A stretch of 64,000 nucleotides of DNA from Eledone cirrhosa (Eukaryota), in the NCBI GenBank assembly GCA_964016885.1, contig OZ024741.1, positions 82,088,001 to 82,152,000 on the forward strand, given 5' to 3'. Made by a program: the position numbers and the translations under genes. This document shows positions 1 to 64,000 of this stretch, one piece after another; the first letter of the stretch is position 1; each line of letters begins with the position of its first letter. The notes below the pieces were generated by a model. The model was given only the letters and a program-made list of their open reading frames with translations. It was not told the DNA's origin and searched no databases.

Positions 1-289
1 GAGATGAAACGAACATAATCGTCTACAGAGTGTTGATTGTTGTGAACTCTTAAATGACTACCAGGCCCAGCACGAGAGAAAACAACCTTTCCACAGATTT
101 TAAAGACATAAACCGAATGGATATATCTCGGGAATGAGACCACATCACCTTCATATTCAACCCTCTTGATCTCAAAGCTATTATATCAATCACAAACCTG
201 ACTTCTCCAACCAGATCCACTCTCTTCCTCATTTTCTCAATGCTCAACAGTAATACCAAGGATTTTCAGGTTCTTTTTGTCAATTTTTA

Positions 290-1330
290 TTTTTTAAACC
301 TTTCTTTGGTTAGTTTCTGGGGCGTTTACCAAGAGTTAGCTCTCCATACTAAATTCGCTTAGGCAATCTCTCCCCTCCCTTCAAATTTAAATGTCCGGCG
401 CAACACAGCTGGTATCAGTTGAATACATTTCCTCTGCTGGATGTTTTTGCCTGCTGCACAACAGAGTTTTCAGTTGTAAATGACTGCTACTTAATTTTCA
501 AAATAGGCCTTAGGCATGTTTGGTTGAATCGTACCAATATCTTGACATGATGCCGGTATGAGGTCCAAGTCTCAGAAGATTGCAAGAGAGAGTCGGAGCA
601 TAAACAATATATAGTCAAAGAACAGCTGTGCAGTAAGTTAACACTGAGGACCATGATTCTGTCACTAACATCGTAGGTTTCATACAGATGGCTAGTTAGC
701 TCAATTCGAATGGCAAATCCTACACTCACTCACAGTTCTCTCTCTCAGGCTTGCCCTTCCATAAAAAGAAGTGATGCAATCAGGATTCTAGCAACTGATC
801 CTCAATACACCGTTGTTTTTCAGTGACTGCAGATATGTCAATACTATAACGAGCCATTACCTTTGCTTTCCTATCAGTTCAAAGTTCGGGATTACTGTAC
901 ATTCTGTAGTCAAGAAGTGTCATTATGTTCCAAGTACCGACATTCATTCTGCACCTTTTCTATCTCTTAGGTTTTGCCCTGCTATTATGAACCACCCCAA
1001 TCGCAGGATGCTGGCCAGTTTGATGACTGAACAGGCTTTGTTTAGATCACTCTTTCTACACCCTTCCCATGTGGTATGAGTGAGCCGTACAACCGCTGAA
1101 TCATGTTGACTATGCAGCGACGTTAGTATAAGATTCTAGTCGTCTGCAGTAAGATTTGTCACTATGTGCTATTAACCCATCAAGTCAGCATATATTGCCA
1201 TTCTTCCATCGCCCTGGGGCATATGAAGAAATATCTACACATAAAATGTCAATTTTACGTGCTTATACGAAACACATAGTCCACATAATCCAAATGCTAT
1301 GCGTCCACTGATGAACTAATGTAAGATAAC
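290..1330 (-). pseudogene. Degenerate RTE-clade (BovB-like) LINE reverse transcriptase fragment
   Basis: ORF 487..729(-) ends ...SLLQSSETWTSYRHHVKILVRFNQTCLRPILKIK, matching the RTE motif LLYGxETWTxYRRHxKxLxxFHQxCLRxIL. A YADD-like remnant lies near 1140-1158. Many stops and frameshifts. Confidence 0.7.
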
Positions 1331-1689
1331 AGGGCAGTTAGGAAGATCGTATGTGTTTTGACGTGGAGTTTAATCTCTTCGGTGGGTGTAGCCGTACTTA
1401 CCATGCTTCGACAATTGCATGTTTTTAAGGGTATTTAAGTCATTGTTGACATTGTGGAATTTATCCGCGCTTTGTTATTGTGCTGTTGGGTCTTCATTTA
1501 CCCTCCCCGTCAGACATGGATACAATGGGGAGAGAGTTAATTAGCCGACCCCCCCCCCCCAACTATGAAACAAGTTATACTTGGCTTCAGGGTACCAGTA
1601 CCAGGCAGTCCAACGTACCCATACGCCACGCACATATACACGAAACATTGTGTGAAATTTCTGGAAAAAAATTATATATACATTTTTAT

Positions 1690-4600
1690 AATTAGATACA
1701 ACAAAATTGAACTAAATGAATTTTCAGAAATGTTTAATTTCAATATTTCAATTATATTCCTGAAAATGCTTATCAAATTTCTCCCAAATATTTTCAAACA
1801 TTTTCCGGAAGTTTTTTACAAAATCTTTTTCGAAATTGAAAAAAGTTTTCCTAAAAAAATAAACCGAATATTTGACGCACAGATTTCACAATATTTTCAA
1901 AAGAAATTGTTAAATGTATTCGATGGAATTTCATGAAATATTTTCCTAAAATATTTTGAAAATATAAAAAAAAATTTTCGAAAAGATTTGGAGTAAAATA
2001 CATTTGTGCAATTTTCATAAGAATGATTTTACAAAATCTGAGAAAAATACGACGAAAACTTTGACATGCATTTTTTAAAATCTTCTGACGGAAATTTGGA
2101 ATATAATTTTTGAAAGATTTTGAAGTAGTTTTGAGGAATTATTTTTCAAACCTTTCCCACAAACCTTCCGGAAATATTTCCACCACAATTACGACAATAA
2201 ACATCCTCAGTTTGTTTGTCTTTTAATCAAAATTCTATTAACATATTTCCACAATATTTTCTCATAAATATTTATGAACATTTTCACGAAAACGTTTGTT
2301 TTTCAAATATTCTTCTCAAATGTAAAAAATAGCTTTGATAAATTTTCCGAAAGTGTCCTGAAGATTTATTTCAAATTTTGTTCTTAAAAATCATTAAAAA
2401 CAAATTTTCCTAAAAACGTTTCAAACATTTACCTGAAATGTTTTACAAAGTCTTTTTCGAAATAAAAAAAGATCTCTTAAAAAACTAAACGAATATTTGA
2501 CGCGAAATTTCCACAAGGTTTTTTGAAGAAATGTTTGAATGATTTCGTCAAACTTTCATGAAGTATTTTCGTAAAATATTTTGCTATGAATTTTCATTAA
2601 AATATTTTGAAAACTTCCCCGCAAGATTTTTGAAAACATTTTTTCAAAAAGATTTGTGTTAGACTTTTGAGAAAATTTAGAAAACAGTATTTGAGAATAT
2701 TCTAATAGAAATTTTCGACAAGATTTGGAGTATGTTTGTGCAATTTCGATAAGAACGTTTTTACAAAAACTGGGAAAATTTTACAAAAACATTAATATGA
2801 ATTTAAAAATATTCTAACGGTAATATGAAATCAATTTTAGAGAAATTTTTTAGTCAAATCCGAGGAAAGTTTTTCAAATCTTTCGATAAAAATTCTATTA
2901 ATACAATTCCTCCATAATTTCTCATAAATGTATATGAATATTTTCACAAAACGTTTGTTTTCAAATGTTCCTCTCATATGTTATTCAAAGTATTCTCAAA
3001 AATTGCTTTGATAAATTTTCCGAAATTTATAAATGTATTTCGAAATTGAAAAATGGTTTATAAAAAAGTAAACTAATATTCGATGCAAAATTTTCACAAT
3101 ATTTTCAAAAAATGTTTTAAACGTTTTCCACAAAACTTCATGAATTATTTTTCTAAACTAATTTGCAATAAATTTTCATTAAAATATTTTGAAAAATTTA
3201 CAATATCTTTTTTCGAAATTGAATAAGAAGTTTCCTAAAAAAAACTTTTGTATTATTATTTTGAGAAAATTATCGAAACAACGTCAGCGAAAAGATTTAG
3301 AGTAAAATATATTTGTGCAGTATTGATAAGAATGTTTTTACAAAAACTGAGAAAAATACGACGAAAACTTTGACGTGAATTTTAAAAAATCTTCTTCGAA
3401 TATAATTTTTTAAAGATATTTAAAATCAATTTTGAAGAAATTGTTTTCATGAAATTGTTTCCCAGAATTCCCCCAGTATATAAAACATATTCTCATTTTG
3501 TTGATGTTTTGATGAAAATTCTATTAAAATATTGCCTCAATATTTATTCATCAATGTATATGAAAGTTTTCATAAAACGTTTGTTTTTCAAATATTCTTC
3601 AGAAATGTTATCCAAAATATTCTCTAAAACATTGTTTTAAAAATGCCTTTGCTTTATCTCTTTGAGAAAATTTTCCAAGCAATCTTTGAGAATATGTTAA
3701 TAGAATATTTCGAAATGATTTGAAATCTTTTGACAGAAATGTGAATTAAAAGATTGGGAAATATTTTAAAATAATATCGAGGAGAGTTTTTTTTTATATT
3801 TTCTCTCCAAATTTGTATTCATTAATATATTTTGAAAATTTCACCTGAAGAGTTTTGAAAAATCTCTGTGATGGCTTCTTGAGAACATTTTCGAAAGAAT
3901 CCTTGTGTGCATTTTAATAGAAATATGTGAAAAGATGTGGTGTAAAATATATTTCTGCAATTTTATTGAAAATGATTTTAGAAAAACTGAAGGAAATTAG
4001 GGGAAAGTGTGAGATGAACTTTTTAAAAGCTGGCGGAAATATGAAATCAAATTTAAAAAAAAAATTTTAATTAGTTTCCAGGAAATTCTTTTTTATATTC
4101 ACTATTTTTCCCTACAATTCCTCCTAAATTAAAAAATAAATCCTGAATTTTTAAATCTTTTTATCAATATTCTATTAAAATATTTCCTCAGTAATTTTTC
4201 ATAAATGTTTATGAAAATTTTCAAAAAACGTTTTCAAATATTCTTTACAATGTTACTCAAACATTTCTAAAATATATGATTTGTTAAACTTTCTCAACGT
4301 CTCCTCAAGATGATTTAAAATTTTGTCCATAAACTTTTATAAAAGCATTCTTCACAAACCTTAAAAAATATATATATTGCTCAAAATGTTTTAAGAAATT
4401 TTTTGAAATTGAAAAAAATCGTTTCCTAAAAATACTAAATGAATATTTGACGCAAAGTTTTTACAACTTTTTAATAAGAAATTCTTGAATGTCTTCCATA
4501 AAATTTCATGAGATATCTCACTAAATATTTTGCAATATATTTTCATTAAAATATTTTGTAAAATTAACATCAATATTTTTGAAAACCTTTTTATTTGTGT

Positions 4601-5320
4601 TAGCAAATGAGGACATTTTCTAAACAATCTTTGAAAATATTTTAATCGAAATTTGTGTAAAAATTTGGAGTAAAATATTTGACATTTTGGTAAGAAAATC
4701 TTTATAAAAACTGACGGAAATAAGACAAATCTTTCGGATTAATTTTCTAAAATCTTCTGACGAAAATAGGATTTAAAATTTTTTAATCAGTTTTGAGGAG
4801 ATTTTTTAAAACGTTTTTACCACAAAATTTTATGATATATTTTATGATATATCCACACAATTACCCTGAAAATAAAAATAAAATCCTCAATTTGTTGATC
4901 ATTTGTTCAAATTCCTATTAAGATATTTTCTCAATATATTCTCATTTTATGAACATTTTCACAAAACTTTGGTTTTTCAAATATTTTCCTGAAATGTTGC
5001 TCACAGTTTTCTAAAAAAGAAACTGCTTTGATAAATTTTCCGAAAGTTTCATCAAAATTTTTTTCAAATTTTTATTTTAAACTTTTATACAGACATACCT
5101 TTTTTTTTTTTTTTATATTTTGCTTGCTAAAAATATTTTCAAATATTTTCATTAAATGTTTTACAAAATGTTTTAAGAAATTGAAAAAAAATGTTCCTAA
5201 ATGATCTAAAAGAATATTTGACGAAACATTTTAACATTCATCATAAACTTTTTTTTTTAAATTTATTGCCAAAAATGGTTTCAAAAATTTCACAAAATCT
5301 TCTTAAGTTTCTACGTAAAT
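1690..5320. repeat. Highly diverged AT-rich tandem repeat, about 5-6 units of ~570-770 bp
   Basis: Motif gaatatttgacg (or variant) recurs at 1866, 2491, 3074, 4441 and 5212. Motif gatttggagtaaaata (or variant) recurs at ~1985, 2722, 3294, 3934 and 4663. Confidence 0.75.
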
Positions 5321-5351
5321 TGCTGGCCTTGGGTTTAAGTTAAAATAGAAA

Positions 5352-5387
<36 letters not shown>

Positions 5388-5753
5388 TTATTATTATTAT
5401 TGGTCTAAGCGGACGTATTTTGCTCGCTCACAGTAAGTCGCTTTATTCGCCTGTTTAAATTATTTGTTGTTAAATATTTCTTGTAGACTTTGCTCCGTGA
5501 AGGGGAAAGTATAATATTTGGGCCTTTTGGCCCAAATATTTGAACTTTTTTTACATGTTAAAAAATTTACGAAGAAAAAAAACTTGGCTGAGCCACGCCC
5601 CCCAGCGATATGTCGGCTGTCGTGCGACAACGACGTAGAAGTTGAGAGGAGCGCTGCAGCGAAATTAACACACATTGATAACAGAAACACCAACACAAAC
5701 AAGGTAAACAAAGTCACCAATGATGCCAATAAGAACTCTAATTTGAAAAAAAA

Positions 5754-7562
5754 ATGACAGTAACAGCGACAACGAAAATACAGATAACAAAAAAAAAAAA
5801 TAACAAATACAACAACAATATCAACACCACTAACATGAAAACAACTAGCGACAACACCAACAGCAACAATACCAACTGCACCGAGAACAACGGTGGCAGC
5901 AAAGACAGCAATGATAACAGCGACAGTGCTAACAACAACACCAACAAGAACAACGTCAACAACACCCCCAACGAAAACAGGACCACTTTCGCTGCGGCAG
6001 CAGCAAAAAAGAGGCCATGCTTCAACATGGACCTCTCAAACAAAGATGAAAAGTTGGCCCTGGCATGGAAGCCTATCAAGCAAGAGCAAACTTGGGCCAA
6101 CTTAACTGTCCCGGTAGAAGCTATTGAGGCAGTGGAGCGCAAAACGGTGCTTTATAGATGCATCTCAGCACAAACCAAAAGGGCAGCGTTAATCCCACAA
6201 GAAGATATCGAAGTCCCGCTGACGTGCATCAGAGAAGACACCCAGTACATAGAGAGGGGCAGACAGTACGGCACCATTTCGGTGTTGTTCAAGTCAGAAG
6301 CCCTCGCGATGAAACACGCCATGACTCCTTGCAAAACCAGCAAGGTCATAATGTACCCCTCCCACATGGGAAAAAGAACGGCCCGTCTCCGCATTCCCAG
6401 AATCCCACCAGGACTTGACATGTGGTGGCTTCTGGGATGTGTGATTGTGGACGGGACGGATACAGACCCTATAGAAGTGACCAGAACGGCCAGAGAGGAC
6501 TGGTCCGGAGTTGACCTAGAGATCCTTCTCCAGATCAGGCCCGAGAATGTGAAGACAATCCCAGACCACATCCGCCTTCAGAATGGGACTGTCATTCACA
6601 TTATGACCGAAGGCAAAAGGCCGCAGTGTTTTGTTTGTGGGGAAAAAACCCATTTGCGAGCCTTCTGCCCTCAACTGCTGAAAGAGGCAAGGGGTCGAAA
6701 TGCTCCACTGCTGCCTACGCCGGGGCGAGGACCACAACCAACAACTGCACCGGCAAAACCACCAACAACAACACCAATAGAAAGACCACCACCAACATTG
6801 ACCACCCAGGGAGGAAAGGAGGAAAGGTGTCAAATTCCCCCTCCACCCCAAAAATACACACCCCAATAAAACCTTAAACATACATACAGACACACTTACA
6901 GAAACATACCCCTCATCTACCAGTAGTGAAAATGAGGGAAATCCAAAATCCCCCGAAATACAAAAAAGGAAACACAAAAAGAAAAAAACACTCAACAAAG
7001 CACAAAAGCACCCACAATAAAAAACGCAGACACCACCCACGCAAACATCTCTCCAATAACACCAACATCAACACCACCATCACCATCACCAGAATCCCCC
7101 AAACGCAAACAACCGAAACAGACGCAAGAACAAATATACACACAAACATCTGAAACCACAGACATCGCACTCGCAACAAACACAGATACAACCGAAACAA
7201 CACCACCAAAACCATCACCACTACAGTCACGCAAACAAATAAAATCACACCAACAAAACATACAAAACTTCGTGCTCGTCAGGAGGGCCAACAAGGAACT
7301 GATGGCCCTCGTAGCACGAAGTGAAAATATACAAAAAGAGGGGGAAATGTTTAAATCGAGCACATTTCGCGTGCCGGAAGATTTGGTTCTGGTGCGAATG
7401 TCGCTCGACATATGCAAAGAAATACGACACAGCTTTCCTCGGGACGTGGGAACCCCGAACGTAAAACCCACTTCAAGACTTTTAAAGGGGTTCCCAAAAG
7501 AAACCCCACTAACTATGGAGGTCGAACAACCCGACCTTCACAAGAGCCCGGAAGGTAAGTAA
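5754..7562 (+). pseudogene. ORF1 (gag-like nucleic acid-binding protein) of L1/Tx1 copy 1, frameshifted after 6869
   Basis: Asn/Thr-rich N-terminus, TFAAAAAK motif, CCHC knuckle CFVCGEKTHLRAFC, and Pro/Thr-rich tail. C-terminal piece in ORF 7272..7562. Confidence 0.85.
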
Positions 7563-7593
7563 ACCTTCCTCTCTCTCTGTTTAACCTGCCAAC

Positions 7594-10500
7594 ATGGCCG
7601 TATTAAGAGTAGGATGTTTAAATGTTCGAGGCTTGGGATCGTCCTGGAAGCGGGGTCACCTGCTCAACGACCTCAGGTCTATAGAAATGGATGTAATTGC
7701 AGTCAGCGAGACCAGGATTTCCGACACGCGCGCACTAGACCCCATTTTCGACGACTATCAGTTCTTTGCATCTGTTAGCCAGCCGGGAATGGGAGGCGGG
7801 GTGGCAGAGCTGTTTAGGAAAGGCCTGGACCTCGTGGTAAGGTCGTTCTTCCGGGACCCGGACGGCAAGTTGTTGGTCCTGGACGTGAACAATAATGAAG
7901 GTGGTGCCTTTAGACTGGTGGCCGTCTATGTTCCTACTGGGGCAGGACGGCCGGACTTCTTTAGACGCCTGGAAGCCTTTCTGGGTACGTCTCGCCCTTT
8001 ACAGTTAGCGGGCGACTGGAACGGAATCTTAGACGCACGCTGGGACTGTGTGGGAGTACCCGATAGGAGCAGGGGGTGCAAAAGCCTCAAGAACCTGATC
8101 AGCCAGTTCCAACTGTCTGACAGGTACCGACTAGATTTCCCTAATGCACCAGTGTGAACCTGGGCTAACCGCATAGGGTCATCTAGATCTTATATAGACA
8201 GGATATTCATTAGGAAAATAGACGGAAATAGTGTAAGCTGTCCACGTTTTGAAACGGTCGCCTATTCAGATCACAAGTTTGTGATCTGTATGGTTGACCT
8301 AGATAAGACGCGTAGGTTAGTACCTGGTTACTGGAAGCTAAACATGTCATTTCCGGCACGTAAGGCTTACAGGGACCAGGTCAATAATTTAGTTAAGAAA
8401 AAGTTGACAGGGGGAGTCGTCAACAATAGATGGAGGAGGGCTCTCAAAGGAGAGATTAGAGTAATGTCGATAGAGTTTAGCAAAGAAGTAGCATTAGAGA
8501 AAAATATAAAGGAGGGAGAGTTGGTAGATAAGTTAGACGAGGCTATTGGTAGTGGCATTGCAACTGATGTGCTAGCGGCGAGAATGGCATTAGAGCATTT
8601 CTTCAATGCGAAACACGAAGGTTGCATTGTCAGAGCTAAGGCGCGTGCTCTGAGAAACGAGGGAACCAAAGCTGTTCGATGGGCCCGCGTGACAGAGGCG
8701 CAGCGTGGTAATAAAACCACGATTCGGTCTTTGACGGACCGAGACGGGCTCGAGCTGAGCGATTCCAAGAGGATGTGTGAGGCCTTTCGCCAACATTTTG
8801 CTCGGTTGTTCGGGGGAAGTGGCGGGTCAGAGATGGTGGCGGACTTCAGTCCCTACCTCGATCGCTTGCCGCAACTCTCGACGGCTGACGCTGGGCGCTG
8901 CTAAGGCCAATTACTTAAGCCGACATTCAGGATGCCCTTGTAGGCTGCATGAGGCGCAAGTCACCCGGTTTGGATGGTCTGCCCTACGAGCTTTACGTAA
9001 ATATGCCAGACTTGTTTTCCAATCTCCTCGAAGCGCTGTACTGCAACTGGCAGCAAAACGGGAGTATTCCCAGTTCTGTGAGCCGGGGCGTAGTGACGCT
9101 GATAAGGAAAGACGAGAACAAGAGGGACACATTAGACAATTTCAGGCCCATAACTCTACTCAACACAGAGTTTAATATTTTGGCCAGGGTGTTAGCGAAG
9201 AGGTTGGCGCTTGTCGTCGGGGATTTGGTTGGGGAGGCGTAAACTTGCGCAATCGCAACCAGGTCCATACACGACAACCTCCAGCTAGCGATACATCATA
9301 GAGAGGGTAGGGTGTAAACCTGGCTTCGGTGGGGCTCTGATCAACTTAGATCAATCGAAAGCATTCGATAGGGTCGACCATCGGTGCCTGAAGGCTGCCC
9401 TCAAGGTGGCTGGCTTCGGCCCCGTCTTCAGAAGCTGGATCGCTGCAATGCACAGTGGCACCTGCTCGATGGTCAAAATTAATGGCCACCTCTCGAAACC
9501 GTTTCAGGTCTCCCGATACGTCCGTCAAGGGTGTCCTCTCTCCTCCCTTCTGTACGTATTGACTCTCGAGCCTTTACTGCGGAAGCTGGAGCTGTTGCAG
9601 GGCATCCCGCTCGAACCGGGACGCGGAAAAGCTGTGTCGGCTTATGCGGATGACATCACCGTGATGGTGTCGGACACCTCAGAAATCGTGGGGTCGGCAA
9701 CTTATTGGAGGAATATGAAAGGTTGACGGGAGCAAAAATTAACCCAGAAAAGTCAGTGGGCTTGCAACTCGGCACCTGGAGAGGCAAGTCCATGCCGTCC
9801 AACAGCGTCGTTAGGCGCTGGACGGACCGGTAAAGTTGCTAGGGCTTTGTTTCGGGCCAGACCTCCAGGTGGTTAAGAATTGGGACGAGGTGACGGGCAG
9901 GGTAGTCAGTCTCACCCAGAAATGGGCTGGGATGAAGCCATCACTGAAAGGTCGGGCGGAGGTGGCGAACATGTATATCGCGTCCGTCATCTACTACCAT
10001 CTGACTGTCGTCCCTTGCCCCCGTTCGCGCCTCGCCATCTTGGAGCGGCTCCTCTTCAAATTCTTGTGGAGGGGTCAGGTTCTGCTGGTGAGGCGGTCCA
10101 TCTGCTGCCAGCACCCTCTACGTGGATGGCTGGGCATGCCGTAGCTATTGATGCGCAGGCACGCGCTGAGGCTGCGGCATCTCCAGATATTCTGCCTAAA
10201 CGGTGAACAGGTGTGGTCACCGTTTGTTAGACGGGCCTTTCCGCAGCTCGTTTCTTTGACTGAGTTGCAGTCCTGGGTCAAGAAGAGACCGAGACTGGGT
10301 GACTGGCATCTGGAATGTTGCCAGGCACTCAATTCCCTCTACCAGGCGGGTAATTCGGTCAGTGGAACTTCAAATCTCGAGTTCTATAGAGCATTAGTGG
10401 TGGGCAAGTACGACGACACACTCGGAGAGGCTCTGGGAGTCAACGAAGTTGAACTAATCAGTCTGTACCGGAGGACTTTCGAGCCGGGGACGATGGATAA

Positions 10501-11008
10501 TATTCAAAAATCCCTCGCTTGGCAGTGCTACCGGGGGGCACTACCGGTTGGAGATAAACTCTACAGGCGCGAAAGTGCTGTCAGACGGACCTGCCCGAGA
10601 TGCGCGCAGAGCGACGAAACCGTTCTGCACGCACTCGTCCAGTGTCCGTGCATTACGGACTTGTGGAGTTATGTTGAACTGCTGTTGTCGCGTGTAGAAC
10701 GGATCCGGCTATCGGATGAGTCCATAGTGAAGATCGACCCGCCGCCTTCTTTTGGCCAGGAAGGGCAGGCAATTTTCCTCTGTCTGGTGGCAGTAGCGAA
10801 AGAGGTTGTATGGCGAACGAGGTTGAAAGGACTGAAGACAGACACTTTTCTCTTCGGCCAATCCCTCATCAACTCTTTCAAGTTTCACTTGGAAAGGAAG
10901 GTGAGGGTGGAGAGAGAAGTGCTGTCCCCCAGTACATTTTCTGAAAGGTGGGTGAATGTGGCGAGAATGGCCCGTGTGAGTGGGCCTACTCTGGTCATGC
11001 GGCTGTAG
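7594..11008 (+). pseudogene. ORF2 (AP endonuclease, reverse transcriptase, C-terminal zinc finger) of L1/Tx1 copy 1
   Basis: APE motifs LNVRGL, SET, GDWN and SDH. RT motifs GYWKLN, KSPGLDGLP, FRPITLLN, RQGCPLS and AYADDITV. C-terminal CPRC..ETVLHALVQC. Broken into several ORFs by stops and frameshifts. Confidence 0.95.
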
Positions 11009-11278
11009 GTAGGTAAATTTGAAGAGGAGAGGGGCGCCCTTCCAGGCTTCTCTCGAAGCGTCGGGTCGTTCAGGATAGGTGGAGTACCTGAGCGAACCCT
11101 GGGTGGTCATCCCCCCTATTGGGGAATGTTTTCTTGTAATTTTCTTGTTACTTTATTGTTACTTTGTTATTGTTACTTTGTTTATTCATATTGTTTACTC
11201 GAATTTTCTGTAAAACCCCACTGTACTAGTCTTTTGTATTGTCCCCTATATGTCGGCCCTCGTGGCCAATAAATGAAA

Positions 11279-11280
<2 letters not shown>

Positions 11281-11322
<42 letters not shown>

Positions 11323-14300
11323 GTTGCATTTTTCTTGCTTTATGTTCATACGAGTTATCACCAAGTCACAACCAGTGACCTCAAGAGACAACAAGGTCTG
11401 CCATGTTCAAGAAAGAACATACATACACACACATTCATCTTTAGGTGTTTAGACTTGTGATGTACTTATATTGACAGAATCTTCCTTAGTATATGGGCAG
11501 TTCCCATTAGTACTATCTTTTGTATCTCTCCTATACGCGGATTTCCTTGGATTTGTGATAAGTAATCATTAGACCCCTTAGGTATCATTCCTAGAGCGCC
11601 TACAACCACTGGTATTGTTTTAGTTCTCAATTTCTACATCTTTCCAATTTCTATCTCCAGGTCCTTATACTTGCTCAATTTTTCAAATGTTTTTATAGAT
11701 ACATTCTTGTCTATTGGAACGGACATATCAATTAGCAGGCATACCCTCTTTTTAAAGTCCTTCAGTATTATATCAGGTCTATTTGCATCTATTTTTCGGT
11801 CTGTTTGGATGCTAAAGTTCCACAAGATTGAGATGTAATCTTTTTCAAGTATTGGAGGTGGTTGATGCTCCCACCAATTCTTTTGATGGGGCAGGTCAAA
11901 ATGCTTACACATTATCCAATGTATGTATTGTGCAGCTCTGTCATGCATGTTTAGGTATTCGGTTGGAGATATAGGACTGCACATTGAAATTATATGATCA
12001 ATGGTCTCTGATTGTTTTTTACATACACGGCATAATGGGTTGCATCCAATGTTATTATCTTGGCTTGGTAATTTTTTGTTGGCAGACATTGATCTTGTGC
12101 TGATATAATCAGTCCTTCAGTCTCCGATTTCAGTCCAGAGGATGCCAACCACTGATCGGTTAAAGTTTTGTCAATATCAGGATTGTTAGTTCTTTCTGGG
12201 TATTTTCCATACAGAAGCTTTTCTTGCCATTTCTTAGCCAGTTTCTGTAGCAGCTCTTTCTTTGCAGTTACTTTTACTTGCTTTGCCTTTTCTGTGTCTT
12301 CCATTTTAGCAGTAAATGGGACTTCTGAAATTTGTAGTCCATTACTGTATCTTTGTGCATCTTTTGTAATGGAGTATGATCTTTTGATGCTTTCGTGTTT
12401 CAAACCGAGTTTGATCATCCAATCATGTGATTCCCTTAGATATGTAGATAATCCAATAGTTGCAGTTTTCAACGCAATATCTAACTGGATTAATCCACAT
12501 CCTCCTTCTTTCCTAGGGAGATATATTCTATCTGTATCTGCCTTAGGGTGATGCATTCTGTGCATGGTTAAGAATTTTCTAATATATGTATCGAGTCTAC
12601 GGATCTCTGTGCTTGACCAGTTGATGACATTGTAACTGTAGGTAACTACTGGTATGGCAAGCGTGTTTATGGCATCGATCCTATTCCTTGCATTCAATTC
12701 CGTTCTTAAGATTGCTCTGACTCTGCGGTAACATTCCTTCCTTATCCTTTCCTTCATTGTCGAGTGCTTGATTCCGTCTCCTTCACAAATACCTAGATAT
12801 TTGTAAGTTTGCTCTTGATCAAGTTCTCTTATCACATTCCCCCGATCAAGATTAATGTCTGAACTTTTCAGCAGCTTTCCTCTGGTGAACGTTGCTTTGG
12901 CGCATTTATCTAGTCCAAACTCCATTTTAATGTCATCACTGAACTGATCCACAGTGGATAATAGCACTTGCAATTGTTCATCATTTTTTGCAAATGGTTT
13001 CAGGTCATCCATGTAGAACAAATGATTAATGGTTTTGTCATAGAGTTTATCCATGTTTTGTTTCATTGAGCATTTTACTTAATGATATAAGTGCGATGCA
13101 GAATAAAAGCGGTGATAAAGAGTCATCCTGAAAAATTCCACATTTTTTTTCACTATTCAAAAGGAGTGTCGTTTTCCAGGTCCTCATACTGAATGACAGG
13201 AACCTCCTGACAATCTCTAAACATTTCTCAATCCAACTGTGTAGCAAACTATCGAATGCTTTTTTATAATCTATCCAAGAAATTGATAGATTTTTGTGTC
13301 TATTCTAACAATCTTCCAGTATCATTTTGTTAACCAAAAGCTGATCCTTACAGTCATATGAGCCTCGTTTACACCCTTTCTGCTCATTGGGAAATAGATC
13401 ATTTGTTATCAGGTGGTCATATGTATATTCAGTTAGGGCTGATGTTAAAATTTTATACACTGTGGTCAAGCAAGTTATCGGTCTGTAATTTTGGGGATTG
13501 TTTGTCTCATTCTTTGGAAGCAGAAATGTAATGCCGTTAACTAGCCATGGTGGTTTCTTTCCTGGCTCCTTAACTATTTCATTGTAAAGTTGGGCTAACA
13601 GCTCATGAGACTCTGTGAAGGCATTTATCCAAAAATATGGTATTTTGTCTTTTCTTGGGGATCTCAATTTGCTGGTTTTTCTAAGAGCCAAAACGCAACT
13701 GTTCAACTGTTATATTTTCCCATATTTGTTCCTCAAGGTGAGCTGTATCTTTCCTTTGTCTGTCTATCCATGGGGCATGTCCATGGGGACTTTTTCTTCG
13801 GCCCAGATCTTTTCCAGAATTCTTGCACTTCCTCCTTGGGTGGTATTGATTTAGCAGTTATTGTTGACTTGCCAATTTTTCTGTAGAAGTTTCTTTGGTT
13901 GTTTTTTAACATATTGTCCTTATAAAATCTAGATCGTTTTTCAAAGCGCCTTATATGAGATGCTTTGGCCGACACTTTTTGCTTGATTATTTCTATCAGC
14001 ATGTCTATGTCACTTGTTGATTTTATACTGTATTTTCTTTTCAATTTTCTAAGTTTAGTTTGTTTAACATGTTCACCTACTTTGTAGTTTGTTGAAATTT
14101 CTATGTCAAATCGGAGAAGGTTTATTTGGCGATTGATGTTTTCTTGCCAAGTAGATTTCTTCTGGGAATACCTTTGTTTTTTCATTTTCACTCCACATAA
14201 GTGAGTGGTGACTTTAGCCGATGCATAATAGAGATGATTTAAATCAGTAATGTTTAGTTTGTTTCTGATAATAATGTTTTTGAGAATTATGTTAGTCTTG

Positions 14301-15230
14301 TGTATTATCTTTTGGTTCTGTTGGGAGTTCTGGATCTTAGGGAGGGTGTCGCGTTCCCCCATGTCAGATTCTTTCATTTTCATCCATTCGATCATAATTT
14401 CATCCTTCAAGTTGGCAAGTTCATTCTCATTCATTTCTTTATCATTTACGATATCATTGTTTTCATTTTGAGTTTCATCTTGAGCATGCACTTCCTTCAC
14501 TTTTTCGATCCTTTCTTTAATTTGTTCTGTTGTCAGCGATTCCGCCCCAACCCTGGGATTCTAAGTGTTACAATTTACCTCGTTTTCACTGACATATGTT
14601 TCATTTTCTCTTCGCTGACTTTGTGCTAATAGCTTGATCTGATCAAATTCTATATCAGTTAATAACATTTTTTTAACAATATTTCTTCGTATATTGGCTA
14701 GTTTGTTACTGTCAATATAGCCTCTGTTGTCGGGATGTTTCTTTTTGCAGTTGATATATGTCTGTTCTGTATTCGATGTATTTGATGGGTAGTACATGGC
14801 AGTGTAGAAAGCCTCAAGGATTTCTTTATTATCTTCCCTTGACCATTTTTCTCTCTTTTTCTTTAGATGTCTTGGTGGTGAAAATAGAGGGCCAACAGTA
14901 GGAGTATTCCGGTTATGGGAGGTCTCCAGCTCCGAAGTGATGGGAAGGTTTGAACCATTAGCTGATATTTCGACCCCAGTCTGGTTCCTCTCTGAGGGAC
15001 GCGGCCCTTTTTGACCCGGGTGACAGCCGATCCAGTATGAGATTTTATCATTTGACATATACTTTATTTTGTCGCGTTTTATCCTTAACCGCCAAGGTGT
15101 AATCATTTCGTGTTACCACTTCTAGGACGAGTGTGAACCAAGATTAGAGTGGTCGTCCTCCCCTAGAGACACGGCTATTCCCCGCCGGCCGCCATCCCGC
15201 TATTTCTTGGTCACGGGGTTTTCTTTTTTG
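11281..15230 (-). mobile_element. R4/Dong-like non-LTR retrotransposon with restriction-like endonuclease (RLE), near full length, inactivated
   Basis: Single long broken ORF followed by a 3' UTR ending in (TAA)n on the minus strand. The 5' boundary is approximate. Confidence 0.85.
11466..15106 (-). pseudogene. RT-CCHC-RLE polyprotein of the Dong-like element
   Basis: RT motifs NYRPITCL, EQKGC, GIFQDDSLSPLLFC, HLFYMDDLK and YKYLG. Zinc motif CRVCKKQSETIDHIISMC. RLE motifs NRPDIIL..LIDMSVP..EKLSKY and IPVVVGALG. Confidence 0.92.
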
Positions 15231-15299
15231 TTGTTTTTTAAATTGTTTTTATCATGAGTGGTTCCTTAATGTGAGCATTGCGTGGCTTAAGAATGAAAT

Positions 15300-18200
15300 T
15301 ATTATTAATAATATAATATACTTTTTGCTGAAGTTGCCTGTTATTGTTGTTGGCTATGTCGGTGGTGGTCCTGGGGTTCACATATATTGTTTCTGAAAAG
15401 AACACAAAAAAATATTGGGGCCTTGAGCCCAAAACTTAAACTTTTTATTTATCAAACAAAATATTTATTTGAAAAAAACAACCACGGACGACATATTTAC
15501 TGTTTTTAACATACCCCTCCCCCCTCCACCACCACCACCAACACCATTGTAAGCCTTGCTACGGTTGCCAACATTGAAAATATAATTAATAGCTGTCTGA
15601 ATTATTTAGATTTGCCGCATAAAGACATGGATTTCCCGTCATTACAAATAACTGCGGGTATTAAAGCCGCCACCCCCACCACCACAATGTCAAAAAGAAC
15701 AACGAACACCACTGATACCACCACCAACACCAACACCAGAGCGAAAACAGAAACTCCCTCCCAAAAAATGATTATCTCGTGACATCGAAATGGATTCACC
15801 CAGAATCGACTCTTCCACGCCGAACACCACTGACACCACCACCACCTCCACCACAATTGAAACTAAAAATAACAACAGCCACAATGATAATAACAACAAT
15901 AACATCAACACCACCGCAAAACAAAATGTGTCATTTGCCAAAGCAGCCAAGAATAGCAAAACAATCGAGGTAAGCTAGGATGAATTAAATGAAGCCAAGC
16001 GAATGGTATAAAAAGATGGGTACAGGGTTATCACCCCCCCCCCACACACACACTTAATAAAATGGAGCATCGGCGCCTATGCACCGTATCATATCGGACG
16101 ATAAACATAAAATCATGCCGAGTGGAACGGGCATCCGAGTCCCAAATACAAAAAGCTTTGGAACGTGTGTGGGCGAAAAAACCCACATCAGACGTGGGCA
16201 GAAATATGGAACTGTGGACGTCTTCTTTGGAACAACACAGGAAGACAGAGAGCACTCCATGGTCCCATTAATCATTGACGACTTCACACTAGTCCCAAGC
16301 TATTGTGGTCAGAGACTCGTGAAGATCAGGGAGACCCACGTTCCACCAGCCATCGAAATTCCCTGGTAAATGGCTGCCGTCCTCGGCGGCTTCGAAGCCA
16401 ACACGAAAATAATCGAAGTAACAAAAGAAAAGCAGGAGAACTGGACCGGATCTGGGATGGAGCTCCTGCTCCAAGCGGACCAACAAACATTGAGGAAATT
16501 CCAGAGGTGTTAGACCTCACTGACGACAGCCACCTCACCGTCATCGTTGAAGGTAGAAGGCCTAGGTGTGTCGTTTGTGGTGAAGGAACCCACCTAAAGG
16601 CTTTCTGCGCTCAAGCTAAAAGGTTGAGGCCACCTCTCTTACCCACCCCAGTGACTAAACCATCAACACCACCAGCAGCAGAAATAGCAGCAACAACTGC
16701 AGCAGCAACAACAGAAGCAACTGTAGCAGCAACAACCACAGCAACAGTAGCAAAACCAACACCACCACCATCCACCGCTCCAGAACTAGCACCAGCGCCT
16801 ACACCATCCACCACGCCAAAACCAAAATCAACGTCTGTGGAGGATTTTCCACTCCCCGACCTATCGCAACTGGAGACAAATTGTGACGACGAGGAGTGGA
16901 AACTATCAGGAAAAAAGAAAAAAAAGAAAAAAATACTCTTCCTTCCCAATCCAAAAACAAAATACAGAGGGAAACTAATAAACTATCAAACAAAAAGGTT
17001 AGGATGGCTATGCCACTATCCACACCAGCATCACCAACCCCATCACCACAAACACCAACACCATCACCATCATTAACCCCAACACCACCATCACCAACAC
17101 CATAAAAGTCACCAAAAAGCGAAACAGAAACAAACCCACAACAAACCCACTAGCAAAGAGGTTAGCGCTTGTCGTTGGTGGTCTGATGGGAGAGGCTCAG
17201 ACATGCGCCATTCGCGACAGATCCATCCACTACAACCTCCACCTAATGCGATACATCGAGGAGAGGGTGACTAGGGAACCTGGCACAGATGGGTCCTTGA
17301 TAAATTTAGATCAGTCGAAAGCTTTCGATAGGGTCGACCACCGTTACCTAGTAGCAGTCCTGAGGGCGGCTGGCTTTGGGCACGTCTTCAGAGGCTGGAT
17401 CTCAGCCATGCACAGCGACACATGCTCTGTGGTGAGTATTAACTCTCGAGCCATTACTGCACAAACTGGAGACGTTGAGGGGGTCCCACGCGAACTAGGA
17501 TGCGGAAGATCCGTGTCAGCATATGCGGACGATGTCAACGTAGTGGTGTCGAACGCCAAACACAACGAGGAGATCGGCACTACACTAAGAGAATACGAAG
17601 CGGTGACAGGAGAAATGATCAACCAGGAAAAGTCAGTGGGCCTGCAGCTTGGCACCTTGAGAGGCAAGTCCATGCCGTCCAATAGCCTCGTCGGGCTCTG
17701 GACGGACGGACCGGTTAAATTGCTATGGGTCTGGTTCGGTCCGGACCTCCAGACGGTCAAAAACTGGGACGAGGTGACGAGCAGGGTAGCTTCTCTGACC
17801 CAGAAATGGGCAGAAGGAAGCTATCTCTGAAAGGTCGAGCGGAGGTGGCTAACGCGTACATCGCGTCCGTTATCTACTACCGCCTGACCGTTGTACCTTG
17901 TCCTAAGCCCCGCCTGACTGCGCTGGAACGTTTGCTCTTTCGCTTTTTGTAGAAGGAACGCGCTCCGATGGCCAGGCGGCCCATCTGCTGTCAACACCCG
18001 CTACGTGAAGGGCTGGGCATGCCGTGGCTGATGATGCGCAAACACGCGCTCAGGCTACGACATCTCCACCTCTTCCTCGACGGTGATCAGGTGTGGTCGC
18101 CGTTTGCCAGACGCGTCTTTCCCCAGCTCGTCTCCTTGACGAAGCTGCAGTCCTGGGTCAAGCCAAGACCAAGAGGGAGCGCTTGGAGACTGACATGTCT

Positions 18201-19166
18201 TCAGGCGCTCACAGCTCTCGACCAATCGGGCAATGTGATCGGTGGAATCTCCACCTTGGCGTTCTATAGAGGATTAGTGGAGGGGAAGAGCGACGACGTA
18301 CTTGGGGAAACTCTAGGCGTCGCCGAAAATCAACTAGCCAATCTCTTGGGAAGAACTTTCGGACCGGGGCCTATGGACAACTTCCAGAAATCCCTGGCCT
18401 GGCAGTGCTACCGAGGAGCTTTGCCAATTCGGGATAAACTCTACAGGCATGGAGGTGCCGTCAGCCGGGCATGTCCGAGATGCCCGCAGGGCGACAAAAC
18501 CACCCTGCACGCACTCGTCCAGTGTCCGAGCATTGCTGACTTGTGGGTTTATGTCGAACACCTGCTGTCGCGTGTAGGACGGATCCAGCTATCAGCTGAG
18601 TCCATCGTGAGGATTTCCCTGCCTTCTTCCTTTAGCCGGGAAGGGCAGGAAGCTTTTATCTGTCTGGTGGCCACGGCGAAAGAGATAGTATGGTGGACAC
18701 GTTTGAAAGGGCTGAAAACGAGCACTTACCTCTTCGGTGATGCTCTGATTAACTTTTTCAAATTTTATTTGAAAAGGAAAATCAGGGTAAAGAGGGGAGT
18801 GCTCTCTTCCAAGCATTTTGTTGAAAGATGGGTGAGGGAGGCAAGAATGGCCCGAGTTAATGGGCCTATTCTGAGTATGTGTCTGTAAATTAAAGATGGA
18901 AAACTGGGAGAGGGCATTTGCCCTGGTGGTCAGGGTCACTGTGGCTTTTTAATGGGCTTTCTCCACGAATGTCCCTCGGAAGTATCCCCCATATTGGGGA
19001 ATTTTTCATTGTTATTTTTTTGTTACATCCTCTTTTTTTGTTTTTTACATGCAGAAATGCCCATTTGTACCGTCCTGTATTGTCCTGAACTGTCCTTAAT
19101 GTCTACTTTATGTAAACCCTTGTGGTTAATAAAGAAAGCATTATTATTATTATTATTATTATTATT
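15300..19166 (+). mobile_element. L1/Tx1 copy 2 with an internal deletion of the ORF1 end, the endonuclease and the RT N-terminus
   Basis: 5' UTR and ORF1 (CVVCGEGTHLKAFC) are joined at ~17150 directly to mid-RT (LAKRLALVVG). AYADDV and CPRC..LHALVQC follow, with a (TTA)n tail at 19141-19166. Confidence 0.92.
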
Positions 19167-19347
19167 GAATTGTTTCAATAAACGGGGCAGGACTAAATGT
19201 TCTTTAACCATCCTTGAAAACGCTTTGAGATAGTACCCTGTGCCCCTATGACAATCGGGATGACCTTGATATCATGACAATCCCAAATCCTTTTAAACTC
19301 CCACTTTAAATCCTGGTATCGGTTAATTTTCTCTTTCTCCTTTTCTA
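19167..19347 (-). pseudogene. Short C-terminal RLE fragment of a Dong-like LINE
   Basis: Minus strand reads EKEKEKINRYQDLKWEFKRIWDCHDIKVIPIVIGAQGTISK, similar to the RLE ends at 11.6 kb and 22.3 kb. Confidence 0.75.
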
Positions 19348-19540
19348 GGTATGTTTAGAATATTATTTTAGAAGTTAGGAGTCAAAATGCTTGCTCTGAA
19401 AACCTTCTGTCCAGCTCTCCAGAAAGCTTCTTATCCCCAACAAATCACAATGATGTTCGTAATGGCATTAGGAATGTAAGAACTATTGTTGTTATTGTTC
19501 ATGTTATTTTTGCTGTTGTGGTTGTGGTTGTCGTTTTTCA

Positions 19541-19593
<53 letters not shown>

Positions 19594-20618
19594 TTTTGCT
19601 TGAATTCACTTCTTTCTATTTAATTTTGCTGCATTTCGTTTCAATATTACATATACAAATCGGAAATTTATTTCCCCTTTGCACTTTGTAAGTTTCTTTC
19701 TTTCTCTATTTAATAATCTTTAGAAGTGAAAGCAATATTCTATTCTCAGAGAATATTTGGCATTTACAGAAGCCAAAAATACATTCAATATTCATTTAAC
19801 GCTTAAACCTGTCAACAGGTTCGGATAAAACTTTGTTGTTATTATGAAGTGTGGTTTTTGAAGATAACTGGCAAACAAATATTCTCTGGCAAGTTCTCTA
19901 TGTAGTTATTACTATTTCAATGTGTTCATTCATAGGGATGTGGCCATACTGGTACACCGTCCTTAGCATTACTATAAGATTCAGTTGAATTTATCAATCC
20001 CTTATTTTATAAAGCAGTGATGCGCAAAATTCAAGGAATTGCGTAAGGGGGCAAGTCGTGCCAGATCAAAATAGCAAAACGCATTTCCATTGACGCGGCA
20101 TTCCTTTTACTCCCTTGCCTATTTATAAAAGGAATTACTATAATAACTCAGCAGTTCCACAGCCTTCTTAGTTTGAGATTTAGATATTTATAGTTTTCTA
20201 TCTCTGCTTTGCTTTTAATTCTTTCAACCTGGTATCGAATGGACATTCTACATATATTATCTTAGAAATTTTAGTATGTTTCTCTTGTAGAATTGATCTT
20301 ACATATTCTAGTTTATTGTTTGTCGGTATGTTCGTGTCACATTAAATATTTACTTTCTCATTTTCGACAACTTTGCCTTTTCGATTTTCGTATCACATTT
20401 CTGAAGTTTCTATTTTATATGATATATACAATTGCTAGCGTTCAACTGATGCATTTTGTTATGTCTCCATCATTTGAAATGTTTTTTGGTGCCAATATCT
20501 TACACGCTGATAGAAAGTGAGCTACATCACTTTCGCCTTCACCATATAACAAAAAAAGTAGCACTATGATCTACTTGTCTAAACCCCTTCTGGACTCCCG
20601 TGTCCATGCCGTCTCCGC

Positions 20619-20725
20619 TGTTTCTACTTTAGGCACAAGGCCAACAATCTTTTGGGGCGAGAGAAAAGTTGATTAAATCGACCTCAGTGCATTGCTGGTA
20701 CTTTATTTAATCGATTCCGTAAGGG
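20619..20725 (-). mobile_element. 3' fragment of the tRNA-derived SINE
   Basis: tgtttctactttaggcacaaggcc...ctggtactttattt..atcga matches the full copies at 25.5, 33.2 and 44.9 kb. Confidence 0.75.
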
Positions 20726-20759
20726 TCGATATAAACAACGTATTGCCTGAGGAACAGAA

Positions 20760-22509
20760 AAGATGTTGAAAGAAGCCCGGTGGTACAAAAGATCAGTTAC
20801 GTATTGATAAGATGATAATAAGGAACTGCAAGAGGAAACATACTGGCCGTGGAATGCAATGGATAGATTACAAGAGGTCATTCGACATGTGTCTGCAAAT
20901 CTTCAAGGTGGTGGCCAGCATCAGACTATTATTAAGTCACAGGGACAATCCTTGGGAAGAGTGAAAATCAAGTGAGGTATTTCCCAAGGAGATAGTCTGT
21001 GTCCTTCGTTGTTTGTGTTTATCCTCATACCATCGTCCTTTGCATTGCAAAGAGGGAAGGAAGGATACAAACTGGGATGATTGATGCTCATCATCAACCA
21101 CCTCCGCTTCATGAACGACCTAAAACTCTTCGGGAACAGCAAATAGGAGTGGCATGTACTTCTTAAGACTTTGTATTTTCAGTAATGATATATGTACGGA
21201 ATTTGGTGATAATAAATGTGCAGTCCTAGTGATGAGGAGAGGTAAATTGAAGACAATCAAAGGAATGGAGATACCAACGGGTGAGATGATAAACTGGATC
21301 GAAACCGAACTTTCTGGAGGTAAATAACACCAAGGACACGAAAATAAAGGAGCTGATAATATCTGAATATAATTGGAGAGAAAAGAACATAATAATATCC
21401 CATTTGAATAATAGAAATGCCATAACTACTATGAATTCGCGAGCTGTGTCTATTATTAGGTACATTGCGGGGATAATTATAATTAGTGTAAACAAGCAAA
21501 ACGGAAGAGGCTGGAAAGACAAGGAAATTAATGACAACCTATATTATGCTTCATAAGAAGGGTGTTGTTGATAGAGTGCGCTTAAAGAGATCTGAAAATG
21601 CAAGTGGTCTTATCAGCGTGGAGGACTATGTTCAGATGGAGAAAATTTGTTTATAGAAATATGAGTCTGAGAGTAACGAACCGATACTGAAAGCTGTATG
21701 GAAGGAGGAGACAATAAACCAGGGCATGTCCAAGAAAGAAGTATTAACAAAGTAGAAGGACAATTTGAATGAAAAATCCCTTCATAGAATCTTTTTGAAA
21801 ACATTTCAGAGACCCTCAGACAATGAAAGGGGACCTTAAGAAAGCTAGAGAGGGAATGCTACTTGCTGCATTTGAGCGAGCTCTTTGAAAGAAGTGGATG
21901 ATACATTATATTAACGAGGAGACTAGCACGCTGTGCAGGATCTAGGGAGCGAGAGAGAGAGAGAGGGGGGGGGAACTGTAGCTCACATTGTTTCCGAGTC
22001 TAAATACCCACTCCACATTTATTATAATGGATGGAGACATGATATCATAACAAAAGTCATCCACAGGCATTTATGGAAACTGAATAATCTACCTCATTCT
22101 GAGAAATGGTATGAGCATAAGCTACAGTCGGTGATAGAAAACAATCGAATGTAGGTACTGTGTGATTTGAGGATACGAACAGATAAAGAATTAGATCACA
22201 ATAGGCCTGACCCGATGGTTTTTGACAAGGAAAAAAGATCTTGCTTTATTATAGATGTAGCTTGCCTCTTGGACATAATAGTACAAGAAAAGGAGAAGAA
22301 ATTTACCCGGAACTAAAGTGGGAACTGAAAGGATTTGGGACAGTCATGAGATGAAGAACGTCCCCATCGTCATAGAAGCATTATGTTCTATCTTGAAGAG
22401 TGTTCAATGCTGGTTAAAGACCATTAGTCCAGCCCAATTTTTAGGAACATTTCAAGAGGCATGCCTTCTGGAAACAGCAATGATCCTCCGATACGTCTTG
22501 AATATTTGA
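20760..22509 (+). pseudogene. Heavily degenerate Dong-like RT-RLE LINE
   Basis: Remnants of GISQGDSLCP, INHLRFMNDLKLFG and NRPD..FIIDVAC. Ends in VPIVIEAL..ACLLETAMILRYVLNI. Confidence 0.75.
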
Positions 22510-22514
22510 GGCTA

Positions 22515-23890
22515 CAGGAACACAAAATCATCAACTTCGTGTTAGTTAGAGAGGCTAACCAAGAACAGATGGCCACCAGAGCACGAATTAAAGAGATTGA
22601 GAGAGAGAGGGAGATTTTTGCCCTCAGTACGCCCAAAGTGTCACAGATGTTCACTATAGGGCACGTGGCACCAGAAACACACGAAATTTAGGAAATATAG
22701 CCACCTGATTTTTGGACCCCTAATTTAAGAACCGGCAGTAGTCATTTAAAAGGGTTTTCAATGGAAACTCCACCAAATATGCAAGTCAAATCACCCGATC
22801 TCCAACAGCACATGGAGTGTTAGTAGCCCTTCTCCCTTTTATCACATTTAACTAACCAGAAAACATAGCTGTTGTAAGAGTAGCTAGGAACGTTACTGCA
22901 TTCAGCGGGAACAGGACTTCCGACATGCAAGCACTAGCACCATTTTCGATGACTATGAAATCTTTGCATCTGTTTGTCGACCTGGAACGCGAGGGGCGAT
23001 GGAGGTGCTGTTTAGGAATGGTCTAGACCTTGAAGTAAGGACGATTTTCATGGATCGAGACTGTAGGCTAGTGATCATTGACGTGTGCATTAGCGAAGAT
23101 GGTGTCTTTTGAGTGGTGGCCATCTACGATCCGACGGTGGCTGGATGGCCGGAATATTTGAGGCTTCAAGACGTCTTTCTTGAACAACTCACCCGTTACT
23201 GTCAGCGAGAGTATGGAACGGCATCTTAGATGCACGCTAGGATTGTGTGGAAAAGGCAGGTTTGAGTTCTATTAAGGATTAGTTTTGGGAATGTGTAACA
23301 ATGTTCTCGGAGAAGGTTCTGGGTGGCGACGAAATCGAATTGACCAGTTTGTTCCGGAGGAATTTCGAGTCGCGGGCTATGGAAAATTTTGGCTTGGCAG
23401 TGCTACCAGGGTGAACTGCCGGTTCGTGATAAACTCTGCAAGTATGGAAGTGTGGTCAGACGGACCTGTCCAAGATGCGCGCCGTTCGACGAAAAGGTTT
23501 GCACTCGACCAGTGTTTGTGCATTTCTGACTTGTGGAAATTTGTCCAACATCAATCATCACCTGTAGGAGGGATCCGGCTATCGACCGTCTCCATCGTGA
23601 AGATCATCCTGCCACCTTCCTTTGACTGGGAAGGGCAGGCATTTTCCTCTGCCTCGTGAATGTAGCAAAATAGATTGTATGGTGGATATGGCTGACAAGA
23701 TTGAACGCAGATTAATTTCTATTCGATCAAACCCATATCAACTCTTTCATGTTTTCCTCAGAAAAGAAAGTGAGGGTGGCGAGGGAAGTGCTGCTCTCAG
23801 TACATTTGTTAAAGGATTGGAGAAAGTAGCGAGGATGGCCCGATTGAAAGTGGCTATTCTGACGAAGCGCCTGTCGGCTTGTTAATTTGG
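22515..23890 (+). pseudogene. Degenerate, multiply deleted L1/Tx1 copy (ORF1 C-terminus, APE start, ORF2 C-terminus)
   Basis: NFVLVREANQEQMA resembles ~7266-7310. The stretch 22865-23250 resembles 7594-8050, and 23300-23880 resembles 10420-11005. Confidence 0.75.
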
Positions 23891-24533
23891 GGAGGAAAGA
23901 GCTCCATTCTAAGGTGTTCTGGGAGAGTAGGGTGGCTTAGGATTTTGTTGATTTTCAACAAAATTAGCATCTTCAATGTATCGTTGCATTCACTACCACT
24001 AATACGATAAATTATAATTTGGCACGGGAATTTCGGTATGTGTTAATTTTATTTATTCATTTACCTATTTACTTCTTTATTTGACCAAAACTACTAATAC
24101 ATATATAAAAAATATTCTATTTGGAATTTATCCTCATCCTTCAAAAGAAAACCTCCCGCCCTGCCTCCTCTCTCATATATCACTAAAGTTCTTATTTCCT
24201 TGCTTCCTTGCCTTCTTCCTTCTCCTTCATCTTCTTTTTCTTCTTATCCCTCCATCCCCTTCTTCACCTTCTTCCCTCCCCTCCTACACCACTTTAATCA
24301 AGGAACCTCTTTACTTCACTCCCCTTTTTTTCTTCCCACCTCCACCACTAGGTATTTATATCATTAGAAAGGCCCACACCACCACCCTCAACATCCACCC
24401 GACCGACACCTAGAAATAACCAGAACTGACCAACTTTATTTGAAATTCCTGATGATTCCATGGAATGAAACAGTTCTAGTCATTACAAGTCATCCCCCCT
24501 CTCTCTCTCTTTCTTTCTCTCTCTCACTCTATA

Positions 24534-24664
<131 letters not shown>

Positions 24665-25482
24665 TCATATATATATATATATATATAAATACAAACATAT
24701 GTGTGTGTATGCGATTGTGTGTGTATCTGTGTGTGTATTACTGCATATAAAACACTTATAGGTTTTCCTTTGATTTAACGTGTATCAATATTTGTTACAA
24801 TTTCCTTTGATGAACAAATTGTGAGGAGAATTTATCGTTTGGTGAGAGAAACAACTTACTACAATGCATCCTATTATTTTAGCCATTTCACCCCCTGCGT
24901 GTTGTTAATTCCTTTGAGAAACAGACAAACATTAAACCACTTCATTTTCCTTCTGATATGAAAGCTGAAACCTTGAACCAATATATAAATAAACCAAAAT
25001 TATTTTCCCTTTTTCAGACTTTCACTATGTATAATTGATTCTTGATATGTATTTATTTTTCCTCGGGTGAGGTGTGAATCATGAAAAAAGTCTGTGTGAG
25101 AAAATGAAGAGCAAAAAATTTCAATATAAAAAAAGAGTTGTTGGAAAATGCCAATTCTGAGACCAAGCCAAAAAAAACAATGCTTCCATTCTATTTAATT
25201 TGTTGATAATATAGACCGCTCGCAACACCTAACAAAATGTGGCGGGATTTTAACTCACAACACAGATTTTGGTCAGAAAAGACAAATCATTTCACAGGAA
25301 ATTTTAAATGTTCCGTTAATTCACTACCCTTAGACTAGTAATGTATGTGTAACTAGCAAAAGGATGAAGGTTACCGTTAATCTTTGCGGGGTGTGAACTT
25401 ATGGCGAAATATGCCTGAAGAAATACCAAAGCATTTTATCAGATGGTCTGAAGACACAATTCACCACCTGTAGAGAAATAAT

Positions 25483-25645
25483 TGTTTCTACTTTTGGCAC
25501 AAGGCCAGCAATAACCTAGTACATTACTGGTACTTTATTTTATCGACCCCGTAAGGATGAAAGGCAAAGTTGACCGCGGCGGGATTTGAACTCAGAATGG
25601 AAAGAATGCATGACGTCCGACCCTCTACCGATACTGCCAATCCAC
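25483..25645 (-). mobile_element. tRNA-derived SINE (octopus-type) with TSD
   Basis: Minus strand has A box tggcagtatcgg, B box gagttcaaatcc and tail tgctggccttgtgccaaaagtagaaacaat. TSD ctgtagagaaataat at 25468-25482 and 25646-25660. Confidence 0.9.
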
Positions 25646-26376
25646 CTGTAGAGAAATAATATTTCAATTTGAGTGCTACATTATCTATCGCCCTAATTTT
25701 GTTCTGCGTTACTTAAACATAAATGATATTTGAAGGTTTATGGCTAATATAAGATATATATAAATATCATGTTTTAATTAAAACCATTAAGTGTGAAAAG
25801 AATGAATTGATAAGTGTCTTCGCTATCAACTGTTTCTTTGTACAGAGAAAGAAAATAGATTATTCTTATGCCACCATTTAAGATGTTATTACGTCCTCAA
25901 TAGATAATATATATCCCTAAAATTCCATGTATAGTAAAATAACTCTATAAAGAGCATTTAAAATGGTGAGTCTTGTTTCCATAAAGTACAGACGTTGAGA
26001 GTATGACCTTATAAAACCTTAAATATTTGACCAAGTCCCTTCACTGTATAATCTAGTTTCAGTTGGAACTGGTTCAAGAAAATCTAAGGAACATTTAAGC
26101 AGGAAGGAATATAAATAGACGAAAATCCAATTTTAGCTTTATACTTAATATTATTGCAGTTGTTGGTTTTATGCGTTTGTTGGTATTTTCAGTAACGAAA
26201 ACAAAATAGTTCTGACTATTTTGATGTTAGTGAAGTAAAAATGTATAGTTTTTCAACAATTTGTATATAGAAGTTCGGTAAAGAATTCGGCTGCCTAGTA
26301 TTAATTTGGGCACAAAAACACACTTACACACACACTTACACGCGCACATATACACACCGACAAACAAATTTACAAA

Positions 26377-26421
<45 letters not shown>

Positions 26422-26496
26422 GTATATAATAACAACAACAAAAATATAAAGGATGAATAATGGCTTTTTCATTATTCCAATCTAGGGATTCTTTTC

Positions 26497-26533
<37 letters not shown>

Positions 26534-27074
26534 AGTAAAAATAAAAGATGAAATATATGAAAAAAAAAAATTACATAAAACAAGAAATGTATTTCACAAG
26601 TATATAAAAGCAATCTTTAAGATTAGTTTAAAAACAATATATAGTTGCCTGTGCCACAAACGGAGATGATAGAGAGAGTTTTCTGTCAAGCTGGATTGAA
26701 ACAATTGATTATAAAAGATTACATTAAAAAAAGCAATGAAATATATTTACTCATAAAAATCCGCGCTTTGAATGTTATATATGAAGGTTAGAATTGTTTG
26801 TGTTTAATTTTGTGAGCAGAACGAGAAAAATATAAATATTGCCTTTGTGTTGAGGACCTTAAGCGGTAATAAAATATAAAAATATTAACAACACTAAACT
26901 ATCGTAAATGTTAAAAGAGATGATGAGAATTAGGGGTGGGTGGGGTGAAAGAAACAGAGATAGGATGTGATGCAAAAGAGAGAGAGAAAAGAGAGATAGA
27001 GCGAGAGGATAATGCAACAGCGATAGACAGAAAGAAATAATGATATGGAGAGAAAAGTGACAGAGCCCTGAAAG

Positions 27075-27295
27075 CCAGCACGAGAGAGTGATATGAGAAA
27101 GAGAGAATGAGGGGACAGCAAGAGAGAGTGATATGAGAAAAAGAAAGAGGGGGACAGCAAGAGAAAGTGATATGAGAAAGAGAGAATGAGGCGACAGCAT
27201 GAGAGAGTAATATGAGAAAGAGAGACAGAGAGAAAAAGAGAATGAGGGCGACAGCATGAGAGAGTGATATGAGAAAGAGAGACAGGGAGAAAGAG
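27075..27295. repeat. Purine-rich minisatellite, ~38-56 bp units
   Basis: Unit gagagagtgatatgagaaagagagaatgagg..gacagca repeated about 5 times. Confidence 0.8.
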
Positions 27296-29177
27296 AGGCT
27301 GATGAAATATTTTCATTTTATCAATCTGTAAAATTTGGTTTGTTTGCTGAAAATAATTTGCTTCTTTCATTTTAACAACTTTTATAAATATCAGGGATAT
27401 AAATTAAGATTTAGATACAGATGAGAGAGAGAGAGAAGAAAAAAGGTAATAAAGAAAGAGAGAGAAAATGAGAAAAAATCAGAGGGAGGGTGTGAATTAA
27501 TTAAATTTGTTTGTTTGAGTTATTAAAACAAAAGTAAACAGAGTATAAAAATATATGTATGTGTGTCCTCGTCAGATATCATATTAGAATATTATTTCTT
27601 TATGAGTTTAACATCATTAACTTCAGAGATGCGAGGAATTGTTCAACCTTGTGAGATTCGGTAAATAGTTCTACTCATAATAAATTTTTGCTATAAGCTA
27701 TTGGATGAAAATGGAAACTGAAATTATTATTTCTCTGTGGATCTCTTAAGGCAGCCAGGAATTGGTTCATTGGCAATAACCTATACATCAATAAACACGA
27801 GGTTGTTTTATTTTTTTATTCTTAATTTGTTTGTCTCATATTCCACATGTGAAGACCACATCTGTAATCAACAGTGGCGTGTATACATACGTATATACAG
27901 ATTTAGAGAAGATTCATGCGTTGTTAAATGATGATTAGAAAGTCGATATGATATTGCAAAAATTTATTAATTTGACATATTACTATTTAACTCATTTGTG
28001 ACCACATTTCAAACAAAATACACTGTCCAAAAATTTCAATTAATCTTTTTAATCATACCAAATTGGAAAGGATTTTGTAAAATAGTTTATTTCTATATTA
28101 CAAAACTGATTTGAAATATAAGAGAACAGAGGTTTCTTGCATAAAATTTTATGAACAGATTTAATAGTAAATAGAATATTTTGAAATGAACAGTTTTGTA
28201 TCAAGAATCTAGAAGTGGTTTTAAGCGTGTTGGTATCGAAATAGTTAAGATCAAGTGGGAATAAGGCAACAAATGCGCAATGAAAACGTTCCACTGATAA
28301 AGATATGGTTATATGTATTGTTTAACATCTGCTGAAATATAACCGAGCTAATTTCGGCTCAGACACATTTCAATCGAAGACATATTGCATTTCTTTATTT
28401 CTAATGATTGTATGGGCATTTGTCTGCTATTTTTAAAATATAGAAGTATTTCGCCCATTGATAAAATGGTGTTGTAGTTAGTTCTCTAGTGTTCAACCCT
28501 TATGCAGCAGATCAATAATTAAAGGCTTTCATAATACTCCATATGACGAGCTTCCATACCATTTTTATCTAATGAATTTTACTCACAAAACTGGCGGTTG
28601 CACCTAAGTTATGTTAAAACATTTCTTCAAGTAGTCTTGAGGCTTCATCTGAGCATATACAGGATCATCAAACAATACAGGAGTCTTGTATGATGACATT
28701 GTGAAAGCACATGACTCATTCCTTAGCCATAGTAAAGAATATATTTTAAATATATTTATATATATTCGAAAGTAAGTGTTTTTAATAAATTCCACACAGG
28801 TACAAATAAAGAAGGTGTATTTACAATAATCTATAACTTTATGCTAACTTGTAACTCGCATCTCACTGATGTTGGAAATTTCTTTGAATTTTATGAAAAA
28901 AAAAATGTGATTTAGGCTGTTATATGTTTGAAAGTACAATTTCATAGATTCAGGAATAACGCGATAACGCATCGAATTCTGTGGTAATTTTATACCAAAG
29001 ATCGGGAGTGTCAGTGTATAGCGAACATGTAGAGTGTCAATTCATGCTTGTTTTTTATGTGTTCAGTAGCCAAGGGAGGTTGGTATTGTTTTTGTGGCAA
29101 TCCTCAAAATTCAAAAGTACAGGAATTGTGTTTATATGTGTGCGTATAGTTAGTGATTTTGTTTCCTACTACGCCAG

Positions 29178-31785
29178 AATAATAGAAATAATAACAATAA
29201 TTTCTTTATTGGTCACTAAGGCTTACATATAAGGGACAATAAACAGTACAGGGACAGCAGAGGTTGACAATAAAATAGAGTAACACAAATTAACAAAACA
29301 TTTAGCAATAAAGTTACAAATAAGTTCCCCGAAAGGCAGGATGACCACCCAAGGGCAGCTCAGTTACATCGAGGTCATCCGGGAAGGGCACCCATCTCCT
29401 ACTCAAATTAACCAGCCTACAGTCGCATAATCAGAGTAGGTCCATTCACACAGGCAATTCTCGCCACATTCACCCGCCTTTTAGCAAATGTACTCAGGGG
29501 CAGGACAATTTCTCCACCCTCACCTTCCTTTCCAAGTGAAACTTGATGAGTTGGCCGAAAATAATAGTGGTTGAACGAAAATAAAAGTGTCTATCTTGAG
29601 GACTTGCAACCTGTTCCACCACCCAATTTCATTAGCTACCACCACCAGACTGAGAAAAATTGCCTGTTCTCCTCGGTCAAAATAAGGCGGCGGCACAATC
29701 TCCCTTATAGACTCGGTCAATACCTGGATCAATCCAACACATGGCACCAGCTGTTCGACATAACTCCACAAATTAGTAATGCACAAAAACTGGACTAGTA
29801 CGTTCAGAACGTTTTCGTCACTCTGCGCGCATCGCAGGCAGGTCCGTCTGTCAGCACTTCCATGCCTGTGGAGCTTATCTCGAACTGGCAGTGCTCCTCA
29901 CCCGGTAACACTGGCAAACGAGTGATTTCTGGAAGTTATCCATAGATTTGAAAGTCTTCCGGAACAGAATGATCAGTTCAAATTCCTCTACGTTCAGAGT
30001 CTCTCCGACTGCGTCGTCGCACTTCCCACCACTATTCCTCTATAGAACTCGAAGGTGGAAGATCCACTGAAGGCATTTCCCGCCTGGTAGAGATCAGTGA
30101 GAGCCTGGCAATATTCTAGATGTCAGGTACCCAGTCACGCTCTCTTTTTGACCCAGCCCTGAAATTCAGTCAAGAAAACGAGCTGCACAATGGCCTGTTT
30201 CGCAAACGCCGTCCACACCTGTTCACCGTTAAGACAAAATATCTGGAGATCTGGAGATGCCGCAGCCTAAGCGTATGTTTGCGCATCATTAGCCATGGTA
30301 TGCCCAGCTCTGCATGTAGAGGGAGCTGACAGCAGATAGACAACCTAACCAACGGAACTTGTCCCCTCCACAAGAAGTTGAAGAGGAACCGTTCCTCTTA
30401 GGTGAGGCGCGAACAGGGGAAAGGCATGATGGTAGGGCGAAAATAGCTGACGAGCTCGATGTACGTGTTCACAACATCTGCCCAACCGTTCAGGGAGAGC
30501 TTCCTCTCGGTCCATTTCTGGGTGAAAATGGCTACCCTGATCGTCACCTCGTCCCACTTGTTATCAACCTGGAGATATAGTCTGAACTAGAACCCATGAA
30601 ACTTCACCGGTCCGTCCGTCCAGTACCCTACGACACTATTGAATGACATGTACTTGCCTCTTCAGGTGCTGAGCTGCAAGCTAACTGATTTTTCCGGGTT
30701 TAGTTTTGCTCACGTCAAACTTTCATATTTATTCAAGCAGGAGCTGACCACTTCGATTTCCGAGGTCTTTGACACCATCACGTTTGCGCCTCCCCTCCCA
30801 AGTCCCCGACGCAAAGCGCCAACATCTTCGCTAACACCTTGGCCAAAATTTGAAAGTCTGTGTTGAGCAGATTTATGGCCCTGAAGGTATCTAATATATC
30901 TCTTGTTCTCGTCTTTCCTTATCAGCCTCACTACGCCCCAGCTTACAGAACTTGGAATACTCCCGTTCTACTGTCAGTTACAATAGAGCGCTTCGAGAAG
31001 ATCGGAGACCAAGCCTAGGATCTCTACGTAAAGCTCGCATGGCAGATCATTCAAACCAGGTGATTTGGGCCAAGTACAGCCGACTAGGGCATCCCGAATC
31101 TCGGCTGGAGTTATCGGCCTTCCGCAGCGCTCAGGATAGGCTGACTAGAGACACGGTAGGCCGTCGATGTAGGGACTGAAATCTCGGACCCCCTCTCACC
31201 CCGAACATCGGAGCAAAGTGCTTGGAATTGTTCAGCTCCCGTTCGTCGCAGTCCGTCATAGACCTAATTGTGGTTTTGTTACCATGGTAAGCCTCTTCTA
31301 CGTGGGCCCATCAAACAGCTTTTGTTCAATCATTTTTAGAGCACGCGCCTTAGCTCTGCCGATGCACCCTTCAAGTTTCGTATTGAAGAAATTGTCTAAT
31401 GGAATTCTCCCCGCTAGTACGTCAGTTGCAATGCCACTACTAATAGCCTCGTCTAATTTTGCTACCAGCCACTTTTCTATTTTTCTCTAAAGCTACTTCT
31501 TTACTAAACCCTATCGACATTACTCTAATCTCTCTTTTGAGAGCCCCTACCACATGTTGCTTACAATCCCCCTGTCAAACTTTGATTAGCGATATTGATG
31601 ACCCGATCCCTGCTGTTGATGACCCCCACTGTCAACTTTTGCTTAGGTAAAGTGATGAACAGGGCCCTGTAATCTTTACGTGCCGAGAAGATGTTCAGCG
31701 TCAAGTAACTAGATGCTAACCTGCATATTATATCTATGTCAACCATGCAGATCACAAACTTGTGATCTGAATAAGCGATTGTTGA
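29178..31785 (-). mobile_element. 5'-truncated, degenerate L1/Tx1 copy 4
   Basis: Minus strand runs from SDHKFVICMVD (~31770) through RT remnants to ..LIMRL* (~29417). Ends in a degenerate (TTA)n tail at 29178-29201. Confidence 0.85.
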
Positions 31786-32472
31786 AGATAATAGCCACTC
31801 AGATTCTTAAATTTCCCACATCTCTCATTAAACACAGAAATGCCTTGTCAGCAACACATAAAATAACAAGGATATTACGTGCTCTAAGACGTAACATATG
31901 TTGCTTAACACTGCCGTATTTCAATAAGATGACCTACATACAACGCTATGTGCACATTTCCTAATTATTCCGTCAACAATGCAGAAAGGTGCATGGGAGC
32001 GTACATGGTATAAAAGGTCACATTGGAAATACCGTCTGGATGCTGCACATGACGACGGAGTACATGATGACGAGAGCCTCTTCTGCTAAGAAACATCTTG
32101 ATAGATCGACAGACGTTGAGGTTACCATAATAGAGGTGAGGGAAAGGAATGTGGGCAGTTTAAGAATCAAAAACCTCATTATCATTTACCAGAAAAAGAA
32201 AACACATAAATAATAAATTGGAAAAGTATGAAGCAGATTGGTTACTATGACGACTTCATGCATGCGTATATCACACACGCCGACCAGTTTAAGAAGAAAA
32301 CATCGAACGTTTGTGTTTTGAACTGTTCTCGTTTCACATTTGAAAAGAGAGTTTTAACCCAGAAATGTACTGGGAAGACATTATTTCGTTTTGTTTTATT
32401 TGTTATCCTTTGCCCTACATATATTTCTACCGCATTGAAGCGGCTTTTTGAAACTTATCAGTCATTTATTAT

Positions 32473-32823
<351 letters not shown>

Positions 32824-33010
32824 TATATATATATATATACAATATTAATAAATGGAAACTATATTTATAAAACCATATTTATTTCATTATATATATTTCA
32901 AGGATACCAAGTTAAATCATGGTATGCCTTCATCAGACAAAATACAATATATAACAGTTTTACAAATAGATATTGACGTACCCTTTCAAAAAGGTCACCA
33001 GTATATATTG

Positions 33011-33075
33011 TATTTTGTCTGATGAAGGCATACCATGATTTAACTTGGTATCCTTGAAATATATATAATTAAATA
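33011..33075 (+). ncRNA. Minimal type I hammerhead ribozyme (antisense copy at ~32880-32944)
   Basis: tattttgt-CTGATGA-aggcatacca..tggtatcctt-GAAA-tatata-TA-at(t/g)aaata. Confidence 0.7.
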
Positions 33076-33164
33076 AATATGGTTTTATAAATATAGTTTC
33101 CATTTATTTATATTGTATATCTACTCCAAATATTTGTCGAGTGCTTTATATCAGTTATAATAAT

Positions 33165-33331
33165 TGTTTCTACTTTAGGCACAAGGCCAGCAATTACTGG
33201 TACTTTATTTTATCGACCCCGTAAGGATTAAAGGCAAAGTCAACCTCGGCGGGATTTGAACTCAGATCATAAAGGGACGTAACTATGCTGGAAAGCATGG
33301 CGTCCGACACCGATACTGCCAATCCACTGCC
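33165..33331 (-). mobile_element. tRNA-derived SINE with 18 bp TSD
   Basis: TSD tatatcagttataataat at 33147-33164 and 33332-33349. A and B boxes on the minus strand. Confidence 0.9.
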
Positions 33332-33387
33332 TATATCAGTTATAATAATATTTACTTGTTGTATCCCAACAATTTAAATAGAACTTT

Positions 33388-33566
<179 letters not shown>

Positions 33567-33950
33567 AGATAGAGTGTCCGTGCTGTTTGCTCTGGTCTGA
33601 GCAAAAAGCAGGGACACTCTATCTCAAAATTATTTTTGAAGAGCATTTAAAAATGCGCAACCGGTAAGAACTTAAAAACTTAAAACCACAACTGAATACT
33701 AACCCATACAATCACTAATAGTCTTTTATTCCTAATTAAACCATTTTTCAACTGTGAACAATTTGTCAGCATTTTCTATTCCGTTTACCAATATATAATA
33801 ACTTGTGTGTTAGATCTCTATTCATTTAACTATATATATATATATATATATATACATACATACACACACATATAGATATATATATTTGTTTTTATATATA
33901 TATGTATATATATATATACATATATATATATACATCATATATATATATAT

Positions 33951-33952
<2 letters not shown>

Positions 33953-33989
<37 letters not shown>

Positions 33990-36900
33990 GTTTTCTTTAT
34001 TAACCACAAGGGTTTACATAAAGTAGACATTAAGGACAGTACAGGACAATACAGGACGGTACAAATGGGCATTTCTGCGTGTAAAAAAAACAGAGGATGT
34101 AATAAAATAACAAAGAAAAATTCCCCAATAGGGGGGAGACTTCCGAGGGACATTTGTGGAGAAAGCCCATTAAAAGACCACAGTGACCCTGACCACCAGG
34201 GCAAGTGCCCTCTCCCAGTTTTCCACCTTTAATTTACAGACACATACTCAGAGAAGGCCCATTCATGCGGGCCATACTTGCTTCTCTCACCCATCTTTCA
34301 ACAAAATACTGGGAAGAGAACACTTCCCTCTCTACCCTGATTTTCCTTTTCAAATGAAATTTGAAAAAGTTGATCAGGGCATCACCGAAGAGGTAAGTGC
34401 TCGTCTTCAGCCCTTTCAAACGTGTCCACCATACTATCTCTTTCGCCATGGCCACCAGACAGAATAAAAACTGCCTGCCCTTCCCAGCTAAAGGAAGAGG
34501 GCGGGGCAATCCTCACGATGGACTCAGCTGATAGCTGGATCCGTCCTACACGTGACAGCAGGTGTTCGACATAAACCAACAAGTCAGCAATGCTCGGACA
34601 CTGGACGAGTGCGTGCAGGACGGTTTCGTCGCCCTGTGCGCATCTCGGACATTCGCGGCTCACGGCACCTCCATGCCTGTAGAGTTTATCCCGAACTGGC
34701 AAACTCCCCGGTAGAACTGCCAGGCCAGGGATTTCTCGAAGTTGTACATAGGCCCCGCCCCGAAACTGCTTCCGAAGAGATTGGCTAGCTGATTTTCGTC
34801 GACGCCTAGAGTTTCTCCAAGTACGTCGTCGCTCTTCCCCTCCAATAATCCTCTATAGAACGCCAAGGTGGAGTTTCCACCGATCACCTGCCCGATTGGT
34901 GGAGGGCTGTGAGCGCCTGAAGACATTCCAGTCTCCAAGCGTTCCCTCTCGGTCTTCGCTTGACCCAGGACTGCAGCTCAGTCAAGGAGACGAACTGGGG
35001 AAAGACATGTGTATCAAACGGCGACCACACCTGATCACCGTCGAGGAAGAGGTGGAGATGTCGTAGCCTGAGCGCGTGTCTGCGCATCATCAGCCACGGC
35101 ATGCCCAGCCCTCCAGGTACGGGTGTTGACAGCAGACGGACCACCTGACCATCGGAGCGCGTCCCTTCCACAAAAAGCGAGAGAGCAAACGCTCCAGCGC
35201 AGTTAGGCGGGGCTTAGGACAAGGTACGACGGTCACGCGGCAGTAGATGACGGACGCGATGTACGCGTTAACCACCTACGCTCGACCTTTCAGAGATAGC
35301 TTCCTCTCGGCCCATTTCTGGGTGAGAGAATCCACCCTGCTCGTCACCTTGTCCCAGATCTTGTCCGTCTGGAGGTCTGGACCGAACCAGACCCCTAGCA
35401 ATTTAACCGGTCCGTCCGTCCAGCGCCCGACGACGCTGTTGGACGGCATGGACCTGCCTCTCCAGGTGCCGAGCTGCAGGCCCACTGACTTTTCCTGGTT
35501 GATCATTGCTCCTGTCACCGCTTCGTATTCTCTTAGTGTAGTGCCGTCGCCTCAATGTGTTTGGCGTTCGACACCACTACGGTGACATCGTCCGCATATG
35601 CTGACACGGATCTTCCGCATCCTAGTTCGCGCGGGACCCCCCTCAAAGTCTCCAGTTTGTGCACTAATGGCTCGAGAGTCAATACGTACAAGAGGGACGA
35701 GAGGGGACATCCTTGGTGGACCAAGCGCATGATGTTGAACGGTTCCGAAAGGTGACCGTTCACTCTCACTACAGAGCAGATGTCGCTGTGCATGGCAGCG
35801 ATCCAGCCTCTCAAGACGGGCCCAAAGCCAGCCGCCCTCAGGACTGCCGCTAGGTAACGATGGTCGACCCTATCGAAGGCTTTCGACTGACCTAAATTGA
35901 TCAAAGACCCACCCGTGCCAGGTTCCCTAGCTACCCTCTCTACGATGTATCGCATGAGGTGGAGGTTGTCGTGGATGGATCTGTCGGGAATGGCGCATGT
36001 CTGCGCCTCTCCCACCAGACCACCAACGACAAGCGCCATCCTCTTTGCTAGCACCTTGGCCAAAATCTTGAACTCTGTGTTTAGCAGAGTTATGGGCCTA
36101 AAATCATCTATGTTATCCCCCTTGTTCGGATCCTTTCTCAGCAGCGCCACCACTCCTCGGCTCACAGAGCTGGGAATTCCCCCGTTCTGTTGCCAGTTGC
36201 AGTAGACGTCCGCCAAAAGGCCTCCGAACAAGTCTGGCATTTGTACGTAAAGTTCATAGGGCAGACCATCCAAACCAGGCGATTTACCCCTTGGGCAGCC
36301 AGTCATTGCCTCCCGTACTCAGCGGCTGTTATAGGCTTTTCGCAACACTCCGCCTCAGTGGCCGAGAGCCGCGGTAGTCCGTCGAGGTAGACACGAAAGT
36401 CCATCCCTCGATCCGGCCCGCCACTGCCTCGAACAGTTGAGCGAAGTGTCGCTGAAAAGCTTCACACATTTGCCCGGGATCGAGTAGCATGTGCCTGTCG
36501 TGGTCCACCAAAGACCGGATCGTGGCTTTGTTGCCACGACGTGCCTCCGCCACTCGGGCCCATTGAACGGCTTTCGTCCCCTCGTGTCTGAGAGCACGCA
36601 CCCTAGCTCTGACAACGCAGCCTTCGTGCTTTGCATTGAAGAATTGGTCAAGTATGTCGGTCGCGATGCCTATGCAAAGCGCCTCGTCTAATTTTCTAAC
36701 TAATTCTCCCTCTGCTCTATTTTTCTCTATTGCTAAAGCCTTACTAAACCTAATGGACTCTATTCTAATTGCTCTTTTCAGAGCAAACCACCACTTGTTG
36801 TTGACGATGGCCCCCGTCAACGCCCGCTTAACTAGTTCGCTAATCCGGTCTCTGTAGGCCTTGCGCGCTGGTATGGACGCGTTTAGCTTCCAGTAGCCGG

Positions 36901-39900
36901 GTCCTCGTCTATGAAGCCTATCTAAGTCAAGCACACAGATCACGAATTTGTGGTCCGTGTAGCTGACTATCTTGAATTGTGGACAGCCTATGCTAGACCT
37001 ATCTATTTCTCTACAAAATACTCTATCTAGATATGATCTGGATGACCCTATGCGATTTGTTCAAGTCCACATTGGCACATTTTATTGTTGACAATGGCCC
37101 CTGTCAATGCCCGCTTAACTAATTCGCTAATCCGGTCTCTGTAAGTTTTGCGCTCTTAACGACGCGTTTAGCTTCCATTAGCCGGGTCCCTGTCGATGAA
37201 GTCTATCTAAATCAATCACACAGATCACAGATTTGTGGTCCGTGTAGCCGACTATCTTGAATTGTGGACAGCCTCTGCTAGACGTATCTATTTCCCTACA
37301 AAATACCCTATCTAGATATGATATGGATGATCCGATGGGGTTTGTCCAAGTCCACATTGGTACATTCGGGAAATCCAATCGGTACCTGTCAGACAGTTCA
37401 AAATGCCTGAGCAGGTTGGTGAGACTCTTGTACCCTCCTTCCCTATCCACTAATCCCACACAATCCCAGCGTACATCTAAGATCCCGTTCCAGTCGCCCA
37501 CTAACACTAAAGAGCGAGACGTTCCAAGAAAGGTCTCCAGACGCCCGAAGAAATCAGGCCACCCTGCTCCTGTCGGGGCATAGACGGCCACTAACCTGAA
37601 AGCTTGCCCGTCTCCGCTGGTCACGTCCAGCACCACCAACTTACCTTCTGGGTCCAGGAAGATGGCCCGTATGGCAAGATCTAAACCTCTCCGAAAAAGC
37701 ACAGCAACACGTCCCCCCGATCCAGGACGGCTGGGAGATGCGTACACATCGTAGCCGCCGAAGATCGGTGCGAAGGCCCGTGCTTCGGAGATTCTGGTCT
37801 CGCTGATGGCCACTACATCTATGTTTAGTGACCTGAGGTCGTTGAGCATGTGGCCCTGCTTCCATGACGACCCCAAACCACGCGCATTTATGCTGCCTAT
37901 TCTGAGTGAGGTCATGTTGAAAAGGAGTGGAAAAGATGGGAAAGACCACTTACCTTACTTCTCGTAGAGGAAGGACGGTTTTTCCATCCTTTTCACTGCT
38001 TGTGGCCTCCTCAGGAAGGATGTCCTTATAAATCCTCCTGGAGAGTGCTTGTCGGAAGTCTCCGATGTCTTTGGGGAATTTATGTTTTAGTGTCATGTAC
38101 GTTTGATGGTTGATGCGAGTCATGTGTATGTGTGGAGGTGGTGTGAATTTTGGGGTTGTTGTGTAGTCTTTTTCTGTGATGCTGGTGCTGTGTTGGATGT
38201 AGTGTAATAATTGCTTGTTGTTCAAATTTAATGCTGTGTAGTGTGTATCGTTTTGGTTGTTTTGTTTTGTTTGCGTTTGTTGTGGGTTTGTTTCTGTTTC
38301 GCATTTTGGTGACTTTTGTGGTGTAAGTGATGGTGGTGTTGGGGTTAATGATGGTGATGGTGTTGGTGTTTGGCGTGATGGGATTGGTGATGCCGGTGTG
38401 GATGGTGGCATATCTGTCCTAACTTTTTTGTTTGTTAATTTATTTGTTTCCCTCTGTATTTTCGTATTTGGAGGGGGAAGGAAGAGAATTTTTTCTTTTT
38501 TGGTTTCTTTTTTTTTCCAGATACCGTTTCCCACTCCTCGTCGTCACAATCTGTCTCCAGTTGTGATAGGCCGAGGAGTGGAAAATCCTCCACAGGCGTT
38601 AGTCTTGGTTGTGGCGTGGTGGATGGTGTAGGCGCTGGTGCTAGTTCTGAAGCGTTGGGTGGTGGTGGTGTTGGTTTTGCTGGTGGTGGTGGTGTTGGTT
38701 TTGCTACTGTTGCTGGGGTTGTTGCTGTTATAGTTGCTTCTGTTGTTGCTGCTACAGCTGTTGCTGTCATCTCTGCTACTGGTGGTGTTGATGGTTGAGT
38801 CACTGGGGTGGGTAGGAGAGGTGGCCTCAACCTTTTAGCCTGAGGGCAGAAATCCCTTAGGTGGGTTCCTTAACCACAAACGACTCACCTAGGCCTTCTA
38901 CCCTCGACAATTACGGTGAGGTGGCTGCCGTCAGTGAGGTCTATTACCTCTGGGATCTCCTCAATGCTTTTTTGGTCCGCTTGGATCAGGAGCTCCATCC
39001 CAGATCCGGTCCAGTTCTCCTGCTTTTCTTTTGCTATTGCTATTATCTTTGTGTTGGCTTCGATGCCGGCGAGGACGGCCGCTATTAGCCAGGGAATTCC
39101 GATGGCCGGTGGAACGTGGGTCACCCTGATCTTTACGAGTCTCTGGCCACAATAGCTTCTGCCCACGTCTGATGTGGGTTTTTCTTACCCACACATGTCC
39201 CAAAGCTTTTTGGATTTGGGACTCGGATGCCCGTTCCACTCGGCGCGATTTTACATTTATTGTTCGATACGACACGGTGCATAGGCGCCGATGCTTCATT
39301 TTATTAGGTGGGGGTGTGGTGTGAGGCTGACCCTGTACCCATCTTTCTTTACAATTTTTTTGGCATTTTCTAATTCCTCCTGAGTTACCGTAAATGCTTC
39401 GCACTGTTTTGCTACTCTGGCAAAACTCAGGGTGGTTTTTTTAATGTCATTGTTGTTGTTGTTGCTATCGTTATTTTTGTTATTATTAATTTTAGTTTCA
39501 GTTGTGGTGGTGGTGACGTCAGTGGAGTTCGGTTTGGAAGAGTCCATTTTGGTTGAAAATATTTCGAAATCACGATTTGCTTTATTTTTTCCTTTTGTTT
39601 CTGTTGTCGCGGTGGTGGTGGGGTGGTGGTTGTCGCAGTGGTGGTCGTGGCGGCTTTAACACCTGCAGTCATTGGTAATGGCGGGAACTGAATGTCTGCC
39701 TGAGACAAATTTAAAATATTGCTAGTGCTAAATTTGTTTGTGTTGGCAAACGTAGTATCATTTACAATGGTGGTGTTGGTGTGAGGTGTTAATTTGTGAG
39801 GAAGGCTTTCAGTTGCTTGGTGCAGAGGTGAACTAGCCATTTTTTTTTTCAAAGAAATTTTTTGATAATCATAAAAGTTTAAATTTTGGGCACAAGGCCC

Positions 39901-40080
39901 CAATCTTTTTGGGTGTCCTTTTCGGAAAACAATGTATGTGCGCTTATATATAGCTAACAATAAAAATTTTCCATAAATAGCAATTTTTAACACACGGAAA
40001 TAACAAACCTTTGCGGAGCTCGCGATGATACGATTTACTACGTAGGTCGCCAATAATAATAAAAATAATAATAATAATAA
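33953..40080 (-). mobile_element. L1/Tx1 copy 3, full length, inactivated, with an internal tandem duplication
   Basis: (TTA)n at both ends. ORF1 at ~39840-37950. ORF2 begins at 37915 (MTSLRIGSINARGLG), includes GKSPGLDGLP, HQGCPLS, AYADDV and CPRC, and stops at ~34234. Confidence 0.93.
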
Positions 40081-40325
40081 ATATGAAGACAAAATTCCAA
40101 AAAGGGCTCGAGAAGGATAAATATATATCAAATATATAAGAACCGTAGAGCTTTAATAAGTATATATATATATATATATATATGCAAAAGTTTTATTTAA
40201 AATTGTTGGGATACAACAAGTAAATATTTTATAACTGATATAAAGCAATCGACAAGTTTTTGGAGTAGATATACGATATTAATAAATGGAAACTATATTT
40301 ATAAACCATATTTATTTATATATAC

Positions 40326-40369
<44 letters not shown>

Positions 40370-40511
40370 TTATATATATGATCAAGGTTTAGCAAATAAG
40401 AAAAAGTTTTAAAATATTTTAAAAAGTTCACTGTACCTGCTGTAATTACCCTTACCGTACAGTTTCAAGTCTCAAAATAAATGTATATATATATATATAT
40501 ATAAATATATA

Positions 40512-41403
<892 letters not shown>

Positions 41404-41559
41404 TATAAATATATATATATATATTTATTTATTCAGGTCTGAAGGTTCACCACTGGATAGAGCTGGTCAATTCCGTATAGTCAATCTTAATGTAATAATA
41501 TGGAGAGTACCCAGCGTAAAGCAGTTCAACCGTCTTCGTGTTTGTAGTTGGTAGTGCTA

Positions 41560-44500
41560 GAAATTAAAAAAATTAGAAAATTGAAAATTAAACTGTTTAA
41601 AATTTGTAAGGTTTTGGGTTGCGAGGTTTTGTTAAAGAAAGAGTCTTTTATGAAGAAACTGTAATTGTATTACGGAGTAAAGATTATGTCCTTGTTTAGC
41701 AGCCAAACATCAAGCGGCGACTGCAGACTCCGGCCAGCCCATCCTAACCGCGTGTTAGCCATTCCGAATGAGATCGCCTAGCGAAAGATATGGAAATCAA
41801 TTTTTCTAAGCACTCTAGGAATTAATATCAGGCTTCAGGTTTGCAGCGGGCAGACAGCCCTCGCCGTTAGGCCATACTTGTACCAAACTAGTACTATTAA
41901 CTTACCCAGGAGGGGGATTTGTTTAAGTAGAGGGAGGCATGATACATCTAATAGTTATGTTTAGGTCTAGAATTGAAAGGTACTATATGGCGGTCAAAAA
42001 ACGGCTATGCGTCGGGCCCCTGGGGCGAATCAACCCGCTCCGAGTAATTTCATTTACCGAAAGAAGAGAAAATTTATTTTTCCAATCACTCAATGTAGGC
42101 CTATGCGCCAGGAGGTCGGTCCCGCAGCCAAGAAAACCAACCCAACAGTCCGACAGAACATTGGAACGTTAAATGTTTGTTTAGATTTATAGGATGAAGT
42201 TATAAAAAAATTAAAGATTAGCATTATAAAGTTAAAGAGTTCGAAAGTGAAAATTAAACAATTAGAAAAATGAAAATTAAATAGTTTAAACAATTTGTAA
42301 GGATTTGGGTTGCGAGGTTTAGTTAAAGAGATAGTCTTTTATGAAGTAACTTTAATTGTATTATAGAGATCCTCTATAAGTTATCCTAGTGGGATGTAGA
42401 GTAAAGAATATGTCATTGTTTAGCAGTCAGACAGCATGCGGCGACTGCAGACCCCGGCCAGCCCATCCTAACCGCGTGTCAGCCATTCTGAGTGAGATCG
42501 CCTAGCGAAAGATATGGAAATCAATTATTCCAAGCACTCAAGGAATGTATTCCAGACTTCGGGTGTGCTAGTGGGGAGTCATCCATCGTCGTTATGCCAT
42601 CGTTATACCAAACGAGTACTATTAATTTATACAGAAGAAGTATTTGTTTAAGTAGAGGGAGGCCTGATACAGCTAATATTTATGATTAGGCCTAGAATTT
42701 AGAGCTACAATATGGCCGTCAAAAACGTGGCTGCGCAGCGGGCCCTGGGCGAATCCATCCTCTCCGGGTAATTTCATTTACCGAAGGAAGGGGAAATTTA
42801 TTTTTCCAAGCACTCAAGTTTGGCCCATGCACCAGGAGGCCGGTCTCGCAGCCAGGAAAACCAACACAACAGTCGGATCATCGCGTGTAATCAATTGTAA
42901 AACTCGATGAAGTGCAAATAGACTATATCTAGGTCCCCGGGTAGTCCGGGTAATAGGTATTGTTGTTCTCATGGGGAGACAATCTAGTTTCGTGTGCTAA
43001 TGGGTACAAGCGAGTAAAAGGCCGAATAAGAGGAGTAAAAAATACATTGATATATAAAAGTAGAATACGTAGAAAAAACACATTAATAAAGTAAAGGTAG
43101 AATAATATAAATAAACAAGAGTGGTGGTGGAATGAATTGGAGAAATCAAAACACAGGAGAAGTACAATATAGTTTAGTTGCAGTCAGATAATGCATATAG
43201 ATATGGAAATGGAATCAGTGTGTGTTCGAGTCTGAGAGTTCAGTGTGAGTTACAAACGCCCTGAAGTATAGGGTAGAGGATTTAGTCAATACAGTACAGT
43301 ACAATACAGGTTATGGTATAATCCGTAGAATTTTGTCGAAGTCTGAATATTCCGAGAGAGAAGTAGCATTGGGCCAGGTGGGCGGTATCAGAGCTCAGAG
43401 TAGCCTAAATCCGAATGGTGGTTAGATCTATTCAGTCACATGCCGCTGTTCATTATTACATTTGGAAGTGCTCAACATTTCAGGAGCATTATTTTTTCAG
43501 GTTTGAAGGTTCACCACTATATAGAGCTGGTCAATTCCGTATGGTCAATCTTAATGTAATAATATGGAGAGTACTCAACGTAAAGCAGTTCAACCGTCTT
43601 CGTTTTTGTAGTTGGTGGTGCTAGTACGGAGTTAAATATTACTTCAGGGCCTTTATAACTCACACTGAACTCTCAGACTCGAACACACACTGATTCCATT
43701 TCCATATCTATATGTATTATCTGACTGCAACTTGAACTATATTGTACTTCTCCTGTGTTTAGATTTCTCTATTTTACTCTGCCACCACTCTTGTTTATTT
43801 ATATTTTTCCACCTTTACTTTATGTGTTTTTTCTACCTATTCTAATTTTTTATATCCATGTAATTTTTACTCCTCTTATTCGGCCTTTTACTCGCTTGTA
43901 CTCATTAGCACACGACACTAGAATGTCTACCCGCGAGAACAACAATACCTATTACTCGGACGACCCGGGGACGTAGATATAGTCTATTTGCACTTCATCG
44001 AGAATTACAATTGATTACACGCGATGATCCGACTGTTGTGTTGGTTTTCCTGGCTGCGAGACCGGCCTCCTGGTGCATGGGCCAGCCTTGAGTGCTTGGA
44101 AAAATAAATTTCCTCTTCTTTCGGTAAATGAAATTACTCGGAGAGGATGGATTCGCCCAGGGCCCGCTGCGCAACCAAATCCCCCTCCTGTATAAATTAA
44201 TAGTACTCGTTTGGTATAACGATGGCATAACGACGATGGATGACTCCCCTCTAGCACACCCGAAGCCTGGAATACATTCCTTGAATGCTTGGAATAATTG
44301 ATTGCCATATCTTTCGCTAGGTGATGTCACTCGGAATGTCTGATATGTGATTAGGATGGTCTGGCCGGGGTCTGCAGTCGCCGCATGCTGTCTGACTGCT
44401 AAACAAGGACATATTCTTTACTCTACATCCCACTAGGATAACTTATAGAGGATGTCTATAATACAATTAAAGTTTCTTCATAAAATACTCTCCCTTTAAC

Positions 44501-45535
44501 TAAACCTCGCAACCCCAAACCTTAACAAATGTTTTAAACTGTTTAATTTTAAATTTTCTAATTGTTTATTATTCAATTTTCGAATTCGTTATTTTTATAA
44601 TGCTAATCTTTAATTTTTTTTTAACTTCATCCTATAAATCTAAACAAAAATTTAACGTTCCTATTTCCTGTTGGACTGTTGGGTTGGTTTTCCTGGCTGC
44701 GGGACCGGCCTCCTGGCGCATAAGCCTACCTGAGTGCTTGGAAAAATAAATTTCCTCTTCTTTCGGTAAATGAAATTACTCGGAGTGGCTTGATTCCCCC
44801 CAGGGGCCCGACGCGTAGCCGTTTTTTGACCGCCATATAGTACCTTTAAATTCTAGACCTAATCATATCTATTAGATGTATCATGCCTCCCTCTACTTAA
44901 ACAAATCCCCCTCCTGGGTAAATTAATTGTTTCTACTTTAGGCACAAGGCCAGCAAATTACCCAGTGCATTACTGGTACTTTATTTTATCGACCCCGTAA
45001 GGATGAAAGGCAAAGTTAACCTCAACGGGATTTGAACTCAGATCGTAAAGGGACGTAACTATGCTGGAAAGCATGGCGTTCGACCCTCTACTGATACTGC
45101 CAATCCACCGTGGGTAAATTAATAGTACTAGTTTGGTACAAGGGTGGCCTAGCGGCGAGGGCTGTCTTCCCACTAGCACACCTGAAGCCTGATATACATT
45201 CCTAGTGTGCTTGGAAAAATTGATTTCCATATCTTTCGCTAGGCGACCTCATTCGGAATGACTAACACGCGGTTAGGATGGGCTGGCCGGAGTCTGCAGT
45301 CGCCGCTTGATGTTTGATTGCTAAACAAGGACAATCTTTACTCCATAATACAATTAAAGTTTCTTCATAAAATAATCTTTCTTTAACTAAACCTCGCAAC
45401 CCAAAACCTTAACAATTTTAAACTGTTTAATTTTCAATTTTCTAATTTTTTTAATTTTATAATGTTAATCTTAAATTTTTTAATTTTTGTAACTTCATCC
45501 TATAAATCTAAACAAAAATTTAACGTTCCAATCTT
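41560..45535. repeat. ~4 kb imperfect palindrome with internally tandem-repeated arms
   Basis: Left arm 41560-43268 and right arm 43640-45535 are reverse complements. Each arm has two ~600-750 bp units. Part of the spacer (43496-43624) is directly repeated at 41432-41559. Confidence 0.88.
44928..45110 (-). mobile_element. tRNA-derived SINE with 13 bp TSD
   Basis: TSD tgggtaaattaat at 44915-44927 and 45111-45123. The empty site is in the left arm at ~41896-41908. Confidence 0.9.
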
Positions 45536-46003
45536 CTGCTCACACATTATAACATACAGACCCCCACTATATTTACCTCTGTTATAATATATACCTCTGT
45601 TAAGATACGGGTCCTTTAGAATAACATTTTTTCGCGGCATTCCTGGCCTGACTGTAGCAGTACATCAGTACGGAGTTTTCTTCCTCTTTCTTTCCGTCTT
45701 TCTTCTTGAAGCTCGACATTAACGCTGACTTTTCTTCTTCTTCCTTTTCTTCCTCTTTCATTCTGTCTTTTTTCTTGTAGCATGATATTAACGCTGACGT
45801 GGCTTCCTCTCCCTTTCTGTTTTTCTTCTATTTGACCGGGAGGTTAGTAGCACACTATAAGCTTTAGCCCCCTCACCCGATAGGCTCAAGTAGACCGAAT
45901 AGCCAGCACATGAGGGCGACCTGCTAAAGTGGAGGATGCGAGATGGTTGGTCGATTTTCAGCCCTGTGGATTTTATCTAGTACATTCATTTATTGTATTT
46001 CGA

Positions 46004-46061
46004 ATACCTGATGATATCACCGGATTCATACCGAACCCGGTCATTAAAGTGATCATAGTAT
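46004..46061 (+). ncRNA. Degenerate minimal hammerhead (GAAA changed to TAAA)
   Basis: atac-CTGATGA-tatcaccgg..ccggtcat-TAAA-g-tgatca-TA-gtat, followed by AATAAA and (TA)n. Confidence 0.5.
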
Positions 46062-46111
46062 AATAAACCTTTCACGGATTTACACAAGTCCAGCCTCCTG
46101 TCATTTTATTA

Positions 46112-46204
<93 letters not shown>

Positions 46205-46548
46205 TCACACATGGACAGTAATATTTATACATGCTATCTGAATTTACATGTGACATACATGAGTATAAGGAATCAATACAATTTTATATACATATATGTA
46301 CGATTGAAATATACACATATGCACATACACGTGAAAGAATATTAATACACATATTATTAAGAAGTACTCCCATAGACGTGTTTTCATACCAAATATAAAT
46401 ATAGGATTACACACGCTGCACATGCACAACAAAAGATATGGGCATATGTATGAATGCAAAAACGTATTTCTATATGTATTTATGTAAATATATATATATA
46501 TATTAACTATTTATACACATACATCTATATACACATACATATGCGTAT

Positions 46549-46579
<31 letters not shown>

Positions 46580-47041
46580 CATATACATACATATATATAT
46601 GTGTGTGTGTGTGCGTGTGAGCGTACGTGAGTGCGTGTGTGCGTGCGTGTATGTGTGGTACATTAAGGAATTGGTCTTCATATAGGTATAGATATGTTTC
46701 CATATGAATTTTTATTATATCCTGATTCAAGAATCTAACAACAGAGCCCACAAAACCACAAGAACATCCGCAATGGTAAATCTAGCAATAAGCATATATC
46801 TACTAAACATTTAAAACAAAATAAAACAATAATTCTATAGAAATGAAAGAATCAGATACTGACAGATTTATAGCCTCTACTAACCTGACTCATTCAATCA
46901 AAATAAAAATAAAAAAACACGAAAATGCTAAAAGTAGATCTCGCATTATATGTACTTGTGAATGTATGTATATGTGTAGACAGTAAAGTGTCTATTTGTA
47001 AGTATGACTGTATGTATGAATGGATAATATATATGTACATG

Positions 47042-47179
<138 letters not shown>

Positions 47180-47286
47180 CACAGCTGTGTGTCTGTAGGT
47201 ATATATATATATAGAGAGAGAGACACACACAGACATCACAAAAATATATGAATATCTATATACATATATATATATATATATACACG

Positions 47287-47372
<86 letters not shown>

Positions 47373-47866
47373 AACGATTATATGGACAGATTTATTCTAT
47401 TCTCACTATGAATATTGAAAGATAACATACATAATATAATATAATTTGAAACCCAATGTTACATGTCTTAAATCACGCACCAAAAGATTTATAAACAGGG
47501 CAAGACGAAAATATGGTAAAAACAAAATATTTCTTTAATTTAGCCAATTTTCAAAGATTAACTCTTTGGGAACATCAGTGTGATATTTTGAAAACAAAAC
47601 AGAGGTTTGTATATTATATATTGAGATATATGCGTATACACGTCAATAAAATTATATATTAAATTTAACATGGCTTGTGTTCAAAGAGAAATATTTACTG
47701 CATAGTTTGAATTAATGTTGTCAGGATTCACCTTAGGGAATGGTAAACTTACACGTGTAGGGTTATGTTTAGATATAAAAATGTAAATATACTAGCATAA
47801 ACTATTTCATATTACAGAGCACTGATAACATTTGCATCTTTCATTCGTGCACATGTTTGTATGCAA

Positions 47867-47920
<54 letters not shown>

Positions 47921-48593
47921 TTATTTATATAAGAAAGATGGCCGAAGACAACGTTGCGAAATACGAAGAGTCAAATGCATATATCTCTCCCCAGCTACCC
48001 GGCTGGCTTGCTCAGATCACAACAAATAGGTTAGAGGTGGCCTTCGACAAAATCTGATATAAATCTATTAAAAAAGAATAAATCAAAGATTTGTGATTGG
48101 ATTATTGCAAAAAACATTGTAAAGTATGCAACAGGCTAATGCTTGAAAGATGGGAAATTAAATCTTTCGTCAAAGGTATGTATTATTCAAAGCCTAAGAA
48201 AAATAAGTCTCATGCCTACTGAATCTACGGGATGAAAGATAATGGGATGGGCGTAAGAGGGATGGGAGCAAAACAAGAGAATAAGAGTGAGAGACTATTT
48301 TCCCCGTTGAGTAGTCCCTGATAAGATCCTTTTTCGGGATCAGATGTTATTGTGCCCTTGGGTAACTTTAGATTGGGATACATTTGTTTATGATCAGTAA
48401 GGCGATCGACGATCTCAGCTACGTGTATATATAAAATGTATATGCCTATACACTATTAACGATATATATGCTCAGTTTAAGACGATAGACGATCTCAGCT
48501 ACGTGTATTTATAAAATGTATATGCCTATACACTATTCACGATATATATATAAGCGATTCTTTGCTTAAACTTTAATCTGTTATTTTAATAAA

Positions 48594-48648
<55 letters not shown>

Positions 48649-48878
48649 GGATATGCTCCGAAATCGATAGACGTGTCCGAGGAAACCTGTGAATCCAGAG
48701 TCAGGTCGATCCACACACAAATCGCACCTCGAGCTGTTCGCCGAGGAAACAATTGTGACACAGAATAAATTGAGTTCCGATGCATCACTGAATTTTCGTT
48801 TTCCATTCTATCATACTCTGCTCCGTAGGAACATAGAGTGTTCAACCGTCATACCTCCTATGGAAGCAACTTAGCTAC

Positions 48879-48934
<56 letters not shown>

Positions 48935-49519
48935 GTTAATAGTGTATAGGCATATACATTTTATTATATAAATGATATTTTATATAATAAACATATACCT
49001 GTTGTTATATAAATTGCAGGATTAGACATGTTTTTTATATATACACACATCCATATATAGTGTGTATTTTTAGATCTCAATAATTTGATAATGTCAATGT
49101 ATCCTTATTTAATCTACCAAGATAGCCTAATTCTGATTACTTGTTTGGTTGCTGCTATCGCGTCCTTTTTGTGAAAGTTGAACCTTTTTTAACAGATAAT
49201 GCAGGTGAAAATAATATATTTTGCGCTCATCGTTTGATTTTTGTTGAGACAATAGTTGTAATGAAACGAAATGAAGATACCATTAATTTACTACTTACTA
49301 TAAACATGGAAAATGTTTCAAGACACGATTAATATATTGAAATGTTATATACATGATTACAGAAAAAAAAAATGTTATTCGTGACTTCTTAACATTTCGT
49401 TTTGCCAAACAAATTATACTATACGTTCTGGTTCTTTAACTTCTGAGTTCCAATCTTGCCCTTCATTCTACCTACCTATCTATTCATCTATCTATCTTTA
49501 TCCCTCTTTGTCTTTCTCT

Positions 49520-49577
<58 letters not shown>

Positions 49578-50345
49578 AAGTGGTAACATAACAGTTAGTT
49601 CACCATACCTACAACAATTGTTTCATCCTAGCGGATCTTCAGCTCGTACTGGTCATGGTTATACGGAACAGGAAGAACAACCGGTTGAACGGGCATGCGC
49701 AGAAACAACAATTCAACACGCCTGCTGTTATTTATGAAGCTGTGGTCAATTCCAACCGACCAAATCAAATACAGGAGGTCAAATCCTATGTGGGTATGGT
49801 GGAGGGCCGATTTAAGGAACGCTTCCTGAACCATCAGTCGACCTTTATGTACCCGGACAAACGATCATCCACGAAACTCGCGAGCCACGTATGGTCCCTC
49901 AAGGACTCAAGTATAGACTACTCCATTCAATGGAAAGCCATCACTCAGTCCAAGCCATGTGTAACGGCAATCCGTCTTCTGGACTGTGTATTGAAAAAAG
50001 GTTAAATATGCTAAGGAGATTACGCAATAGCGATTGCTCAAATTGAAGGAATGAAATCTTCTCCCGTTGTCCACATATCTGGGAACACCTCTTGCATAAC
50101 TACAAAGCTCCGGATTGAATAACAACAACATTCTAATTTTGTTATCAACTCGAACATCTTTTCCGGAGTTTCGTGGCTTCGTATCGCTTGGGTCAAGTGA
50201 CCGTTTCCGTCTCATACGGTTGTTCTTCCTGTTCCGTATAACCATGACCAGTACGAGCTGAATATCCACTAAGGTGAAACAATTCTTCTGGGTATGGTTA
50301 AATAACTGTTGTGTTACCACTTCTACGTCCCATAGACTGAGTGCT
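49578..50345 (+). mobile_element. 5'-truncated PLE (family C): GIY-YIG endonuclease remnant between inverted pseudo-LTRs
   Basis: VIYEAVV..SYVGMVEGRFKERFLNHQSTF..STKLASHVWSLKD..YSIQWK..N*RNEIFSRCPH. Inverted repeats at ~49580-49683 and 50217-50320, with HHR-like cores at 49611-49645(-) and 50255-50288(+). Confidence 0.85.
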
Positions 50346-50396
50346 CTACCACTACGGATATTACCTTCCAGTGTTCTACCTCTCTCTCTCTCTCTT

Positions 50397-50526
<130 letters not shown>

Positions 50527-50575
50527 GAAATTAATTCAAAGAGTTTAAAACCGTTAAAACATGTTTATATAATTG

Positions 50576-50619
50576 TGCACCTACGTACGTTTCGCCCTTA
50601 GCGGGCTTATCAAGGGCAT
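50576..50619 (-). ncRNA. Minimal hammerhead, U3-A8 core variant
   Basis: Minus strand: tgccc-TTGATAA-gccc.gctaa.gggc-GAAA-cgtacg-TA-ggtgca. Confidence 0.7.
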
Positions 50620-50817
50620 GGAAAGCAAAATAATGTTCAATATAGAATCCAGGAGGGAAGTTACGGTTAAATTAACATCATCATTCATTTTCCTCTACGT
50701 GCATGTGTTTGTATTATCACATAACAGGGGGAGTAACTCTGGCCGGTGTTCAAGCAATCAGTCCCATGTGGATTTTAATGCCTGTTCATATGCTGGTGTT
50801 TAGCATCTTTATGTTAT

Positions 50818-52390
50818 GTGTGTTATTTCACTAGTGCCAGTACAGATCGGTTCGTGAGCAAGTACAAACATTTCCTTTATAAGGAACTACATAAAAACTA
50901 TAAGAAAACACCAACTAGCACTTTAAATGACATAAATAGGGTAGGGAAGGACATAGTTACTAGCCTTGACATAGATAAGTACACCAACCCATATGTCACT
51001 ATGACACCTAGATTCTCTCTTAAGGATCACAAATGTAACTTTAATGAAAACACCTCTATTAGACTTATATGCCCATCTACTTCGGATATAGGCAAAATTA
51101 GTAAAGTGAACCTAGATAAAGTACTACTAGAACTTAATAATAAAGCCAATGTCTGTCTCTGGAGCAGCACCGACCAGGTCATTAATTGGTTCACGGAGTT
51201 ACCTGATAAAACAACTCTCAAGTTCATACAGTGTGACATAGATGGCTACTAAACATCGATCTCCCCCATACTCCTAAATAAAGCGCTTATCCTAGCTAAG
51301 TCTAATACTAGCCTCACTAGGAAAGAGATATATATTGTGCTCGCAGCGCGTAGAACTATTATCAAGTTTGATGGGTCCTACTGGACCAGAACCAACTGTC
51401 CTGATAACTTTGATATCACGATGGGGTCCAGTGACTCGGCGTAAGTAACCGAACTGGTCGGGATATACCTCCTCCATAGAATTAGGGACGAGATACCGGC
51501 CCTAAAGGGCGGAGATTATAGGGACGATGCCCTGTTACCGTGCGAAGCCACAGACCCCGCAGGATAGAGAACCTTAACATGCACATACACAGGTTCTTTA
51601 AGACATATGGCCTATCAGTGACCATGGACCTCAACCACCAAATAGTCAATTTCCTAGATGTAACCCTGGACTTGAGTACTGGCCTATACAAGCCATACCA
51701 TAAGCCCGGTGAGATCCTGTCCTATATAAACTATGCATCTAACCACCCTAAGTCTACCCTCAACTCCATAGTATATAACATATCCCATAGGATCTCGAGG
51801 CTCTCCGCCAATGAAGACATATTCAACCAGGCGGCCGAATATTACAATAGGGCTTTACTAAATGCCGGTTTTAACCGGAAAATATCCTACATCCTTAATG
51901 CTAGCTCTAGAAACCAACCCCCAACGTAGGAATAATGTTATAGTGAGCCATACCCATAACAGAGCACGCTACAGCCATGACAGCGTCAAGAACTATAGTA
52001 TAGAGAACCACACTAAGAAACTTGGCCACACCGTTAATTACATGAGTGGCGACCAAGACAACCGACAGTATGGTAAGTGTTACCCGATTGGTAGCGCGAC
52101 CCGCAGCAGCCTATTAGAGTTATTCCCTAACTATAAGATCAGCAACTGCGGCGGACTATTACCAACACCCTCCAAATCTGCGTCCAGCCACACATAGAAA
52201 GTACAGAGGTAAGGCGCCCCCAGCTGAACATAAATAATAGGGACGAATAACCGGCTACAGCACAGGAACAATCGTAAGTACTGTCAACTAGGAAGCACAA
52301 CCTGTAGCAAACCAACTGTAAAGCGGAAACGCCACCGTAAAATCATATGGTTCCACCCTCCTACTCTCGGAGTGTGGCCTCCGACGTACC
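50818..52390 (+). pseudogene. Penelope-like (probably Naiad-type) reverse transcriptase, degenerate (family D)
   Basis: Motifs SLKDHK, IRLICP, FIQCDIDGY, FDITMGS, YRDD, VNFLDVTLDL and PYHKP..YINYASNHP. Linker motif RKRHRKIIWFHPP at ~52324-52362. Confidence 0.88.
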
Positions 52391-52934
52391 AATTTCTCTT
52401 GACCATTATCTTTTACTTGTCATAAAATTCTCTAAAAAGGCTACAGAATAGATTTCCAAATAAAGGCGCAAAAATTTAATGAACATTTTTTCACGTGACA
52501 GCCATAATTTCATTTATAACCAATCAAATTACGTTTATTAAAAAAAAGCCTTGGTGAGCCATTTTTTTTTAAGTGAAAAGAAATTCAAACAATCATATAT
52601 GAAAAAACAACCTGTGACCCCCCCCCCCCCTTGTTTGAAGAACTTTGTAACGCGAACTGGCGCGAAATTTATTATAATTATTGACCAACCAATTAAATTA
52701 CTTCTCGAAAAACCTGTCATTTCGAGCCACTTTTTCCATATAAAACAAGTAACATTCAGAGACCAACCAGATGTGAGAAAAGCCACAGACCCGCCGTCTC
52801 AACTCTACTTTTGAAAAGCAGAAGAACTGCGAAACCGGTAAAGGAACCAAATAAATATATATATTTTTTTTAAAATAAGACTCCTGGTGCATTTTCGATT
52901 TAATCTTTTTTCCTTTATATATATATATATATAT

Positions 52935-53810
52935 ATATTTATTAAAATAACAGATTAAAGTTTAAGCAAAGAATCGCTGCTTTCACCCTTAACGGGATCT
53001 TCTGAAACTAACAAAGTCAATCTGTGAACGCAGTAGTGAATATTTCAAAAAACGTTGCAACCGGAGGAAGACAGGAAGACGATACTTTGGTTCGTGGAAA
53101 CGTTCGCTGGAAAAGAACGGGAAAAAACGAATATAATACGTAATTATTAGAGGATCGGATGCAATGCTTTGAAGCATAGAGTTACCTCCCTGTGTGATCT
53201 GAGTTCAAATAATCTCTTAGGTGGATCATCGAGACTTTCTCTGGCAATGAACGGAAAAAAACGAAGATAATACGTCACATGTGGAACGTGGAGAACAAAG
53301 ACACGCAAAGACAAAACCACGTAAATGGTATAACTGAAGTCGTAGACTAAAATTCTAACTAGGAAAACGAATGATTCTCGGCTTCGGAGTTAAGAATAAA
53401 GTAAATAAAATACAGAGGTAATTGAACTTAAATAAACACATACACGCATCCATATACGTACATACACAAGCATACGCGAAAATACACGCACATATAAATA
53501 TGTGTGTGTGTGCGTGTATACAAATAATTAAATAAACGTATATAAATAAATAAATACGTATGTAAACAAGCGCACACACATACCTAAATGTAAATACACA
53601 TATGTAAATACACATATGTTCGGGGACGTACGTCAACCAAAACACGAAGTACACATATACATACACCCTACATACGTACGAACACGCATATTCACACAGA
53701 CGCAAAACTCACGTCATTCACATATTGACTCTGTTAGTTTCAGGAGATCTCGTTAAGGGTGAAAGCAGCGATTCTTTGCTTAAACTTTAATCTGTTATTT
53801 TAATAAATAT
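52935..53810. mobile_element. Non-coding element with ~94 bp terminal inverted repeats (family E, PLE-derived or MITE-like)
   Basis: 52935-53028 and 53717-53810 are inverted. The repeat holds a degenerate HHR-like core (CAGAAGA..GAAA). A solo fragment lies at ~48552-48594. Confidence 0.7.
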
Positions 53811-53893
53811 TTGCTCTACAGTTGTTATATATTTGATATATATTTATCCTTATCTAGCCCTCTTTGGATTTTAGTCTTCAAATTTATTATTAT

Positions 53894-53966
<73 letters not shown>

Positions 53967-53989
53967 ATATATATATATATAATATATAA

Positions 53990-55660
53990 TATAAGATCAA
54001 AAGATGGTTAAAGGAGTTCAATATATTTTATTATGCGCATTTCAAAAACAAACATCATCAAACAATAATATTTGTGTTTTCATCAGATAAAACAGGAGAA
54101 CATGATATGAAGGCTAAAAAAACACTTGTTGATAGTGCAGTTTTAAATCAACATATGAAAAGTGGTTTTAGATTGATGTGTGATATTGGGAAAAATATTT
54201 TATTTAGAGAGGGGGGGGGAGAGAAAAGGATGAAAAGGGAAGGAGATGAGAGGGAGAGATGGGTGATAGAGAGAAAGAGATAGTTTTTATAACTGAGAGG
54301 AGATATATTTTATATAGAGGGGTTGAAAACCGTTGGAAGATACTGTATAAATTAAAAATTTTGAAAATTAACGAAGGGAGGATATGTGCGAGGAAAAAAT
54401 ATATTATATTTAGGGAGGGGGGGGGGGGGTTGGAAAGGATGAAAAAAAAGGGGAGGAGATGAGAGTGAAGGTGGAAAGGGAGAGATGGGTGATAGAGAGA
54501 AAGAGATAGTTTTTATAACTGAGAAAAAGATATAATGTTTTAATATAGAGAGGTTGGGAACCGTTGGAAGATAATGTATAAATTAAAGGAATTTGAAAAT
54601 TAACGAAGGGAAATTATGTATGAAGATAGAGAGAAAAAAATAATAATTGTGGGTGAATATTCTAACGTCAAAAGAAGAAATGTAGGAATTTTAAAATTAG
54701 CAAAGAGAAAAAGTTTATGTGTAGAAGGATTTGAGAAAAATAATGTGAAGTTAAAGTTTGTATATTGAATTCATATGTATTAATAATGAGTTCGTTGATG
54801 GGGAGAAAAAAATAATAATAAATTAAGGATGAAATTGAGATTAAAAAGATTTATGATAGAGAGAAAAAATAATAATGATTGCGGATGAATACTCAAAATG
54901 TCAAAAACAAATGTTATTGTTTTACGAGGAGATAGAATGAGGGTGATGAGTAAACGAGTATTATAGAGTGTATAATGCCCTTTAAAGTAAGGTAGATGGG
55001 TATATTTTAAAGAATATATGAGTATATATTAAAAAAAAAAAAATATATAATAATAAATTAAGGATGAAATTGAGATTAAAAAGATTTATGATAGAGGGAA
55101 AAAAAATAATAATGATTGCGGATGAATATTCAAAATGTCAAAAACAAATGTTATTGTTTTACGAGAAGATAGGATGAGGGTAATGAGTAAACGAGTATTA
55201 TAGAGTGTATAATGCCCTTTAAAGTAAGGTAGATGGGTATATTTTAAAGAGGTGTATGTATATGTGCCTTTGAGAAAAGATTCTAAATTGATAAAGAATT
55301 GAATATTAACTGTATACTTTGTGAAAAGTTCTATGGAATTTATGCAGGCAGATGGAAAACAAATCCGAGCGTCTATTTATTATGGATTCTAGGTTAGAGA
55401 TAATGGTAAATTTTTCATTTAGGCAGAGATTACAGATTTTAGATAGAGAGCTGTTCAAGTACGAGGATGCAGAAGAAATATTTTTCCAAAAGATGTTATA
55501 TTTAATGTTTTTGTCTTTTAAGGACCATATGAGTTCTGAGAGAGCAGTGTTAGTTCTTTTAAGTTTGCATACTTTTATATTATGCATACTCCAGTCCCAC
55601 AAACTGTAGAGTGCTTCTTATCCGATATCTGCATTGCTTTATTGTACTACAATAAAACTC
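53990..55660 (-). mobile_element. 5'-truncated PLE (family F): GIY-YIG C-terminus, long 3' UTR and terminal HHR
   Basis: ORF 55306..55602(-) contains TALSELIWSLKDKNIKYNIFWK..CNLCLNEK..INRRSDLFSICLH. Flanked by (TA)n. Confidence 0.85.
54026..54092 (-). ncRNA. Minimal type I hammerhead ribozyme
   Basis: Minus strand: ttttat-CTGATGA-long stem II-GAAA-tgcgca-TA-ataaaa, with a fully paired stem I. Confidence 0.82.
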
Positions 55661-55669
55661 ACCTCCTAC

Positions 55670-55709
<40 letters not shown>

Positions 55710-55740
55710 GTATATATATATATATACATATATATATAAA

Positions 55741-56170
55741 GTTAAATAAAAGTCAAATGATTAAAATTTAGCTTCGTTTATTACTGCGATATATATTTCA
55801 GTGACAGCCATCTTTGGCTGTGACCTCTTCAGGCAGTTTGAATTAGTATGGTATAGAAAAGTACATATGTTGTTTAGGTGTATGATATTGTCAATACTCT
55901 GATATGCCCAGTTCCTTGTTGGGTTGTTAATTCACTGGGGAATTGGAGACATATATGACTTGTCTATACCATACTAATTCAAACTGCCTGAAGAGGTCAC
56001 AGCCAAAGATGGCTGTCACTGAAATATATATCGCAGTAATAAACGAAGCTAAATTTTAATCATTTGACTTTTATTTAACATTATTTTACACTACTCCGGA
56101 GTAACCAAACCAACCTGCGCACTTCGTCGAGTGCTCCAGCCTGCATACTGAGGTGTTGGTATACAACCAA
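55741..56170 (+). mobile_element. Non-autonomous PLE-derived element (family G) with inverted pseudo-LTR
   Basis: Near-perfect ~120 bp inverted repeat at 55741-55862 and 55959-56079, flanked by (TA)n. Confidence 0.8.
55983..56037 (+). ncRNA. Minimal type I hammerhead ribozyme (antisense copy at 55783-55837)
   Basis: actgc-CTGAAGA-ggtcacagcca.aaga.tggctgtcact-GAAA-tatata-TC-gcagt. Confidence 0.85.
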
Positions 56171-56185
56171 CATAAACTCAAAATC

Positions 56186-56404
<219 letters not shown>

Positions 56405-56439
56405 GTATGTATATATATTTATATATATATGTATGTATG

Positions 56440-56473
<34 letters not shown>

Positions 56474-56475
<2 letters not shown>

Positions 56476-56553
56476 CCTTGACAAGTTCAGCTAGACTACT
56501 GCCGTCCTAACACTACTGCGTTAGTTTAGACCTAGCTGTCGAAACGGTCGGAG
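56474..56553 (+). ncRNA. Hammerhead-like motif, U3-A8 variant with extended stem II (family H)
   Basis: cccc-TTGACAA-gttcagctag...ctagctgtc-GAAA-cgg-TC-ggag. Confidence 0.5.
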
Positions 56554-56591
56554 CTCAGCCATCAGCGTCCTGACTCTTTTCATATATATAT

Positions 56592-56686
<95 letters not shown>

Positions 56687-56920
56687 GGAGGAAGGGGAGA
56701 GTTTAGAAGTAACAGTATGTAGCGTTGGAAAATTCTATAAATCAAATAGCGCATGTAATGATACAGACGGAACACAGAAATCCTGTCTTCAATTATCTCC
56801 TCGGGACGCATGCAATGTATGTATATCTTTGTTATAGTAAGGTATGGTGTATTCATATATATATGTATATATATATATATATATATACATATCGTCGGCA
56901 AATTCACGGTATATATATAT

Positions 56921-57674
56921 ATGCCGACGACATAGTTTTGGTGTCAAATACAGTGAAGGGGGCAGGGATTTGATGCAGTAGGTTGAGACTGTGTCGATGA
57001 GTGTGGGGCTGAGAATGAATGAGACTAAAACAAAATATCTGGTAGAGAATGTTGAGAAGCGAGAGGGGATCACTAATGTAGGCGGGAAGCCGCTAGAATT
57101 GGTTGAAGACTTCCTGTATTTGGGAGCAAAGATTAGGAATACGGAAGATGATATGGTTGAGAGGGGGAGCAAAGCCTGGGCGTCGTGCCACAGCTTGAGA
57201 TCGGTGTGGAGGTCGGATCATCGTAAAAACCTGAAAATCCGCCTCTTCGTTGCTGTATGGGTCTGAGACTTGGACACTGACCAAGAAACTCACTCAGATG
57301 GTGGATGGGTGCTACACGAGAATGCTGAGGATGTCTCTGAACATTAATCAGTATACACTGAGTATGAAAAACTCAGAGCTGTATGGGAGGTTCCCAAAAG
57401 TCATCTCAAAAGTGACACAGAGGAGATTGAGGTTAGCTGGACATTTTCACCGACATCCAGAGTCGACATTGCACTCAGTGCTCCTGTGGGAGACCCTACA
57501 TGGACACATTGGAAGTGGAAGACCAAGGTTAACGTATGTTGATGCCCTAAGGGCAGACACTGGTCTGTTAGAGACGCAGGACATGGCAGCGATTATGAGG
57601 GACAGAGACCGCTGGAGAGAATTCGTCCATCCGTCCATCGATCTCGGGAATTTTACCCGCCCTAGAATAGAATA

Positions 57675-57678
<4 letters not shown>
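56921..57678 (+). pseudogene. 5'-truncated RTE-clade LINE inside (TA)n
   Basis: YADDIVL, VGLRMNETKT, FLYLG, LYGSETWTLTK..DGCYTRMLR and RRLRLAGH..GRPRLTYVD. Ends in (TAGAA)3. Confidence 0.88.
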
Positions 57679-57714
<36 letters not shown>

Positions 57715-57769
57715 CATTCCCATTTGCCTTTCTACAGGGAATTTATTATACACAATGGTTGACCAATTC

Positions 57770-58090
57770 TGGTGGTCATGTGCTCAGATTAGTATAACCA
57801 CCCATATACCTAAACCCCTGAACCAGTTTGATAATTGAACCGTCAGGAGCATGTAGAATAATGAGAGTGGATGGATTCTGATGCATAAAGTTAGTCTTCC
57901 AAGCATTGAATAACAACCCCATTTTGAAGGAAATTGTAAAGCGTCGAGTAGGAGGTCCAGGCATAACTTTTGGGATCGTGTTGATGAGGGACACTGACCT
58001 CACTGGTTGGGATCTTCTTGCTGCAATGAGAAATTTAGAAGCCTGGAACAAGAATTTTGTGTGTGCTTCACCATCGATGGATGACTCAAT
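57770..58090 (-). pseudogene. Degenerate RTE-like RT fragment
   Basis: KMGLLFNAWKTNFM..IIKLVQGFRYMGGY resembles the RT motifs GLxxNxxKT and FxYLG. Confidence 0.5.
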
Positions 58091-58092
58091 AA

Positions 58093-58149
<57 letters not shown>

Positions 58150-58501
58150 CATCTTTTCTACGTAGCAAAACATTTACTACAAAGAGATAAGGAGAAACAA
58201 GAAATACCAGATACGGAGTTTTGATAGAAGTGTGAAGAATACTGAAGATTTAAGATTGTAGAACTCGAGTGAAGCGATGAGACTGATGATGCAGATAGAA
58301 GTTAAACATAGTGAGATACGGAGACATCATGAAAGAAAGAGAGGCCAAATGAAACCGAGCTACTGTGATTAAAAAAAATGTAAAGAACACAAATGTTGAA
58401 TGTGATTATGTATAACAAATTTTTTGTATGTCTTTTATCGATCGCGACATTTTTTCTTTATTCATGTCAACGTAGCATGTTTGAAAGATCGATGCTATCC
58501 C

Positions 58502-58562
<61 letters not shown>

Positions 58563-58675
58563 ATAGCTACCTATCTATCTATCTGTCTATCTGTCTGTCT
58601 GATTGTCTGTCTATATATATATGTATCTAGGTAGCTAGTAAGCTACATAGTGAAATATTGGTAGATAGGCAGATA

Positions 58676-58702
<27 letters not shown>

Positions 58703-58710
<8 letters not shown>

Positions 58711-58818
58711 AAGTATGACCCCGAAGGCAGAGCTCAAGCCGTTTCGACGGCTATTTCAGCCCAGAAATAGCCGTCGAAAAGGCTTGAGCTCTGCCGTCGG
58801 GGTCATATATTTTCATAT
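58703..58818. repeat. ~116 bp hairpin (55 bp arms, 6 nt loop) related to the family H terminus
   Basis: Arms 58703-58757 and 58764-58818 are complementary. Each arm resembles 56532-56585. Confidence 0.85.
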
Positions 58819-59199
58819 TTCCCACTCTACTACCCTAAGTATTGAGTACACTGGTGCGTTATGGTCCATTTGGTTCCTTACCACAATTCCTTTCTTATAT
58901 ATATATAGTCACTTAACCATACATATAAGCAGGAATGCAAAGATACACATTTACGAAAATATATATAGCGTTTTACATGGTAGTTATATATAGATTAACA
59001 TAAATGTATTTATATTAACATAAATCAATTTATCATTCATGATTTAAAACACATTCTTTGATAATCTTGCATATCGTATATGGGTGATTGTCAGTTATCA
59101 GTTTCACAAAATTTATAAGGTGTTCTAATAGAAAAATAAATTATACACCTGGCACCAAAAATATGTGTTTTGAGTTCTACCATCACAAAAGTGTATACA

Positions 59200-59240
<41 letters not shown>

Positions 59241-59306
59241 GGAATAGAATGAAACGAAATTTCATTTCTCACTCTTAGTCCGGCACTTACTTAAGGTGCT
59301 GACTTA

Positions 59307-59347
59307 CGGTGCTGACGATAGCTAATAAGCTTGAAACTAGTACATCG
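59307..59347 (+). ncRNA. Minimal type I hammerhead ribozyme
   Basis: cggtg-CTGACGA-tagct.aata.agctt-GAAA-ctag-TA-catcg. Confidence 0.87.
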
Positions 59348-59748
59348 TTCCTGTGTCAGTGTTGAACAAAAAGGTGACGTGGTTGCCTAAGCACTGTACG
59401 GCGTAATTCCGGCTGTTTGTTTGTTTACAAACGAACAAACCGAGCATTATAATAAATGTTCGGTAAACTGATACGTGCATATATATATGTGTGCCTGTAT
59501 GTATATATATACATGCTACTGTACGTCTGTATACATATATGTATGTACGTATACATACATACTTACATTTAAGTAAGTGCCGTACTAAGAGTGAGAAATG
59601 AAATTTCGTTTCATTCTATTCCATTTATCGTTTTCGGTGCGCCTGGCCGACTGAACTCACTCGATATGCAAATTAGGCTGCTCAGCCGTTAATTTTCATA
59701 AGGAAAGTATATACTTTCGGACGTTCAACCATCTGGCAGAAAGGTATA

Positions 59749-59789
59749 CGGTGCTGACGATAGCTAATAAGCTTGAAACTAGTACATCG
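59749..59789 (+). ncRNA. Minimal type I hammerhead ribozyme (tandem partner)
   Basis: Identical to 59307-59347 and 442 nt downstream. Confidence 0.87.
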
Positions 59790-60060
59790 TTCCTGTGTCA
59801 GTGTTGAACAAAAAGGTGACGTTGTTGCCTAAACACTGTACGGCGTAATTCAGGCTGTTTGTTTGTTTACAAACGAACAAACCGAGCATTATAATAAATG
59901 TTCGGTAAACTGATACGTGCATATATATATGTGTGCCTGTATGTATATATATACAGGCTACTGTACGTCTGTATACATATATGTATGTACGTATACATAC
60001 ATACTTACATTTATATATATAATCATATATATATACACAAATATGACCCTCCCCAAGTAT

Positions 60061-60117
<57 letters not shown>

Positions 60118-60118
60118 A

Positions 60119-60190
<72 letters not shown>

Positions 60191-60215
60191 GTGTGTATAT
60201 ATATATATGTATATA

Positions 60216-61267
<1,052 letters not shown>

Positions 61268-62106
61268 TTGTTTCGAAACACGATTTCATATCAAAAACCT
61301 CGCAAAACTAATTCATCACCGTTATATATCTATATATATATATCTATATATATATATAAGTATGTATGTATATATATACATGTATGTGTGTGCGTGTGTG
61401 TATGTGTGTGTATGTACACATATTTATTTAATCAACAAATAGAAACGTCATTCCATAAATATACGCTGTTTAATTTGATTTGGCACATATGCAATTATTC
61501 TCATCAAGACAGGAAGGGTAGTTGATTGAATAGATCCTTTGATGTTACTTGAACTTGTTTTATTTACAACATGAATGACTCAGATGTTACCACAAAAACA
61601 TATGACCAAACCTATCGCTTACTTTACTTGTTTACTGAAAATATATCAAACAAATATATTTTATTTTATCACCTTATACAAACGCAGAGGAAAAGACAAG
61701 CAGGCAATCAGACTGACAGAGAGGTAAAGAAAAAGAAGAGAGCGAGACCTGGATGGATGTACAGGTTCATTCGTTTTATCATAAACAGCAGCAACATTTC
61801 CTTAAAATTATATGCTGTTAAAAAGTGGAAAGTCTTATTGGATAATGTGAATTTGACAGAAAGTGTGAATGCAAAGACAGAGTAGTCGCCGTTTCAATCC
61901 ATTTGATCATCGTTCCAGTTAACCAGCTTCGCGTGTCTGGGAATAAACATCAACACCAACACATGTTCCAACATCCTCTCCGACCACCGTTAGATCTACT
62001 TGATCAGCTCGACATGTCTGGGAATATACAACATCAAAACCACCATCACCACAAATACCACTACTTAACCACATCCCACCAGCAGCAGCAGCACCATCAT
62101 CATCAT

Positions 62107-62138
<32 letters not shown>

Positions 62139-63099
62139 CCACTACCATCCACACCACCATGTCCAACACCACCATTATCCCACACCACTACCACCACTAA
62201 CAACATTGTAATCCATTGGGTCCACCTTGTAACCCGCTGAACACCCCTGAATCACTTTACAGGAACACGTGCCTGTAGAATGCTTTACTGCCTTTTACTC
62301 CATATAATATTTTCCTGAAATCTTAACTTATAAATTATATACAGTTCTTTATTGTAAAACCTCATCTTATATATTCCATTTATTACATGTTTTACTCCAA
62401 TATATTCAGATCTACATATACAATTTAAACTTTACATATATCTCTAAATTCTGCGTGTATCCAACTCAGAATAAGTACACCGTTTTCCCGTGTCGTAAAA
62501 TGTGACAGAAAGAATAGGTTACGATGGGCATCGAGCTGTTAAAAATTGTTCTCCAAACCTTTAATCCCTACTATGACAAATCACATGGTTTTAAGTTTCG
62601 GGTTTTTGTTATAACTTTATAAAACAGTGAGGGCTTTGGTCTTGTTTGTTCCGTACGGCAATGTAAATAAAAAAATGTAAAAAAAACAATCATGAGATCA
62701 GACTAAGGAAATAAAGTGTTCATTGGTCTTTCCATAGATAATTCTATTTGCCGGTTGCTATTTCAGTTGGATCAGATATCGAAAATCTTCACGTCACACT
62801 CTTCAACAATTCCATTAGGGCTGATACTATATTTATCAACACCAACATAATGATACTTAATTTAATCTCAACTTGATGTGAACTGAGGGCGCAGTAATCC
62901 GCCTCTTTTGTTTTATTCATAAACCAGTATACAAGGTGTTTAATTCATTAACGATTTATATAATTAACGCACATACACATCTGTGTGTTACAGTTCCATC
63001 GCTTCCAATGACAAGTGTTCAGGTTGTTTGCTTAATAGAATGCCTATATATGAAAATAATATGCAGGTGGCTAAGCATTATACATACACGACTAATTAT

Positions 63100-63270
63100 T
63101 GCGTAATTCTAAGGGAGATTCTGCTTGACACATTGGGTACAACTCTTTTATTCAGAGAGAGTGTACTAGAGTAGAGTGAATTAAAGTGTCCAGCTGAAGA
63201 ACACAACGCACAGTCAGGAATCGAATTCACAGACATTCGATCAAATGCTCTAAGTCTAATCATTTCACAA
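63100..63270 (-). mobile_element. Old degenerate tRNA-derived SINE (different family)
   Basis: Minus strand has B-box-like gaattcgattcc followed by gcgttgtgttcttcagctggacacttta. Confidence 0.45.
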
Positions 63271-63968
63271 CAGGAACATCTACAGAACAGTTGATAATAT
63301 GAATTTTACAAAATATACACATCATATATGAGACGATATATTTATAAAAGTATTTGGGAAACTTTGCAGATGAAGAGACAACAGAACGCGATGGAGAGAT
63401 TAGCTGGACAGTAGACAGAGTGAGAAAGAGGGAAGAGAAGGTGAGTTAGAAAGAGAGAGATAGAAAGAGATTGTTTTTGATGTTGATAGTTTTCATCATA
63501 ATAATCCTCGCTGCCATCATAATCATCAGCACCAACATCAACATCATCATTATCACCCCACCAAATATATCACAATAATCACCCCTACCACTATTACAAC
63601 CATTACCACCCCAGCCAACATCATCAGCTTCACCACCATCATCAACACCATCCTCAACATCCTCATCATCATCACCATTTCCTTATTCGTTATCATCATC
63701 GCCACCACAACCATAACAATAACAAGCTTCACGATCAACGTCAGCATCATCACAATCATCATGAAAATAAGTGAGATAAGTAATAAGTTTCCTGGACTGA
63801 ACTGAATATATTTAAAAAAATAAATTATTGTCAGTTATTGGTTGGTATCTTCGAGCAAACAAGGAGCGGAACTTCAAACAGACTCTTGATGTGCTTATGT
63901 ACTTTTGATGTGCTTATTTACTTTTGTATTGAGTTGTTAACACTATGGTATTGAATTATCTTTCCCTT

Positions 63969-64000
<32 letters not shown>

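Follow-up and report, generated by a model that had tools for sequence, protein, structure and literature searches.

The hairpin motif that precedes ORF1 in the Tx1-type LINEs of the window, by which we mean the whole 64-kb stretch of octopod DNA analysed, may have originated as the 3' terminus of a retroposon, similar to a SINE tail, which was captured by an ancestral LINE of this type and kept as a second RNA site for its own protein. We place the probability of this reading, which was drawn from sequence comparison, at about 0.45. The origin of the motif by capture of a 3' terminus appears probable, and the binding of the 5' motif by the element's own protein is a plausible suggestion made by analogy. 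The sequence-only reading had mentioned as an alternative that the 5' UTR arose from a captured 3' end; for the part of the 5' UTR considered here this has become the best-supported idea, in view of the ATT-like run-on behind the motif, a SINE match of 31 of 35 bases, and the position of element 1 behind a SINE-tail remnant.

The window is rich in repeats and contains three LINE copies that retain both ends (elements 1-3, with 5' motif copies 1-3) together with two fragments (Table 1); elements 2, 4 and 5 are truncated or deleted. Elements 2 and 3 form one family, with 87-92% identity over most of their length and 71% at the 5' part. Element 1 belongs to another family and is 72-73% identical to the first in ORF2 DNA and 32-46% identical in ORF1 protein. 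The ORF2 pieces of elements 1-3 carry Exo_endo_phos (APE), RVT_1 (RT) and zf-RVT (C-terminal zinc finger) domains. Against an alligator protein annotated as transposon TX1 the RT scored 171 bits, compared to 82 bits with human L1 ORF2p; a protein of Argonauta hians has 71% identity to one RT piece. Each of the two-ended copies, which are three only, has (ATT)n on either side, and an empty copy of the host repeat of element 3 already contains (ATT)3. Based on these flanks and on the tract in the empty repeat, (ATT)n is likely the insertion target of these LINEs.

Table 1. Positions of LINE copies, hairpins and SINEs in the 64-kb window
Feature	Position	Strand	Remarks
SINE-tail-like remnant plus (ATT)n	5315..5401	+	host of element 1 insertion
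Element 1, decayed full-length Tx1-type LINE	5402..11280	+	(ATT)n both sides: 5357-5401, 11281-11319
Element 1 parts	5' UTR; ORF1 core 5742-6869; ORF2 pieces 7585-11008; 3' UTR	+	
Element 1 5' UTR hairpin	5513..5540	+	12-bp stem; core GGGCC-TTTT-GGCCC at 5520-5533
Conserved 77-nt block	5513..5589	+	hairpin, AAAC/GAAC + T-run, A-rich run, ORF1 start position
Element 1 3' hairpin GGCC-CTCGT-GGCC, then AATAAA	11255..11273	+	pair probability 0.95-0.99
Element 2	about 15307-19139	+	internally deleted
Element 2 5' UTR hairpin GGGC-CTTGA-GCCC	15418..15430	+	
Element 2 3' hairpin AACC-CTTGT-GGTT, then AATAAA	19115..19133	+	two pairs changed on both sides vs element 1
SINE tail a	20618..20655	-	closest match in the window to element 3 5' motif
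SINE b, tail TGGC-CTTGT-GCCA	25476..25646	-	tRNA-type A/B boxes by eye
Element 4 (5'-truncated), damaged 3' hairpin	29211..29223	-	2 of 4 pairs broken
SINE c, tail GGC-CTTGT-GCC, then ATT repeats	33159..33331	-	
Element 3	40051-33987	-	(ATT)n at 33954-33986
Element 3 3' hairpin AACC-CTTGT-GGTT	34002..34014	-	
Element 3 5' UTR hairpin GGGC-CTTGT-GCCC	39888..39900	-	ends 48 nt before ORF1 ATG at 39840
Element 3 5'-terminal CpG-rich block	39998..40051	-	candidate internal promoter (inferred)
SINE d, tail GGC-CTTGT-GCC	44921..45109	-	

The three hairpins that had been described upstream of ORF1 were recovered as described. Copy 1 (5513-5540) reads AATATTTGGGCC-TTTT-GGCCCAAATATT and is a perfect 12-bp stem, copy 2 (15418-15430 on the plus strand) is GGGC-CTTGA-GCCC, and copy 3 (39900-39888 on the minus strand) is GGGC-CTTGT-GCCC. 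Copy 1 has a fold z of -4.25, matched by none of 200 shuffles, and a stem pair probability of 1.0 in the whole UTR. Copies 2 and 3 have 4-bp stems with fold z of -0.5 and 0.0, no better than shuffles, and their pair probabilities are 0.41-0.45 and 0.17-0.20, respectively. The 12-bp stem, being present in copy 1 only, was rejected as a common feature. The loop of copy 1 also differs (CTTTTG, or TTTT), which disfavours loop-specific recognition. A 17-nt pattern allowing up to 3 mismatches has seven sites in the window, in the three 5' UTRs and the four SINE tails, compared to 0.15 expected (0 of 100 shuffles); two of the seven are built in, as the pattern was derived from copies 2 and 3. In both families, 110-150 nt of the repeat unit precede the motif. 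It should be mentioned that an Rfam scan at gathering threshold gave no match in the 64 kb, on which ground a histone-type 3' stem-loop was rejected. The stem-agnostic 5' pattern had no match in prokaryote genomes, and the tail pattern had none in viral contigs.

Besides the hairpin, the palindrome TTGGG-N8-CCCAA occurs exactly three times in the 64 kb, once in each 5' UTR, and its spacing is identical despite a hairpin register that differs between the families. A palindrome of fixed spacing fits a DNA site equally well. It could be the site of a dimeric factor (on TTGGG-N8-CCCAA or GGGC-N5-GCCC) within an internal promoter, in which case the hairpin would be incidental, wherever the sequence came from. 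The arms are invariant, none of the five stem pairs being changed on both sides among the three 5' copies, so compensation is lacking, and pairing is predicted to be weak in two of the three copies. These observations favour a DNA-level element. However, the near-identity of the motif to a SINE terminus, including the spacer and the ATT remnant, and the layout that it has in common with the covarying LINE 3' hairpins point to an RNA-recognised unit, and the promoter explanation appears rather unlikely to us. We know of no factor with the site TTGGG-N8-CCCAA. The related TGGC-N5-GCCA, presumably the NFI consensus, was rejected as a candidate, its one match in the window lying in SINE b and none in the 5' UTRs.

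The 5' UTRs had been described as divergent except for one motif. The motif is indeed kept, but the conserved unit is a 77-nt block that extends to the ORF1 start and not the hairpin alone. Elements 1 and 3 are identical in 59 of its 77 columns (77%), with a score of 56 against a null mean of 21 that none of 300 shuffles reached. At the start position, element 1 has TTG (at 5584) where element 3 has ATG. Neither the 110-150 nt upstream of the block nor the ORF1 DNA downstream aligns between the families, and the expectation that the motif is more conserved than the flanking UTR was borne out at this level. When 25 windows over the first kb of element 1 were compared, the two over the block scored 29 and 43 (null maxima 26 and 25); 2 of the 23 others also exceeded their null maximum, with 37 vs 34 (low-complexity) and 26 vs 21. 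Conservation extends for another 50 nt, as far as the start codon, and the hairpin alone does not account for these. The conservation of the block between families is about that of ORF2 DNA, which argues for selection. The block is AT-rich and partly homopolymeric.

Conservation within the family of copies 2 and 3 was evaluated with contigs from four public sequencing runs, aligned to positions 39700-40056 of element 3 at 80% likeness. The alignment yielded 1,181 contigs from run X1, 42 from X5, 3 from X7 and 0 from X9, the last of which may be a filter effect. All 30 bins of the stretch are covered in X1, X5 and X7, and one X7 record spans it entirely. The complete coverage in three runs indicates that the motif lies inside a multi-copy unit of at least three organisms. 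A target site outside the element was rejected as an interpretation of the motif, the family contigs being continuous across 39700-40056. In X1, none of the eight stem positions varies at 7% or more and one of the five loop positions does, the last loop base being T or A at 45/55 (40 of 41 substitution rows). Position 39870 is A in 52% and T in 29% of depth (81% together), so that the family sequence continues as AAAC-TTTT-ATA/ATT-ATT. Sites polymorphic at 7-93% of depth, counted by hand, number 2 of 41 in the motif, 8 of 86 in the spacer, 11 of 130 in the ORF1 start region and 0 of 59 at the 5' terminus (40 of 41 rows); these shares are rough, since contig depth favours majority variants in conserved stretches. 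The motif does not differ significantly from its flanks (2/41 vs 19/216, p = 0.54; p = 0.50 in the other flank comparison). The 5' terminus is more conserved than the spacer (0/59 vs 8/86, p = 0.02; X1, 40 of 41 rows). The summed depth, which is no copy number, has maxima over the 5' terminus, over the motif and over one block of ORF1. The 5'-terminal CpG-rich blocks at 39998-40051 (minus strand) and 5402-5440 (plus strand) are completely unlike between the families. This dissimilarity, together with the invariance of the element 3 block within its family, suggests a likely promoter replacement.

These data bear on whether the motif has any function. A captured or exchanged tail could be a relic, kept alike because SINEs and LINE 5' ends have recently exchanged sequence by template switching or gene conversion. 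Such an explanation is consistent with the lack of significant excess conservation within the family, with the AT-rich, partly homopolymeric composition of the block, and with a much better match to the SINE tail in the family of copies 2 and 3 than in copy 1. It does not readily explain 77% identity over 77 nt where the adjoining UTR and ORF1 DNA no longer align, or why the distance from the stem end to the ORF1 start position has been kept, at 51 nt in element 1 and 48 nt in element 3. We consider a functionless relic unlikely.

The closest relatives of the motif in the window are the tails of the SINEs, in which A and B boxes of tRNA type can be read by eye. These SINEs may be of Deu/Nin type; one Nin/Deu central-domain pattern searched at 3 mismatches gave no match. 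The element 3 motif aligns with the SINE tail at 20618-20655 over 38 columns with a score of 39, which none of 300 shuffles reached, and with the other three tails at scores that 0-2 of 300 shuffles reached. For element 2 the corresponding range is 2-34 of 300. Over the whole UTR, copy 1 gave no significant match to the four tails (98-239 of 300 shuffles as high). The proposal that the same hairpin recurs in the LINE 5' UTRs thus holds for the SINE tail and copy 3, but not for copy 1 against the SINE tails, and the LINE 3' ends have only the layout in common. Two X7 contigs, which come from another species, match the motif ungapped at 31 of 35 and 30 of 34 bases, with a SINE-type flank before the motif and ATT repeats after it. 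The SINE homology ends about 13 nt upstream of the stem. In the SINE tails, the stem pair probability is 0.02 or less in three of four and 0.4 in one. With tails at 20618-20655, 25476-25510, 33159-33195 and 44921-44955, the SINE has loop, spacer and ATT tail in common with these Tx1-type LINEs, which may mobilise it, or its partner may be another LINE outside the window.

In the window, no LINE 3' end is as near to the SINE tail as the 5' motif is, and a reverse transfer, or a third LINE as donor to both the SINE and the 5' UTR, is therefore possible. Reverse transfer has also been considered by us in combination with a terminator or attenuator, in which the hairpin and a T-run would give a short 5' RNA and the SINE would have taken its tail from the LINE 5' UTR. 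A run of 4-8 T follows the stem at about 11 nt in each of the three copies, and pieces of LINE 5' UTRs do enter SINEs, as described for RTE and Vingi middle bodies in the available part of PMC5786205. On the other hand, the summed X1 depth over the motif is similar to that over ORF1, and no short 5'-only element was seen among 11 of 67 loose ends, which is a weak argument; the ATT-like tract after the motif is also explained more simply as part of a captured tail. This combination seems very unlikely.

SINE tail, LINE 3' end and 5' motif have a common layout. At the LINE 3' ends it consists of a 4-bp stem, a CTYGT loop, about 12 A-rich bases and then ATT repeats, and in elements 1-3 the hairpin is followed by AATAAA before the repeats. 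Among the LINE 3' hairpins (4 copies, 3 families), two of seven predicted pairs are changed on both sides. In an alignment of 13 ends, three of four pairs are changed on both sides, and the covariation score, reached by 8 of 500 shuffles, is above all slid controls; the rows of this alignment are related, its classes were compared after loop alignment, and it includes the doubtful end 15120-15300. The inner pair is G-C in the 5' and SINE copies and C-G in the LINE 3' ends, and the outer stem position is unpaired in 6 of the 13 rows. Four Watson-Crick pairs around CTYGW, a pattern chosen after the motif was known, were found at seven sites in the window, six of which are located at a SINE tail or at the 5' UTR or 3' end of a LINE, with about 1.4 expected. 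Comparisons of the 5' UTRs with the 3' UTRs of elements 1-3 were non-significant in nine of nine cases (28-256 of 300 shuffles as high), by which a 5'/3' direct repeat like that of TART was rejected. With 60-nt windows, one of six comparisons was reached by 2 of 300 shuffles and the others by 36 to 285. Nine comparisons of SINEs with LINE 3' ends gave 0-191 of 300 shuffles as high, with 8 or fewer in three.

The same layout at both ends could also serve as an end-bridging or template-jump signal. A single particle would hold the two ends together and thereby restrict copying to full-length RNA, or prime second-strand synthesis; for the 5'/3' direct repeats of TART a template jump has been proposed, according to the accessible part of PMC1636488. 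However, the stem letters differ between the ends, with no sequence repeat, the motif lies 110-150 nt inside the element rather than at its terminus, and truncated or deleted copies exist (elements 2, 4 and 5). Of the explanations weighed, bridging as the main function is the least likely.

Returning to the capture of a retroposon tail, the position of element 1 directly behind a SINE-tail remnant and (ATT)n provides the layout that capture needs. We propose that a LINE copy cut just upstream of ORF1 landed in the (ATT)n tail of a SINE or LINE, and that the upstream tail was then copied with the LINE by read-through or template jump. The resulting order would be hairpin, spacer, ATT remnant, short A-rich leader and start codon, and family-specific promoter blocks would have been added upstream later. 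If the tail hairpin is under selection, the simplest selected property would be binding by the protein that reads the tail. By analogy with stringent LINEs, ORF2p would read the hairpin of the 3' end and the SINE and would bind the 5' copy too; ORF1p may be an alternative binder. The fixed distance to the start codon suggests that binding at about 50 nt from it would damp ORF1 translation during particle assembly, and bridging of both RNA ends is a possible further effect. With AATAAA absent from all three 5' UTRs, the 5' copy would avoid premature polyadenylation.

ORF1 of the window copy has no Pfam match. A zf-CCHC domain (zinc knuckle) is present in 10 of 44 aligned ORF1 relatives, and a structure model with pLDDT 92 has tandem RRMs as its best fold matches (E 2e-5, TM about 0.3-0.4). 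By these features ORF1 is a predicted RRM-zinc-knuckle RNA-binding protein. A HMMER search returned 267 ORF1 relatives, of which seven of the ten checked bear Argonauta or Octopus names; a word-index search with ORF1 gave no match. The RT alignment found no relatives in viral contigs. In metagenomes it found 47 distant Tx1-like loci, at most 49% identical and none recognisably octopod. The four-pair CTYGW hairpin is in none of the 47, many of which are without one or both element ends. In two of these loci (L002 and L006) the 3' ends run into what we take to be U2-snRNA-like sequence, presumably of Keno type, and in another (L007) the 5' end presumably starts U1-like.

Recognition of a hairpin by a LINE protein has precedents in the accessible parts of the literature. 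ORF2p binds the tail stem-loop in L2 elements (PMC4176376), and human L1 ORF2p engages an RNA stem-loop (PMC10830416). The tails of the stringent LINEs ZfL2-1 and ZfL2-2 (zebrafish) and UnaL2 (eel), as described in the available text of PMC4176376, resemble those in the window in having a short stem, a conserved loop and a dozen bases before a microsatellite, in a layout common to LINE and SINE and with a stem that covaries at the 3' ends. Unlike them, the LINEs described here are of Tx1/L1 type and have a further copy in the 5' UTR, a putative binding site. Stringent tails lie at the RNA 3' end and the 5' motif does not, being in the 5' UTR; it may nevertheless work like such a tail. Hairpins common to LINE and SINE 3' ends are well known and rare in the L1 clade (PMC3472496, PMC3747384), where three among more than 800 families have SINE partners (PMC3472496, as far as its available text goes). 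The stringent L1-clade pairs LINE1-1_ZM/ZmSINE2-3 and L1-1_CR/SINEX-3 likewise have a SINE-shared 3' hairpin with variable stem and fixed loop; these are from monocots and Chlamydomonas, respectively, whereas the window LINE probably belongs to the animal Tx1 group and has an (ATT)n tail, and no 5' copy of the hairpin is described for those lineages in the available parts of the two reports (PMC3472496, PMC3747384).

Gain of foreign 5' sequence is likewise recorded. According to the accessible part of PMC4494074, Tx1-Mar and SINEU acquired 5' additions by template jump or 5' transduction, and the Tx1-clade elements Kibi, Koshi, Keno and Tx1-Mar resemble the window LINEs in domain order, in a microsatellite target and in having gained foreign 5' sequence. 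In contrast to Tx1-Mar and SINEU, the target here is likely (ATT)n, and the piece that was probably gained is a retroposon 3' tail inside the UTR and not a U1/U2 head. In Drosophila TART, the 5' UTR is repeated in the 3' UTR. TART and HeT-A (tandem promoter) are similar in having related sequence in both UTRs and in head-to-tail insertion behind the tail of another element; the TART repeats, however, are long and near-identical, and those considered here are about 35 nt with differing stem letters (available parts of PMC1636488 and PMC5537684). Pieces of LINE 5' UTRs have been found in SINE heads and bodies, which is a comparable homology between LINE 5' UTR and SINE; in the accessible parts of these sources (PMC5786205, PMC4758252) the heads and middle bodies come from RTE, Vingi and Nimb, unlike the SINE 3' terminus and Tx1-type LINE of the present case. 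The mollusc SINE partners named in the available text of PMC11481361 and PMC4824008 are CR1, CR1-Zenon, L2 and Nimb. Octopus repeat surveys name L1-Tx1 and tRNA-Deu families and, in their available parts, leave the ends undescribed (PMC13282606, PMC9115989); for O. vulgaris, 13 L1-Tx1 families with recent activity are given in PMC13282606. Our literature search, mostly without subscription journals, Repbase and Dfam, found no tail-like hairpin in a Tx1 5' UTR, and family consensuses may contain the motif; a search with an 11-letter motif found no retroposon paper by title.

In its broadest form, the proposal is that octopod Tx1 LINEs carry an RT-recognition hairpin at both ends through an ancient capture of a SINE or LINE tail, that the second site so gained in the 5' UTR links translation of ORF1 to the assembly of the particle or holds the RNA ends together, and that the hairpin also allows these LINEs to mobilise the octopus tRNA-type SINE; taken as a whole, this is rather unlikely. 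The questions addressed are the use of the 5' UTR in APE-type LINEs beyond promoting transcription and the choice of template by L1/Tx1 elements. A natural element with its tail signal repeated before ORF1 would offer a compact system, open to direct mutation, in which to test whether LINE proteins bind at the 5' end. Such an element would moreover be a documented case of an autonomous element that has incorporated a SINE tail, and it provides a candidate partner for the octopus SINE. Should the motif prove to be no more than a promoter site or a relic, what is left is a modest note on 5' UTR turnover.

Several other features of the window are noted. Directly upstream of element 1, positions 1744-5236 are occupied by an AT-rich satellite that repeats about every 630-650 nt. 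At 11320-15297 on the minus strand there is a decayed single-ORF LINE with (TAA)n at both ends, which we take to be of Dong/R4 type, inserted tail-to-tail in the (ATT)n of element 1. A 3' fragment similar to this LINE abuts the tail of element 2 (19167-19346). The Tx1 and Dong-like elements have one microsatellite in common, in opposite orientations. The stretch 15120-15300 looks on the plus strand like a Tx1 3' end, with a T-rich UTR, an imperfect hairpin, GAAA and ATT repeats, and on the minus strand it is the expected place of the 5' UTR of the Dong-like element. Against the three Tx1 3' UTRs, 3, 55 and 56 of 300 shuffles scored as high, so that one of the three was matched. It was first read as a Tx1 3' end but could instead be 5' UTR sequence of the element on the opposite strand, and is possibly a second LINE 5' end that resembles a tail.

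At 32575-32825 and 57416-57665 there are two 3' fragments from a further LINE family, presumably RTE-like; they end in (TA)n or (TAGAA)n and are without the CTTGT hairpin. Within the endonuclease region of element 3, a 287-nt tandem duplication (36795-37081 and 37082-37366) is 88% identical. Nested inverted repeats of 200-780 nt with 77-95% identity at 41425-45538 are possibly a foldback or DNA-transposon cluster.

Follow-up and report, generated by a model that had tools for sequence, protein, structure and literature searches.

Mobile elements in the window

The window analysed here is a stretch of 64,000 nucleotides from the genome of Eledone cirrhosa (2.996 Gb), taken from contig OZ024741.1 at positions 82,088,001 to 82,152,000. 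It contains copies of an L1/Tx1-like LINE and of a short interspersed element (SINE), which are listed below with positions counted from the first nucleotide of the window.

5320–5401, plus strand: decayed SINE-like tail with an (ATT)n tract, directly 5′ of LINE copy 1
5403–11280, plus strand: L1/Tx1-like LINE copy 1, subfamily A, with an ORF1-like frame, APE endonuclease, RT region and zf-RVT; its frames are broken
5513–5540, plus strand: inverted repeat in the 5′ UTR of copy 1, with arms of 11–12 bp and a U-rich loop, shortly before ORF1
11255–11267, plus strand: 3′ hairpin motif of copy 1, with a private change in the loop
11281–11319, plus strand: (ATT)13 tail or target tract of copy 1
15379–19139, plus strand: LINE copy 2, subfamily B, with an internal deletion
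15415–15435, plus strand: 5′ UTR hairpin
19115–19127, plus strand: 3′ hairpin motif of copy 2, in which pairs 3 and 4 are A-U; an (ATT)9 tract follows from 19140
20619–20724, minus strand: 3′ portion of a SINE copy of the older, long form
25481–25645, minus strand: SINE copy of the short form; its target-site duplication is 19 nt long and starts within an ATT site
25495–25507, minus strand: SINE 3′ hairpin motif, with pair 2 flipped to G-C
29200–31778, minus strand: older, decayed member of the LINE clade whose hairpin end is degenerate
33159–33327, minus strand: SINE copy with an 18-nt duplication
33987–40050, minus strand: LINE copy 3, subfamily B, full length, flanked on both sides by (ATT)n
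34002–34014, minus strand: 3′ hairpin motif of copy 3
39888–39900, minus strand: hairpin motif in the 5′ UTR of copy 3, ~45 nt upstream of the ORF1 start codon; its loop is the same and its pair 2 is of the SINE type
44921–45109, minus strand: SINE copy with a 13-nt duplication

The four hairpin motifs reported in the original prediction, one in each of the three LINE copies and one in the SINE, are all found at these coordinates. The SINE-like tail, copy 1, an inverted Dong-like element and copy 2 make up a nested run. The Dong-like element, which is of the R4/Dong type and encodes an RT and a restriction-like endonuclease, sits reversed in the tail of copy 1 (11321–15300, minus strand); Dong-like families target the same tracts as the LINE, on the opposite strand. 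Elsewhere in the window, imperfect repeats with a period of ~625–660 nt occupy 1839–4540, and long inverted repeats with 87–95% complementarity, possibly nested DNA transposons, occupy 41893–45333. The mixture of RTE-, Dong/R4-, CR1- and L1/Tx1-like LINEs, together with a very abundant SINE, resembles that of Octopus vulgaris as described in the available part of PMC13282606.

The L1/Tx1-like LINE clade

APE endonuclease, RT and zf-RVT domains were found in the frames of the window. A copy with an open 1150-residue frame matches human L1 ORF2p over residues 14–864 (E = 1e-56) and R2 with E = 1e-21, in a comparison that covered the clades with solved structures. The elements combine ORF1 with an ORF2 that carries an APE endonuclease, an RT and a C-terminal cysteine-rich region, the arrangement by which the L1 group is recognised. 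Judged by its sequence, ORF2 is a member of the L1 group and is closer to L1 than to the other clades compared. The label Tx1 is applied because this membership goes together with target specificity; the homologues retrieved included no named Tx1 sequence.

The subfamilies recognised are A (copy 1), A2, B (copies 2 and 3), C and D. The C-terminus of ORF2 in subfamily D is ~60% identical to that in A, and D ends in (ATCT)n, with 4,919 exact ends genome-wide. Subfamily D also forms tandem arrays, and its copies both end in and follow (ATCT)n, a target switch in which the 3′ motif was retained. Median pairwise identities are 0.95 for Tx1 B, 0.95 for C, 0.85 for D, 0.91 for the short SINE and 0.79 for the long-form SINE. 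Thus, the age of the short SINE overlaps with those of subfamilies B and D, and the long-form SINEs are older than the LINE subfamilies sampled. No distant relatives were found in viral contigs, and none of the nine matches to the motif in metagenomes adjoins an ORF2.

The 3′ hairpin motif

The motif is real and more widespread than the window shows. A pattern with free stem positions finds 24,303 exact LINE-type ends in the genome compared to 101 for the reversed pattern, which served as control, and short SINE tails with the shared motif give 139,436 exact matches compared to none. The shared part is ~25 nt long and comprises a hairpin predicted to have 3 bp and a fixed loop of 5 nt, then GAAA at matching spacing and finally the repeat. 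All six 3′ ends of Tx1-like subfamilies have retained both loop and GAAA spacing, including one in which the repeat has changed to (ATCT)n. Subfamilies B, C and D agree with the SINE in the register of GAAA, which in A lies one base further on. Loop, GAAA and closing pairs have persisted even though the ORF2 C-termini are only ~60% identical between subfamilies. The CTCGT loop, which was described from copy 1, is not typical of its family: it is a private change seen in one of 30 subfamily-A copies, 27 of which have the family loop.

The stem was originally drawn with four pairs, but only three of them are supported. In an alignment of 14 natural copies (10 LINE and 4 SINE), pairs 1–3 are paired in every row, the outer pair 4 is open in 8 rows, and RNAalifold predicts three pairs. 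The first 100 LINE ends found genome-wide all have C-G at pair 2, and 94 of them form pair 3 but only 53 form pair 4, whereas pair 4 is U.U in ~40 of the first 100 SINE tails (hand counts in both cases). Pair 4 is also open in subfamily C and in most of D. With pair 4 mostly unpaired, the "double compensatory" change of GG/CC to AA/TT noted between the LINE copies comes down to one supported pair change. Its inner half stands as a replacement of G-C by A-U at pair 3 in subfamily B, which takes two transitions; its outer half, at pair 4, is not supported.

A stronger covariation had been missed in that first reading. In the SINE, pair 2 is flipped from C-G to G-C, which requires two transversions, and the SINE hairpin is otherwise the same as the D1 hairpin. 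The proposed covariation survives, but it is reduced to three pairs and two independent pair changes, a number derived from the pattern of states and pairwise identities and not from a subfamily tree. The covariation score of the alignment is 0.415, slid registers score at most 0.16, and none of 500 shuffles reaches the observed value, which should not be taken as a probability because the aligned rows are related.

In its LINE context, the hairpin is predicted to form with a probability above 0.5 in 24/24 copies of subfamily A, 30/45 of B, 7/12 of C, 6/11 of D1 and 11/14 of D2, and is favoured in just one of nine copies of A2. In whole SINE RNAs, such a probability is reached by just 5 of the 62 short copies and 1 of the 12 long ones (6/74 in total); in the short form, an upstream stem captures the 5′ arm of the hairpin. 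Forcing the hairpin in the whole SINE RNA has a predicted median cost of 1.5–1.8 kcal/mol, which a bound protein might pay.

The SINE tail could be derived from the Tx1 clade while ORF2 reads the primary sequence or just the (AUU)n end. The hairpin would then have no role in recognition, and in the LINE it would belong to a polymerase II 3′-end signal. Such a reading agrees with the low energy of an isolated 3-bp stem (−1 to −5 kcal/mol), with the unfavourable folding in whole SINE RNAs, and with the nature of the pair 3 change, which consists of two transitions only. Furthermore, a canonical poly(A) hexamer directly follows the hairpin in every LINE subfamily, and this signal could account for part of the hairpin conservation in LINEs. 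However, the SINE has lost the hexamer and yet kept the loop and GAAA in register, and its pair 2 flip took two transversions with pairing retained. We consider this explanation unlikely. Dependence of recognition on the stem-loop is plausible, though it has no more than two pair changes behind it.

ATT target sites and the SINE

The (TTA)n or (ATT)n run at the LINE ends, originally described as a tail, is indeed a tail, but it is also the insertion target. All 40 of the 40 LINE A and B 5′ ends, the two in the window included, lie directly after an (ATT)n tract, and the 5′-end queries by which these copies were collected contained no such tract. At least 22 of the 40 tracts are themselves a tail, either of a SINE or of another member of the LINE clade. 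The three D-type 5′ ends examined all follow (ATCT)n. Target-sequence specificity, by which Tx1 elements are recognised, is found for (ATT)n in A, A2, B and C and for (ATCT)n in D. The target duplications of the LINE are hidden within the ATT tracts.

The SINE is present in at least 139,000 copies, alongside its older long form. It may be a Meta-type or octopus SINE derived from a tRNA; in a search for a tRNA-like head, ARAGORN found no tRNA in the window and Rfam gave nothing relevant on one copy. The same SINE body also occurs with other, pyrimidine-rich tails, and other SINE families that share it likely use other partners.

Insertion sites of the SINE were sampled in 975 kb of sequence not selected for Tx1, which yielded 79 short ends, 52 with a recognisable head and 27 headless ones that were dropped. 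Of these 52 copies, 20 carry a duplication of 7–20 nt (median 15) whose start lies in an ATT site immediately at the SINE end, and 12 of the 52 have three or more ATT units upstream, compared to a background of 0.35%. There are 38 candidate SINE duplications, several of which come from tandem copies. An ATT flank is seen at 16/34 sites of a junction sample, about half of which are alignment breaks and not true truncations. The SINE is found mostly at short ATT sites, whereas LINE A and B reside in long tracts. Because the SINE duplications start at ATT, reverse transcription seems to begin 16 nt past the loop, the corresponding distance in the LINE being 16–17 nt. In head-to-tail SINE runs, each copy is inserted at the ATT end of the preceding one. 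Very short 5′-truncated insertions of LINE or SINE tails start just upstream of the hairpin.

The probable LINE partner of the SINE

In a 3′-anchored test, in which six SINE tails were compared with LINE ends against 120 dinucleotide shuffles, z values range from 1.6 to 4.7 for six Tx1-like ends and reach at most 1.5 for nine other LINE ends, drawn from a survey that is a sample and may lack L2-, Penelope- or extinct families. The nine ends belong to CR1-like, RTE-like (two), R4/Dong-like (three), second RTE-type, Ingi-like and I-like families. None of them fits the SINE tail, and all of these families were rejected as a source of the SINE for lack of an anchored fit. The original prediction had named a better alignment to another LINE clade as a refutation, and no such alignment arose in this test. 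The similarity is weak when the alignment of SINE tail and LINE end is not anchored (p = 0.08–0.30 for A, 0.02–0.12 for B and 0.03–0.06 for D; C and A2 were left out, as their end windows ran into flanking sequence). The unanchored alignment never exceeds the whole-element null, and a chance match in a CR1 ORF scored 36, more than any Tx1 match. Of the LINE–SINE pair proposed at the outset, the Tx1-clade partner is thus likely, with a tail that fits 6/6 Tx1-like ends and 0/9 others, but the likeness of the sequences is slight unless they are anchored.

Several searches were directed at intermediate or competing forms. A LINE combining the SINE-type pair 2 with the hexamer was sought genome-wide, and all four matches are SINEs. 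A SINE subfamily with a complete LINE-type tail was rejected, as its four matches in the genome were read as nested insertions. Families with A-U or U-A at pair 2 were likewise set aside: the pattern has 556 matches, and those listed mostly resemble double transitions in SINE copies.

The SINE might also be mobilised by another autonomous element, either a LINE that is extinct or outside the sample and less strict about ATT sites, or a young CR1-like family, which likewise ends in (ATT)n and has 2,724 exact ends. The SINE targets are indeed shorter than those of Tx1 A and B, and Meta-SINEs of bivalves have Nimb or CR1-Zenon as partners according to the available part of PMC11481361. The CR1-like family, whose copies have a 945-residue frame and are ~99% identical, carries a 5-bp hairpin of its own that is different from that of Tx1, and its six clearly truncated copies show no short ATT-led duplication on inspection by eye. 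Against such an element stand the nine non-Tx1 ends that do not fit, the differing end of the I-like family, and the distribution of the SINE-type hairpin outside of its usual SINE context. The latter has 202 matches, of which 30 were inspected and proved to be 27 SINE bodies and 3 truncated-looking SINE tails; the pattern used would miss a LINE with T at two excluded positions. Mobilisation by another element is rather improbable.

No 3′ end matches the SINE tail better than the 5′ UTR hairpin of subfamily B does (39888–39900 in copy 3), and some match it less well. The anchored z is 4.7–6.9, with an end point chosen by the analyst, and the whole-element p is 0.01–0.09. A, A2, B, C and D have differing 5′ UTRs, each with a G/C-topped hairpin and a U-rich loop ~30–60 nt upstream of the ORF1 start. 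This hairpin may be a conserved translation or packaging element, and the version in B may be convergent because the hairpins of A, A2, C and D differ from it in sequence. That the SINE tail stems from the 5′ UTR hairpin (a bipartite origin), or that a SINE tail was captured into the 5′ UTR of B, with the 3′ likeness being secondary or convergent, is improbable despite these scores and the SINE-type pair 2 of this hairpin: GAAA spacing and tail agree with the 3′ end, and a chance match of similar score was observed. A role for this 5′ UTR look-alike as a further binding site of the same protein is about as improbable.

A model of SINE mobilisation

The LINE and the SINE share the motif and its spacing, and both insert at ATT sites, the SINE less strictly than the LINE. 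Because the same end motif and ATT insertion are found in both, the SINE likely borrows the copying enzyme of the LINE, and its descent from and use of this Tx1 clade are probable. The reading that we favour combines these elements: the SINE tail was taken from the (ATT)n-targeting L1/Tx1 clade and is copied by its ORF2 with recognition of the stem-loop, for which we estimate a probability of roughly 0.55.

According to this model, ORF2 would bind the loop, presented on a mini-stem that the protein itself stabilises, in a manner modelled on the endonuclease–RT linker of L2 elements (as described in the available part of PMC4176376). Through this binding, reverse transcription would start at the first unit of the repeat, 16–17 nt downstream. 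The endonuclease would nick at ATT sites, and the freed DNA end would pair with AUU of the RNA. Cleavage of the second strand ~15 nt away could then give rise to the duplications around SINE copies. The tails serve as new targets, which builds the nested clusters seen in the window.

Recognition of the RNA looks separable from the choice of target because subfamily D keeps the motif but resides in (ATCT)n. The broader proposition is that an animal L1/Tx1 lineage has kept stringent RNA recognition via a minimal 3-bp hairpin through an (ATT)n/(ATCT)n target switch and drives a SINE of more than 100,000 copies. This proposition is tentative, and we put its chances a little short of even.

Comparison with known LINE–SINE pairs

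Stringent pairs are common for CR1/L2 and RTE elements, and L1-clade LINEs are a noted exception to the sharing of tails with SINEs; only three SINEs with L1 tails, from plants and an alga, are counted in the available parts of PMC3747384 and PMC3472496, where ancestral stringent recognition in the clade is debated. For mollusc Meta-type SINEs, the accessible sections of PMC11481361, PMC4824008 and PMC4758252 give Nimb or CR1-Zenon as partner, or assign none. Those of PMC9115989 and PMC5804259 name no further partner for the SINE, and bipartite SINEs with LINE 5′ parts are described only for RTE and Vingi in the section seen of PMC5786205. No report of this Tx1–SINE pair was found in the literature searched; Repbase, Dfam, the 1994 and 2005 papers of Ohshima and Okada, and supplements could hold an assignment.

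If the model is correct, it adds a rare case of tail-specific recognition by an L1-type element of an animal and makes the Tx1 clade the likely driver of a large share of the SINEs in this genome. It would also offer a direct test bed for the way in which L1-group ORF2 gave up the reading of a specific tail and came to recognise poly(A). Because its stem varies naturally, its targets comprise two repeats and its SINE is so abundant, the question of ancestry could be tested in an animal by a few point mutants.

The following comparisons rest on the portions of the cited papers that were available. The closest parallels within the L1 clade are ZmSINE2/3 of maize and sorghum and the SINEX-3_CR/L1-1_CR pair of Chlamydomonas (PMC3472496, PMC3747384), in which an L1-clade LINE and a SINE share a 3′ hairpin with compensatory changes. 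In these plant and algal pairs, the end is poly(A) and 50–80 nt are shared, whereas the present pair is from an animal, shares ~25 nt and targets a microsatellite. A Tx1-group LINE has been proposed as partner of an animal SINE in crocodilians (SINEU/Tx1-Mar, PMC4494074) on the basis of target preference and age. That proposal draws on targets, ages and shared heads and not on a 3′ hairpin, and the heads of SINEU are derived from snRNA. Insertion into simple repeats by Tx1-type elements is known from Kibi, Koshi and the crocodilian (TTCC)n/(TTTC)n group (PMC4494074), the repeats here being (ATT)n and (ATCT)n. In its layout, the pair most resembles the stringent L2 pairs of eel (UnaL2/UnaSINE) and zebrafish (ZfL2-1 and ZfL2-2; PMC4176376), which have a small 3′ stem-loop with a fixed loop and a variable stem, and a short tandem-repeat end common to LINE and SINE. 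Unlike in those pairs, the LINE here is of the L1 group, the stem has 3 bp, and the binding of ORF2 is putative.
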